This document shows, in pieces, positions 1 to 64,000 of a stretch of 64,000 nucleotides of DNA. The stretch's first letter is position 1, and each line of letters begins with the position of its first letter. The stretch is from NCBI GenBank assembly GCA_004431415.1, contig QPMI01000632.1, forward strand, positions 131,986 to 195,985, given 5' to 3'. The position numbers and the translations under genes are program-made. Origin of the DNA: Cyanophora paradoxa CCMP329. Lineage: Eukaryota > Plantae > Glaucophyta. The notes below the pieces were generated by a model that saw only the letters and a program-made list of their open reading frames with translations, was not told the DNA's origin and made no database searches.

Positions 1-2467
1 GGCCGGCGAGGACGAGGTCCTCGTACGAGGCGAAGGCGAGCGTGTAGGGCGCCGAGGCGATCCCGCGGAAGGCCGCGAAGTCCCCGCACGACTGCGCCCC
101 CGGCCCGAACGCCGCGAAGATCCGCGCCCTGGCAGCGTCGACGATTTAGAGAATTGAAGTGAAGGAGTATTGCGATGTTGATTAGAGCCATCGGAGGTTA
201 TTATAATATTATATATACATAATTAGCTGGCGGACCCGAGGGCCTGCGTGGCGGCGGCCTGCTGGACGAGGGCCGCCGCGTCGTCGGGGCAGCTGTTCAT
301 CACGACGTAGAAGATCTGCGTACCCCCATTAGGAAGGGGTGGCCATGGGAGGGTGCGGGGTGCTGCGGTGTGTGGGGGGGGTAGGGGGTAGGGGGCAGGG
401 GCAGGGGGGGGGGGATGGCGGGCCTTGCTGTAGGGGTTGGACGAGCGGCTCTGCGGGCGGATGAGAGGGGCGAGGGGGCGCCGCGCATATTCGACGGGGC
501 GGGAGGACGCGCGCCGAGGCGGCGAGGGCGAACTCGCTGTGGGTGAGGTTGAGCGCCTGGGCGACCGAGCTGCCGGCCCCCGTCGTCCCCTGCCGCTCCT
601 GCCCCGGGGCTCGCGACCGCGAGGGAAAGCGGGGCGGGACGGGGCTGGGCAAGGCGGGGCGGGGCGGGCCGGGCTGAAGAGGGGCACGCGGGCCGCGACG
701 ATGCTGGTGGGCAGGGAGCGGGTGACTTGGGCGCTCTTCGGCAGCGTGATGAGCGTCTGCGCCGCATGGCCAGCGGGGGCCGCCGCTCGCGTTCGTGAGG
801 CGCGGCCGCCGAAGAGAAGGCGAGGCCCGCGGAGATATCCCTGAAGCTCGTGATTATAATAATTAGAGGCGCACCGAGGAGCCTGAGCCAGTCCCCTGGA
901 AGGTGCGGACGCCGTATCTGTCATGGCCAGAGGATGGCGTGTAATATTAATTATATAAGAAGGCTTATAACAATTGCAAAGAAGCTTAAGGCGCCCTCGC
1001 GTCCTCTGGCATCGATGTCCAAACACATCATTAATTATAATAGATTCTTTATTGAAAGGCTCTCGATCTGCGGACCGGAGCTCGGAGAAGGAGATCTGAA
1101 AGGAGGCGGCGGAGCGCGTCGCCCACTCGACCTGCGGTTCGTGATCAGCTACGGTCTCAGATCGCTTCGAGAGCGGCCCCGGACAGGCGCGGGCCCGCCC
1201 GCCCCCTCACCTGGTCGTACAGCTCCGCGTTCGTGACGCTGCACCGGCGGCCGCGCTCAGGGCGGATCTTGCCCCGGGCCGGGGCAGGCTCGAGCTCGCG
1301 GTTGGCGGGAATTGAGAATTGAATTGTCGCTAAAACTAGAATTGAGAGCGGCGGGGCGGACTTGCGGGTCGCGTCAAGGAGGAAGATCACGTCGGCGCGG
1401 ATGGTGTGGACCGGCGGCGGCAGCGCTGCCTCGGAGATCAGCGGCCGCGCGCTCGGAAATTCGGAAATGCTTGAGTTCGGAGCTCGAGGGGCCGGGCCGG
1501 GCCGGGGCGCACGGGGCAGGAACGTGACGGGGAGCAGGGGCTGCGCGTTCCAGGTGAAGTTGTAGGGGGCCAGCTCCTCGCCGTGGGCCCCCCAGTTGCC
1601 CGTCTGCCCCGCCCAGTACCACGTGCAGCCGCGGACCCCCAGCGACGGGCACAGCCGCTCCGACGAGAGCGTCCCGTTGGGGTACACCGAGAAGGGCGAG
1701 TTGCCCGTGAAGCTCGTCTGCTGCACGTTCGAGGGAGATACCGACGCGTTGCGGAAGACCTGGAGGAGGGGCAGGGGGTGGGGGCTTAGGGGGGTACTTT
1801 GGATGGGTAGGAGGAGTACCGACGTACCCGGAAGCACGCGTCGCTCCACGTGGCTGTAGGGCAGAGGTACAGGTCCTGGGGGTACGGCTCACGGTGGGGG
1901 ACGTGAGCATCGGAGGAGGAGGGTACCGGGTAGCGGTACAGGGGCTTGGTCGCCGGGACGCTGCGCGCGAGGCCGGTACCCGTCAACGGGTGCGAGCGAG
2001 ATCGAGAGGGGAAGAAGGCCCGCACTTGAACACGTTGTACCCGACGCCACAGAGGTTGCTGGTCGGCTCGGCGGACGCCCCCAACGTGGCAGCTGCGGGC
2101 GGGGAGGGGGCCGGGCGGGCCCGGGGGCGCGGGGGTCAGCTTGATCATGAGGCGGGGACAGCGGCCAGGGCTGGAGGGCGAATTCGAAGTGGCGGGCGGC
2201 ACCGTCGAATGCGGGGCAGCTGCGCCAGAGCTCGTTGGCGGGGGTGCCGACCAGGTACGGGAGGACGGAGGGCTGGGCCGGCGCCCCGGGCTCCTGCACC
2301 TGGCCGGCCGCGAGCGCCAGCACGGCCGCCGTAATAGCGAGTATCAGAGCCACGTTGCGATAAGCGCCTGAGATCGGACCAGCCGCATTCGCGCCGACTA
2401 GTGCTGAGGTACAAATTTGGCGTGGCCCGCTCTGGGCTGCTGATCCAGGTTCTCCGCTCCTCTTCAT
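1..2467 (-). CDS. Multi-exon secreted/surface protein with a vWA-like motif; 3' end runs off the window
   Basis: Hydrophobic signal-like stretch VALILAITAAVLALAAG near the N-terminus; Cys/Trp-rich exons (LCPSLGVRGCTWYWAG); vWA beta-A-like motif ADVIFLLDAT at about 1370-1400; C-rich introns on the minus strand. Start codon uncertain. Confidence 0.5.
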
Positions 2468-3303
2468 GCGAAGCTCCGCTCTCACTGGGACTAGAGGCTT
2501 ATCTTAAAGCTTAAGTGGCGGTACTGACGCCGGCCGCGGCGCTGAATTGGGATTGCAATTGGAAGCGTGATCAGCACGGTGGGCCTGCGATGCATACGCC
2601 GCGCTTAGCGAGCGTACGCGGCCGATCCTGCAGCTGCCGGTCATTGACGACGTGAGCAATGGCCGCGGGCCTCTCACAGAGTCTCACCTCAGCTTCGCGT
2701 GGCAGCAATGGGCTGGCGCGACAGGGCGCGCGGCCGCGCACTTTGCAATCGGACCCGTACCTCGCCGCCGAGTCGCCGGCGCCTCGGAGAGAGCTGTAGC
2801 TAAGCGTAGGAACGCGCGGCGCTGCTGCGGCTGCTCTCCATGACCAGCTGGTGACGTCTGGTCAGCTAGCTGTAGCCTTATCGCGCCGGTGCAGACCGTC
2901 GGACGCCCGCTCCGAGTGTTACTAAGTTAACGGCCGAGCCATGTACCCCGTTTGCGGAAAACAATTGAGCGGGAACTTGAGCCACGGAGCTTTGCTGAAC
3001 CAATCGCGATCGGCCCGGCGCATGCTCGAGCTAGCGCTGGCGCCGCTGGCGCTGGCGCCGCTCAACGGCCGCTGCGGCGATGGCTTCGTTTGAAAACTGT
3101 TTCGCCAGCAAAGGCTCCGTCTGCTCGGATCCGGAGCAAAGGTCCCAGGCCCTGAGGGGGGAAAGGTCCCGGACTCTCGGACCCGGAGTCGAGTTTTTAA
3201 AAAACTCGACCGCGAATGAAATTCAATAGGCTCTGTTTCTGTTTCTGTTCGAAGGCAGGCTGGGGGACCGGGGGACCGGGGGACAGGGGGCAGCGGGGGG
3301 CGG

Positions 3304-6300
3304 CTAGTACCCGCTGCGGGCTGGCGTAGAGGGGCCCGCGGCCGGCCCCTGGGGGCCCATCACGAGCCTCTTGGGGCCGCGGTCCCCGGGCCCCCGCCTC
3401 TCCAGCCACTCGTTCGCCAAGCCCTTCCCCTCCTCGCCCCCGCCCCCGCCGCCCCCGCCCGCTCCGCCCCGCCCGGGGCCCCGGCCCCGGTCCCGCGGAG
3501 GCCTGGGCTCGGAGCTGGAGCCCGGGCGGCGGGCGTGGCGCGCGGGCGGCCCGGAGGGCTCGCGGGGGCGGACTGCGCCCGCGGGCGGCCGTCTTTGGCC
3601 CGCCTGCGCTCCTGGAGAGCCCTGGCGGCCGCCCCGCGCTCCTCCTGCGCCGCCTTCTCCTGCCGCTCCCGCCACACAGCCACCTCCTCGCCCCGCATCT
3701 CCGCCCGCCCCTGCGCCCGCACGCAGGCCCGCTGAGCGCGCCGGCGGGCCCCGGGGGCGGGGGCGGGCGGGAGGCACCGTGGCCTCGGCGATGAGGCCGA
3801 CAGCCTCGGCCGAGGGGGAGACCTGCGGGGGCGCGCCCGCGGCGTCAGAGCGCAGCGAAGCGGCGCCAGTGCGCGCGCGTCTCAGGGTCGGTGGGCGGGG
3901 GCGCGCCTTGCAGCCGAGGGCGCGCCAGTAGAGCGAGTGCATCTCCAGCGCCGCCTCCTCCCGCGACCGCCTCTGCGACTGCGACTGCGGGGGTACGCCT
4001 CGCTCGCCCGCGGGTGGGAGGAGCGAGCGGGCGGGGGGTACGGCGCACGGCGCCGTCGGAGAGGTGCCGGAAGAACTGGAAGTACGTGTTGTGGTCCGGG
4101 TACAGGTCGCTCGAGCGCGGCTGCGGGGGGAGGGTTACGGTTTCGCGGGGACGGGGGCGAGCGCGGGGACGCGGGAGGCGAACCAAGCTCTCCATCTGCT
4201 TGAGGGCGGCCCATGCGTCCTGCTCCCTGCCGCTGCGGGGCGGGCGGCTCGGCCTGGGCTGGGGACAGGCCCGGCCCGGCCCAGCAAAGCGGGCGGACCT
4301 CCTGAGGAGGAGCTTGATCTCCATGTTGGCGAAGGGAAGGCCCCAGTGCCTGCCCCCCCGGCCGCCCTCCCCTCAGCGGAGCGAAGGCAGCCGGCCGGGC
4401 GGGCGGGCGGGCAGCGTGGAGGGGGCGCGGACCCCTCGCGGCGGGCGAGGCGGAGGACCTCGGCGGCCTCCTCGAAGCGCCGCGCCCCGATCAGCGCTGC
4501 GTGGTCGGGGTCGGGAGAGGGACAGGCGGAGGGCGGCTGGGGCGGGCGGGCGGGGGAGGGCGCGGCGCGGGGGCGGGGGCGGGGGCGAGCAAGGCCTAGG
4601 AGGAGGGCGGAGGTCTCCGCGCCTTCCCAACGGAGACGCTGGGGAGGAAGGCGGGGCACCCGGGCGCTAGGGACCCGCTGCGCCCCTCCCGCTCCCCGGG
4701 GGGCGGAAAGGGCCGGGGCGCACCGTCCGCGATCGCGCCGTAGCCGCCGGCGTTCACGCCGTGGGGCACCTGACGGCCCCGGGCCTCTTCAGCAGAGGAA
4801 ACGGGGGCGCCAGAGGCGAGAAGGGGCCGTGCCTCGCCGGAGCGGAGGCGGGCGAAGAGCTGTACGGCCTCCGCGAGGGCCGCCCGCGTGTTGAACCGCA
4901 CCAGCACCTGCACCCCCCCCAGCTGGTGGGGACGGCACGGGGCGGGACGGGAGGGGAGGGGAGGACCGCCGCGCACGTTGAGGAGGGCGCTGTGGTAGTG
5001 CTGGAGCTCCTCTTTCGAGGCCCCCGCCTCCCCGATCCCCTCCTCCAGCACCGCCCGCGCCCGCCCCAGCCACCCCAGCTGCCGGCCCCCGGCTTAGGGG
5101 AGGGGCGGGAGGAGAGGGCGGAGGGCGTACCCCCGCGAGGTAGGAGACCCAGAGGGACCGGATCGGGCCGGGGAGGCGCCACCCCTGGGGGTACGCCCGT
5201 CAGAAGGGGTGGGGGAAGACGTTCGGGGGTAGGGGCGCGCCTCCTGGGCGCAGCGCTCGAGGACGGCGCCCATGAACGCGTCCACCGCCGCGCCCCGCTG
5301 CGTGAAGACCTGCCGGGGGGGTACGTGAATGCAAGGTCGCGGGGCAGACGGGGGGAGGGGGGGGGGCAGGCGGGGGAGGGGGGTACCTGCCCGCACTTGG
5401 CGGCCTCCTTCATGATACCGGAGATGACCCCCCAGTCCGCCCCCTCCGCCTGCAGGGGGGATCGCGCCGGAGGGGTACGGGCAGGGCGGCGGGGGGTACA
5501 CGCGCCTCGAGGAGCATGCGGCGGGCGGCGCGGAGGGCGGCGTCCGCCTCCCCCGCGGCGTAGAGCCCCCGCGCGAGGTCCGCCATCACCTGTCCGGGGT
5601 CGGGGCGCGTGAGGAAGACGCAGAGAGCGGGAAAGGAGGAGGAAGGGGGGGGGGGGGGAGGGGGGGGGGAAGGAGGGGGGCCGCGGCTCGCCTTGGCGGC
5701 GACGGGGCGGGGGAGGGCGAGGCAGAGGCCGCCTCGGCGGCGCGCAGGACGGCGTGTGCCTTGTCGGCGAGGCCGGCGCCGGCCAGGCGGCGGGCGACGA
5801 TGAGGCGCGCCGTGACGCGCAGGTCGGCCCCCAGGGGGTCCCCCGGCAGGCCCCGCTCCGCCAGCTCGTCCACTAAGGGCAGGGCGTGCGCCGCCGCCGC
5901 CTCCGCGTTCGCCGCCGCCGTCACCTCGACCGCGTCCACGATCATGCCCCGCACCCGGCCCAGGAGCGTCCCCCGCGCGTCCCCGGGCCGCCGCCGCGCC
6001 CAGTGCTTGGGCCGAAGGCCCGCCGCAGCGCCGCGGCGCGCGCCGCGTCGAGCCGCGCGCCGTCGCCGTCGCCCGCGAGCCGCCGCTCGTCGGCTTGGAG
6101 CCGCAGGAGCAGGTCGGCCGCGACGCTCCGCGCCCGCTCCGCCGCCGCCGCCGCCGCCGGCGGCGGCCTCCCGCGCCGCTCGACGGCGGCCTTGAGCGCG
6201 AAGAGGGCGCACATGGCGGCGCGGTCGGGCCCGGAGAGGAGCGCGACGGAGTCGAACCAGCGCGCGGCGGCCTCGGCGCGGCCGTCGGCGACGGCGGCCT

Positions 6301-7050
6301 CGCAGAGGGCGTGGGCGAGGACGCCGTCGGGGGCGACGCCGGCGGCGGCCGCGCGCTCCGCCAGGCGCTCCGCCTCCTCCCGCGGCCGTCCGCGAGGAGC
6401 CGCTGGACGAGGGGCGTGACGAGGCGCGCGGAGAAGGGCCCGCGGCGCCGCGCCCGGCGAGCTGCAGCGCCGCCTCGGCGAGGGCCTCGGCGGCGGGGAG
6501 GTGCCCGGCCCCCGCCAGGCGCGTCACGACGGCGCAGAGCGCGCGGCACCCGTCCGCGTACTCGCCCAGCTCGGCGTCGCCGCGCATCTGCTTCAGCACC
6601 TCCAGCAGCGCTTCCGGCGAGAGCGCGGCGCCCGCGTCCCTGACCGCGACGTGGAGCAGCTGCGCGGGCGCCCGGGCCGTCGGCGCCGCCCGGGCGGCTC
6701 CGAGCCTTCGCGGGCGCGCACCTTATCGATCCAGAAGGCCATGCGGACCTCCTTCGCCCGCGGGCCGCCAGGGCCCTGCGGCTCGCTGTGCACCCAGCGC
6801 GCCCCCGCCGCCCATCGCCCCCGCTCGAGCGCCCGGGCGAGAGGCAAGCCTGCGGGAGCGAATGAGCCGCGCACGGCGATGGCCCGCGTCGCGTGTCGTC
6901 CCGCTGACCGTGCGGGCGTGCGAAGCGGAGTCCGACGGTCGCCGAGGGACGCAGGCTGGGCCGTAACTGTGATGCTATGCGAGTGTGCGCCGCTATCCGA
7001 GTGTGCGCTGCAGCCGCGAGGAGGGATGTGCTATGCAAGGCGCCCCGCAT
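3304..7050 (-). CDS. PPR-like helical-repeat protein with a predicted mitochondrial presequence (multi-exon)
   Basis: N-terminus MRGALHSTSLLAAAAHTRIAAHTRIASQLRPSLRPS is R/S/A/L-rich with no acidic residues. Exons give PPR-like segments: DAWAALKQMESL..LYPDHNTYFQFFRHL, GARRFEEAAEVLR, LAEAVQLFARLR, YHSALLN. Confidence 0.55.
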
Positions 7051-7186
7051 GCTGGCCAGCGCCGGTACCACCGCGCTCAGGTACCACGCATGCCCACAGC
7101 GCTCGCTGGCTACGATCGGTGCCGCTCGGATCGTGTGGGCTGGCGGGCTGCTTGCGGCGATGTACCCCCGTATTCTTTTTTTCACG

Positions 7187-8407
7187 ATGAACTCCAGCGC
7201 CAGCCCCAGCGCCCCCGCCAGCGCTCCAGCCCGCGTCCCCACGAGCGCAGGCGCCGCAGGGTGCGTCAGCGCCGTCAGGCTCGCCGGGAACGCGGTCCCC
7301 CGGACGTTTCGGCGTTCCTGTGTAATGCCCTGCGCGCAGCGTCTCTGCGGCTTCTCGCGGCGACCCACCGCCCTCGGCGCGTGCGTTTGATCGCCAGCAG
7401 CCCCCGGCCCGGCGCGACAGCAGCGCGAAAAACCAGCCCAAATCGCCTCCCGGGGGCGCGAAAATCGATGCCGACGCGCGGCGTGGATCAACAGCGCGGC
7501 GCCTGTCCGGAAACATTTTGGAGGCGAACTCCTCGGTCTCCGTCCGCCGCCTGAGCGCTGCTGAAGGCGCCGATCAGCAGGCCGTGCGCGCGCGACCTTG
7601 GCATGAATTTCTAGATCTGCATCGCCCGATGCCATCTGACATTTCCTCGTCGTCCTCCGTCCTGCAGGCCCATCGAACACAGGCCCACGCGCCTCGAGCT
7701 CGCCCCGCTCGCCGCATGTACAGCATGGTAAGCCAATATTAATGGGAAGCGCTTCGGCCGCAGTGTTATGGCAGGCCGTGAAATCCCCTTTTTCGCCAGG
7801 GGCTGGTGGCCGAGTCTGCGGCTCTGATGTCCGAGGCCGAGGCCTCCGCCGCGTGCGCTCATCTGGAGGCTGCCGGCGACCCGCTCGCCGCCGTCCTCTG
7901 CCGCGCGCTCCGCGACTCGGCCTTCTCCGCGAATCCGGTGCGGGAACCGAATTTCGAATTCGAAGCTCAAGATTGAAGAATCCTGTTAGAAAATTTGCGA
8001 CTGATCCTGCGCGCGCGGGGTCGCCGGCCGCGGCGGCAGTGCTCGGCGGCGGAGGTGCGGGCGTGGGTGGAGGAGGCGTCGCTGGCGCGGGACGCGGCGG
8101 AGCTCGAGGAGACGTGCGCGGCACTCGAGGCCTGCGGCCGGCCCTGGGCCGCGGCCGCGGGCCGGCACGCCTTCGCCGCCGCCTGCCGCCTCGACCAGCG
8201 CGCCGCCGCAGCCGCCCGCCGCGCCCCCGCCGCCGCGTCCCGAATCCGGACGGGCTCCTGCCCACCCCCGCGCAGCCCACTGCAGTTGCGCATGCACCGG
8301 CGCCAGCACCCGCCCCGCGCGCGAAGCCGACGCGCCCGTACCGCCCTCCCGGCGGCCCGCTGCATGGCCCGGCCGTGGTGCTCCGCGGCGGCCCCGAGGA
8401 GGAGTAG
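7187..8407 (+). CDS. Hypothetical multi-exon protein
   Basis: Protein-like high-GC3 segments (AEVRAWVEEASLARDAAELEETCAALEAC; GLVAESAALMSEAEASAACAHLEAAGDP) separated by gt..cag introns, ending in TAG at 8407. No family recognised. Confidence 0.3.
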
Positions 8408-8483
8408 CTATGCATATGTAGGAAGCAGCGTGTGTCGATTCGCTATTGCAAAGCAGAGAAACCTAATTGTAAAATCCGGGGGC

Positions 8484-10426
8484 TCAGTGGGCGGCGGCGG
8501 CGGAGAGCCAGCCGCCGATCTTCGCCGCGGCGGCCTGCACGAGGCGCCGCGGCGTGGCCCCGATGCCCTCCTCCGTCACCACGATCCGCGGCGCCGCGGC
8601 GCCCGAGGCCTGGCCGGAGGATGAGGAGGAGGAGGGGGCGCCGGCGGCCCGCTGCTGCGCGGAGTGCGGTGAGAAGAGGACGGGGAGAGCGCTGGCCGGG
8701 GCCCGGGGGGCGCACGAGCTGGGCCTGGAGGCCGGAGACTTGCTCCTGGAGGGAGCGCAGGCGGGCGGCGAGCAGCTCCGCCGAGGGGTTGCCCGCCCCC
8801 GCCAGCACCAGGCCCGGGTCCGACTCGGCCGGCGTCCCCAGCGCCGACGCCGACGGGCCCACCGACGTCGCCAGGCTCCCCACCGAGTCCCGCGCCTGCC
8901 GCCCCGATCCCGTTTGAAGGGGGGGGCGAGCCCGGGAGGGGTACGCGAGGGGTACGCGCGCGCACGTCGCGGGGGGCGGCGGAGGGGGCGGAGCTCGAGA
9001 AGGAGAGGCGCCCCGCGGCCGAACCGAACGAGGCCCGCCTGCGGGGGTACGGGTTCGTTTAAGAGGCGGAGAGGGCGGGGGTACAGGGCGCTTACGCGGC
9101 GGAAGCAGAGGGAAGGGGAGGGCGGCCCGAGGCGGAGCTCGAGGGACCGGCGGCGGCGGCGGCGGCGGCGGCGGCGCGGGAGCGGACGGAGATGTCCATG
9201 GGGGTACCGGAGGGCAGGGCGGGGGCCGGCGTGCCGGCGGCCTGCGCCGGCGCTCGGGAGCGGGAGGGGGGAGGGCGGAAAGGGCCCGCGGGGATCCGTA
9301 CCCGGAGGCGCTCGCGGCGCTCGAGGGACTCGATCGCGTCGTGGACGGTGCCTGCGGGACGGGGCGCCGGGAGTGAGGGGTACGGCGTCGCGAGGGGCTG
9401 GGCGGGGGTGCGGGGCGCACAGATGAGGCCGCCGATCTCCTCGGAGGCGCTGATGCGCATGGCGGCCTGGTACCGGGTCTCCACGCGGATCTGGAGGAGC
9501 TGCGCATGCAGGGGCGCGGGTTCGACTCCGGGCGGGGGCTTTGAGCGGGGGCCCGGACCTGCGTGTCGGCGCGGCCGAGGCGGGCGAGGAGGGCGCGCAG
9601 GTCGTCGGCGGTGGGCGCGTGCGCGCCGGCGGAGATCTCCCGCAGCGCCTTGGTCGTCTCCTGGATCAGCTCGCTCGCGTAGCTGCGCGGGGCGCGCGTC
9701 GACGGGGGCGGAGGCAGCGCGGGGCGGGGCGGGGCGGGGCGCACAGGACGGTGTCCATGGGGGAGAGGCCGGCGGCGGGGGGGTCGGAGAGGCGGGCGGG
9801 GCGCTTGCGGCGGATCGGGAGCGTCTCGCTGATGGTCGGCGAGGGCACCGCGACCCGCGAGAGCTGCTGCGCGGGGGCGGCCGGCACCGCGATCGCGAGC
9901 GAGGCGGCCGCCGCGGCGGCGGCGAGGGCGGAGGACGGGCCGGCCGGGGCGGGCTTCAGGGCGCCCCGGAGCGGCTGCCGGGCGCCGCGCTGCTGGGCGG
10001 ACAGGGCCTCCGGCACGCGCGCCTGCGGGACGACGAATTCGATCGCGCTGGAGGCGGCGGGGCGGGTCGCTGCCGCCGGCTGCGGGGCCAAGCTGACGGC
10101 CGCCGGCTTGACGGGGAGGGGCTTCACGACGCGGGACTGGACCGGTGCCGGCTGCTTAAAAACGGCCGGGCGGATCGTAACCGCAGCCGGGGCAACGAAG
10201 GCGGGCGCCTGGCCCATGGGAGCACAGACCGCGCCGACCGCGGCCGAGGCCGGCGAGGGATACGGGTTGAAACGGCCGCTCCTGCGCTTGGCCACGACCC
10301 TCTCATTGCTGCGTGGCGCGTCAGGCACCGCGGCAGTAGCGGGATAGCAGCTCGGACGCACCGGCGCGGGAGGATGCTAGTGAGGACGCCGGAGACCGCA
10401 GCCGCGGCGGATGCGAAGAGATTCAT
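8484..10426 (-). CDS. Hypothetical protein, Ala/Pro-rich N-half with coiled-coil segments
   Basis: MNLFASAAAAVSGVLTSILPR, then spliced exons SNERVVAKRRSGRFNPYP.., YASELIQETTKALREIS.., LAARLRSLQEQVSGLQAQL, ending LVQAAAAKIGGWLSAAAAH-TGA. Confidence 0.5.
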
Positions 10427-10555
10427 CTTCCAGAGCGAGGCTAGCTAGCCAGCGGCAAGCGATCGTCGAGGCGAGAAGTTCAACGGTCGGGCAGAGAAAA
10501 ACACAGGAAATTGCGTACCCGGTTTAGAGTCGCTCAAAACCAGCCCACACGCTCG

Positions 10556-13500
10556 ATGGACGATATCTTCAGCATCTTTCTTAGCAGTAGGAGAAAGCGC
10601 GCCCGAGACGAAGAGCCCCCGCCAGCGCAGCCGCGGCCTGCGCAGGCCCCTCGCGCTCCAGAGCAGCCGGCCGCATCGCGCATCGTCGAGCAAGAACAGG
10701 AGCCCGCGGCAAAGCGCTCGATCGGCGACTACCTCGCAGCGCGCAGAAGTTCGAGCGCCCCGACGCCGATCGCATCGTGCGCCGCGCCCGCGCTCTTTCT
10801 TCCTGCGCGTACGCGCTTCTCTGAGTCAGCTTCTGCAGCGAGAATGCCGTCGTCGAGGCGGCGCTTGAAGCGACGTCCCCATTTAAGGCAGCTTCAGGGC
10901 GCACAGCTGCAGCTGCCCGTACCATGCATATGGCAACCTCCCTGGGATCAAATTCGCATTCTTCTGCTGAGGCGCGCGCCGGATCATGCTCGAGCACGAG
11001 CGCGCCCTCCCGCTGCAGCTCTCCTCGGCAGCCGCCCGGCCTCGCCAGCCCCGTTGCTGGCTCGCAGCCCGCCCCGGGCGCCGGCGCGAGCTCGAATATC
11101 CAGCGGGCCCTCGCGATCGCCGGCCCCGAGCGCGCCCTGAGCGCCGAGCGGCGCCGCGCCGCGGCCGCAGACGTGCTGCGAGAAGTCCTCGCGCCGCGGG
11201 CACCCGGGCCGTTGCCCCTGCCGCTCTCCGAGCGCGCCGGCGCAGACGGCTCCCACCCCGCACCCGCGGCGGCGGGCAACAGCAGCGCGCCGAATTCGAA
11301 GCCGGCGAAGGAGAAGGGTGCAGTCAGCAGCGGCGGCGGCGGCTGGGCGAGTTCGAGGCCTCCGGATCCGCCGGAGGGCGCTGCGATTGCGAGCTGGAGC
11401 GACGACGACGACGAGGAGGAGGACGCGGAGGGGAGCGACGAGGCCCGCCCGCCCGCCCGCCCGCCGGCCGCCGCTCGCGCCCCCTGCGGCTGACGCTGCG
11501 CAGGGGCCGGATCCGGAGCGGGTGCTGGCGGAGATCGAGGAGGAGATTGAGGCGGAGATCGCGGCGGCCGGTTTGGGGGCGCCGGCCCCGCGGGGAGACG
11601 GCCGCTTCGGGTCCTGCGCGCGCCTCGGCACCGTGCGCGCCCCCTCCTCTGGAACCAAAACCCTTTCTGAACCAGGGCCCAGGCGCCGCCGCCGGCGGGG
11701 GCGCCGCGGGAGCCGCTGGAGCCGGGGCCCGGCCCTGGGGCCGGCCCGGCGGCCCCGTCCTCACCCGCCGCTCCGCGGGCCCCTCCCGCACGGGCCTTCT
11801 GAAGGCGGTGCCGCCGCCTCGGCGGCGGCGGTCGCTGACGAGCTGCTGGCGGGCGGGGCGGGGGCGCGGCCCACGCGGACGCGTACGCCCCGCGCGCCCC
11901 GCGACCGCTCCCCCGCCGAGGCCCGCCGCGCCCCTCTCTCGGAGCGGCCGCAGGCGGCGATCGCAGGCTCCGCGGCGGGCTCGGCCTCGGGCCCCGCCTC
12001 GCTCCCGCCGCTGCCCCTCGCTCCGAGCTCGAGCGCGGCGCCGGGGACGGGGACGGGGCCCGCGGCGGCGGCCAGGACGCCTCCCTCGGCGGAGCGCGGC
12101 GCTGCGCTCCTCGGGCGCATCGCCGCCGCCCTCGGGCAGCCCCTCCGCGAGGCACGCGCCCCGCCCGCCGCCCCGCCCCGCCCCGTCGCCCTCGTGGTGA
12201 TCGGCGTCCTTGCAGGTGGCGGCGGAGATGCGGGCGTGCGGCCCCGAGCGCCGCAGAGAGCTGCTGACCCTTGCCCGCTGCCCCTCGGGCCCCTCCGGCG
12301 CTCCCCAAGCGGCCGCGGGGCCGGGGCCGGCCCGGGCCGCGGCGGCCGCGGCCGCCGACAGCCCGATCGTGATCGACAGCGACGTGGAAGAGGGCGAAGA
12401 GATAGAAGGCGGGCGGGAGCCGAGCGGGCGCTGCCAAGGGGACAGAGAAGAAGAGCCGCGGCCGTGGGAGCCGGAGCCGGACGGGCTCGTCATGTTCCGC
12501 GTGCCGCCCGGCGGGGGCGCGGGGGACCCCGACGCGCGGGGCCGCTCCCTGGCGGACTTTCTCGCCCGCAACCGCCCCTCGCGCCTCACGCAGGCCTACG
12601 CCCACTGGATCTACGTGCGTGCGCCCCGCCTCGCGGCCGGTTCGCGTTTGGCCGAGGCCTGGCGGCAGGTGCATCGGATGGACGCGCGGAGGGGGGAGGG
12701 CGAGCCCGAGCTCCGCCTCAAGATCCAGATCGCAGAGGCCGAGTTCGAGGCCATGTGCGCCGCCGGGTGCGCGCGCGCTCGCGGCTCCCCCCGGATCCAG
12801 AGACTTCCCACGGAAGCGCGCCGGGGCGCGCCGGGGCGCGCCGGGGGGCGCAGGGCGGTGGCGGTGGAGGGGCTGAAGGGGCTGGCGGCCTTCTCGGGCC
12901 TCCGCACCGGCAAGTGGGTCATCTGGGCCCCCACCCGCTACGCGCGCCCCGCCCCCCGCCCATCCGCCCTCCCCCGCCCCGGGCGCGGGGCGCCCTGATA
13001 GCCGAGGCCGGCGGCCGGCGCTGGCGCCCTCGCAGATTGACGATAACTGGGAGAGGGTGGCGGGGGCGGTGGCCCGGGGCGAGCTCGGCCCGTCCGCCAA
13101 GGTCGCCCCGCGCCCCGCCGACGGCCAGACGCCGCGTGCGTCGGAGCCCAGGCCCCGCCCTGGGCCTCCCGCCGCCGGTTGCTGACCGCGCCCGGCCGGC
13201 CCGGCCCGGCCCTAGGGTACCACGCGCACGTGATTTGCGTCTACACGCCCGACCTCTTCGACGAGGCCGAGGTCCTCCGCGTCCGCGAGGCGCGCGCGCC
13301 CTGGCCCGCCGCCCCGCCCCGCCCCGCCCTGGCTTGCTTGCTTGACGGGGGCGCCCGGGGTGCCGGTCCGCCGCGTGTGTGTGCGCGCAGGCCCTCCGCG
13401 CCCTCGGCTTCCAGAGGAAGCTCGTGTACAAGGCGCGCCCCGCCCCTGGGCCTGCGCCTGGGCCTTAAGCTTTTGCACTCCCGCCTGCCACACAAATAGC

Positions 13501-13733
13501 CGACCCGATCCCTGCCCCAGCTGACGTCGACCGATCCCCTACTCCGTCTGCCACACACATAGCTGACCCGACCCCTGCCCCAGCCCCCTCCCTTATATTC
13601 TAAAACGCGTACCCCGCATCCGGATCCCCTTCCGTCAAATTTAACCTGTACCCCGCAGCCGGACCTGTACAACTACCTGGACATCGAGCGGGGCAACCGC
13701 TGGGGGATCCCCATGGCGATATACTCCCTCTAA
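10556..13733 (+). CDS. DUF1917/Bles03 (C11orf68/UPF0696-like, eIF4E-fold) protein with a long low-complexity N-terminus, copy A
   Basis: Spliced C-terminal domain FLARNRPS..HWIYV..TGKWVIW..IDDNWERVAGAVARGELGPSAKV..HVICVYTPDLFDEAEVLRVREALRALGFQRKLVYKPDLYNYLDI matches the family motifs as I recall them. Confidence 0.8.
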
Positions 13734-13979
13734 TTTTGAATCGGCCCAACTTCCCGCCCAATTGCAACCGGCAAGTCTCTAGCCCATAGCCTAGTAGTAC
13801 TACGGTAGCTAGAAGCTCTGCCAAAGGAACTCCCGTTTGTGGCTCGAGCTCTTCTTCTTGTCGTTTTTCGATTAGTGCTCTCAAGCTTGTCCTCCTTATT
13901 ATATATATACTTCGTATTTTACCGTCGGTGACATTGTACCACGTGCACCGTCGCAGCTCGTGCTTTCGAATCATTGAAT

Positions 13980-16900
13980 TCACTGGCCGTGTGCGCCTCC
14001 CGCGCGGCCCGGCGTCGGTGCCGGCCACGCCGCCCTCGCCGCCTCCCCAGCAGTGCCTAGAACGGCGGGGAGTCTGGCAGAGACGGCGCCCGTGCTGGCG
14101 CCTAGCGGAAACGTCGATGTCGAAAAGGGCTCAACGGGCGTCTCCTCGGGCTCTTCACCGCCGCCCATGAAGCCCCCGATGGCCTTCTTCAGACTTTTGC
14201 CTTTTGCCGCCGCATGTACAGCCGCCGCCGTCGAGGCGGCCCCCTCCACCAGCTCCCCGGCCGGTCCCATCACGTGCCTCGCCGCAACTGACGCGCCTGC
14301 TCGCACAACCTGCGCGCGCCTCTCAGTCAGTTACAAAATGACGGGGCCCCTTCACCGCGACGGCGGTACGGTCGCGCCTCGGAGGCCACCCGAGTGGAGG
14401 CGCCGCGGGGCGCGGGGCCGACTTTCTCCGCGTCGAAGGCTCGCAGCGCCTCCTCCATTGCTACGTGGATGGCCTGCACGAGTGTGATACACGGGCCGGG
14501 GGAACGGGGAGGGGGCGGGGGGAAGGGGGAAGAAGAGGGGGAAGAGGGGGGGAAGGGGGGGAGGGAAGGGAAGGGGGGGGAGGGGGAAGGGGACGCGGCC
14601 ACGCGCGTGCGCACCGCGGCGAGCGGATCGTCGCCGCTCTGGTGCAGCTGCAGATTTCCCTCCACCAGCATCACAGAGAAGGTCTGCCCCATCTCTGAGC
14701 GGCGGCGGATCCGGAGGGGCGCTCACGGTTCGATCGGCGGGTCGCGCGCGCCTGGTCGATCATCTGCAGCCGCCTGCGTGTTGACATGAGGGTTTTCAGT
14801 GCCCGCGGAGATCGACACAGAGGGCGGCGACGTCGACCTGAGGTACGCGTTGAAGACGACCTTGAGGCGCATCATGCTCCGCGAGGCCTGCTGCACCTGC
14901 TCCCGCGGCTTTGCCTGCCCGGTGCCGGTACCGGTGCCGCATCAGCGGAGCAAGCGCCAGCGCCGGGCGAGGGCGGCGGCTGCGCGCAATGAGGGTGCTG
15001 TAGATGATGGAGAGGACCCCGGCACCGCCCGTCGCCCCTGGCCCAAGGTTAGCGACGCCGCCGGCGCCTCGCGCGCGCGAGGGCACCGGCGCCAGCAAGG
15101 GAGGAGAGGTCGTCGCGGCGGGCGACGAGGAGGTAGAGAGCCGTCGGGATGAGCGCGAGGCCGAGAAGGAAGACGAGCACGTCCATCGCCAGGGAGATCA
15201 GGAGGCCCCAGCGCGCCTCGCCTGGCCATGGCATACGCCGGCTCGCGATCGCGGCAACCGGGGACAGGGCGCGAGGCGGGCCGGGGCGGTGCACGCACTG
15301 ACGTTGCGGTCGAAGGTCTGCTGAACCTGGTCACTGGCCGCCTGCATGAGCTTCTCGTAGCGGTTGGCATTGTTCTGGCGGGCCGCCAGTTTCCTGAACG
15401 CCGTCTCGCCGCCCGCCTCCATCATCAGCCGCCGCGCTGTGTCCTGCAGCGCCGCGCTCGCTGCGTCTATCTGCACGCCCCCCCCTGCGAAAGTGCCGGT
15501 CCATCCGACTCAGTGACTCGGGGCGGTTCGGGCCGCGAACGCAAAAGGACTTGCCGCTCGACATGATGTTCTCAAGCTCGACAATGATCATGTCCCGGAC
15601 CGGCGCGCTGAAAAACCGCAACGCGAGGCCGAAGTGGTCCGCCATAGTGGTCGCATTGCCCGACACGCTCACCGCCTGCGAGAAATCGCGACCGAATGTA
15701 TGCGAGGGGAGTACTAGTCTCGATCGATTGCGAGCTGCAGCTGCCGCAAGAACGGAAGCGTGCCTGGAAGTGGTCTTGAGCCTCGTGGACGATTCGCATG
15801 ACGGCGGAGGAGAGCTGCACTGGCTGCCAAGCGGGCGGGTGGGCGGGCCGGCGGGCAGGTGGAGTTCAAGATCTAAAGTGGAGCAGCATCGACAAAGGAA
15901 AAGGGGCGCACCACGCGGCCGTCGCGGCCGGGTTTGGTGAGGTGCTCGATGGCAAACACGGCCTGCCTCACGACGCTGTTGCTCAGATCTTTCAAGACCA
16001 GCTACGTATCGATATCCGTGGGACCGTGTACGCGTACGGTTGTGGGACCGCGCAAATGCATATGACAAGTCAGATCCGGAATTCGAATGTTTTGACATTA
16101 AACGTTGTTTTGGTGGCGGGTGGACGGGAGTGACCTCAATACTGTCCCCGCACCGCAACACGCCGAGTAGCTTGAGGCACAGTCTGTACATGTGACCGCA
16201 ATATTTAATTATAACGACGTGGATTTCGCGATTCGCCATTGGCGATTGCACGGCCTGGGGCGGGGCGGGCGCACGCATGGATGTCGTAGAACTTTGGCAC
16301 GACGCGGCACACGTCGACGATGCGGCTCACGGTGCGCTCGACCTGCCCGCGAGGGTGAGCGTCTTCTGGAGCCCGCTGCGCAGCTCGCGATCGCGATCGG
16401 GCAAGTGGAGAGCCAACCTCGCGCGTGAAAGACCAGAAGTCCTCCAGCGCGAACTCGTCGTTCTGACTCTCCCGCATCCCCTGCACCTGTGCACGCGAAG
16501 CCCCCCACGCGTGATCCCCCCGGTCGACGGGCCCGGGGGCCGGGGCCGCGGCGCGGGCAGCAGGAACCTTGAGCATAACCCGGAGAGCGTCATATGTGTG
16601 CTCGCCGATCACCGGCCGCTTCAGAATGCGCAGCACTTGGCTGCGGCGCCGGCCCCGGCTTGCAAACATGTACAGAGAGATCTAGACGCAGCGGTCGTGC
16701 TTTGTCGGCCCCGGCGGGTGCGTACTTTGTGATGATGGAAGCGACGGGGACGGTGCGGAGGGCGCGCAAGGCTGCCCACTCGCGCTTTTGCGCCGCCTGC
16801 TTCTCGGGTGTGAAGTCATCTGCGCGGCCTTCGCTGGCGAAGCACGGACTTCGTAACTGCACGCGCTAAAGGCAGAGCGCACTCGGATCGGGTTGGTCGG

Positions 16901-18283
16901 GGTTCGACGGGGCGACCCAGCCCTCAAGGGCGTCGTGCAGGGCGGCGAGGTGCTCCGCCCTCTCAGCTACGCTGCCATCGCGCGCGCTCACCAGCACCCT
17001 GCGAGTCCGTCGCCGGCGGCGGGCCATCGAAGTGTCGAAGGGGGACGCACGCGTGGGCGAAGAAGGAGAGAAGGGGGTCGGGGTCCTCGACGGCGCGGCG
17101 GGAGAACTCGAGCAGGAGGGACGCGGCGGGGCGGCGTGCGCCGTCCGCGCCAGGTAGAGACCCTCCAGCACGTAGTGCCTGCCGCGCCGCGAAGAAAGGG
17201 GAATTCGAAGGCGGCGGGACGGGCTCATCATGAAGGCGAGGCCGGGGGGGGGACCGAGAAGGGGCGGGGGGAGGGGGGAAGATCTAGAGATGGAGAGAGA
17301 GAGGCTGACCATAATCATGAAGAGGAGGGGAGTGGGAAGGGGGCCGGGAGGGGGGCACGCCGACGGGGGGGAGGCACGCCGACGGACGGGGGGGGGGGGG
17401 GGGGGGATGAAACTTGGAAGGTACGGAAGGTCTACAGCGAGCCTACAGCTTTCTATATAGGGGGAAGGCCGGACGAAGGGAGGAAGGCCTACGGCGCTAG
17501 GGGAAAAGGGCCGGGGCAGCATATATATATATACCTGCAGAGACCATCCGACTCCATGCTGGGGTCAAGATGTTGCAACATTACCTGCGACGGCCGCGGG
17601 GCCGCTGTGAGCCTTAAGCTTGCAGCGGCCGTCGCTGATTCCGCGCAGCAGATCTAGAGCGCGATTCGGCGCACCCGCTTCGCCCCCGGGTCGGTTTCAC
17701 CGCCGATGCACGCGAGCACAGCAAGGACGTTGACGAGCCAGCGCCGCGCATGTCGATCCGACTGCTGCTGCATCTGCGCATGCGGCCTCTCTGCTGCTGC
17801 TGCTGCTGGTGCCTCGCTTGCAATTGCAATCGCTTCTGCAGCAGCTGCTGCGCGCCATTTGGTGAGCGCCATCTTCTGGGCCGCTTCCTCCGCTCGGGAC
17901 TTGGTTGCTGCAGCTGCCGCCCTCTCGCGCAGCTCTTTCTCCTGCATTTTGTGCTCGAGAACCTCACATATCATCGACCGAAGGTCCCTCCAATCCTGCG
18001 GGAGGTCGCCTGCGGAATTCGAAGCTTAAGCTTAGCTATATATAGGCCGGAGGATGGGCGCTGGCCGCGCTGCGGCCGCGCGCGGCGCGGCGGCCGGCCG
18101 CGGCGCGCGACCGTCGGACGGTCCGCCGACGCGGCAGCTGAAATGCACCTGTTGGGGCGCTGCGCGACGACGCCTCGAGAGCTGACAGGTGCACCGCCAT
18201 CCGCTGGCTGTGTGTGCCCTTCGCCAAGGTCTGCAAACGCACCTTTGCCACAGCGCTACCGCGCAGTCCTCCAAGCTGGCCAT
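13980..18283 (-). CDS. Hypothetical large multi-exon protein with coiled-coil and a transmembrane segment (may be more than one gene)
   Basis: Chain of protein-like exons: MICEVLEHKMQEKELRER, VQGMRESQNDEFALEDFWSF, MADHFGLALRFFSAPVRDMIIVEL, TM-like WGLLISLAMDVLVFLLGLALIPTALYLLV. No family recognised. Confidence 0.45.
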
Positions 18284-18757
18284 GGCCGACAGCTGTTCCC
18301 GCGCCTGCAGCTGCTCTAAAGCCAGATCGATCCATCCAACCTGCAGCTATGTACTACGGTATACGTATGTGCACGTGTGGGCCGATGTCTAGATCTGCTC
18401 CCTTCGCGCGATCGCGATCGATCAAGCAGCTCAGCAGCTGACCGGCGAGGCTAGAGCCTGAGGCTGCAGGCTAGCGCTGCGCATGCAGCTCAGCGGCTGC
18501 CAGCCTGGCAGCTGCAGCCTGCAGGCTGCAGCTGCTTGAAGCTTCGATCGCGCATGCATATGCAAACATGCCAGCTGCAGGCTGCTTGGGGTACAGGTAC
18601 TTCGGCGTCGACTCTATTCCGCACGTGCACGTGTTCCGGATCCGGTCCGGGTCCGACTGGACTCAGCTAGCGCTTCTGCAGCCTGGCAGGCTGCAGCGCG
18701 ACTCATGCATGATCAGCTTCTGCAGCTTATAATTAATTATATATGCTTCGAATTCTT

Positions 18758-21700
18758 CCTCGCAGCGCGCAGACTCTCTGAGAAGTTCGAGCGCCCCAAC
18801 GCCGATCGCATCGTGCGCCGCGCCCGCGCGCTTTCTTCCTGTGCGTACGCGCTTCTCTGAGTCAACGTCAGCTTCTGCAGCGCGAATGGCGTCGACGAGG
18901 CGGCGCTTGGAGCGACGTCCCCATTCGAAGCAGCTGCAGGTCTCGGGGGCGCCGGCGCAGCTGCGCATGCACTTGCACCCTCGAGCTCCATGGGATCGAG
19001 TTCGAATTTTTCTGCGGAGGCGCGCGCTGGATCATACTGGAGCACGAGCGCGCCCTCCAGCTCTCCTCAGCAGCCGCCCGGCCTCGCCAGCCCCGTGGCT
19101 GGCTCGCAGCCTGCCTCGGGCGCCGGCGCGTCGAGCTGCAGTCCGGCCAGCGCGAGCGCGAGCGCGAGCTCGACGATCCATGGCCAGCGGGCCCTCGCGA
19201 TCGCCGGCCCTGAGCGCGCCCTGAGCGCCGAGCGACGCCGCGCCGCGGCTGCAGACGTGCTGCGCGAAGTCCTCGCGCCGCGGGCACCCGGGCCGTTGCC
19301 CCTGCAGCTGCCGCTCTCCGAGCGCGCCGGCGCCGACGGCGCCCACCCCGCACCCGCCGCGGCGGACGACAGCAGCGCGCCGAATTCGAAGCCGGCGAAG
19401 GAGAAGGGCGCAGTCAGCGGCGGCGGCGACGGCTGGGCGGGTTCGAGAGACGGCACCGCAGACGCTCTGTCGCGGCCTCCGGATCCGCTGGAGGGCGCCG
19501 CGATCGTGAGCTCGAGCGACGGCGAGGAGGACGCGGAGGGGAGCGACGAGGCCCGCCCGCCCGCCGGCCGCCACTCGCGCCCCCTGTGGCTGACGCCGCG
19601 CAGGGACCGGATCCGGAGCGGGTGCTGGCGGAGATCGAGGAGGAGATCGCGGCGGCCGCGCAGGCCGGCTCTGGGGCGCCGGCCCCTTCGGGAGACGACT
19701 GCCTCGGGTCCTGCCCGCGCCTCGAGCTCGGCGCCGTGCGCCCCTTCCTCTGGACCCAAGACCCCTCTCTGAACAGGGGCGCAGGCGCCGCCGCCGGCGA
19801 GGGCGCCGCGCGAGCAGCTGGAGCCGGGGCCGGGCCCCGGAGGCGGCACGGCGGTCCCCGTCCTCGCCCCCTGTTCAGCGGGCTCCGCCCCGCCCGGGCC
19901 CTCGGCCACGGCAGCCGCTGACGAGCTGCTGGCGAGCGGGGGCGCCGCGGCCCATGGCCACGCGCACGCCCCGCGCGCCCTCGCCGACCCCTCCCCGCCC
20001 GAGGCCCGCCCCGCCGCCCCTCCCTCGAGCGATCGCTTGAGCCTTACCGGAACGGCCGCAGGCGGCAATCGCAGGCTTCGCGGAGGGCCCGAGCGCCGCC
20101 CCGCTCCCGCCGCTGCCCCTCGCTTCGAGCGCGGCGGCGCCGGGGACGGGACCCGCGGCGGCGGCCAGGACGCCTCCCTCGGCAGAGCGCGGCGCTGTGC
20201 TCCTCGGGCGCATCGCCGCCGTCCTCGGGCAGCCCCTCCGCGAGGCCCGCACCCCGCCCGCCGCCCCGCCCCGCCCCGCCCGCCCTCGTGGTGATCGGCG
20301 TCCTCGCAGGTGGCGGCGGAGATGCGGGCGTGCGGGCCCGAGCGCCGCAGAGGCTGCTGACCCTTGCCCGCTGCCCCTCGGGCCCCTCCGGCGCTCCCCA
20401 AGCGGCCGCGGGGCCGGGGCCGGCCCGGACCGCGGCGCCCGCGGGCGCCGACAGCCCGATCGTGATCGACAGCGACGTGGAAGAGGGCGAAGAGATAGAA
20501 GGCGGGCGGGAGCCGAGCGGGCGCTGCCAAGGGGACAGAGAAGAAGAGCCGAGGCCGTGGGAGCCGGAGCCGGACGGGCTCGTCATGTTCCGGGTGCCGC
20601 CCGGCGGGGGCGCGGGGGACCCCGACGCGCGGGACCGCTCCCTGGCGGACTTTCTCGCCCGCAACCGCCCCTCGCGCCTCACGCAGGCCTACGCCCACTG
20701 GATCTACGTGCGTGCGCCCCGCCTCGCGGCCGGTTCGCGTTTGGCCAAGGCTGGGCGGCAGGTGCATCGGATGGACGCACGGGCGGCGGAGGGCGAGCCC
20801 GAGCTCCGCCTCAAGATCCAGATCGCAGAGGCCGAGTTCGAGGCCATGTGCGCCGCCGGGTGCGCCGGGTGCGTTCGAGGCTCCCCCCGGATCCAGAGAC
20901 TTCCCACGGAAGCGCGCCGGGGCGCGCCGGGGCGCGCCGGGGCGCGCAGGGCGGTGGCGGTGGAGGGGCTGAAGGCGCTGCAGCTGGCGGCTTTCTCGGG
21001 CCTCCGCACCGGCAAGTGGGTCATCTGGGCCCCCACCCGCTACGCGCGCCCCACCCTCCCCCGCCCCGGGGTGCGCGCCCTGATAGCCGAGGCCGGCGGG
21101 CGGCGCTGGCGCGCTCGCAGATTGACGATAACTGGGAGAGGGTGGCGGGGGCGGTGGCCCGGGGCGAGCTTGGCCCGTCTGCCAAGGTCGCCCCGCGCCC
21201 CGCCGACGTCGACGGCCAGACGCTGCGTGCGTCGGGGCCCAGGCCCCGCTCTAGACCTCCCGCCGGCCACGGGCCGGCCAGCCGGCGGTTGCTGACCGCG
21301 CGCGCGCCGCCCGGCCCTAGGGTATCACGCACACGTGATGTGCGTCTACACGCCCGACCTCTTCGACCAGGCCGAGGTCGTTCGCGTCCGCGAGGCCCGC
21401 CCTGCCCAGCCGCCCCGCCCCGCCCCGCCCTGGCTTGCTTGCTTGACGGGGGCGCCCGGGGTGCCGGTCCGCCGCGCGTCTGTGTGTGTGCAGGCCCTCC
21501 GCGCCCTCGGCTTCCAGAGGAAGCTCGTGTACAAGGCGCGCCCCGCCCCTGCAGCTGGGCCTGGGCCTGGGCCCCCTGCACTGCTCCGTCTCCACCACAA
21601 ATAGCTGACCCGACCCCTGCCCCATGGCCAGCCCCCTCCCTTATATTCTAAAACGCGTACCCCGCATCCGGATCCCCTTCCGTCAAATTTAACCCGTACC

Positions 21701-21781
21701 ACGCAGCCGGACCTGTACAACTACCTGGACATCGAGCGGGGCAACCGCTGGGGGATCCCCATGGCGATATATTCCCTCTAA
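18758..21781 (+). CDS. DUF1917/Bles03-like protein, copy B (recent duplicate of copy A lacking its first about 175 bp; possible start at 18990)
   Basis: Colinear with 10732-13741 including introns; C-terminal domain intact to GIPMAIYSL-TAA (21779-81); homology starts abruptly at about 18758. Confidence 0.7.
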
Positions 21782-21805
21782 TTTCGAATATTAATGCTTG
21801 TCTTC

Positions 21806-21990
21806 TGTTTTTGGTGAATTACCGGCCACAGTTTCTGACACCAGCTGGCAGCCGCTAAGCACTGCGGGAGCTGCCCAGGCCCCAGGGGGCACAGAGACAA
21901 CATGTACAGCTGCAGAATCAAAATAACTAAGACAAGAGTACGAAGCTTAAGAACGACAAGACGAAGCTTAATTATATAAGAGCCAATTGC
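21806..21990 (+). repeat. Dispersed repeat family A, copy 1 (probable non-autonomous transposon relic)
   Basis: Begins TGTTTTTGGTGAATTACCGGCCACAG and aligns for about 190 bp with 23028-23234. Confidence 0.65.
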
Positions 21991-22653
21991 AAAACCGACA
22001 ATTAAAAAAGAAAGACTCAGATGTAGAGACGATCTACCGTCACGGCGTATTACTATATAGCTACTAGAGACTACTAGTACCGGTACTACTACGGATCTAG
22101 ACTTCATGATCAGAGACAGCCAGCTGCAGCTGGCAGATCTAGAAGAGTGTTCGAGAGACGGGTACGGCCGCCGGCTTTCGCGATCGACAAGGAAACGGGA
22201 GAAAATACTAGGTCTTCGACTCGCCCCCGCCCCGGGCCCCCTGCTCGTTTCAGGATGTCCAAGGTGGGGTCTAAATAAACAGAGACGGCAGTTGCAGGCT
22301 GCAGCTAGCGCTCGCTAGGCGGCGTAGGCCTGGGCCCGAGGCCGCTCGAAATTGAAGTGGAATAAAAAGCCCTCTCGCATCGCTGTCGGAGCCTGTCGCC
22401 CGCCGAGTCTACGCCCCGCCCGGCCCGGCGAACCGCGCAGCCACCCGCCGCGCCTCCGGACCCGCCGGCGCGCCCCGCCCGTCGAGCCGCGGCGCCGCCG
22501 GCCGGCCGCGCCTCATGATCAGCCCCGCCCGGCGTCTGCATCTGCATAGCGCATAGCGCCGGCGCTATCGCTAGATCTAGATCTAGATCCAGTTCGCATC
22601 CCGCGCGCTACGCAAGCTGCAACCGCGCGCCTCGCTGGCATGGTCTAGCGCGC

Positions 22654-22750
22654 GGCATATATACCGGCGGGCGACGGCGCGCGACCGCGGGCGATGGCGC
22701 GCGCGGGGGCATATATATATACCGGCGGGCGACGGCGCGCGGCCGCGGGC
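22654..22750 (+). repeat. Tandem duplication of an about 40-50 bp unit
   Basis: GGCATAT(AT)nACCGGCGGGCGACGGCGCGCGRCCGCGGGC at 22654 and 22708. Confidence 0.75.
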
Positions 22751-23027
22751 TGCGCGCTTGCCGGCTGCTGGCATGAGCGCAAGCCGGCTGGGCTACAGCA
22801 AAACAACCCGACGGAAAAAAGACTGGAAAAAAGCACAGTGTTGATTCACTGTTGAATCGACAGCGATGGGGGTCGAATCGGTGCAGACGAAAGTGCTTCA
22901 AAACGGATTTGGTACTGGTTCAGAGGGTTGTTTTTATCGTGTGAAACACTCTTGAACCCAGTACGGTGGCAGTACCCTGATATCGATAGGAAATTAGGAA
23001 TCCGGATCCGGATCCGGCGCTGCAGGC

Positions 23028-23234
23028 TTTGTTTTTTGGTGAATTACCGGCCAGTTGGCGGCCACAGCCTCTAGACACCAGCAGTACTAGACTACTAGTG
23101 GTCCAGACCGTGATCGGACCGTCCAGCACTGCGGGGGCTGCCCAGGGGGCATATGCATATACAACAAAGAGGACGACTGAAATAAGAAAACTAAGGCAAA
23201 AGCACTAAAAGCAAGAAGACAAAGAGCCAAATGC
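23028..23234 (+). repeat. Dispersed repeat family A, copy 2
   Basis: Same GGTGAATTACCGGCCA head and shared AGCACTGCGGG.GCTGCCCAGG..GAGCCAA body as copy 1. Confidence 0.65.
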
Positions 23235-24103
23235 CGCTTTGAAATGCGCCGCAGCCGCGCTGGCCATGGCCCCGGGGGCCGGGGCCCGCGCATGCGCATG
23301 ATGATGCCATGATGATGCGCGCATGCGCCGGCGCGCTGCGCCGCATCATGGCCCGCATGCGCAGGCCCGCAGGCTCCGCAGGCTCCGCAGCCTGCGCGTA
23401 CTACGGTACATGCATGCGGGCCGTGATGCGGCCCGACGTCGACGATGCGGGCCGCGGGCCGCGGCGCCGGCGGCGGGCCGCCGCCACTGAGCGCAGCATA
23501 TATGTGACATGCCACATTGTCGACGGACGTCACCGCCTGCAGCTGCAGGCTGCAGCAGCCTGAGGCACGAGCCGCACGACGTGCACGGTGAGGCATCTGC
23601 TTCATCGTGAGCTGCTTCTTCAAGGTAATCGCTATCGATATCCTTTCTCCGTCGGCGCCCGGCCTAGGCCTGCCGCAGTGCATGCGCAGCTGCAGCCGCT
23701 GTCCCCGCGGATATTGCATGAACGCGTTCGCGCGGGCGTGCCTCTAGATACTGCAGCTGGAGGCTGGAGCGGCGGCGGCCGCGGTCTTGGCCTAGCCCAC
23801 TGCAGCTGTGCACTGCCGCAGTGCGGCACGTGACACGTACGGTACAGCTCGCAGTCGCATCTCCGACTCGCATGGACAGGAAAGAAGCACAGATCTAGAA
23901 GCATATATATACAGCTGCAGCGATGGCCGGACGTCGACGCGGCCGCGGGGCGGGCCCGTGGACAGCTGCATGCGCAGTGCACGTGGACGTCGCGGGAAAT
24001 ATCCTGCAGCTGCAGCTGCGCATGCTGCGCATGCATATGCGGGTTTACTAAGCTTAAGTTAGGTTTGGCTGAGGAGCCCGAGTGTTCAAATCAATTGCTA
24101 TCG

Positions 24104-27100
24104 ATGGACGAGGATCCCACGCGCACGATACTCGTTGTCGGCCTGGACGACGACGTCGACCGGTCGCCCCTCACGATCATGGCGCACGCCGAAAGTGACG
24201 ATCAGCCGCCGCCTCCGGCGCCGCCCGCGGCCCTGGCCGCCGCAGCTGCAGCTGCAGGCCCTGCGATGGCCGCCGCGTGCGCCGCGTTCTGCCCTCGGTG
24301 CGCATGCGCCGCGTTCTCGCGCATGTTTGTCCTGCCCTAGGCCTCCAGTGACATCGGCGGTGCACTTGCGTGGCCGGGCGGCGCAGGCTGGTGCTCTCGC
24401 ACTGCCGGGGCGCGCGGCTGCGGGGGACGTGCCACGCGGTGGCGGCGCTGCTCGACCTGGCCGGCTTCAGCGACCTCGTGCAGCGGGCCGGCGCCGGCGA
24501 GAGCGACATGGAGCAGGTCTTCGACGCCATCAACAGCTGCTTCCGCGCCGAGATCGACCTCCTCGAAGGCCCGCCCGCCCCGCCCGGCCCCGCCCTGGCC
24601 CCCCGCCCCCCCCCCCCCCCCCCGCCCCTCCCCCCCCCCTCCCCCCCCGCCCTTGCCCTCGCGCGGGCCTCACCCCCCGCAGAGTACGGCGCCGATGTCC
24701 TCTCCTTCCTCGGGGACGGCCTCCTCGGTCCGTTCCGGGCTGCCCCGCCGCGCCCCGGGCCCGCGCCACCCCACCCCCCACCCAGCAAGCCATAAGCCAT
24801 CCCGACCGCAGCGATCTGGCCCGTCGAGCCGTACGAGGCTGGATCCGGGGCTGGGGCGGAGAGGCTGCCCTGCGTCGCGGAGGAGGAGCTGGAAGGGGAC
24901 AGCGACGACGAGGAGGGGCGGCTCGCGTCGGCCCTCGCCCTGCGCGCCGCCGCCGCCGCCGAGTGTGCCCTGCGGGTGCGCCGTTCGACCTTTTTCGCAC
25001 GCGCGCGTTCGCCAGTTCTGCGAGCGCGGACGCAGGTGCAGGAGCGCTTCGCGGCGGGTGTGGCCGGGGGCATGAGGCTGCGGGTCGCCCTCGCCGCGGG
25101 GCCCCTGCGGCTCCACGTCGGCGGCATCGGCGGCCCGGCGCCCCCGGACGGCCGCCCCGCCTCGCTCCTCCGCATCTCCGAGAGCCACGGCCAGTTGCAA
25201 GAAGGACCCCCTCAGGCCGGCCTCCGGAACCCGGACGGCTCGCCCGTGCCCGGGTGCGCCCGCCGCGCAGCTGCTGCCGCGGCTTAGCCTGCTCCGAGAC
25301 TGAGCGTCGGCGGCGGGGCCAGGCGGATGGTGTTCTTCGTGAAGGGCGCGGCGGTGACCGAGGCCGGTGACGCCCTCGCCGACATCGCCCCGGGGTCCGC
25401 CCCGCCGGCCCTCCGACCCGACCCGGTCCTGGCTTCAATTTACGCCGCTGATGTTTACCGGGCCCGGCAGGCAAGTGTGCCTCTGCCCGTCGCTGCTGGA
25501 GCACATCCCGCGGTCGGCGCTGGTCGTCCCCACCCGCAGCATGCGGCGTGAGGCGTCCCGGCGGGAGGTCCTGCAGCGGGAGGCGGCGGGCAAGTCCGCC
25601 CGGCGCCTCTCGGGGCACCCGACGGCCCTGCTCGCCGGCGCCAGCTCCGCCTCCTTCAGCATGTCTCTCAGCGGCCCCGGGGCTGAGGCGCTGGGCGCGA
25701 CGACGCTGACGGGCAGCCGCAGCGCGCGGCTCGGGTCGCGATCGAAATCGACCGCCGACCTGCAGCTGCCGACTGCGACCGCCTCCGGATCCTCCCGCGC
25801 GCTGCCCCTTGTCGTCGACCCGTCGGCGGGGACGCCCCTCGCCGACTACTGCCGCACCGTCCTTGGCGTCCCCTCCGGTCCGCCTCGCCTGCGATTAAAA
25901 TATTGCCCGCTCCGCGTCGTAGCCCCTCGGCCTCTGCGCGCTGCTGAAGGGCAGCAGGGAGCCTGGCGGGGCGGCTGCGGGAGCCGGCGCCGCCGCTGGA
26001 GACCCCCGAGCAACTCGCCCTCGCCTCCCTCTTCGTCCCTTACACTGCGTGCCCCGGCCCCTGCTCAACATTGAGCACTGCAGCCGGCGGCACGGCTGAC
26101 AGCGGCCGCCCGGCGCGCCGCGCCGTATGCGCAGGTGCGGGCACGGCTGGACCAGATCGCCGGCCTCGGCGCCGTCGACCCCGCCCGCTACCTCGCCGAG
26201 TTCCGCCCCGTGCGCTCCGCCCGCCGCCGCCGCTGCCCGGCCCGCCCCGCCCGCCCCGCGAAATGCGAGCTCGAAGGTCTCCGTCCTCTTCGGCTCGCTG
26301 GAGCTGCGGGGCGAGGGCGACGAGGCGGCCGAGGGCGCCGGCCCGCGCGCCGTCCAGCGGGCGGTGCGGACGGTGCAGGCGCTGCTCTACGCCCACGAGG
26401 GCTCCCTCCGCCAGATCGTCCTCGACGGTCCGCGCGCCCGCCCGGCCCGCCCCGCCCCGCCAGCGGCGCCGCCCCCGACGCTGAGCGCTTTCCCGCTTAG
26501 ACAAGGGGCTGGTCGTGATCGGGGTCTTTGGCTTGTACCCCATCTCCCACGAGGGTGCGCCGATTCCAGCTGCAAAATCTCTCTTTCGCGCCCCCGAATT
26601 TTGCCCTTGAGCTTCCAATGCAACTCGTGATTGCTGGATTGGAGGGATCTCACTCACCTCTTCCTCCCTTCCCCAGACGACACGGGGCGGTGCGCGGCGT
26701 GCGCGCTGGACGTGCGGGAGGCGATGGAGGCGGCCGGCGTCGGCTGCGCCCTCGGCCTCGCCACCGGCCCCGCCTTCTGCGCCTTCGTCGGCGACCCCGC
26801 CACCCGCTGGTGACCCCGCCCCGCCCCGCCGGCGTTCTGTCTTTCTGGAAGCCGGCGCCGCAGCGAGTTCTCGGTCTTCGGGAACGCGGTGAACCGGGCG
26901 GCGCGGCTGATGGGCAAGGCCGGCCTCTCCGGCGCCGGCATCCTCGCCGACGGCGAGACGCGCGCTGCCGCGTGCGCCCCGCGCCGCCCCTCCGGTCCCC
27001 GTCTGCTCGCGCGGCGGCCGACGCCTCCGGGCGGCGCAGAGACCTGCAGGTCGAGATGGAGGCGGCGGGGGAGTTCAACCTGAAGGGCATCCCGGGGCCC

Positions 27101-30100
27101 ACGGCGGCGTTCCGCCCGCTGCGCGTGAGGGCGCGGCGCAGCCGGGCCCCCTCGGCGGCCCTCGCACAGGCCCCGGGGGGCTCCTCTACGGGCGCGATGC
27201 CGAGCTCGCGCTCCTCCGCGGCCTCATCGAGGCCCGCGGCCGCGCCGCCTCCGGATCTGCCCCGCTCTCGGACCGTTCGTCGACGTCGACGTCGCGCCCG
27301 CGCCCGCGGGCGGCGCCGACGTCGCCGCGGCCCTCCTCGACGGCCGCGCAGGCGTGGGGGGGTCGCAGCCCGATCACGAGGGCGGGCCGCCGTTGTCCCC
27401 CGCGTCGGCGTCGCGATCAGCGCAGCCGCCGCTGCCGGCGTCGCCGTCGCTGGCGGTCGTGGCGGGGACACGGGCCTGGGCAAGTCGGCGCTGGCGCGCG
27501 CGGCGGCGGCGATGGCGGCGGCCGCCGGCTGGCGCACGGCGGCGACGGCGGCGCTCGCGACGGAGCGGCAGCCGCTGGCGGCGTGGCGGCCCCTCCTCGC
27601 CGCCCTCTTCCCGCAGGGCATCCTCGAGGCCCGCCCCGCCCGCGCCGCCCGCCGACCCGCGGCTAGGCCTGGTTTTGACGGGCGGCCGCGGGGCGCGCGG
27701 GGCGCAGGCCGGGGCGCTGGTGGTGGAGGGGCCGGGGCTCGACCCCGTGGTCATGGAGGACCTGGAGGCCCTCCTCCCCGCCCGGCCGGCCGCCGCCGCC
27801 GCCGCCGCCGCCGCCAGGCCCGCCACAGGGCCACACGTCGCCAAGCGGCGGCCCTCGCTGCAGTGGATTTCGGGCCCGCAGCCGGCCGCGGAACCCGCCG
27901 CGGTCGGCGCCGCCGGCGCCGCAGATCCGCCTCACGATCAGCGCCGCCTGCCCCGGAACCGGTCGCTGCGGACAGGCGCGAAACAGCCGCTGCCGGCGCT
28001 GCCGGCCGAAGCGCGGGCAGCGCAGCTGCGGGCGGCCCTCGTGCGGCTCGTCCTCGCCCGGGCCGCCGCCCCCGGCCCCTCCTCCTCGTCTTCGAGGGCG
28101 CGCCGCCCCGCCCCGCCCGACCCGCTCCGCCGGCTCCGCAGCGCCTCACGGGGGCGCCGCACGCAGACGTGCACCTGGCGGACAGCCAGAGCCAGGCGGC
28201 GCTGCTGCGGCTCGCGGAGGAGGCGGCGGAGAGCCCCGCGGCGCGCCTCCTGCTGCTCGTCACCGGCCGCCCGCCCGCGACCGCCGGGGCGGCGCCGGCG
28301 GCCTCGACTGCTGGCCCCGAGCTCGAGGGGGCGGACCTGCTCGAGAAGCTGTCGCGGGTGCCTGAGCGGCGCTGGCTGGATCTGCTGCCGCTGAACGTCG
28401 AAACCATCTCGCGCCTCGCCTGCGCCCGCCTCGGCGCCGCCTCGCTCCCACCGCAGGCCGCCGCCTTCATCGGTCCGACACAAGCGCCGGGCCGCGGCCG
28501 CCGCTGGGCCGGGGCGCCATCAGCTGACGTTGGAGGGCGGCGGGCGTCGCAGCGTACGAGTCGGGCGGGGTGCCGTTCATCGCGGCGGACCTGGCGGACC
28601 GGCTGCGGGTGGAAGGGACCCTGCAGGTCGACCCCGCGACGGGCGCCTGCACCGTGGCGCGGCCGCTGCGGAACCCGCGGCCCTCGGACGGCCTCCGCTC
28701 CGCTCTCCTCTGGCGCCTCGACCGGCTCGCCCCCTCCCAGCTCTTCGCCGTCAAGGCCCGCCCCGCCGCCCGCCCTGCCGCCGGCGCCGGACGCCCGCTC
28801 ACGCTCCTCATCCGCGCAGATCGCGAGCATCGTCGGCAATCGCTTCAGCGCGGAAGAGGTCATTCGCGCGGCGGCGCGCGCCGGCCTCTCCGCGCCCGCC
28901 CCCTGACCCGGGACGCGACCGCCTGCAGGTGGCGTCCGTCCTGCCGCAGTTGGAGGGCGCGAGCGCCAAGGGGGAGCGGGCGACCTCGGGGCCGGCCCTC
29001 CGGAAGGCAGCGGAGGCGCTGGCCGCCGACTTTGCGGCGCTGTGCGCGGCCGGCGTCCTCAGAGAGGCGGTGTACGAGGCGGCCGGGGGCGAGTTCGAGT
29101 TCGCGCTCTCGCCCCTGCGCGAGGTCGTGCGGGGCCTGCTGCCCGTCGCCGAGCGCCGCCGCCTGCACCGCGCCTTCGCCGAGTTCCTCGATCGCGAGGC
29201 CCGCGACCGCGAGCCGGCCGCCGGCGCCCCGGCCGCGGGGCGCCGCGGCTCGGTCGATCTCGGGAGCGACGGCGCGTCGGCGTCGACCTCGTTTCTCGCC
29301 TCGAGCTCGGAGCTGGTCCTGGAGGGGACGACCGCCGAGCGGCTCGCGTACCACTGGACGGCGGCGGAGGAGCCGGCGGCCGCCCTGCCGTACCTGGACC
29401 GCTGCGCGGCGGCCGCCCTCGGCAGCTTCGCAAACGTGGAGGCCGAGCACGCGTACGGCGACCTGCTCGCCGGCTACCCCGGCGCCCCGGCCCTCCAGCG
29501 CGCCGGCTGGCTCGCCGGCCTCGCCGAGGTCTGCCTCCGCTCGGGGCGCTACCCCTTGGCCGCGAAGCGCTGCCGCGAGGCACTCGCGCTCCTCGGTGTG
29601 CGGATCCCGACGTGCGCCCTTTCCTCGCCCCTCCCCCCCACTCGAGCTCCCCCTTCCGAACCGAGGCACCGCAGGAGCCGCGTCGGCGTCTGGGCGTCGG
29701 TGATGTACATGGCCGTGCGGACGCGGCTGCGGGCCCCCCCGACCTTCACCACCGTCCCCGCCGAGAAGCTCGTCGCCCCGCACAGCGCCCGCGGCGGCGA
29801 CGCCGCGGCGGCCGCCGTCGCGGACCTGTACGTTGTCCTGCGGCAGGCGGCAGCGCACGGGGACGACATCCCGCTGTTCCTGTACTGCGGCTTCGCCCTG
29901 TGGGCCCACGTGCGCGAGCGCAGCACCGTCGGGCCCCACTTCTTCGCCATCGCCTCCGCCCTCGTGGTGCGGGGCTGGACCTGCGACATGGGATGCTAGC
30001 TGGGCCCCGGCCCCCGGCCCTTGATTACAACGTTGCGGGCTGCCCCAACGTTCACGTTGTCCGTTTCCGCATGCGCAGGCCAGCAACATCGCGCTCATGT

Positions 30101-32248
30101 TTCCGGGGAGCCGCGCCCTCGCCACCGCCTACGCGAAATTCGGATTCGTGCGAAATTCGCCTCCCCGCGAAAATGCGCGAAATCTGATCGGGGTGGGGCG
30201 GGCGGGCCGGGCGCAGGAGCTGGGGAGCGACGCGTGCGTGGGGACGTACAGCGGCGTCATGCACAGGGCGGTGGCCTTCGCCCTCGTGGCCACCGGCGAG
30301 TTCGGGGAGGGCGGCCCCGCCTGCGACCTCTACGCCGACGCCGCCCTCCGCATGGCGCGCCGGCCCCGGCCCTCGCCCCTTCCATTTTCTCAATGATTCC
30401 TGATCGTGAGCCCCCTTGAATGTGCGCAGCACGTGAGGCGGGACGTGATGGAGGCGTGCTCGTACCGCTTCCTGTGCCACATGCGCACGGGGGGCCCGCC
30501 CGCCGTCCTCGACCGCCTCGCCTCCCGCATCCAGGTGCGCGGTGGTTTACAGCTCCGATCGCGATCCCGTCCTACGCGTGCACCTATGGGTCGTGACGCC
30601 GGCGGTGGCGGCGGAACTGGGCACTGCAGGCGGCGCTGGAAAAGGTGGCGCGGGACCGCGAGCTCAGCGACGACCTCCACACCATCCTCTCCACCGTGCG
30701 CGCCCGGCCCGCCGCGACGATTCGCTCCCGCGCCTGCCCGGCCTGGGCCTGACGCCGCCGCCGGCGGCCGCAGGCTGCGCTCGTGTTCATCCGCTACCTT
30801 CAGGACCGGGCCCCCGCGGCCCTCGAGGTGCCCCGCGGCCCGAGCTCGAGCCGGCGTCGCCCCGAAGCTCGGTCGCGAGGGCATTGCTGATCATGAGTCG
30901 CCCCGGCCCCTGCCGCACGCGTGCACTTGCCGGCAGGTGGCGGAAGAGTTCTACCTTTCGCGATTCCAGGGCGGGTTCGCGGCGGTGGCGGCGTTCACCC
31001 GCGCATTCTTCTACGCCGTGCAGGCCCGGGCCCTCCTCTGCGCCCTCGGGCCCCACGCCTCCCCGCCTCCAGCGCGCCTCTCCGCCGTACAGGCGCGCGC
31101 GCCCTCTTGCCGCGGACGTCGGCATCGATATCGATTTCGATCCCCGCCCACCTCTGACCCTGCGGCAGGCGGCCCGCCAGGCGGTCAAGATCCTCTGCAG
31201 CGACACCTCCAAGCTGGTGGGCCTCGTCTGGGTGCGGCGAAGCCCCGACCCGGCACTAGTTCTCCTATCTCCCCGCCCTGGCCCGACGTTGACGCGCCCT
31301 CTTGGACCGGCCAGCCGGACGTGATGTGCGAGGCGGCGACCATCCTCTATGTCGCCTGGCTCGCCTCCGACGCCCCCGCCGCCCGCTCCCACCCCGCCGC
31401 CCCCTTCGCCCGCCTCTTCCTCCCGCGCGACGCCGGCGCCGGCGACGGCGCCGATTCCACACCCGCGCCGGCAACCGCGCCGGCGACCGCGCCGGCGCCG
31501 GCGCCGGCAGCGGTCGGCCCCGGCGAGCTGGTTGCGCTCCTCGACGCCGCCGCCCGCAGCGGCGCGCGGTGGAGCGATGTGGTGAGCGCTCAATCCCTCG
31601 CGTACATTCTCGCTTGCGAGCTTCCAAGTTCGCCCCGGCCCGTCGCCCGTTGACCCTGCCGCGGCGCAGTCGGCCGGGGCTGTCGCCGTCGTGGAGGGTC
31701 TCGCTCTGAGCGCGCGCGGCGCGGCGCGGGCAGCACGCGAGCGGTTCCTCGCGGCGGCGGCCCTCGGCGGCTGGACCGCCTTGGAGCCGGCGGCGCCGGC
31801 GCCGCGCCGCCCGCGCGACTGCGCCCTGGGGCTCCTCTTTGCGGCCTTCCACACGGGGCGGCCGTCCGGCACGCCTTCTGCGACCCCGCCACCTGCTACG
31901 GCCAGATACGAGGCGATCGCGAGCCGGGCTTCGAATTCGGGCGGCCTAGGCCTGCCCCCGCTGCCGGTTGGGCCGTTGCCGACCGTTCGGGACCCCTCGC
32001 CCGCCATCCCTTCCGCGTGCACTCCTCGGCAGCCAGAGCCCGCGACGCTCGCCCGAGCGTCCCCTGCAGCTGGGCATGGGCAGACCGGACGCTCCCCGCG
32101 AGACCTCCGGGGTGGCGAGCAGCCCATGGCCAGGTCGCTGCTGCTGCAGGCGGGGCGCCCGGCGCTGCTTCGGGCGGCGGAGCACTGCTTCGGGCTCTAC
32201 GGCGACGCCCTCGGCGCCCGCATCGCCCGCGAGGCCTCGCTTCTCTGA
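24104..32248 (+). CDS. Soluble adenylyl/guanylyl cyclase-like protein (ADCY10/SgcA type): two class III cyclase domains, STAND-type P-loop NTPase, helical TPR-like C-terminus
   Basis: C1 motifs DLAGFS and YGADVLSFLGDGLL; C2 motifs EGSLRQIVLD-DKGLVVIGVFG and EFSVFGNAVNRAARLM; GEFNLKGIPGP; LYGRDAEL; Walker A GDTGLGKS; Walker B LLLVFE-DVHLAD; SGGVPF; ERRRLH; LAYHW. Start at 24104 or 24179. Confidence 0.85.
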
Positions 32249-32749
32249 CGCGACGGCCGCGCTCTCTCCGAGGCTCCAGCTCGCTCTATTTTTGCGCCGG
32301 GGCGGCGATGTACGCCGCTTGCAATCGATCGAAATTTTCGCGTGCGTCGGTCTGTTGGCCTTTGCGATACATAATCACCGGATAAGTGGGCGTGAATACA
32401 TTGTTGGCATGCTGGTAGCCTAGTGTTATATGAAGCTTATCGCAGTACATTTCCGTATTATATATGTCTAACGGTATATATCTTCTTACTTCTTTTCGCC
32501 TCATGATCAGGGCCTGCTGTCGGGCTACCAGCTATCGGGAATTGTGGGCCGCGGCCGATATTATCGATCGAATTGTGACCCTGCAGCCTGCAGGCAGCAG
32601 CATGCGCAGTGCTGGATATCAGATATCAGAGTTCCGCGGAACAGGAGCTCCATCAGCCGCCGCCGGCTTTTGCACGGCGGGCCGGGTGCGCTCTTAATTC
32701 GCGTTCGAGCTCCACAGTGGCAGCGGCAGCGCCGGAGATCGCTCGCGAT

Positions 32750-34830
32750 CGCTCGAATAAAGAAAAGCCTCAATGAAAGGCCAGATTCAGCGTACACTAT
32801 ATGAAAGATGGTCCAACCGGCGACGATGGCGGTGACTGCAATGACAAGTGGCTATCATAGTATGGAATGAATACAAAAATCGAGAGGATCGGATGCCAAA
32901 GCAAACCTGAATGCCAATTTCGCATGATGGGACTAGTACTGCCTCTGTGTCTGCAGGCTGAGTATGCACGTCAATGCAGGCTGGCGAGTCTTCGAAATCA
33001 ACGAGGGGTACCACCAGAAAGTACAAATTCAGAAAGCTGAGACAACTGAGGCGGCATCCGCGGACGAACTGGGGCGAAACAGCGCGGGACTGAAGCGAGG
33101 CCAGCAGGGCGCCGTGCCCAGCAAGCGTGCTGGGCTGCTGGCCGGGTGGCAGGCGGCAAGGGCGCAGGCACGCGGCGCAACGCGGGGCGTACGCGGGGCG
33201 CCAATCGCGACTGAGCAGACAAGCGGCACGTCGTGCGCAGCACGCAATTGGATTGGCCGCGCTCCGCGCGCACGCAGCACGAGTGCCGGGCAGCGTGCTC
33301 GGCTGCGGGCAGCGGCGCGCGCCTCCGGTTCTGCGGTGCAAGCTCGATGCAGTGGAGCGTAGTCCAGGCGGCACGCGTACCGTACGGCGTATGCGGCGCA
33401 GTGCGAGGTTAAGCGGAAATTTAGAGGAGACAGCTAGCCTAGTAGGGAGAAGTGGTTGCCATGTAACACCGCCGCGTGACGCAGCTGCAGCCCAGCGCCG
33501 CGCGAGGGAGAGCCCAGATCTACAGGAATGAGAGAAAAGTTGGTTTTCCCCTCGAAAACCACTTTTCGCGAGTTCGAGAAAGCTCTCGCGAGCTCGAGTT
33601 TGACGCTCGAAAGTCGAAGGCTGACCGGTCCACCGAGCCAATCGGAACGCGAATAAGCCTCATTTTTGTTGCATACTGGACCTCGCAAACGGCCTCATAG
33701 AAAATTTTTGGGAAGCAAGCTGGGAGACTCTGAGAAGCCCTTCGGTCTTCGGCCCCCCTTGCAATATAGGGCATGTAAGTTGATGTAACTCCGCAATGAG
33801 TCCGCATGTTGTTAAGTGTGTAGAATGCAACGTTTTAATTAATGTTAATTATTATATAACAGAGTTGAACAGTCAGAACAGACCTCTAAAACAATCATAT
33901 GCATGGAATGTTGATTGGTCGGAAGGGCACGTCACGGCGTAACGCAGTCTTACGTAGACCATATGGATTGATACAGTGTGTGTCCGTCACTGTCCGATGA
34001 CTCCGATGATGTCCGATCAATCGCAAAGTCGACGCAAACCATGGCCAAGACACCAAAAACAATGATGGTCCGAAATTGGGTACACTAACCCTGGAGATTC
34101 CGAGAAATCGGCGAGAATCCGAGAACTCGGCAACTTCGACAAAAAATGAAAAACAAATTGCCGAGAACTCGAGTTCCAGTTCTTTTTTCCTAATTCGTGT
34201 TTTGTTTTTCGGTGAAAACCGGTCACTTACCGGCCACATGCACTGTGTCACTGTCACTGTCACAGTCTGTGTGACTGTGATGCACAGACTCTGCAGGTCC
34301 AGCAGTCTCTCCGACTAGCGGCTAGGGCTGGGTCCAGTGAGATCAGTGGAGGGTCGAGGGTCTCACTCCACTCACTGAGTACTAGTGAGGATTTCGGCTC
34401 ACTCGTACAAAGAAAAATGTATGAGGCCAGTGAGCAGGACCTCCGCCAGCACCGTGTGTCACGGTGTGTGTGGGTATCTGGCGCCAAAAAAATCACGACC
34501 CAGGCGCCCCACGGCCCCCACCTAACGATTTGGGGGGTAAAAACTGCTGTATCTACAGTATCTACGGTATAATCTACCCCCAAACGTTAACCGCGGCCAA
34601 AAGGCGTCGAAACGCATTAATTCGGTGCCGCATTAATAGCCATAGTTTTTGTTTTTGGTGAATTACCGGCCACAGGCCCACAGCCTCTAGTCTACTCCAG
34701 CACTGTGGGACCAGTGTGGGTAGGGGTCCGGGGCTCCGGCCCCCGGGCCCAAAAACGCATTAATATCTGCATGGCGGTACTACGGTAGAGTCTAGAGTCT
34801 AGCCTACCGGGTATACGTAGTACCGGTAGA
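32750..34830. mobile_element. Low-GC block of decayed, nested transposon-like sequence
   Basis: GC drops to about 50 percent, no gene-like exon chain; short direct and inverted repeats (AACGATTTGGGGGGTA at about 34524 versus TACCCCCAAACGTT at about 34575); repeat family A copies; dense footprint motifs. Confidence 0.4.
34646..34706 (+). repeat. Dispersed repeat family A, copy 3 (partial; weaker copy at about 34200-34238)
   Basis: TTTTTGTTTTTGGTGAATTACCGGCCACAGGCCCACAGCCTCTAG..CCAGCACTG. Confidence 0.65.
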
Positions 34831-34832
34831 TA

Positions 34833-35094
34833 CCGTAGAACACATAAATACCGCGCCCACTTAATTACCGCGGTACCAAATTACCGCGCCGAGAATTTGT
34901 TAAAACGCGGTAATTTGGTCCCGCGGTAATTTGCTGCTGAGAAGTCGCTCCATACAGTACCCCCCATAATTACCGCCCCATACAAGCCTCAAATTTGTAA
35001 AAACGCGGTAATTTGGTGCCGCGGTATTTTGCTCTATGGCGGGCCGGGTTTTAAAACGCGGTAATTTATGCCGCGGTAATTTAGTGCCCGACGG
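34833..35094. mobile_element. MITE of Tc1/mariner (pogo-like) type, 262 bp
   Basis: TA on both sides (34831-32, 35095-96). Imperfect TIRs: left CCGTAGAACACATAAATACCGCG, right reverse complement CCGTCGGGCACTAAATTACCGCG. About 10 internal AAWTACCGC(G) motifs in both orientations; no ORF. Confidence 0.65.
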
Positions 35095-35468
35095 TAGTAG
35101 ATACAAGCAGTGTGGTCACACTGTGGTCCAGCAGACTGGCAGTGGACCAGCACTGCGCCGTGACACCAGCAGCGCTAGGCTCCGCTAGCCTGCGCGCGCG
35201 TGCACTGGTACTGCGGCAGCTGCAGCCTGCCGCTGCGCATGCAGCCCGGCCGCTGACTCTGAGCTACCGGTAGAATCTACGTATACCATAGTACGTATAC
35301 GGCAGCCGCGCGTACTACGGTAGGCACAGACATCGCCGAGTCGAGATGCAATTCTATACAAGCGCACCCAGTTGCAGCAACACAGCAATTGAAGCGCGCA
35401 CGCGCATGCATACGCACACCTCGAAGCAGCTGCTCGCAACGGCCGCCTGCAGCCGCACGCGTACGCAT

Positions 35469-38079
35469 ATGCGAACGTGTGCGGCCGCGGCGGCGGTCCT
35501 CTTCGTCGCGTGCATACTGAGCGCCGCGAAGCCGGCGACCGCCGCGGGCCTTCCCTGCGGCCTCGTTCTCGACCCGGCGAAGACATTCCAGGTGATGTCG
35601 GTTAACGACACCTCCAAGTGCTGGGAGGCGGGATCCCTGGCCGTTAGCGGCGGAAATAATCCTCCCCATGGCGTGAAGATGGCCCCCTGCGATGCGAGTG
35701 CGCAAGATTTCGAATTCGAATGGATGCGTCAGCGCGGGCGGATTCGATCGATGTCGTGATCATGATCAGGAACTCCGATCTTCTAATTATAACGATTACA
35801 CTGTGGCAGGTAAAGCCGCGCAATTCTTCAACGTAACCGTTGGCTCTGTACAAGGCGGCGTACAGCGCTACAGCATCAACTACCCGGCGTCAATGCCGTT
35901 TTCGACTCTTGACCTGCGCTCAAAGCCTATATTCAAAAACTTTTTCAAGAACACCGACCCAAAGCTGGAGGGAGTAAGCGCTCCAGCCGATCATGATTCA
36001 GATCGTACCGCTCGAAGCCTATAGCTTATTCAACTTGGCAATTTCAACTCAGATTTTCGGATTTTCCGTGTCTCCTGGAAACTCGTGGACTCTCAACCTT
36101 ACTGCTTCGAACACGGCCGTTCGCTTTGCCCTCAGCGAGAGCACGTTGGCGTTAGTCGCCCCGATCACGTCGAAGTACGACTACACCACCGCCGCGCAAA
36201 CTTTCAGCTTGAGCGGGAGCCCCCTTGTGGTCACAGAAAATGTGGATAGTGAGTAAAACTTTGTCGGCTAATTGTTCTTTATAAGCCGATCCGGCCCTTT
36301 CCCGCTCGCATGCGCAGCTGATACGGAGTTTGACTGGACTGTTCGTTATTCGGATGGCATAACCTTCCCAGACGCTCAACGTACTGTCTGCTCGCCGGTG
36401 AGTACAATCTAGATCTTACCTAGAACTAGATCTTCAATGTGAAAATTTCGAATAAAATCTGACCGCTCTCAGACCGCGACGCCAAGCCCATCGCCCTCCC
36501 CGAGCCCCTCGCCAAGCCCCTCGCCCAGCCCGAGCGCGTCGCCCAGCCCCTCGCCCAGCCCTTCGGCCAGCCCCTCCCCGAGCCCGTCGAGCGCGGCGAG
36601 CCCCACCAGCACCCCGGTCGCGACGCCCAGCGCCTCGGTCGTGCGTGTTCTTGTTCGATCTGGGTCTAGATCTATGAACTCGGAATATAATATATAATTA
36701 TAATTAGCTATAGTCTGGGGCATATTCGGAGTCGACTTCGGCGCTTCTCTGAAATGTAGAACAGGAACCGGTGATCGTCCAAGTGATCATCAACGGGCAG
36801 TCAGTACGTAAACGCCTCAAGCTGCTTTATAATTTCGGGCGCTCGTTCGCGAGCTTGAAAAGAGAGTTCGGCGTGATTCTGATCTTGCTCTCGCGAAGTA
36901 CAACGTCGACGTCTCTGGTTCCACGACGATCGACGACGACGGCACGAGGCGCATCACGCTGAACGCGGCCCCTCTGACGGCCCCTGCCGAGGTAATTATA
37001 AGAGCTTCAAAGCCGTAAAACAATACGCAGCGCTGTTCGTTTTAATTCTCACGCTGCACCAGTCCGGGAGTACCGATTTCGTGATCATCAGAGGCAACAA
37101 TCTGCCGGTCCTCGCCTCACATTACTCATGGCACCACTAATTGCATTACTGACTTCAAAATCTGCCCGCAGGCCAACCGGCCCGTCAGGGTGTGGATCGT
37201 CGATCCCAGCAACAGCAGCCGGAGGGTCGAGGCCCTGGACGTCTCCATTCCAGACCCCACGACGATGCGTTTCAGTGCGCAGGCGTTTTTATTTTATGTC
37301 TTGGCTTTGACTAGTGAACAGGAGAGTCGCAATTGGTCTGACCTTCGAATTCGCTTCTGCGCGAAATCTCAGAGATCCCCCCGCTCCCGAAGAACGCCCT
37401 CCGCGGGCGCGCCCTGCTGCAGTTCACTGCCGGCTCCACCGTACGCCATCGGCTGCCCCCAGAGCTTGCCTGGCCATGGACATCACTGAGTCAAAGCGTA
37501 CGGCAGTACGACTTGCGCATCGAGTCGGCATCGGCGACTCCGGAGTTCAAGTCTTTCGTCCTTGTCCGGGTCCGAAGCTCTAACCCTTGCACCCGATTGC
37601 AATACATATCGCAATTTGCAAGGAGCCTCTGAGGATGCTCATCGAACGTCGATTCTCATTCAACAATAATTACAATTCCGACTTAAGCTTGATGATGTAT
37701 ACTCACGCGATGTATAATTACGCAGTCCGTTCGCTGGCTTTCGGTGCCGGCTTCCGCGATCGTCAGCATGCCCTACTGTGCGTTCTCAGCAGCCAAAAGC
37801 CGCGCTGATCAACCCAAAAATAAATTGCGATCGATTTCGGACTTGTCATGACCTCGCCGGCCTTCCTGCAGGGCCTTCCTTTGCGATCCCTTCGGCTGGC
37901 ATCTCTGTGCGTGTAATTCAGCGCTGCGATCTCATTCGCTTCCACTGCTATATTCAGTGCTAATTGATTCGCATTCCGTCCTCAAATTCGAACAGCTGCC
38001 GCTGACCATCCTCGCGAGCTTCGTGACGACGGCGCTTGCGGCCGCCGCTGCGCGGTCCAGGGACCTCCTAGATCTGTGA
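35469..38079 (+). CDS. Putative secreted/cell-surface glycoprotein with a (Ser-Pro)n linker and hydrophobic C-terminus
   Basis: Signal peptide MRTCAAAAAVLFVACILSAA; Cys-containing lectin-like start (KCWE..MAPCDASAQ); TPSPSPSPSPS.. at 36480-36630; ends LPLTILASFVTTALAAAAARSRDLLDL-TGA. Exon structure only partly resolved. Confidence 0.5.
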
Positions 38080-38447
38080 TCTGCCACGGCCACAGCTCGA
38101 GCGATCGGGCTCGAGCTCCATCATCGAAGAGAGATAATTTATAATTCGAGCCCGGGGCCATGCGCGCTCTCGATGTCGACGTCGATTGCGACGTCGATTC
38201 GGCGACTAGGACCTTTTCAATAAATCGCTTTTCAATATTTCGCTTTCGCTGTAGTGCCTATACTTTTGCTGTAGTGCTTATATATAATTAGAGTTAAGCT
38301 AACGGCTGAAATAAATCGGTTTGGATGCATATGTGTCACAGTGTGAGATCAGGGATCGAAACTCCTGATCGAGGGATTGCGAGGCATTCACGCCGCGCGC
38401 GCCACAGCCCCGACGCGGCTAGCTGCCGCCGCGCTCGCGAGGACCGA

Positions 38448-38610
38448 GGATCGCTCCGATTTCGCGCCTCGCGATCGCGATCGCTCCGATTTCGCGCCTC
38501 AGGGCCTCGCTCTGACTTTGCGCCTGACTCCGGCCGATTTCGCGTATTGCTGGTCCGGAGAAGAGAAAACAGAAGATCTAGAGAAGAGAAGAGAAGAGAA
38601 GAGAGAAAAG
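38448..38610 (+). repeat. Direct repeat GATCGCTCCGATTTCGCGCCTC x2 followed by a (GAGAA)n microsatellite upstream of MND1
   Basis: Read directly from the sequence. Confidence 0.8.
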
Positions 38611-38774
38611 GGAGGAGAAGCTTAAGAGGAGAAGAAGCAATTATAGAGATCGAAGAGAAAGGAGAAGCGCTAGCAGAAGGAAAGGAGAGATCTAGAGGAG
38701 GATTTTTCAGACGTCGACGGCGCGGGCTGCAGACAAAACGCGACAGCGACAACGAGAACTAGATCAAAAACGAG

Positions 38775-40501
38775 ATGGTGCGCGGACTTGACGTAGCTAG
38801 CACGGTGGTCGGCACGCCTATATAGCTAGCTGGCCTCGAAATCGCGCTTAAGCTTCGCATTAATGCGAAGCTTGAGCGCGCCTTTCGTCACACAAGCGCG
38901 CAGTCGAAGCGAAAGGGCTTGTCGTTGGAGGAAAAGCGCGAGAAGATGCTCGAGATTTTCATCGATTCGGTGCGTTCAGCATGCCTGGCCCCTCCGCCTC
39001 ACCTGCGGCGCCTGCGTTTTTCGCGCGCGCTCCGCCCTGACATGAAAGGCGAGCAGAAGGATGTGTTTCAGCTGAAGGATATCGAGAAGATCGCCCCCAA
39101 GGAAAAAGGAATCAGTGCGTTGACGTCGCCTCCGGTTTCCGATTAATATTGCGAGGCCGCGGCGTCACCGTCAAATCGATATCAATTAATTATGCTCGCG
39201 CTTCTTGCAATCGCGCACGCGCAGTCGTACAGAGCGTGAAGGAAGTGCTGCAGGTGCTCGTCCCCCCAGTTTCTGCAGCTTTCGCGCACGCGGGAGCTGG
39301 TGATCCGATCCGGGTTTAATTCAGAGCCGCTGATGAGCCCCGTACGCGTCGTACGACCCCGGATGCGCAGAGCCTGTGTGACGACGGCCTTGTTCAGTTC
39401 GACAAGATCGGGATCAGCAACTACTACTGGCAAGATGCTGTTTATAATTAGATCTGCGCGTATTCGAATATTAATCGAGCCCCTCAAATGACGCCGCGAA
39501 TTATCTCAGGGCGTTTCCGAGCACGGCGGGCCAACAGCGCGCTTCGCGGATCAAGCAGCTGCAGGACAGCATCGCGGCTGCCGAGGAGCAGAAGAAGACG
39601 CTCTCAGAGCAGAAGGAGGAATCGCAGCGCGGGAAGGAGGACTCGGTGCGTCGAAGTTATCGCGGTCGTATTAATATTTGTATACATGTATTTGCGCATG
39701 CGGCCGGGCCGCGCCACTCATATGGAATTTGCAATATTGAATGAGCTAACTGGCTGCGGAATTCGACCGTAGGCGGACCGGGCGGCGCAGCTGGGGCAGC
39801 TGGCGGCGCTGGAGCGCGAGGACGAAGCGCTCTCTTCAGAGCTCGCCCGGTGAGCCCTAAGCTTGCGCTTTACATTTTCGAGCACGAGCTCGAGCGCGCG
39901 GTCGGGCTCGGCGAGCATGGAGCCAACGTTGACACAAGATCCAATAGCTGTAATTGATTTAACTCGAACTTTTAGGAAGAGGAGAGGTCGAGTACGTGCG
40001 CATGAGTTTGAACGCGCCAGCCTCCGCGCAGCTACCGCGACTGCGATCCAGAGGTAATCAAGAACCTTGGTGCGCGATTCACATGCTTACCGTAGTATTA
40101 GTTCTTTGAATTGTTGGATGATCATGAATCGAACCTGGTGCAGAGACGCAAACGAATGTCGCGACGGACGCTGCCAATCGGTGGACGGGTGCTCAAGAAT
40201 TAATTCTCAATCGATATCGATCGCGACGCCCATGCACACGCTGATTCCGTGCACGTGCACGCGCACGCGCGCGGATGCGCAGACAACATTCTATCGGTGA
40301 AGAAGCACTGCGCGACGAAGCACAACATGGAGGCGAAGCAGTTCAACCAGGCCTTCGGCGTCCCAGAGGCGCGCCCATTTGCATGCCAGAGGTTTCGATT
40401 CGCGGTATCGATATCGATTTGGACTCTACCACGAGCTCTAACATTCTACCTCTATAGCTAACATTCGTGCATTGACCGCGCAGGATCTAGATTATTTGTA
40501 G
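38775..40501 (+). CDS. MND1: Meiotic nuclear division protein 1
   Basis: Spliced: [101 protein letters not shown]. First coding exon is ATG only. Confidence 0.95.
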
Positions 40502-40654
40502 GCATCACGATCGAAATCAGCGCCAGCAGCAGATGTCGATCACTGTCACCGCCCTTGCTCTTGCAATTGCAATCAAGGTGTATAAAGCTCTCGAGGCGCG
40601 AGGAGGGATTCCGGAGGGAACTCGCGATCGAGAGCGGGGATTGTTGACAGAATG

Positions 40655-40852
40655 CGAAGGTGGGGCGGGGAGGGCGGGGGGGGGGGAGGGAGGAAGAGGA
40701 GGAGGAGGAAGAGTAGGGGGTGGGGCGGGGTGGGGGGTGGGGTGGGGTGGGGTGGGGAGGGAGGGCGCTCTTGGCTGGGGCACCCGGGTGTAGGGTTTAA
40801 ATTACCGGCGGGGGGGGGGGGGAGAGAGAGAGAGAGAGGGGGGGGGGGGGGA

Positions 40853-40884
<32 letters not shown>

Positions 40885-40885
40885 C
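40655..40885 (+). repeat. G-rich low-complexity tract (poly-G, (GGA)n, (GA)n, GGGGT repeats)
   Basis: Read directly; lies between the converging 3' ends of MND1 and the EEP gene. Confidence 0.8.
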
Positions 40886-42765
40886 GCATTGATTCCGATG
40901 GCATTCACACCGACCGGGCCGCACTAGCACTCGGCAGTCACACCGCGCGCGCCGGCGCCCGAGCGGCCGCGGGGCGATCGCGGGCTGCAGCTGCAGGTCG
41001 GCCGCGACGCCGCAGTGGTCCGAGAGCTGCGTGAGCCCCGCCGCCGCCGCGCCCGCCCCGGCCTCCCCCTCGAGCTCGCCCCGCCGCACGAAGAGCGGCT
41101 CCACGCGCGCGGGGCGCCGGCCGGCGGGGCGCGCGCCGCCCCCGCTCGCCGGTGCGCGGCCGGCCTCCCCCCGCCCCTCCAAGAAGAGGACGTAGTCAAT
41201 CCGCTGCGCGCCGGCGTCGGACGTCAGGCAGGCGGGGCGGAAGGGGCTCTGCGTAAGGACCCGTCTCGAACCTGGAGGGGGGCCGAGCCCGCGACGTTCG
41301 TGAGGCGGACCTGCAGCGCCGGTCGAAGATCGAACGCAAGCCAAAGCTAAGCCCGCGCCGACCGAAACGAGAACGAAAGCGAAATTAAATTAAAGGCTTG
41401 CCTCGCGGGGGAGCATGGCGTAACCCGGCGGGATGGCTCGCCGGTACCCCACGACGTCGGCGGTAAGGGGGTCGGGAGGCCAGGGCCCGGGGGGCAAGGG
41501 CGGGGCCGGCCCCAGAGGCGCCGCAAAGCGGTCCCCGTAAGTGGGCGGGTGCACGCCTGCGCCCCTCTGTCAGTGGCCTCATATAATTTAAACTAGCGAT
41601 GTTAGAGCTGCGGCCGCACCGTCGCAGGATTCCTTCAGCAAGTCGCGAACCCTCCCCACGCCGCCCAGGGCCTGCGCTCGAGGCGCCCCTCAGGAAACTG
41701 GCGAGAAGAGCATAGCGAGAGCAAGCACAGCACCTCGACGGCCCAACGGTAATTGGGGGTCTCAGGGGGCGGGCGGGGCGCCGGCTCGCCGGGGCGCAGC
41801 AGGGGCGGCCGGGCGTCGATGTTGAAGTCTCCGCAGAGGACCGCCGGGCCGGGCGAGGACTCCATACAGCTGCCGGGCCGGGCCGCCTAAGCGGCGCCGG
41901 GCGGGGCGGGACCGCTCAGAGAAGCTATTAAGGGAGGGAAGGCGCGCCGGTCCACGAAGGCGCGGAGGGCGCGGAGCTGCCGCTGCTGGATCTGCCAGAA
42001 GACGGGCGCCGGCTCCCGCTGCGTCGCCGACAGGTACGCGCTCTGCGGGTCGCAGACGCGTTGGCGCAGGCTCGAGGCGATACATCGCGATCGATAGATC
42101 TAGAGGAGGGGCCAAGCTTGAAGGCGGAGATCTAGGGGGCACGGCCCGGGCGCGCCTGGAGGTGGGTGTTGAAGACGTGGAGGCGGCTACCGTCCGGCAT
42201 CTGGAGGAGCGCCCAGAGCGCCCCTTTGGCCGCGAAGTAGTCGCCGCCGGTGAGCGTGCCGCGCGGGTAGAGCGCGTACGACTCGCGCAGGACGGGGAAG
42301 CGGCTGAGGATGACGACGCCGCCGTCGCAGAAGAAAGGCGGGAAAGCGAAAGGACGGGGCGACACGACGGCGTGGCCGAAGCCGCGGGCGCGCGCCTCCT
42401 CGAGGAGCGCGTCCAGCCGCGCCGACCACGACCAGAACATCTCCTGCGGCCGCGCACGCCGCATCAGAACGCCTGAGTGCATTAAATTCACTCTACTGAA
42501 GCTTCTGATAGCTCCCGCCAGGCTCGTACACATGTACGTACGCACGCATGCGCATATGGCGCGATTGCAAGCGACCGGAGCGCGGAGCCTAAGGCGCGTT
42601 GCTCACCTGCAGGCAGACCACGTCGTAGTCGTCGAGGCGTTGGGCGAACAAGCGGAGCCGGATCTCCTTCTCGTCGCCCCGGCTCGACTCTACGCACGCC
42701 GGCCGCTCGAATATGTTGTACGAGAGGATGCGCACGCGGCCGGCGGGCGCCGCGTGGGCCTCCAT
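40802..42765 (-). CDS. Endonuclease/exonuclease/phosphatase-family enzyme, neutral sphingomyelinase / inositol phosphosphingolipid phospholipase C-like
   Basis: VRILSYNI, YDVVCLQE, DGGVVILSRFP, DYFAAKG, VFNTHLQ, LCGDFNID, RIDYV and LSDH motifs in the expected order. Exact stop uncertain. Confidence 0.85.
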
Positions 42766-43040
42766 GGGTCGAGTCAAACAGCGAGCGCAAGCCCGAGCGC
42801 GTACCCCGACTGCTTCCGAATTTCCGGCTTTGCAGCCAAATTTCCGGAAATTCCGGCCGGCGGGCGGCGGCGGCCCGCCACTCGAGCTCTAGAACTGATC
42901 CCCAAATTCCCGGCTGCCCCCTTCAGACAGCCTGGCAGGCGCCTGACCGAATTCATCATTTGTACATTCGGTAATAGGACCTGCCGGTCCGCGACAGGTG
43001 GCAAACGGCGCCCGGCCCGCGCGGGCCCGGCCCCGGGTCC

Positions 43041-46000
43041 TCAGTCGTCGTCGGCGGCGGAGACGGCGAGGGAGGAGACGACGAGGCCCTCGGCGAGCGC
43101 CGAGGCGGCCGCGCGCTCCTCGGGCGGCAGCGCCCCGCCCTCCAGCAGCGCCCGCAGCGCCCGCTCCGCCCCGCCGCGCACAGCGCCTCCGCCGCCCCGT
43201 CCGACGCCGACGCGAGCGAGCGCAGCAGCGCCACCGCCGCGGCGCAGAAGCGGCGGTCCGCGCGCCCCGCCGGCGCCTCGAGCTGCCGCACCAGCGCCGC
43301 CGGGCCCCCCGCCTTCAGGAACCCCTCCACCAGGGCCCGCCTGGGCACCGCCCCGTCCAAGCCCGCCCCGCCCTCCGCCTCCGGCCCGCCGGCGCTGAGC
43401 CGCCGCGGGTGGCTGTGGCTCGGCAGCGACGGCGAGTCCGGCAGGTGCCTGCGAGCCCGGTCGTTCCAGAAGACGACGAAGAGAGCCATAAAAGGGCGCA
43501 CGAGTGGTCGGACATGGCCTCCGGGATGCCGAGGAGGCGCCCGAAGAAGCGGGTGATGGCGCCCCCGTCGCACGAGGCGCACGGCGGGGGGCCCAGCGGC
43601 AGCGGCGTTCCCGCCGCCCGGTCCGGCAGCGGCGAGGGCGAGGGCGCGCGGGTGTCGCCGGGGGTCGGCGAGGGCGGGAGGAGGGTCAGGGAGGACCGCA
43701 CGCTCAGCGGCGCCGCCGACTGCGTGAGCAGCGAGTTGAGCAGCTGCGCGCCGGGGCACCGTGAGCTCTCGGCAGGGAGGGTACTGGAGCGTACGCCGCC
43801 GCAGAACCGAACTCGAACCTGGATGCCGTACGAGGAGATGCGGGGCGGCCGATGCTTGATCAGCGACACGATCGGCCTGCGGGGGTACGCCGCTCGCGGG
43901 CGAGCGGGCTTGCGAGAGGGGTGCGGGGAGCACACCGCGTGACGTTCGCCGCGGCGGCCTCGACCAGGAGCCGCTCGCGGGTCAGCGAGTGCGCCGCGAT
44001 GTGCTGCGGGGTACGGCGATCAGGAAGGGGGGGGCACGCCCGGTGGGGGAGGGGGGGTACGCCGTGCCTGTAGGACGGCGATGGAGTTGCACGCGACGGG
44101 ATCGTCGCCGCTCGCGAGGAGGCCCGCGAAGACCCGCACCTGCGAGGAGACGCGGGTTCGAATCCCGGCGGGATCATTTCGCGGTTCCCCCTGGGCTCGC
44201 CCCGCACCATCTGGAGGTCCGAGGATGCGAGGAGCTGCGGGGAGCGAAGGCGTCGGCTGCGGCGCGGCGGGGGTACGCATCGAGAGAGGCGGCCGCACGT
44301 GCTCGGAGGTCTGGGGGTTCAGCGTGATGTAGAACATGGCTGCGGCGAAAGGAAGGGAGTCGGGCGGGGTCGGGCGGGGCGAGGGGAAGGGGCGGGCGCG
44401 CCTGCGCCGGCAACGTCGCGGGCGGCCCGGTCCTGGGAGAGCAGCATGCGCGCCACCAGCTGCGCGCACGAGGCGCCGCTGGACGCCTGCCGGCACCTCA
44501 GCTGGGGTACGCGGCCTCCGAGGAGGGGGTACGCGTGCATCACGGAGGAGGACGTGGTTCTCGGGCAGCTCCGCGAGGTACCCCGTCAGCTTCGCCGCCA
44601 GCTGCGGGGGGTGTTGACGGGGGTACCGGGTCGGCCGGCGGGGTACGGGGCTACCAGCTGCTCGCGGCCCTGGCCGTCGCGGAGCGTGGTGGAGAGGAGG
44701 GGTACGGCGCCAGCGGCGGCGATGGCGCGCTGGTTGGGCCCGTTCCGCCTCGCCAGGCTGCAGGGGTACGTCGGGCGGGCCCCGGAAGGGACGGCGGGGG
44801 GTACGAGGAAGGTAAGGGGGGGGGGGGGGCACCTGGAGAGGGCGAAGAGGGCGCACTCGCGTGCGGCGGAGGGCCGGCGGCGGCGGCGGCGGCGTCCTCC
44901 GCCTCGCCGGCCGGGGCCGGGCCGGGGCCGGGCGGGCTCGCCGGCCGCCGCTGCCTGGGCCGTGCCCTCCAGCATCCTCACCAGCGGCGGGATGCCCCCG
45001 ATCATCGATATGCTCGTCTGCGCGCGCGGGGCGTCGGCCCGAGGGGCCGGGAGGGGGGTACGCGATTGCTCGGACCTGGAACATGGGGTCCGCCTGCGCG
45101 AGGGCCCCGAGCGTCTTCGCGGCCTGCGCCTGCGAGGAAAGGCTCGACAGGGGTACGGGGATCGCGGAGGAGGGGTACGGGTGCCTGCTGGTCGGTCGAT
45201 TCAAGGCTCTCGACGATTGCCCCGATGGAAATCGAGTCCCGCAATTGCTCTGGAACGGGGAGAATGAAGCGTCGGATAGGGGTACGCACAGATATTGAGG
45301 TTGCGAGGGTACGGGGTACCGAGGCTGTCTGTGGCGGCGAGGCGCTCGATCTTGCGGAAGCTGTTGTTGCGCTCATGGGCGCTGGCGCGCCGTCAGCGGC
45401 GACCGGGGGGTACAGTGCGACGGCGGGATGGGGGGAGGGGTACCCGGCGACGATCTCGCCGCTGGGGGGCGCGGGGGCGCGCTCGGGGGTCGGGGGCCCC
45501 TCGATAGGCGGGGAGGGCGTGGCGGGCCGCCCGGCGGCGGCCGAGGGGCTGAAGCCGCGGAAATGGGAGGCGGCGAGGGCGCGGCACGTCCCGCCGAAGC
45601 CGCCGGCGAAGGCGGCGAGCGCCGCCTCGCGCCGCACTTGCGAGTCGTCCCCAGCGTGGGCCCCCAGCTGCCCGGGGCTCAGTGAGACGGAGGCGCGGGG
45701 CCGGGCCGGGCGGGGCGGCGGCACCAGGGCGCGGATTGTGTGCAGCTCGTCCTCCGTCAGCTTCAGCGGCTCGGCAACGACCTGCGCGGGCGGCGGGCCG
45801 TGAGATGAGCGCCGCGGGGCGGCGGGGCCCGGTGACGCGCGCCCTGCGGAAGGCCTCGGAGAACGTCCGCCACGAGACGGCGTGTACGTCGTCGAAGCTG
45901 TCGCGCCAAAAGTCCGAAACGCTCGGCACCTGAGGCTCGCAACTCGACACAGAGGAAAAAGCCCAAGTCACGCCAAAAAGCCCACTTTCATGGCGAGCCG

Positions 46001-46084
46001 GTCTACGGCGGCCGGCGTGCTCGGTGCCGCGCCGGAAGGGGGCGCGTCCACCTGGACCACAGGCTGGGCGGTCGGGCCTGTCAT
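43041..46084 (-). CDS. Armadillo-repeat protein with an N-terminal Cbl-EF-hand-like segment
   Basis: ARM repeats AAKTLGALA, IGGIPPLVRML, NQRAIAAAGAVPLL, FLKAGGPAALV. Exon 1 MTGPTAQ..RLAMK joins in phase 0 (intron 45930-45985) to VPSVSDFWRDSF. Ends SAADDD-TGA. Confidence 0.65.
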
Positions 46085-46298
46085 CGTGAAGACTGCTGCG
46101 CTAAGGCTAGTGACGCAGACTCCGAGCCTCGATCGAACGCAGCACGTACGCTCAGCGCGGCTGGAACTTCGGGACCTGACCAAGCTACGGCCGATCGAAA
46201 CAGTATAGTTTGCTTTCGGGTGAAGGTGAAGGCTGGCCTGCCAATCGAGCCACACTTAGGCTTTTTCCTCTGTGCCGAGTGGCGAACTTCAAGGTGCC
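45925..46298. repeat. Inverted repeat, arms 45925-45968 and 46254-46298, flanking the ARM gene start exon
   Basis: 44/45-nt arms with 5 mismatches and 1 gap: GGCACCT-GAGGCTCGCAACTCGACACAGAGGAAAAAGCCCAAGT versus GGCACCTTGAAGTTCGCCACTCGGCACAGAGGAAAAAGCCTAAGT. Confidence 0.85.
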
Positions 46299-46513
46299 AG
46301 CAGCCAGCTCGGGCTCGCCTAACCCGTACGATCTGGCACGGCCCGCTCGCGCGCTGGATGCACGGAAAAGGTCACTGACTCACCGATAACGCCAGCCGGG
46401 CTTCAATCCAAGAAAGTCGCGTACCCCAAGCGAGAGATCAAATTGCAGAAGGAGCGGCCGCAGATGTCGAGTTAGCGGGGCGTAGAGCGCGGAGCGGAGC
46501 ACTATAGGAGACG

Positions 46514-49500
46514 ATGGCGCGGAGCAGTGACCCCGTCGAGGATGGTACGCATCCCGTCGGACGCTTGTACACGCTGATTGCACTGACGTGCGCGTCCGCA
46601 GCCATCGCCAAGGGTGCGAACGCTTCAGCCGAACCATACAGCGCTGCCTGGCTGACCCCTACTGCTCGCCTGGACCGCTGCCTTGTCTGACCCCACTGCT
46701 CGCCGACGGCGCTTTCAGGCATCCCGTTCGGTTTGCACGGCTTTCGAATGCTGCTCCGGCCGCGCTGATTGCCTACAGACTCGCTTTCGCCGGCGATAAA
46801 GGAGCTGCTTAACAACAACCGCGATTCCTGGGTCGCGCGCGTGAAGGTGCGCCGGGGGCGCTCGGAATGGGCGGGGCGCGGTCGCGGGGAGAGAGCACGC
46901 GCCCGCTGGCCGGCGGCGGGCCGTCGCGCTGCACCGCCAGCCCGCGCCCGGCCCTCCGCCGGCCGCTCAAAGCGCGTGCAGGAGCACTGCTTCCGACACC
47001 AGCTGCGGTGGTCGCTCGGCGTGGCGCGCCTCGTCGTCGACGAGCCCGCGTACGCGCCCCTCTGCCGCCTGCGGCGCCGGCCAGCCGCAGCCGAGGCCGG
47101 CGCGCAGGTACTACGAGGAGCTGATGGGCGTCCTGCGCACGAACCTCATGCTGTGCGCGCCGGGGCCGGGTCCCGGGACCCCGTCCCTCGTCGGCCGCGC
47201 CGCTCGAGCGCGCCGCGCACGCGCAGCTACCCGTACCACCTCGCGGACCGGCTCGTCCGCCTGCTCGGCGCCAGCAGCTTCCGGTGCGGCCGCGGCCCGC
47301 CGCCCCGCCCCAAGCAGCTGAGCGGGGCCCCCGCAGGTACTACATCGACCTCCTCCACGATTTGATCCGGCGGGGTGCCCTCCTTCCCTCCCGGGCCCGC
47401 CCCGCGCCGCACCGCCGCTGACCGCGCGCCGGCGCCGCCCGCAGACAGCAGCTACGACGTGCGCCCCAACCCCCTTCCAACCCGCTTCCAGCCAACCTTT
47501 CGCCCTTCGCCCTGCACACCGCGTTCTCTTCTCGCAGACGATCCCGAACTTCACGGCGAACGACGCGCTGCGGCTGACGGGGATAGGCCGCAACGAGTAC
47601 ATCCGCCTCGTCCAGAACGTCAAGTCCAAGAACTGGCTCCAGCGCAAGGTGCCCTAACTTGCCCCCTTTCCTTTCCATGGTCAAGCCTCGTTACTTCGGA
47701 TCTGGTCCTCAGCCTTGTCGATCTAGGCCCCCTTCCTCCCCTTCTTAGCTTTCCGATCTTTGCTCCCTAAGCTTCCCTTCCTTGCGCCGCAGAGAAAGGA
47801 CGTGATCCGCGAGGCGCTGCCGGCCGCGCCGCTGCCGGTCCCCTGCGAGCACTGGTGGACCGTCTCCCTCGGGCCGCCCCTCCCCGCCGACGACCCCGCC
47901 GCCCGCGTGCGCGCGCCTTCTCCTCTTTCCTGCTGTGAGAATTCCTCCGACTTCTTCTCAGCGGGCGAGGGACGAGCACGCGGCGGCCTTCGAGGCGGTG
48001 GCGGGCGGCCCGAAGCCGGCCGGCACGCTGCCCCGCGACTCCGTCCTCGCCCTCTTCCAGGCGAGCAGCCCGTACCCCCTCTTTTGGCACCGTGTACCCC
48101 GCGGGATGACGTTTCCTCAGGCGGGGGCCGTGTACTATGACGTGCCCGTCCGCGATTCGGACCGCTTCTCGGGTCCGCCCGCCCTTTCGAGCCCCTCGTA
48201 CCCCCCTCTCACTCTCTCTCCAGTCCCGACGCTCCAGCACTTCGTCATGAACCGGTCCCAGACAGGAGAATCCTTCGAGCGGTCCGCCTCGCCTCCAACC
48301 CCGTACCCCTGCACTTCTCAACGTACCCTCAGGCTCCTCTACGACGTGTTCGTCTCCATCGACGAGCGCTCCACCGCGGGACAGGTGCCCTCCTCTCAAG
48401 CTCCATTCGCGTACCCCCCGCCCTCACGCCGGACAGCTCGCCGCCGTGCTCGACCGGCCGGTAGAGCACGTCTGCGTGCGTTCTCTACCCCACGCGTACC
48501 CCCGGCCCGCCTTCCTAACCCGTACCCCTCTCCAGAACGCGCTCTCGGTGCTCACGCGCCTTGGCTTCGCGAAGAAGATAACCGCCGAGCCCCTGACCGC
48601 CGTCCGCCCGTACCCCCCGCCCACCTCCGCTTCGCTCTGAGGCGCCCGCAGGGCGGCCGGACGGAGTGGCACGCCTCGTGGCTCGCCGTCGCCCCGTCGC
48701 TGGCCGCGCCCCGGCCCGCTCCGCCCCTGCCCCCGGGCCCCGCCTCCCGCGGCTCGCCCTCGCCCTCCCTGGACGACCCCCTCTCCGGGGGCCCCCGGGT
48801 CTCCTCCGACGCCCCCTCGCCCTCGGCCCCCTCGCCCTACGCCCCCCCCGCCCGGGTCGCCCTCGTCTACGACTCCACCCTCACAGCCTTCCTCATGATG
48901 GGCAACCTCTCCCCGGGTACGCCCCTCCCGCGCACCGGTACCCCCTCGTTCGCCGTTTCCGACCCTGCCTCCCCCGCAGGCCTCAAGCAGCATGCCGTGA
49001 CGATGTTCGAGGTGGGCCGCGCACTCCTCACTAGACGCCGTACCCCCGACGACCCCTCCCACCTCCCAGGTGGGCCGCATGACGGACGAGGCGGTAGCCC
49101 CCTTCCTGGACGAGCTGGGGAAGGCGAGCCAGCGTACCCCCCAACCCCCCCTCCCTCCCCCTCTTCCCTGAGCCTCGCCCTCGCCCTCGCCCTCGCCCTC
49201 GCCCTCGCCCTCGCCCTCGCCCTCGCCCTCCGCCTGCCAGATGAACGAGGTGCGGGAGGGGGACGGGCGGCGCTTCTACGGGGCGGCTCGGGCCCTCCGC
49301 GAGGCCGTCGCCTTCCTCCGCCGCAACGCCGCATGCCGGTCCCCCGCCCGCCCTCCCCACTCTCGCTCAGGCTCTCCGTTCTCTCAATCTTAGGCAGGCT
49401 CCCCGGCACCGACGGAACCCTCGGTACCCCCGCCCCGCCCCGCGCCCTCCGTGCCCCGCCCCGCCCCCGAGCCGCTCCGCAGACCTCATCCGCTGCGAGA

Positions 49501-50872
49501 GCCTCAACCAGCTCGACCCCGCCGCCCGCGAGAAGGTCCGGGCGCCGTACCCCCCCGCCCCCGCCCGCCCCCGTCCGGGACCGGGCGAGCCGCGCCCCAG
49601 CTGCTGGTCCGCTCCTACGCGGCGCTCGTCTCGGTGGCCCCGGTCCTCGGGGGCGGCGTGGGCGCCTCGCCAGGCCCCGGCCTCGCCGACCCGGACACGA
49701 TCCGCCTGCACTACGGCCCGCCCTGCCCGGAGGCCGCCAGCCCCTGGTTCCGCCTCTTCCTGTACGCCGCGGCCGGCGCCGGGCCCCCTTCCGCTCTCTT
49801 CCGCAAGGGCGAGCCCGTGCGCGGCCTGCCGCCCCTCCTGCGCGCCTGGGACCAGCTCCTCGTCCTCGACTGGGGGGGTACCGCCGAGGCCTCCGTCGTC
49901 GACTCGGCCGGCGCCCTCGCGGCGGCCGGCGACGCGACCCGCTGGGGCCCCGTCCTCCTCTCCGCCTACGCGGACGGGTACCGCAACCCGCCGCCCGCCG
50001 CCGCGGCCGAGGAGTCCCAGGACGCGCCCGAGGGGGGGGACGAGGAGGAGGGGGAGGGGGAGGAGGGGGCGCCCCTCGGCGCCCGCGTCATCGACGTGCC
50101 CTTCCCCCTCCCCGAGATGCACGGCCAGGACCTGCCCCCCCTTCTCCCGGGTACGCGCGCCTCTCCGCCTTCCTGTACCCATCCTGACCGGCTCGCCCTA
50201 GCCGCCGCCTACACGCGGTCCACCCTCCACCTGCACCCCACCGTCCGGCACCTCCAGGTGCACCCCCTACCCCGCTCCTCGCCCCCCGCCCGCCTCACCG
50301 CGCCAGTACCCCCCTCCAGGAGGTCCTCCGGCTGGAGGATTCCATCGGCTTCATCCGCATGACCCGCCTCCCCGTACCCCCCCGCCCCCACGACCACGAG
50401 TGCGCCGCACCTTACTCCCCCGCTTTGCTGTCGTTCCGACCCTGAACCCGTACCCTTCCCAGCGCGGCCGCGCCGCACGAGGGTGGCTCGGCGGGCGAGG
50501 ACGTGGCGAAGTGGGTACCCCTGGAACTTCACTTCGGCGTACCCCTTTTCGACGGGGCGATGACGCGGACGCTGCTGCAGACCGTCCGCCGCCGCCGCCT
50601 CTTCGACGGACCCAGGTGCGCCGCACCCCCCCCACGGCCCCACCAGCAAAGCTGGGGCGATCCCGGCTCCCCGCAGCGTCCAGAGGCACAAAGAGAGCTC
50701 CGCTTCTCTGGTGAACGCGCTGCGGGCGTTCATCGCGGAGCACTGCGGCGGCGGAGGCGCCGCCGGGGCCGCCTTCGGGGCCGCCGGGGACCTGGCCCAG
50801 AGCCTGGCGCCGCCCGTCCCGCTCCCGACGCGCTCCCTGCTCTTCGACGGGAGCCAAGTGCGCGCTCTGTGA
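46514..50872 (+). CDS. FAM91A1: FAM91A1 homologue (endosome-to-Golgi trafficking)
   Basis: YYEEL..[121 protein letters not shown]. Confidence 0.92.
49173..49230 (+). repeat. (CCTCGC)n hexamer microsatellite in a FAM91A1 intron
   Basis: About 10 perfect units just before a CAG acceptor at 49240; the LALALA reading in the ORF track is intronic. Confidence 0.85.
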
Positions 50873-50968
50873 CCCCGCCTCCGGGAAAGCATCGCGGTCG
50901 AGTGGGAGAGCTATCAATGTAAAGAGTCCTAACAACAACAGCCAGCGTCGCCCGCCGGCGCTAGCGAT

Positions 50969-51621
50969 CTAGTGGTGGCCATGCTTCTTCTTCTGCGCAG
51001 CGCAGCGGTATAAGCCTTCTGCAATCGGCGGTGCGCGGGCGGGCGGCGGGGCGGCTCGCCTGGATGAACCGCAGGCCGCAGTACTTGCACTCTGCCCGGC
51101 GAGCGGCGTCAGCGGCGGCAGGCTGACCACGGGTTGCGCCATTCCGCGCACCGTTGGGCGTCGGCTTGTCGAGCACGATGTACTCGATCGGGTGGCCGAG
51201 CGGGCCGCCACCTACGCGCCCCAGCGAAAGCGTGAGTGATACGGCGCGCAGGGCCGCGGCGACCGCGGATGGCCGCGGCGGAGGGGCCCAGGTCCACGAG
51301 ACGGACGCACCGCCGTCGCAGGCAGCAACGCGGCCGTTGATTTCAATGGGCGGGACCTCAGCGATCAGTTCCATCGGCGACTTGGTGTTGCCGTCGGGCT
51401 GCCGGCGTTCGGGCGCCGAATCAGCACCACAAACAGCTCAAGACGGTGCAAAGTGGGTCTCGGCGCACGTTGAACAGCCACTTAGCCGTGTGGCCGCTGG
51501 GGGCGGCAGCAGAGGCCGACCGCGTGATGACGGCCGCGGCAGGGGTCCGCATGGGAGCCCGCGCCACCATGCTCCTCGACACGGCGCTGGAGACGCGCCG
51601 GAGCGCGGCGGCTGTGTTCAT
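50969..51621 (-). CDS. NDUFS6: Complex I zinc-finger subunit NDUFS6 (13 kDa), with mitochondrial presequence
   Basis: [54 protein letters not shown] (zf-CHCC); R/S/A-rich presequence. Confidence 0.93.
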
Positions 51622-51852
51622 CGCGCACGAACTGCGCGGGCCGGGGACCAATGTTAGGGCTCAGCCCGCAACAGGCGACTGCAGAGAGCGTGCCGGGCAG
51701 CACAAAAGTGCTCGGGAGGACGAATTCGCGGACCTGCTCGAATGGGGTACACGAGCGATTGGGGGGTAGGCACAACACGAATCGTGCGTCGAGCGCCTCG
51801 AAGCCTTGTCTCCAGCTAACCCTGGGCCCATTCAACCCGGTTCCCCGCGCAG

Positions 51853-53085
51853 ATGAGCACTCAGGTCAGCAAGAAGCGGAAGGTGCGCTGATTCCCAGCC
51901 CAGTCGCCACTCGATCGTGAACGCCTGTCGTCTGGGGCCTCCGCTGATCTCGTCCTTTCTTTCCTTCGTTTGTGCGCATGGTAGTTCGTCGCGGACGGCG
52001 TTTTCTTCGCCGAGCTCAATGAGCTCCTCACCCGGGAGCTGGCCGAGGATGGCTACTCCGGGGTGGAGGTCCGCGTGACTCCGGCGCGCACGGAGATCAT
52101 CATCCGGGCTACCCGCACCCAGAGCGTGCTCGGCGAGAAGGGCCGCCGCATCCGCGAGCTCACCGCCGTCGTGCAAAAGCGCTTCAAGTTCCCGGAGAAC
52201 AGCGTCGAGCTCTACGCTGAGCGCGTGCGTTATTACTCTATTCTGAATGCCCAGCATGCGTTTCGGCGCGATTCCCACGGCTGCTGCTTCGCTGCCGACG
52301 CTGGGGTTGTTTCGTGCAGGTCGCCAACCGCGGTCTCTGCGCCATTGCCCAGGCCGAGTCCCTCCGCTACAAGCTCCTCGGTGGTCTCCCCGTCCGCCGG
52401 TTCGTCAGATCTGGGGGCGCGCCCGCGCGTTAGGCGTGAAGATCCATCGCGGGGCTCGCTTCATATGGGGCTCGTCGCTTCCGCCCGGGCCCTCGCGCTG
52501 ACTTCCGCGCGCACAGCGCGTGCTACGGTGTCCTCCGCTTCATCATGGAGTCCGGCGCCAAGGGTTGCGAGGTTATCGTGTCCGGCAAGCTCCGCGCCCA
52601 GCGTGCGAAGAGCATGAAGTTCAAGGACGGCTACATGATCTCGTCCGGCCAGCCCTCGATTGATTTCGTGGACCGCGCCGTGCGCCACGTCATGATGCGT
52701 CAGGGTGAGCGCTGGTCCCTGGTTCCCGCCGGGCGGGCACGTTGCAGCGCCTTTTCCTCACGCCCGCGCGCCCGCCCCGCAGGTGTGCTCGGTGTCCAGG
52801 TCTCGATCATGCTTCCCCACGACCCGACCGGCAAGGTCCGGCCGGCCGCCGCGCCCTACCTCGGGCGACCGCCGCGCCCCGCGCTCCGCTCGCTCACGCC
52901 CGAGCAGGCGGGCCCCAAGAAGCACCAGCCGGACGTCGTCACCATCCTTGAGCCCAAGGATGAGCGCATCCCCGTCGCCGCGGCCGCCCCGCCCAAGGCC
53001 AAGGTCCGCCCTGCTCTCAACGCGGCCTGGCGTGGGGCTGGGAGCTGACGGCCTGCGCCCCTCGCAGGAGGGTCTCGAGGACTAA
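51853..53085 (+). CDS. RPS3: 40S ribosomal protein S3 (uS3)
   Basis: [82 protein letters not shown]; six GT-AG coding introns. Confidence 0.98.
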
Positions 53086-53548
53086 GCGGCTCCCCACCGC
53101 TTCAACCAGCGCCGGAGGATGCCCCACGAGACGTCCCGGCGTGTGCCGACTGCTGCCTGAAAGCGCGCCTGCTCAGTTTCGTGTGCCCCTGTTCCGCCCA
53201 GTGTGCTCTCCAATTCGTGTCAAGCGGAAGGGGTGATTCTGAACTCCGTGTGCGGCGCCGTCCCGTCCCGCGGGCTGGGGTGCTTTGGGGGCCTTCGTTC
53301 TCTCTCACCAGTTGAATTTAGTTTCTACGCACGCCACTTTATACAATCGATATCGCAATCTGCGGGGCGCGCGCCGGCGGCGCCCCGCAAAGAAATGGAA
53401 AAGAAAGAGAGCTTAAGTTACGATAGTACCAATCTGCTGAAACTACGTTTCTGTCACTGAAAAAGAAGTGGCCCCGAGCGGGCGGGGCGGGGAGCTCGGA
53501 GTGCGACGAGGCGCCTTCCGAGCCTCAACTAGTGGAGGGCCCCGACGC

Positions 53549-56500
53549 TCAGTACCGGGAGATATCGCGCCCGAAAAGAATCGTCTTGCTCCAGTCGAAG
53601 GCCACCGAGAGCTTGTTCCGCAGCGACACCTGCGCCCTCGTCAGAGCCCGGCGAGGAGGCGCGGGGCTGGGTGGCCGGGGGGGGGGGGGGGGGGGCCAGG
53701 GGCCGAGGAGGGGGGTACACGCCTGCTTGGCGAGGTAGGCCGAGCGCCACGCGATCCACGTGAAGAAGCCTGCCGCCCGCTGAGAAAGGAAGGCGAGTGG
53801 GGGAGCTGCAGGGGGGCGCGGACCGGAGCCGCCGTAGCCGGAGCCGAGCTCGGCGACGGCCTCCTCGGAGCCGATGTACGCGAAGGAGCCGAAGTGGTGG
53901 TACCTGCCCCGCCGCCCCGCCGCCCCGGCCCCGTGAGCCCGGGCGCCCAAGCGGCTCCGGCCCTGTCTTCCCGAAGCCCAGAGGTAGGCGGGGCGGGGCG
54001 GGGCGGGGCCCCGGGCAGGGGCGGTGATTAGGATAGATTAAATAAACCCAGCTTGTAGGGCATATAATTGATATCTGGGCGCACACGAAGGGGGCGACGT
54101 CGGGCTCCTCGGCGCGAGCCAGCTTGATCACCCGCTCGCTGCCGCGGAGGCGATCAAGCAAGCGGAAGCGGAGAGGGGGGGCGGGGGGCGGACTTGAGGG
54201 CGCGGCCGAGGTAGACGCCCTGCTGGTTGGCCACCTGCGCCGTCGGCGCGAACGACTTGAACTGCGCGCCCAGGCCGCCCGCCCGGAGGACGTCAGGAGT
54301 GGAGCTGGAGGCGCTCCGGCTCGGGCGCCGGCTGGACTGGAGCTCTAGACTCGAGGCCCCCTGCGCCAGAGAGACGAGGCAGGAGAACCGCAGGTGCAGG
54401 GGACTAGTGTGATTAGAGGCCTCCCGTCAGAGAGGAGGCAGGAGAACCACGGGCCCCTTGCCCCTCCCCCGCCCCGGGCCCGACCCGCGCCGGCCCCTCA
54501 GAAGAGGCGCACGAGGGAGTCGACGTCGCGGAGGATGGCCTCGAACTCGGGCAGCGTCAGCCGCCCTGCCCGCCCCGCCCCCTCAGAAGGGGGCGGGAGG
54601 AGGAGGAGGGAGGGGGGGGAAGGGGAGGGGGTACCCTTGGAGCCCTTGCGGGTCATGAACTGCCGCTCGACGGCCTCCGCGTACTCCGTGAAGTGCGGGT
54701 CTGGGCGGGCGAGAAGGTAAGACGGGGCGGGTGGGGAGCTCGGGTGGGCGGGCCGGGGCGCACAGCGCTGGCGCATGCTCTCGACGAGCTTGAAGAACTG
54801 CACGAGGGAGATGCTCCCCACCTGCCGCCCCGCATTCTCTGATCATGAGGGGCGCGGGGCGGGCCGTGCGGGGGGCGGGGCGGGGCGGGCCTTCTCGCGG
54901 TCGGCCTCCGTGAAGAGGCGCACGCAGTCGCGCTGCAGCTTCTTCTGCTCGATCGTCGCGCAGTCCCCTGCCCCCAGAGCTGTGAGGCGGCGAGGCCAGC
55001 GGGCGGGGGGGAGGGCGCACCGGCGGCGTAGACGTTGCGGGCGCCGATGACGCGCAGGTGCGCGTCCGTCGAGAGCGCCCGCCTGTTGTCTGCGCGCGCG
55101 CGCCCGGTCGGAGAGGGCGCGGGGGGCGGGGCTCGGCTCCCGCGCACTCTGGTGGGGAATGTCGTTGATGAGGGTCTGGATCAGCGGGTTCGGGCCTGCG
55201 CGGCTCCACTTAGAGTGGGAGGGAGAGGGGGAGGGGTACAAGCAGCCTCTTGCACCGATGCCCGTCGACCAGACGCAAAGGCCGAACGGGATCTGAGGGC
55301 CGCCGTCTCAGGGCGGTACCCCGGGGAGCGGGCCGGGGAGGGGGTAGGGGGTACGCGCCTTGACGACCTCGCCGGTCTCGGAGCGCTGAACCGTGATCGA
55401 GCCCTTCTCCACCTCGTTCTGGCGAGCGGCGGCGAGCGGCTCAGGAGAGGAGGGGGGGGGGGGGGGGGGGGTAGAGGACGCACGACGCGGGAGCGCGTCT
55501 GGACCTCGATGGCCTGCCGCTTGAACCGCTTCTCCGCGTCTGCCGGCGCGGCGCGGCGCGGTCAGACAGGGAGACGCCCGCTCGGAAGGGGGCGCGCACA
55601 GTCGGAGATCTGGCGGGAGAACATGGAGAGGACGTGGTCTGGTGGGGGTGACGAGATCAGAAGGGGGGGGTGGGGCGGGCGGGGAGGCGAGGAGGGGGGC
55701 GCACCGAGGGACTCGATGAGAGTGATCTTGACGTAGGGGGTGAGGTGGGGGAAGAAGCGCGACGCGTCTGCGGGGTACACGTCCGGCCCGTCGGAGGGGG
55801 TACGGCGGGGGGGGGGAGGGTACGCCGCACCGTCGCGGATGAAGTCGTGGAGCTCGGCGGCGTACTCTACCCCCGTCGGCCTGCGAGGGGGTTGGGAAGT
55901 GGGGCTCGAAGCTTAAGGGGCGCGGAGGCGAGGGAGCGAGGGGCCGCACCCGCCCTGCGCACGAAGGCGAAGCGGGGCGGGTGGTGCTCAGCGGAGGAGA
56001 TGGGGCGAGGAGCAAACGGGGGGGGGGGGGGGGGGGGGGGGGGGAGGCGCACCCCGACGACGACGAAGTGGAGGAGCTTGCGGATCTCGTCCTCCGAGTG
56101 CCCTGCGCCCTCTCAGTTATAGGGGAAAGGGAGGGAGGGAAGGGGGGGACCGGACCGGGGATGGCGGCGCGCTCGAACTCGTCCATGATGGCGGAGCGGA
56201 CGTTCCGCGCGTCGTTCAGCTCCTTCAGGAACATCGTGTTCTGGCGGGGCGCGCGATGAGGGGGAGACGAGGATGAGGAGGGGAGAGCGGGGGGCGGGTC
56301 GGGGCGGGGCGGGGGGACCTCCTTGACGCCCTTGATGCCGAAGGTGTTGTTGACGGCGCCCACCGTGATCACCAGGTGGTCGTAAGGCACCTGGGGGTAC
56401 GAGAAAGCCTCAGGGGGGGAGGGCTTGGCGAGGGGGTACAGCGGCGCGCCTCGAAGTGCTGCATGTTGCCCTCGCCCTCGATCTGCCGCAGCCGCTTCGA

Positions 56501-57585
56501 GGGGTGCTCTGCGCCGCGAGAGGAAAGGTAAGCAGGGTTGGGGGCGAAAGAGGAGGAGGGTACGCGAGCGCACCCTCGCAGAGGATGCGTTGCCGCTCGT
56601 GGTCCACCCCAATGCACTTGGCCTGAATGGCGGGCGTGTGGGGGGTACGAGGAGGGTCGTGGGGGGTACGGTGTACCTCGAGGTAGGTGCAGGAGGGGTT
56701 CGTGCGGAGGAGGAAGGCACGGATGGGTTCGATGATGCTTCGCGTCTCAATGGTGCCGACTGAATCGAACGTCACGGGCGGCGGGGTGGGGCGGGTGAGC
56801 GCGGTTCGAGTGCGGGGGGTACCGGCGGTGCTGGGGAGGAGGGGGGTGAAGAGGAAAAAGTTGCGGGGGGATACGATTGTGACCTGTGCGGCCGGCGTCG
56901 GGGGGGGCGGCGGCGCGGGCGGGGGCGGACGGGACGGGAAATGGGCGCACATCGAAGTATCTAGTGTCGAGCTCTCGCACAGCCGCGAGCGCCGCCCATC
57001 CTGCAGCCGCCGCCGCCGCGCGTCATGCGGGCCCGGACGCGGCGCGCGGAGATTCGATGGCGGACCCGTCCCGAGCACGACGACGCGCTGCTTCTGGTAT
57101 CCCTCGGGCGGCGCGTTCCGAACGTACTCCGACATGTCTGTTCCGCGCGCGCCTGAGCGGTCCCGCGGCGGCACGAGGCGCCCGAGCGCGCCCCGCCCGT
57201 TCATCATGTGCATAGGACGCACCATACGCGTAGATGCCCGCGGCTGCAGAGGCGGCGGCGATGATTCCCCATTTTAGACCTGTCCTCACAAATGACCCGA
57301 ACTTCGCGCCGCTGCCCGAGCCCTCGCCGCCGCCTTCGCCGCCTGTGCCGCCGGCGTGAATGGGGCCCGACGATTGTGCCCGGGCCCCAGGCCGCCGCAG
57401 CAGCGGCGCAACCCGCGCCAGCGTCCGCCGTGCCGCAGCCGCGAGCGGTGCTGCGCGTCGTCAGCGTGGAAGCGGAGAGGCGACGGCTCGCGGCGCCCTC
57501 CGGGTTGCGCTGGCGCTAGACAGAGGTCGCTCTGCTGATGCTCTAGGGGCACTCCGGCGGCGCACAGCCACGCACCGCTGCTCAT
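53549..57585 (-). CDS. Type II (alternative) NAD(P)H dehydrogenase, NDB/NDE type with an EF-hand-like insert
   Basis: VVVLGTGW, SPRNFFLFTPLLPST, YDHLVITVGAVNNTFGIKGV, FLKELNDA, HFVVVGAGPTGVEYAAELHDF, GDCAT, insert LFTEADREK, APTAQVANQQG, WRSAYL, FGRDISRY; presequence MSSAPLAAAARRTLAR. Confidence 0.93.
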
Positions 57586-57674
57586 CGCCAAGTTCTGTCG
57601 CGTACCCCGGATCGGTTTTTTTCGACCAACGGCCCTGCAGTTTCCCCAACTAGCCAGCGGCAGGGCAGCACGCA
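57586..57674. promoter_or_regulatory. Putative minimal bidirectional promoter between NDH2 and CAP-H
   Basis: Only 89 bp between the inferred divergent start codons. Confidence 0.5.
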
Positions 57675-60600
57675 ATGCCGGCGGCGGTAGCAGGAAGTGC
57701 TGCGTCTGTCGAGCGTACCGACGATGGCGCGGGCGCGTTCCTCGCCGAGGACAAGGAGAACAGGCACAACCAGGGGCCGGCAGCGGGCAGCAGCGGCGCT
57801 GCGGGAAAACCCGCCGTGGCAAAGCGACGCTCTCTGGGCGCCAGCAAGCTGAAGACCGCCGACCTCTACGATGCCTGCATCCGGCTCGCCAACGAGAACG
57901 TGCGTCCGGCGGGCGGGCCCTAGCTATGAGCGTGGTCAGGCGTGCACGCACTGGGGGTGCTGACACGGGCTTCGCGGGACCTCCCGCCCCGCAGAAAATC
58001 AACGCGAAGAACTCGTGGGACCTGAAGCTGATCGACCACATGGACGCGTTCATGGGCGACAACGACAAGGAGGTGAACTTCCAGAAGGCTAGCTGCACGC
58101 TGGACGCCACGGTGAAGATCTACTCGTGCCGCGTCGACTCCGTGCACAACGAGGCGTTCAAAGTGCTCTCCAGCCTGTCCCTCGCCAAGAACCCGGACCG
58201 TGCGCCCTCTCGCGCGGATCGCCTCCTCCGCGCACGTCAGCGATCGGCGGCGCGCGCAGAGGCGGGGCGGGAGAAAGAGGACGGGGGCGAGGGCGAGGAT
58301 GCGGAGGGGGGCTCCTCCGGCGCCTCGCACAAGCGCTCCGCGGTGCGCGGCGGCTGCGCCCGAGGCTCCGCATCGCCCTTAGCGAGCGCGCGGGCGCGGG
58401 GCGGGGCGCAGACACGGCCTGAGGACACGCTGGAGTCGGGGGAGGACGCGCTGCGGGGCGGGGAGCGGGACTCGGCGTTCGCGGTGGACCCGCTCTTCCG
58501 CAAGATGGCGGCGAGCTTCGACGAGGGCGGCGCCAAGGGCATGCTGCTCAACGCGCTGCCCATCGGCTCCATCGGCGGCGACGTCTGCCGCGTCGTCTTC
58601 GACTCCAGCGACGTCATGGGCGGCGGCGGCGCTGGCCCCGAGGAGGGCGCCGCCGGCGAGAAGAAGCCGCCGCCGGCCGCCGCCGCCGGCTCCATCGACA
58701 TCTCGGACCTCGCCGGTGCCCGCCGCCCCTCCCCGTCCCCCCGCCCGCCGGCGGTCGCCGACGGGCCGGGCGGCGGCGGCAGAGCTCTTCGCGGGGTTCG
58801 CGGGGCGGCTGGACGGGCTGGAGATCTGCGCGGACTTCGCGCAGTTCCGGGGCGCCAAGGAGGAGGAGGTGCTCGCCCTCGAGGCCCGCCGCGCGGGCGG
58901 CGCCGCCGCGGCGGAGGCGCCCCGGGACGAGTTCGAGGTCGACGAGGAGGAGGAGGAGGAGGAGGCGCCGCGCCCCAAGCGCCGCACCTCCGTCCGCCGC
59001 TCCCGCGTCTCCCTCGGTGCGCTCCCCGCCCCCGCCCGCCCCTCTCTCGCAGGGCGCGCGCGCTGAGCGGCGCGGGGGCGCAGGCGTGCACATCCCGGAC
59101 GCGCAGGAGGACGAGGACGAGGACGAGGATGCCGGCGGGGCGGCGGGCGGGGAGGGGGCCCCGGAGGCGGACATGGCGATGGACTTCGGGTTCGGCGGGG
59201 ACGGCCCGCCCCCCGAGGACCTCGCCCCGCCCTCCCCGGGCGCCCAGGGCCCCCTGGAGGCCTCCCTCGAGCCCCCCGCGGAGGACGGCGGCGACGAGGG
59301 CGACGAGGGCGGCGCCCTCGCGTACGGCGAGGCCGGCGCCGCCGGCCGCGCCCCGGAGGCGCCCTCGTTCGCCCACTGGAAGTTCCGCAACCGGGCGGCG
59401 GCGGCGGCTGCCAAGGCGGGCGAGGCCGGCGGCGCGGAGGGCGCCGCGGCGAAGCGGAAGCGGCGGGCGCGGGGCGAGTTCCGCGTGGCGTGGGCGGACG
59501 AGCTGCCGGAGGGATGGGACGCCTGCGCCCAGCGCAAGGCGCGGGCGCGCAGCCGCTGCGCCTCACCGCCGTCTCCCTCAAGCGCCACGCCGCCAAGGGT
59601 GCCCCGCCCCCCGGGCGCGCCCTGCCCTGCCGCCTCCGCTCACGCCGAGCGGCGCAGCGGTGGCGGAGCCGAAGAAGCGGGCGGCGCGGGGGGCGCCGAT
59701 GCCCGAGGGCTCGATCACCGCCACGTCGGTCACGCTCCTCGCCCGGCCCACGTCACCGTGCGCCCCGCCCCGCCCGCCCCGCCCCCGGCGACGCGCGCCG
59801 AGGCGAGGCGTCCGCCCGTCGGCTGACCCCGCGCGGCGGCCGCAGCTGGCCGATCCGCCGGCGCGTGGCCCGCGCCGCTTCGGGTCGGCGGGCCCGGAGC
59901 CCGAGGCCGGGGCTGGGGCGCCGGGGTTGGTGCTGTACCCCGAGGGTCCGACGCGGGGCCGGCGGCGAGGCGGGCGGCGCGGCGGACGACGATGGCGTTT
60001 ACTGCGAGAGTGCGGCCCCGCCCGCCGCCCTCCCGCCCGGCCCCGCCCCGCCCCGCGCGAGCCTCGGCGGCAGTCGACGACGACTACGAGGACGCGTACG
60101 GGGGCGAGGTGGACTTCGGGGCCGGCGCCTTCGCCCCGGAGGGCGAGCCTGGCGCCCCGGGGGCCTGAGGGCGAGGCCCCCGGCGCCGAGGCCGGCAAGG
60201 ACGGCATCGAGGTGGTGCGCGGGGCCCCGCGCCCGCCCCGCCGGCCGGCCTGCCCGACCCCGCCGCAGGTGCCGGTGCCGCGGAAGGTGGGGCGCATCGC
60301 GATCGGGTTCGCGCGGGTGGCGAAGCGCGTCGACGTGCGCGCCCTCAAGGAGCACATGTGGCGCGGCATCGCTGTGCGCACCGCTTTGGACCCGCCCCGC
60401 CCGCCCCGCCCCGCGCCTCACGCGGCGGGCAGACGGCGGAGGCGCGCGGGGCCGAGTCCCTCCAGGGCCTCTGCCAGTCCGTTCCCGCCCGCATGCGCCC
60501 CGACCAGGCCGCCCAGGCACGCCGGCCCCCGGCCCGCACACCGGCCCCGCTCCGCCGCCCCTCACGCCGGCCCGCCCCGCCAGGTCTCCATATCCTTCTT

Positions 60601-60795
60601 CTTCATCTGCCTCCTGCACCTCGCCAACGAGAAGTGTACGTGCGCCCTTCGCCCGTAGTCCTCCCGGAGGCCAAACGCGGCGGCGACGCCGGCGCAGGCC
60701 TGGCGCTGCGGGGCGCGGGCGACCTCGGGGACATCGCCATCGCCCTCGACGCCCCCTCGGGGCCCGCCGCCGCCCCCGCGGCCGCGGCCGAGTGA
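57675..60795 (+). CDS. NCAPH: Condensin I kleisin subunit CAP-H (Barren/Cnd2/Brn1)
   Basis: CIRLANENKINAKNSWDLKLID, NFQKASCTLDATVKIYSCRVDSVH, VDPLFRKMAASFDEGGAKGMLLN, ARVAKRVDVRALK, FICLLHLANEKGL. Confidence 0.95.
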
Positions 60796-60897
60796 CGCCC
60801 GCCAGGGCGGGAGTGTACGATTCGTGTGAATAAGAAATCCAACAACTACCTCAACGCTAAAAACCGCGCAAGGTTACAGCTGCAGCGTGCAGCATTT

Positions 60898-62554
60898 CTA
60901 ATCTTTCTTGAGCTCAGCCTTAATAGTGACCTGGAAGAAGAGCTGGCCGTTGCGCACGAATCCCTCGGCGGGGTCCGAGACGTGCCGCAGGTCAGCGAAC
61001 TCAGACCAGCCGAGAGAGTTATGGGAGGAACTGAACTTCGTTGGCTGGCTATCGAACGTGCTCAATTGCAAACTCTTGGTGAGGTCGGAATTAAGGAGGG
61101 TTATGCTGAAACGGGCTTTGAGCGATTTCGTTTGCCGGCGGTAAACTAAGAAAACCGAGAGCGATGAGTTCTGTCTTAGCTCGGTCTTAATTCCCCTGCA
61201 CAATCAAAGTTACACCCGGTGACCAAAACGTTGACGACCACTTGCCCATGAAACACGCACCAGACGCCATTCGGTTCATTGAATGTGCCTCCTCGCAGAG
61301 GACACCGCGCCACGAAGCAGGAAGGCGCCTGCCAGTGGAAGGTGGCTCAGTTCGCAGCGCTAGCTATGAAGTATCAGCGCATCAAACGCAAGTAACGATT
61401 ACCAAGGAGTCGGCATCAACAGCCGTAAAACACTGTGCCTGAAGAAGCTTGAGGTGCTCTGCCGCCTGGGCCTCTGCCGCCTCCGCGCGCGTAAGCGCTT
61501 GTCGTTCCCGCTGCTCTGCAGACAATGCCCGGAGCTGGAAATCTCTTCTCTGTGCGCTGAGATCCACGAGGTGGTCCCGCGCATCTTGCTCTGCACGGTC
61601 CGCCCGCCGCTTCTCAGCGCCGGCGCGCTCCTTCTCAGCCTGCGCCGCAGCGCGCGCGTCCTCCAGCCGCTGCCGGCACCGCTGCCTGCAGGTCGCTGCG
61701 CGGCGAGAGTAAAGAGGCGGAGAGCGGAGGAGCGGCGGGGCCAGCGCGCACCGAGGTGCTCCTCGCGCTCGGGATCGGTGATCTCGTCGGGGCACCCGAT
61801 GTCCGCGTTCGCGCACGGCCGCCGCACCCGATCGCACCCCGCCTCGTGCGCCTGCGCGGCGGCGGAGTTCAGCGGCGCAAGGCGACCTCGTTGGGCGGTC
61901 CGCGGCAGCTCACCTGCAGATCCTTCTGGCGGAGGTCGGCGCCGCAGCCACGGCACTGCTTGACCGTGAGGGGGCACTGGGCGGCGTGGTCCGCGCGGCC
62001 CGAGAGCGCCTCCGCCCACTTGCAGCCGGCGTCGCGGTTCGGGCAGCTGCGCGGGACGCCGGTGCGTTAGACCTAGAGTCTTTGACGATTCGCTGATCGC
62101 GCATTCGACCGCCGCGCCGCCGCACCTCGCCTTCAGATCCAACACGAGGCGGCGGATGCTCTTCGCCGGCCGCACGCGGTCGCGCCTCACGGGCTCATTG
62201 CATCTACGACGCGTCGCGGCAGATTAGGTTCTCTTCTGGGCTCCGCACGCGCGCGTCGAATCAGCGGCGCACGTCGGGCAGGCCGCGCCGGCCGGCCGCG
62301 CGTCGAACCACTCATCGAGGCACGACCTGCAGAACACGTGCTGCTCCTCGCAGTTCGCATCCACCTGCGCAGGGACAAACGCTCGTGCCGATCAGCCCGG
62401 GGCCGGGCCCGCCGGCTTTGCAGCCGCGCGGCGCCGGCCGCGGGCCATATGCGTGGCGGGAGCGGACCGGGTCGTCGAGCACGTCAAGGCATATGTGACA
62501 GACGACAGCGCCGGGCACAGCCGCGTCGACGAAGACGTCCGTCGACCAGCCCAT
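60898..62554 (-). CDS. TRAF-like E3 ligase: RING, TRAF zinc fingers, coiled coil, MATH-like domain
   Basis: CHICLDVLDDP..C..HVFC RING; CPNRDAGCKW..H..C; CANADIGC; coiled coil; C-terminal LSVFL..ARFSITLLN..LGWSEF..GFVRNGQLFFQVTI. Confidence 0.85.
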
Positions 62555-62700
62555 CGATATCGCGCCCTGATCTCCGCGGGGTCTGCAGCGTGTACTAAAA
62601 AGCAACGCACTGCTTCTATGCCGGTGGCAGTTACTCCGGCAGTTACTCCGGCGGTTCGCCGGGTTCACCAGCTGCGAGTTTACTTCGTTCGCAAATTGCG
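62555..62700. promoter_or_regulatory. Putative shared promoter of the divergent TRAF-like pair
   Basis: 146 bp between start codons; contains tandem GGCAGTTACTCC x2. Confidence 0.45.
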
Positions 62701-64000
62701 ATGGGCTGGTCGACGGAGATCTTCGTCGTCGAGGCGTGCGTGCCGGACGTCGCTTTCTGTCAGATATGCCTGGACATTCTAAACGACCCGGTCCGCTCCC
62801 GCCATCACGGCTTCGAAACGCGGCCGCTTTCGCTGCGGCGCTGGTTGAGCGCCTGTGCCTGCGCAGGTGGATGCGAACTGCGAGGAGCAGCACGTGTTCT
62901 GCAGGGCGTGCCTGGATGAGTGGTTCGACGCGCGGCCCGATGGCGCGGCCTGCCCGACGTGCGTTCGATCGCTGGACCCGCACTCATGCACTCATGCGAT
63001 GTCTTGCATCGTAGATGTAACGAGGCTTTGCAGCGAGACCGCGTGCGGCCAGCGAAAAGCATCCGCCGCCTCGTGCTCAATCTGAAGGCGAGGTGCGACG
63101 CGCCGGACGCGCGAAGTTTCCGGATCTGCAGCTCTCGTAGGATATCTATAGCTAGATCTGAGGCGCCGGCGTCCCGCGCAGCTGCCCGAACCGCGACGCC
63201 GGCTGCAAGTGGGTAGAGGCGCTGTCGGGCCGCGCGGACCACGCCGCCCAGTGTCCCCTCACGATAAAGCAGTGCCGCGGCTGCGGCGCCGACTTCCGCC
63301 AGAAGGATATGCAGGTGAGCTGCCGCGGACCGCCCAACGCGGTCGCCTTGCGCCGCTGAACTCCGCCGCCGTGCAGGCGCACGAGGCGGGGTGCGATCGG
63401 GTGCGGCGGCCGTGCGCGAACGCGGACATCGGATGCCCCGACGAGATCACCGATCCCGAGCGCGAGGAGCACCTCGGTGCGCGCCGGCCCCGCCGCTCTT
63501 CCACTTTCCGCCTCTTGACTCCCGCCGTGCAGGGACCTGCAGGCAGCGGTGCCGGCAGCGTCTGGAGGACGCGCGCGCTGCAGCGCAGGCTGAGAAGGAG
63601 CGCGCCGACGCTGAGAAGCGGCGGGCGGATGCAGAAGCGAGACGCGCTGAACAAGATGCCCGTCAAAGCCTCGCTGTTGTGAGCGCGCACTGCCTCGCGC
63701 TTCCCGAATTGGCGTCGGTGAGTCTCGGAATTGTTTTGATGGCGGGCACGTTTAATTTGGCGTCGCCGTTCGAATCTAGAATGACGCCTCACTAATATTG
63801 TTTCAAGTTTTTTAAGTACGCATTTGTTTTATTGCTAGTTGGCGCTAAGCACCTTCTGTCACAGGAATCGGCGTCAATATCAACGTTCATACTGCGAGTT
63901 CCTCCTCAGGGAGGCACGGCTTGGGATAAAAGCAGCTGGTGCGTCTGCGTCTCCGCCTGGGGAGAGTTTTGAATTTCAACTTACATCAGCGTGCAGGGGG
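62701..64000 (+). CDS. TRAF-like RING/zinc-finger protein, paralogue of 60898-62554; 3' end beyond the window
   Basis: MGWSTEIFV..CQICLDILNDP-VDANCEEQHVFCRACLDEWF..CPTC; same intron positions as the minus-strand copy. Confidence 0.85.

Follow-up and report, generated by a model that had tools for sequence, protein, structure and literature searches.

Stereotyped palindromic insertions in Cyanophora paradoxa and their probable origin as transposon excision footprints

Two copies of a DUF1917/Bles03 gene in Cyanophora paradoxa CCMP329 differ by a series of short insertions that share one form, in which a triplet (X) of one copy is found in the other as the triplet, its reverse complement and the triplet again, or X-rc(X)-X. 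The locus raises the question of what process would yield so uniform a product, and how far it has marked the DNA around these genes. The 64,000 nucleotides of contig QPMI01000632.1 that hold both copies, referred to here as the window, were analysed with this in view. The insertions, or scars, are real and occur far beyond chance, and they are probably (at a probability of about 0.7) footprints of cut-and-paste transposons that have a 3-bp target site duplication (TSD) and C...G ends, and that seal the flanking DNA into hairpins as they leave.

Length changes between the two gene copies

Copy A (10729..13741, + strand) and copy B (18755..21789, + strand) are a direct duplication that aligns at 83% with gaps included. 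They are represented by the EukProt Cyanophora paradoxa models tig00021462_g21594 and g21596, respectively (contig tig00021462), both of which carry the Bles03/DUF1917 domain; exons were searched singly, not as a joined spliced model. Global alignment of A and B gave 2843 columns with 185 substitutions and 47 gaps, and the excess of 6-nt insertions expected from the earlier note was apparent, 6 nt being the commonest gap length (13 of 47). Nine of the 13 are exact changes from X to X-rc(X)-X (eight that had been named before and one at 18980) and two more follow the rule with one mismatch (at 18861 and 11010); the +6 scar is the commonest length change between the two copies. By chance the rule would be matched by a random 6-nt insertion with a probability of 0.009, and by a 6-nt tandem duplication with one of 0.12. 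All nine insertions named in the earlier note were recovered letter for letter, including that at 19952, which is masked by adjoining gaps in the global alignment and is plain in direct comparison.

Copy B holds most of the scars. At 18771..18783 a 10-nt gap and reading of the sequence make it probable that a +8 scar lies on AGA (AGA-C-TCT-G-AGA), lengthened by a CT slip (short form in A at 10745); it is followed by a decayed +6 scar on GTC at 18861..18869 whose one mismatch would fit CpG decay (short form near 10825), and by the exact +6 scar on CTC at 18980..18988, absent from the earlier note (short form near 10940). Further +6 scars lie on CCA at 19178..19186 (short form 11100), on CTG at 19302..19310 (11218), on CTC at an exon end at 19721..19729 (11624) and on CCA at 19952..19960 (11871). 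Two are in DUF1917 coding exons, one on CTG at 20978..20986 that puts two more residues ahead of the GKW motif (12882) and one on GAC at 21205..21213 that also adds two residues (13120), and two are intronic, on CTG at 21549..21557 (13446) and on CCA at 21622..21630, where the short form is kept in both tandem units of A. In A, a decayed +6 scar on CAG with one mismatch is found at 11010..11018 (short form near 19058), a +6 scar on GAG at 12025..12033 (20127), and a +6 scar on GAC at 13523..13531 in an intronic tandem unit of which three sister units are short. The event on CTT at 13464..13472, in an intron of A, was retained as probable but could not be kept as exact, its short form being a weak match that differs from B at three of nine bases.

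Exact, decayed and probable scars between A and B together number 10-15, or approximately one for every 12-18 substitutions. The long form is in B for eleven of them and in A for three or four, a tilt for which the sample is too small for significance; events do occur in both copies as had been claimed, with 12025 in A, but lopsidedly, eight of the nine named ones being long in B. Their occurrence in exons and introns alike was also borne out, as 20978 and 21205 fall within RNA-supported DUF1917 exons and 21549 and 21622 within an intron. Non-triplet indels also separate B from A, in the low-complexity N-terminal part.

Short-read contigs from two public DNA runs match B at 18800-19295 and 19618-20181 with zero differences, and copy A is found on separate short-read contigs at a depth similar to that of B. 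The sites crossed by these contigs are that of the new exact event at 18980 and three that had been named before. Because independent short-read contigs carry both copies, the insertions are genomic and not assembly errors. The matches listed for both DNA runs show no strain polymorphism, and the runs look to be of one genotype. Two probable RNA runs yielded spliced contigs with the alleles of A; the RNA contig matches listed include none with B alleles, which does not in itself prove B silent.

The direction of the events could be read where sister copies exist. At 21622 the short form is present in both tandem units of A's intron, so that B is taken to have gained the insert; at 13523 one unit is long and its three sister units keep the short form; and in a high-copy repeat, contigs from other genomic copies have CTA-TAG-CTA where the copies in the window have CTA. 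The long form is the minority at all three, so that the insertion polarity assumed in the earlier note held wherever it could be assessed. In addition, removal of palindromes would leave the motif rarer than expected, but it is enriched (see below), and insertions are thus favoured over deletions. At 20978 the solved Bles03 structure, used as a protein outgroup, falls between A and B and is ambiguous as to direction, and sequence searches for outgroup proteins matched the two Cyanophora models alone.

Scar motifs across the window

Counting of U-rc(U)-U 9-mers built on a 3-nt unit gave 408 in the window, where 72, 82 and 141 were expected under Markov models of order 2, 4 and 5, respectively. 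The excess anticipated by the earlier note is therefore present, and units of 2, 4 and 5 nt showed little or none of it (for the 5-nt unit, 1 observed against 0.6-1.7 expected). The motif is enriched 3-30 fold; with GC-only triplets set aside, positions 1-42800 hold 263 against 8-15 expected. For the same triplets and region, forms with one mismatch show an excess of similar size to that of the exact forms, which argues that the process has been active for a long time. Partial, +5 forms showed no excess. Nearly every triplet class (31 of 32) occurs as X, although a few GC-only classes may be present by chance, and TAA/TTA is the densest class yet accounts for only 6 of 307 isolated motifs. Motif counts detect intact motifs, and excision products that do not match or were deleted are invisible to them; as messy excisions escape such counts, the uniformity of the product may be overstated. 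Collapsing the scars to their short forms made two repeat copies align slightly better and gave no gain for A and B, because motifs that are shared or due to chance collapse as well.

A sister class, X-C-rc(X)-G-X (+8), occurs 32 times in the window against 0.8 expected, and among 16 possible spacer pairs C/G alone is enriched. The base flanking +8 half-sites is C in 23-25 of ~60 cases (about 40%), and being mostly another base it indicates that the flanks did not serve as template for the C and G, which would thus derive from something with C...G ends that formerly lay between the two X copies. The same proportion led to rejection of the +8 class as a 5-bp hAT-offset footprint at C-NNN-G. Densities of +6 and +8 motifs co-vary along the window (rho 0.76). 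Reconstructed empty sites of isolated scars favour C at -1 and G at +1 (C|X|G, z 4.5), and fold-back microhomology at empty sites is at background (0.29 vs 0.29). TACGGTA/TACCGTA, considered as a mariner-type footprint class (10 vs ~2 expected), was dropped, since five of these are +8 scars on GTA.

The scars are distributed unevenly. In the spacer at 18300..18760 they are stacked, with collapse removing 17 +6 and 4 +8 scars that make up 29% of bases (1.6% in the null), and a second saturated spacer at 23000..24100 has 30 and 6, respectively, or 21% of bases (0.9% in the null). The meiotic gene MND1 (38900..40500, + strand) has 18 scars where 0.7 are expected, almost all of them intronic, which amounts to 11 per kb; several spacers reach 14-20 per kb. 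By comparison, a control block of conserved genes at 43000..60800, encoding FAM91, RPS3, a pyridine-nucleotide oxidoreductase and condensin Cnd2, has 7 scars against ~3.4 expected and no +8 scar, introns and spacers included. Over these ~18 kb the density is ~0.2 scars per kb, against 2-20 per kb elsewhere. A 6-nt insertion into an intron should be close to neutral, and the clean introns of this block therefore suggest a harmful occupied stage or chromatin targeting, not uniform polymerase error. A second paralogue pair at 61579-63647 showed no such indels in its aligned coding parts, its introns being too diverged to align.

Proposed hairpin excision and its rivals

In the proposed pathway, an element would insert at X, with a preference for C|X|G, to give X-[element]-X. 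RAG1/2 nicks at the exact boundary and yields perfect P nucleotides, a mode of cutting from which the +6 form would result, and by analogy with RAG and hAT enzymes the transposase would nick at the element boundary and seal each flank as a hairpin. A host nuclease would then open each hairpin a few bases past its tip, and joining of the tails through their overlap would leave X-rc(X)-X, a +6 change that keeps the reading frame. Since both flanks end in X and the tails are pieces of rc(X), any join that uses an overlap gives this product; when hairpin openings were enumerated, 10 of 25 pairs did so, including every pair with an overlap. It is by this convergence of many opening pairs that one product can dominate, and the earlier proposal that both hairpins are opened 3 nt from the tip proved too narrow, as ten pairs reach the same end. 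Were the first nick placed one base inside a C...G element, the same path would yield X-C-rc(X)-G-X. Scars would persist while elements leave, so that tolerant DNA fills up; genes in which a resident element is not tolerated, or that lie in untargeted chromatin, would stay clean together with their introns.

Features expected of an excision footprint are found in these scars. Copies of a 3-nt X flank the insert in 10 exact events between the paralogues, between them stands rc(X), which repeats the flank palindromically in the manner of P nucleotides, and in the three polarised cases the empty site has gained sequence. We infer the maker of the scars, because no element, transposase or occupied/footprint pair was found in the window. 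Pairs of terminal inverted repeats with a 3-bp TSD and CAC-type ends in the window were GC-rich chance pairs, none of them credible. Scanning of 70 open reading frames in the window gave no transposase domain, a scan that may overlook intron-rich genes; the transposase that makes the scars need not be encoded within this window. An occupied/empty/footprint trio was found neither in the window nor among the matches listed from four runs for 18250-24200, and an Rfam search of the DNA gave no match. The hairpin footprint suggested in the earlier note is the best reading of the scars and is partly supported. If substitutions are assumed to arise at 1e-10 to 1e-9 per base per generation, in a genome assumed to be ~100 Mb, the ratio seen between the paralogues implies <0.01 excisions per genome per generation, and the rate is no obstacle. 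Counting against excision footprints, the Cyanophora genome paper describes little repeat expansion and leaves palindromes unmentioned (PMC6704402).

A hairpin-forming nuclease acting with a 3-nt stagger, either a domesticated transposase or one that hits a target and then releases it, would dispense with a resident element, but appears an unlikely source. It accounts for the uniformity of the product, the site preference and the negative search for elements near scars, and domesticated transposases that form hairpins are known (Kat1 and RAG, PMC4763223). It also requires fill-in of the duplication plus sealing of hairpins without a donor, the simplest source of the non-templated, fixed C and G in +8 scars is the ends of an element, and without a harmful occupied stage it is harder to see why introns in conserved genes should be clean, although chromatin targeting could explain this. 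A variant in which such a mutator, domesticated or acting in trans, is targeted by chromatin, placing in-frame six-base palindromes into silent or dispensable DNA and sparing conserved genes, is likewise judged improbable. Deletion from ancestral palindromes, or an artefact of sequencing or assembly, is barely credible. A true outgroup is lacking and the protein outgroup is ambiguous, but the motif is enriched 3-30 fold where deletion would deplete it, the long form is the minority where at least three copies exist, independent short-read contigs carry long forms, and decayed copies show ageing in place.

Micro template switching, the alternative in the earlier note, is now seen as very unlikely. 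A polymerase that copied X, copied back on the other strand and resumed before X would formally yield X-rc(X)-X without any element, and such switching is documented in bacteria and apes, but a return point before the exit point is a class unobserved in human-chimp data (PMC5453318). Nor does switching give a reason for the fixed length of 3; sites have no pre-existing inverted microhomology, and scars would be predicted in all introns, whereas those of conserved genes are clean. It cannot provide a fixed C and G, and by the +8 class it is largely refuted. Very doubtful as well is some unusual end joining of ordinary breaks (e.g., breaks staggered by 3 nt where chromatin is silent or methylated) with templated snap-back or end-to-end copying. 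End-joining inserts are of variable length, which speaks against this route, as do a sterically unlikely zero-loop fold-back, the use of all triplet classes beyond methylatable ones, and the fixed C and G that it leaves unexplained. On its side are the gathering of scars in spacers, in a meiotic gene and in the copy unseen in RNA, and the presence of methylation in Cyanophora on repeats and on roughly one gene in five (PMC12344493).

Significance and known systems

Hairpin-type footprints are a kind of event already known, and it is a single stereotyped footprint as a leading class of mutation that appears new; a literature search found no description of the X-rc(X)-X signature, nor of one footprint at genome-filling density. 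If the scars are indeed excision footprints, the genome would be a single-base-resolution record of past transpositions, several per kb in tolerant DNA, and excision would be a leading mutation class in it, lengthening spacers and introns and adding residue pairs to proteins. The scars would also give in vivo evidence on how a transposase with a 3-bp TSD cuts (nicking either at the boundary or one base into the element, with the flank sealed as a hairpin), a mode for which no documentation was found in the literature for CACTA-type enzymes. Scar density could serve as a natural insertion screen, clean introns marking genes intolerant of the element. In practical terms, aligners and variant callers handle such events as clustered errors.

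For Ac/Ds, Hermes, Kat1 and RAG it is established that flanks are sealed as hairpins, that P nucleotides arise and that ends are joined through microhomology (PMC5873905, PMC4763223, PMC2803484). With the hAT elements (Ac/Ds, Hermes, Kat1) the proposed origin of the scars would share flank hairpins, palindromic P-nucleotide inserts and joining guided by microhomology (PMC5873905, PMC4763223). The hAT elements differ in their 8-bp TSD, in palindromes centred on the complement of the base adjoining the element, and in deletions and many variants, whereas the Cyanophora scars are even-centred on a 3-bp site with both site copies intact and one dominant product. With a unit of 3 in Cyanophora, no offset motif of 7-8 bp was counted and the 3-bp offset (+4) class was not enriched. 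Published footprints, unlike the scars, are varied, which counts against the excision reading, with 28 types in 128 Ds excisions (PMC5873905), and those in rice are mostly deletions and filler (PMC4423477). RAG1/2 and Transib make 5-bp duplications (PMC2803484), while the 5-nt unit in the window stands at 1 against 0.6-1.7 expected, and RAG coding joints are deliberately varied, unlike the scars. PIF/Harbinger elements and Tourist MITEs (mPing) share the 3-bp TSD and have repair steered to one outcome by TSD-derived microhomology, but they target TAA/TTA and excise precisely (PMC4561436); the scars use nearly all triplets (TAA/TTA in 6 of 307 isolated motifs) and are themselves footprints left behind. 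The four-point model of short-range template switching similarly makes short inverted copies of nearby sequence, with lengths that vary and often at inverted repeats already present, where the length here is fixed at 3 and fold-back microhomology is at background.

CACTA/EnSpm elements have a variable 3-bp TSD and CACT(A/G) ends (PMC4423477, PMC3193017). No such element was found in this window, nor a TnpD/Transposase_21 DDE transposase among the 70 open reading frames scanned, and the literature search, which did not reach the classic CACTA footprint series, gave neither flank hairpins nor an X-rc(X)-X footprint for CACTA. The scars nevertheless match these elements in unit length and in the variability of the triplet (31 of 32 classes), and a C start and G end agree with the C and G of the +8 class, which shows the first base of the ends only; CACTA/CMC transposons are a plausible candidate for the maker of the scars.

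Weaker forms related to the scars

Beyond the scars themselves, in which a triplet X becomes X-rc(X)-X (the +6 class) or X-C-rc(X)-G-X (the +8 class), several related forms were in excess across the whole window (1-64000), each more weakly than the main scar classes. X-rc(X)-G-X was observed 21 times against 4.5 expected, whereas its reverse-complement form occurred just 5 times (4 expected), revealing a strand asymmetry. The 4-bp offset class (124 observed, 54-72 expected) and the +4 forms (155-172 observed, about 115 expected) were likewise enriched. Some of all these related forms are overlaps between stacked scars. Scars are also plentiful in the introns of the meiotic gene MND1 (Pfam PF03962; 38900-40500); to our knowledge, no sexual cycle has been described for the alga C. 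paradoxa.

Duplicated genes and intron features

Paralogue B of the DUF1917 pair carries larger insertions of its own at 19126-19161 (36 nt), 19447-19473 (27 nt), 20026-20047 (22 nt; nearly palindromic) and 21262-21280 (19 nt), for which neither the +6 nor the +8 class accounts. Non-GT donors (GC or other), as read off the edges of RNA contigs, seem to be used in several DUF1917 introns (10729-21789), for example after 12941/21043. A putative RING/TRAF-type zinc-finger gene, classed by its cysteine pattern, forms an inverted, head-to-head duplicate at 61579-63647 with about 94% exon likeness, diverged introns, and a short central palindrome near 62625-62650.

In the almost scar-free conserved-gene block (43000-60800), introns abound in GGGTAC/GTACCC, oriented with the gene strand and perhaps an intron or chromatin signal; 4-kb bins at 44-52 kb hold 18 and 20, versus 0-2 in 12-44 kb.

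Repeats and small elements

Copies of a high-copy repeat lie at 21800-22000, directly adjoining the end of paralogue B, and at 23026-23240, 34195-34260 and 34648-34720. Summed contig depth reaches about 15000 (single copy, about 55), and the repeat, on the minus strand, terminates in an A-rich tail; it may be SINE-like or a retro-type element of another sort. At 45925-46298, a 374-bp element has imperfect terminal inverted repeats of about 44 bp beginning GGCACC, and no target duplication was found there. A small MITE-like element at 34831-35100 contains AAATTACCGCG several times, in both direct and inverted orientation, and its ends resemble TA-CCGT.
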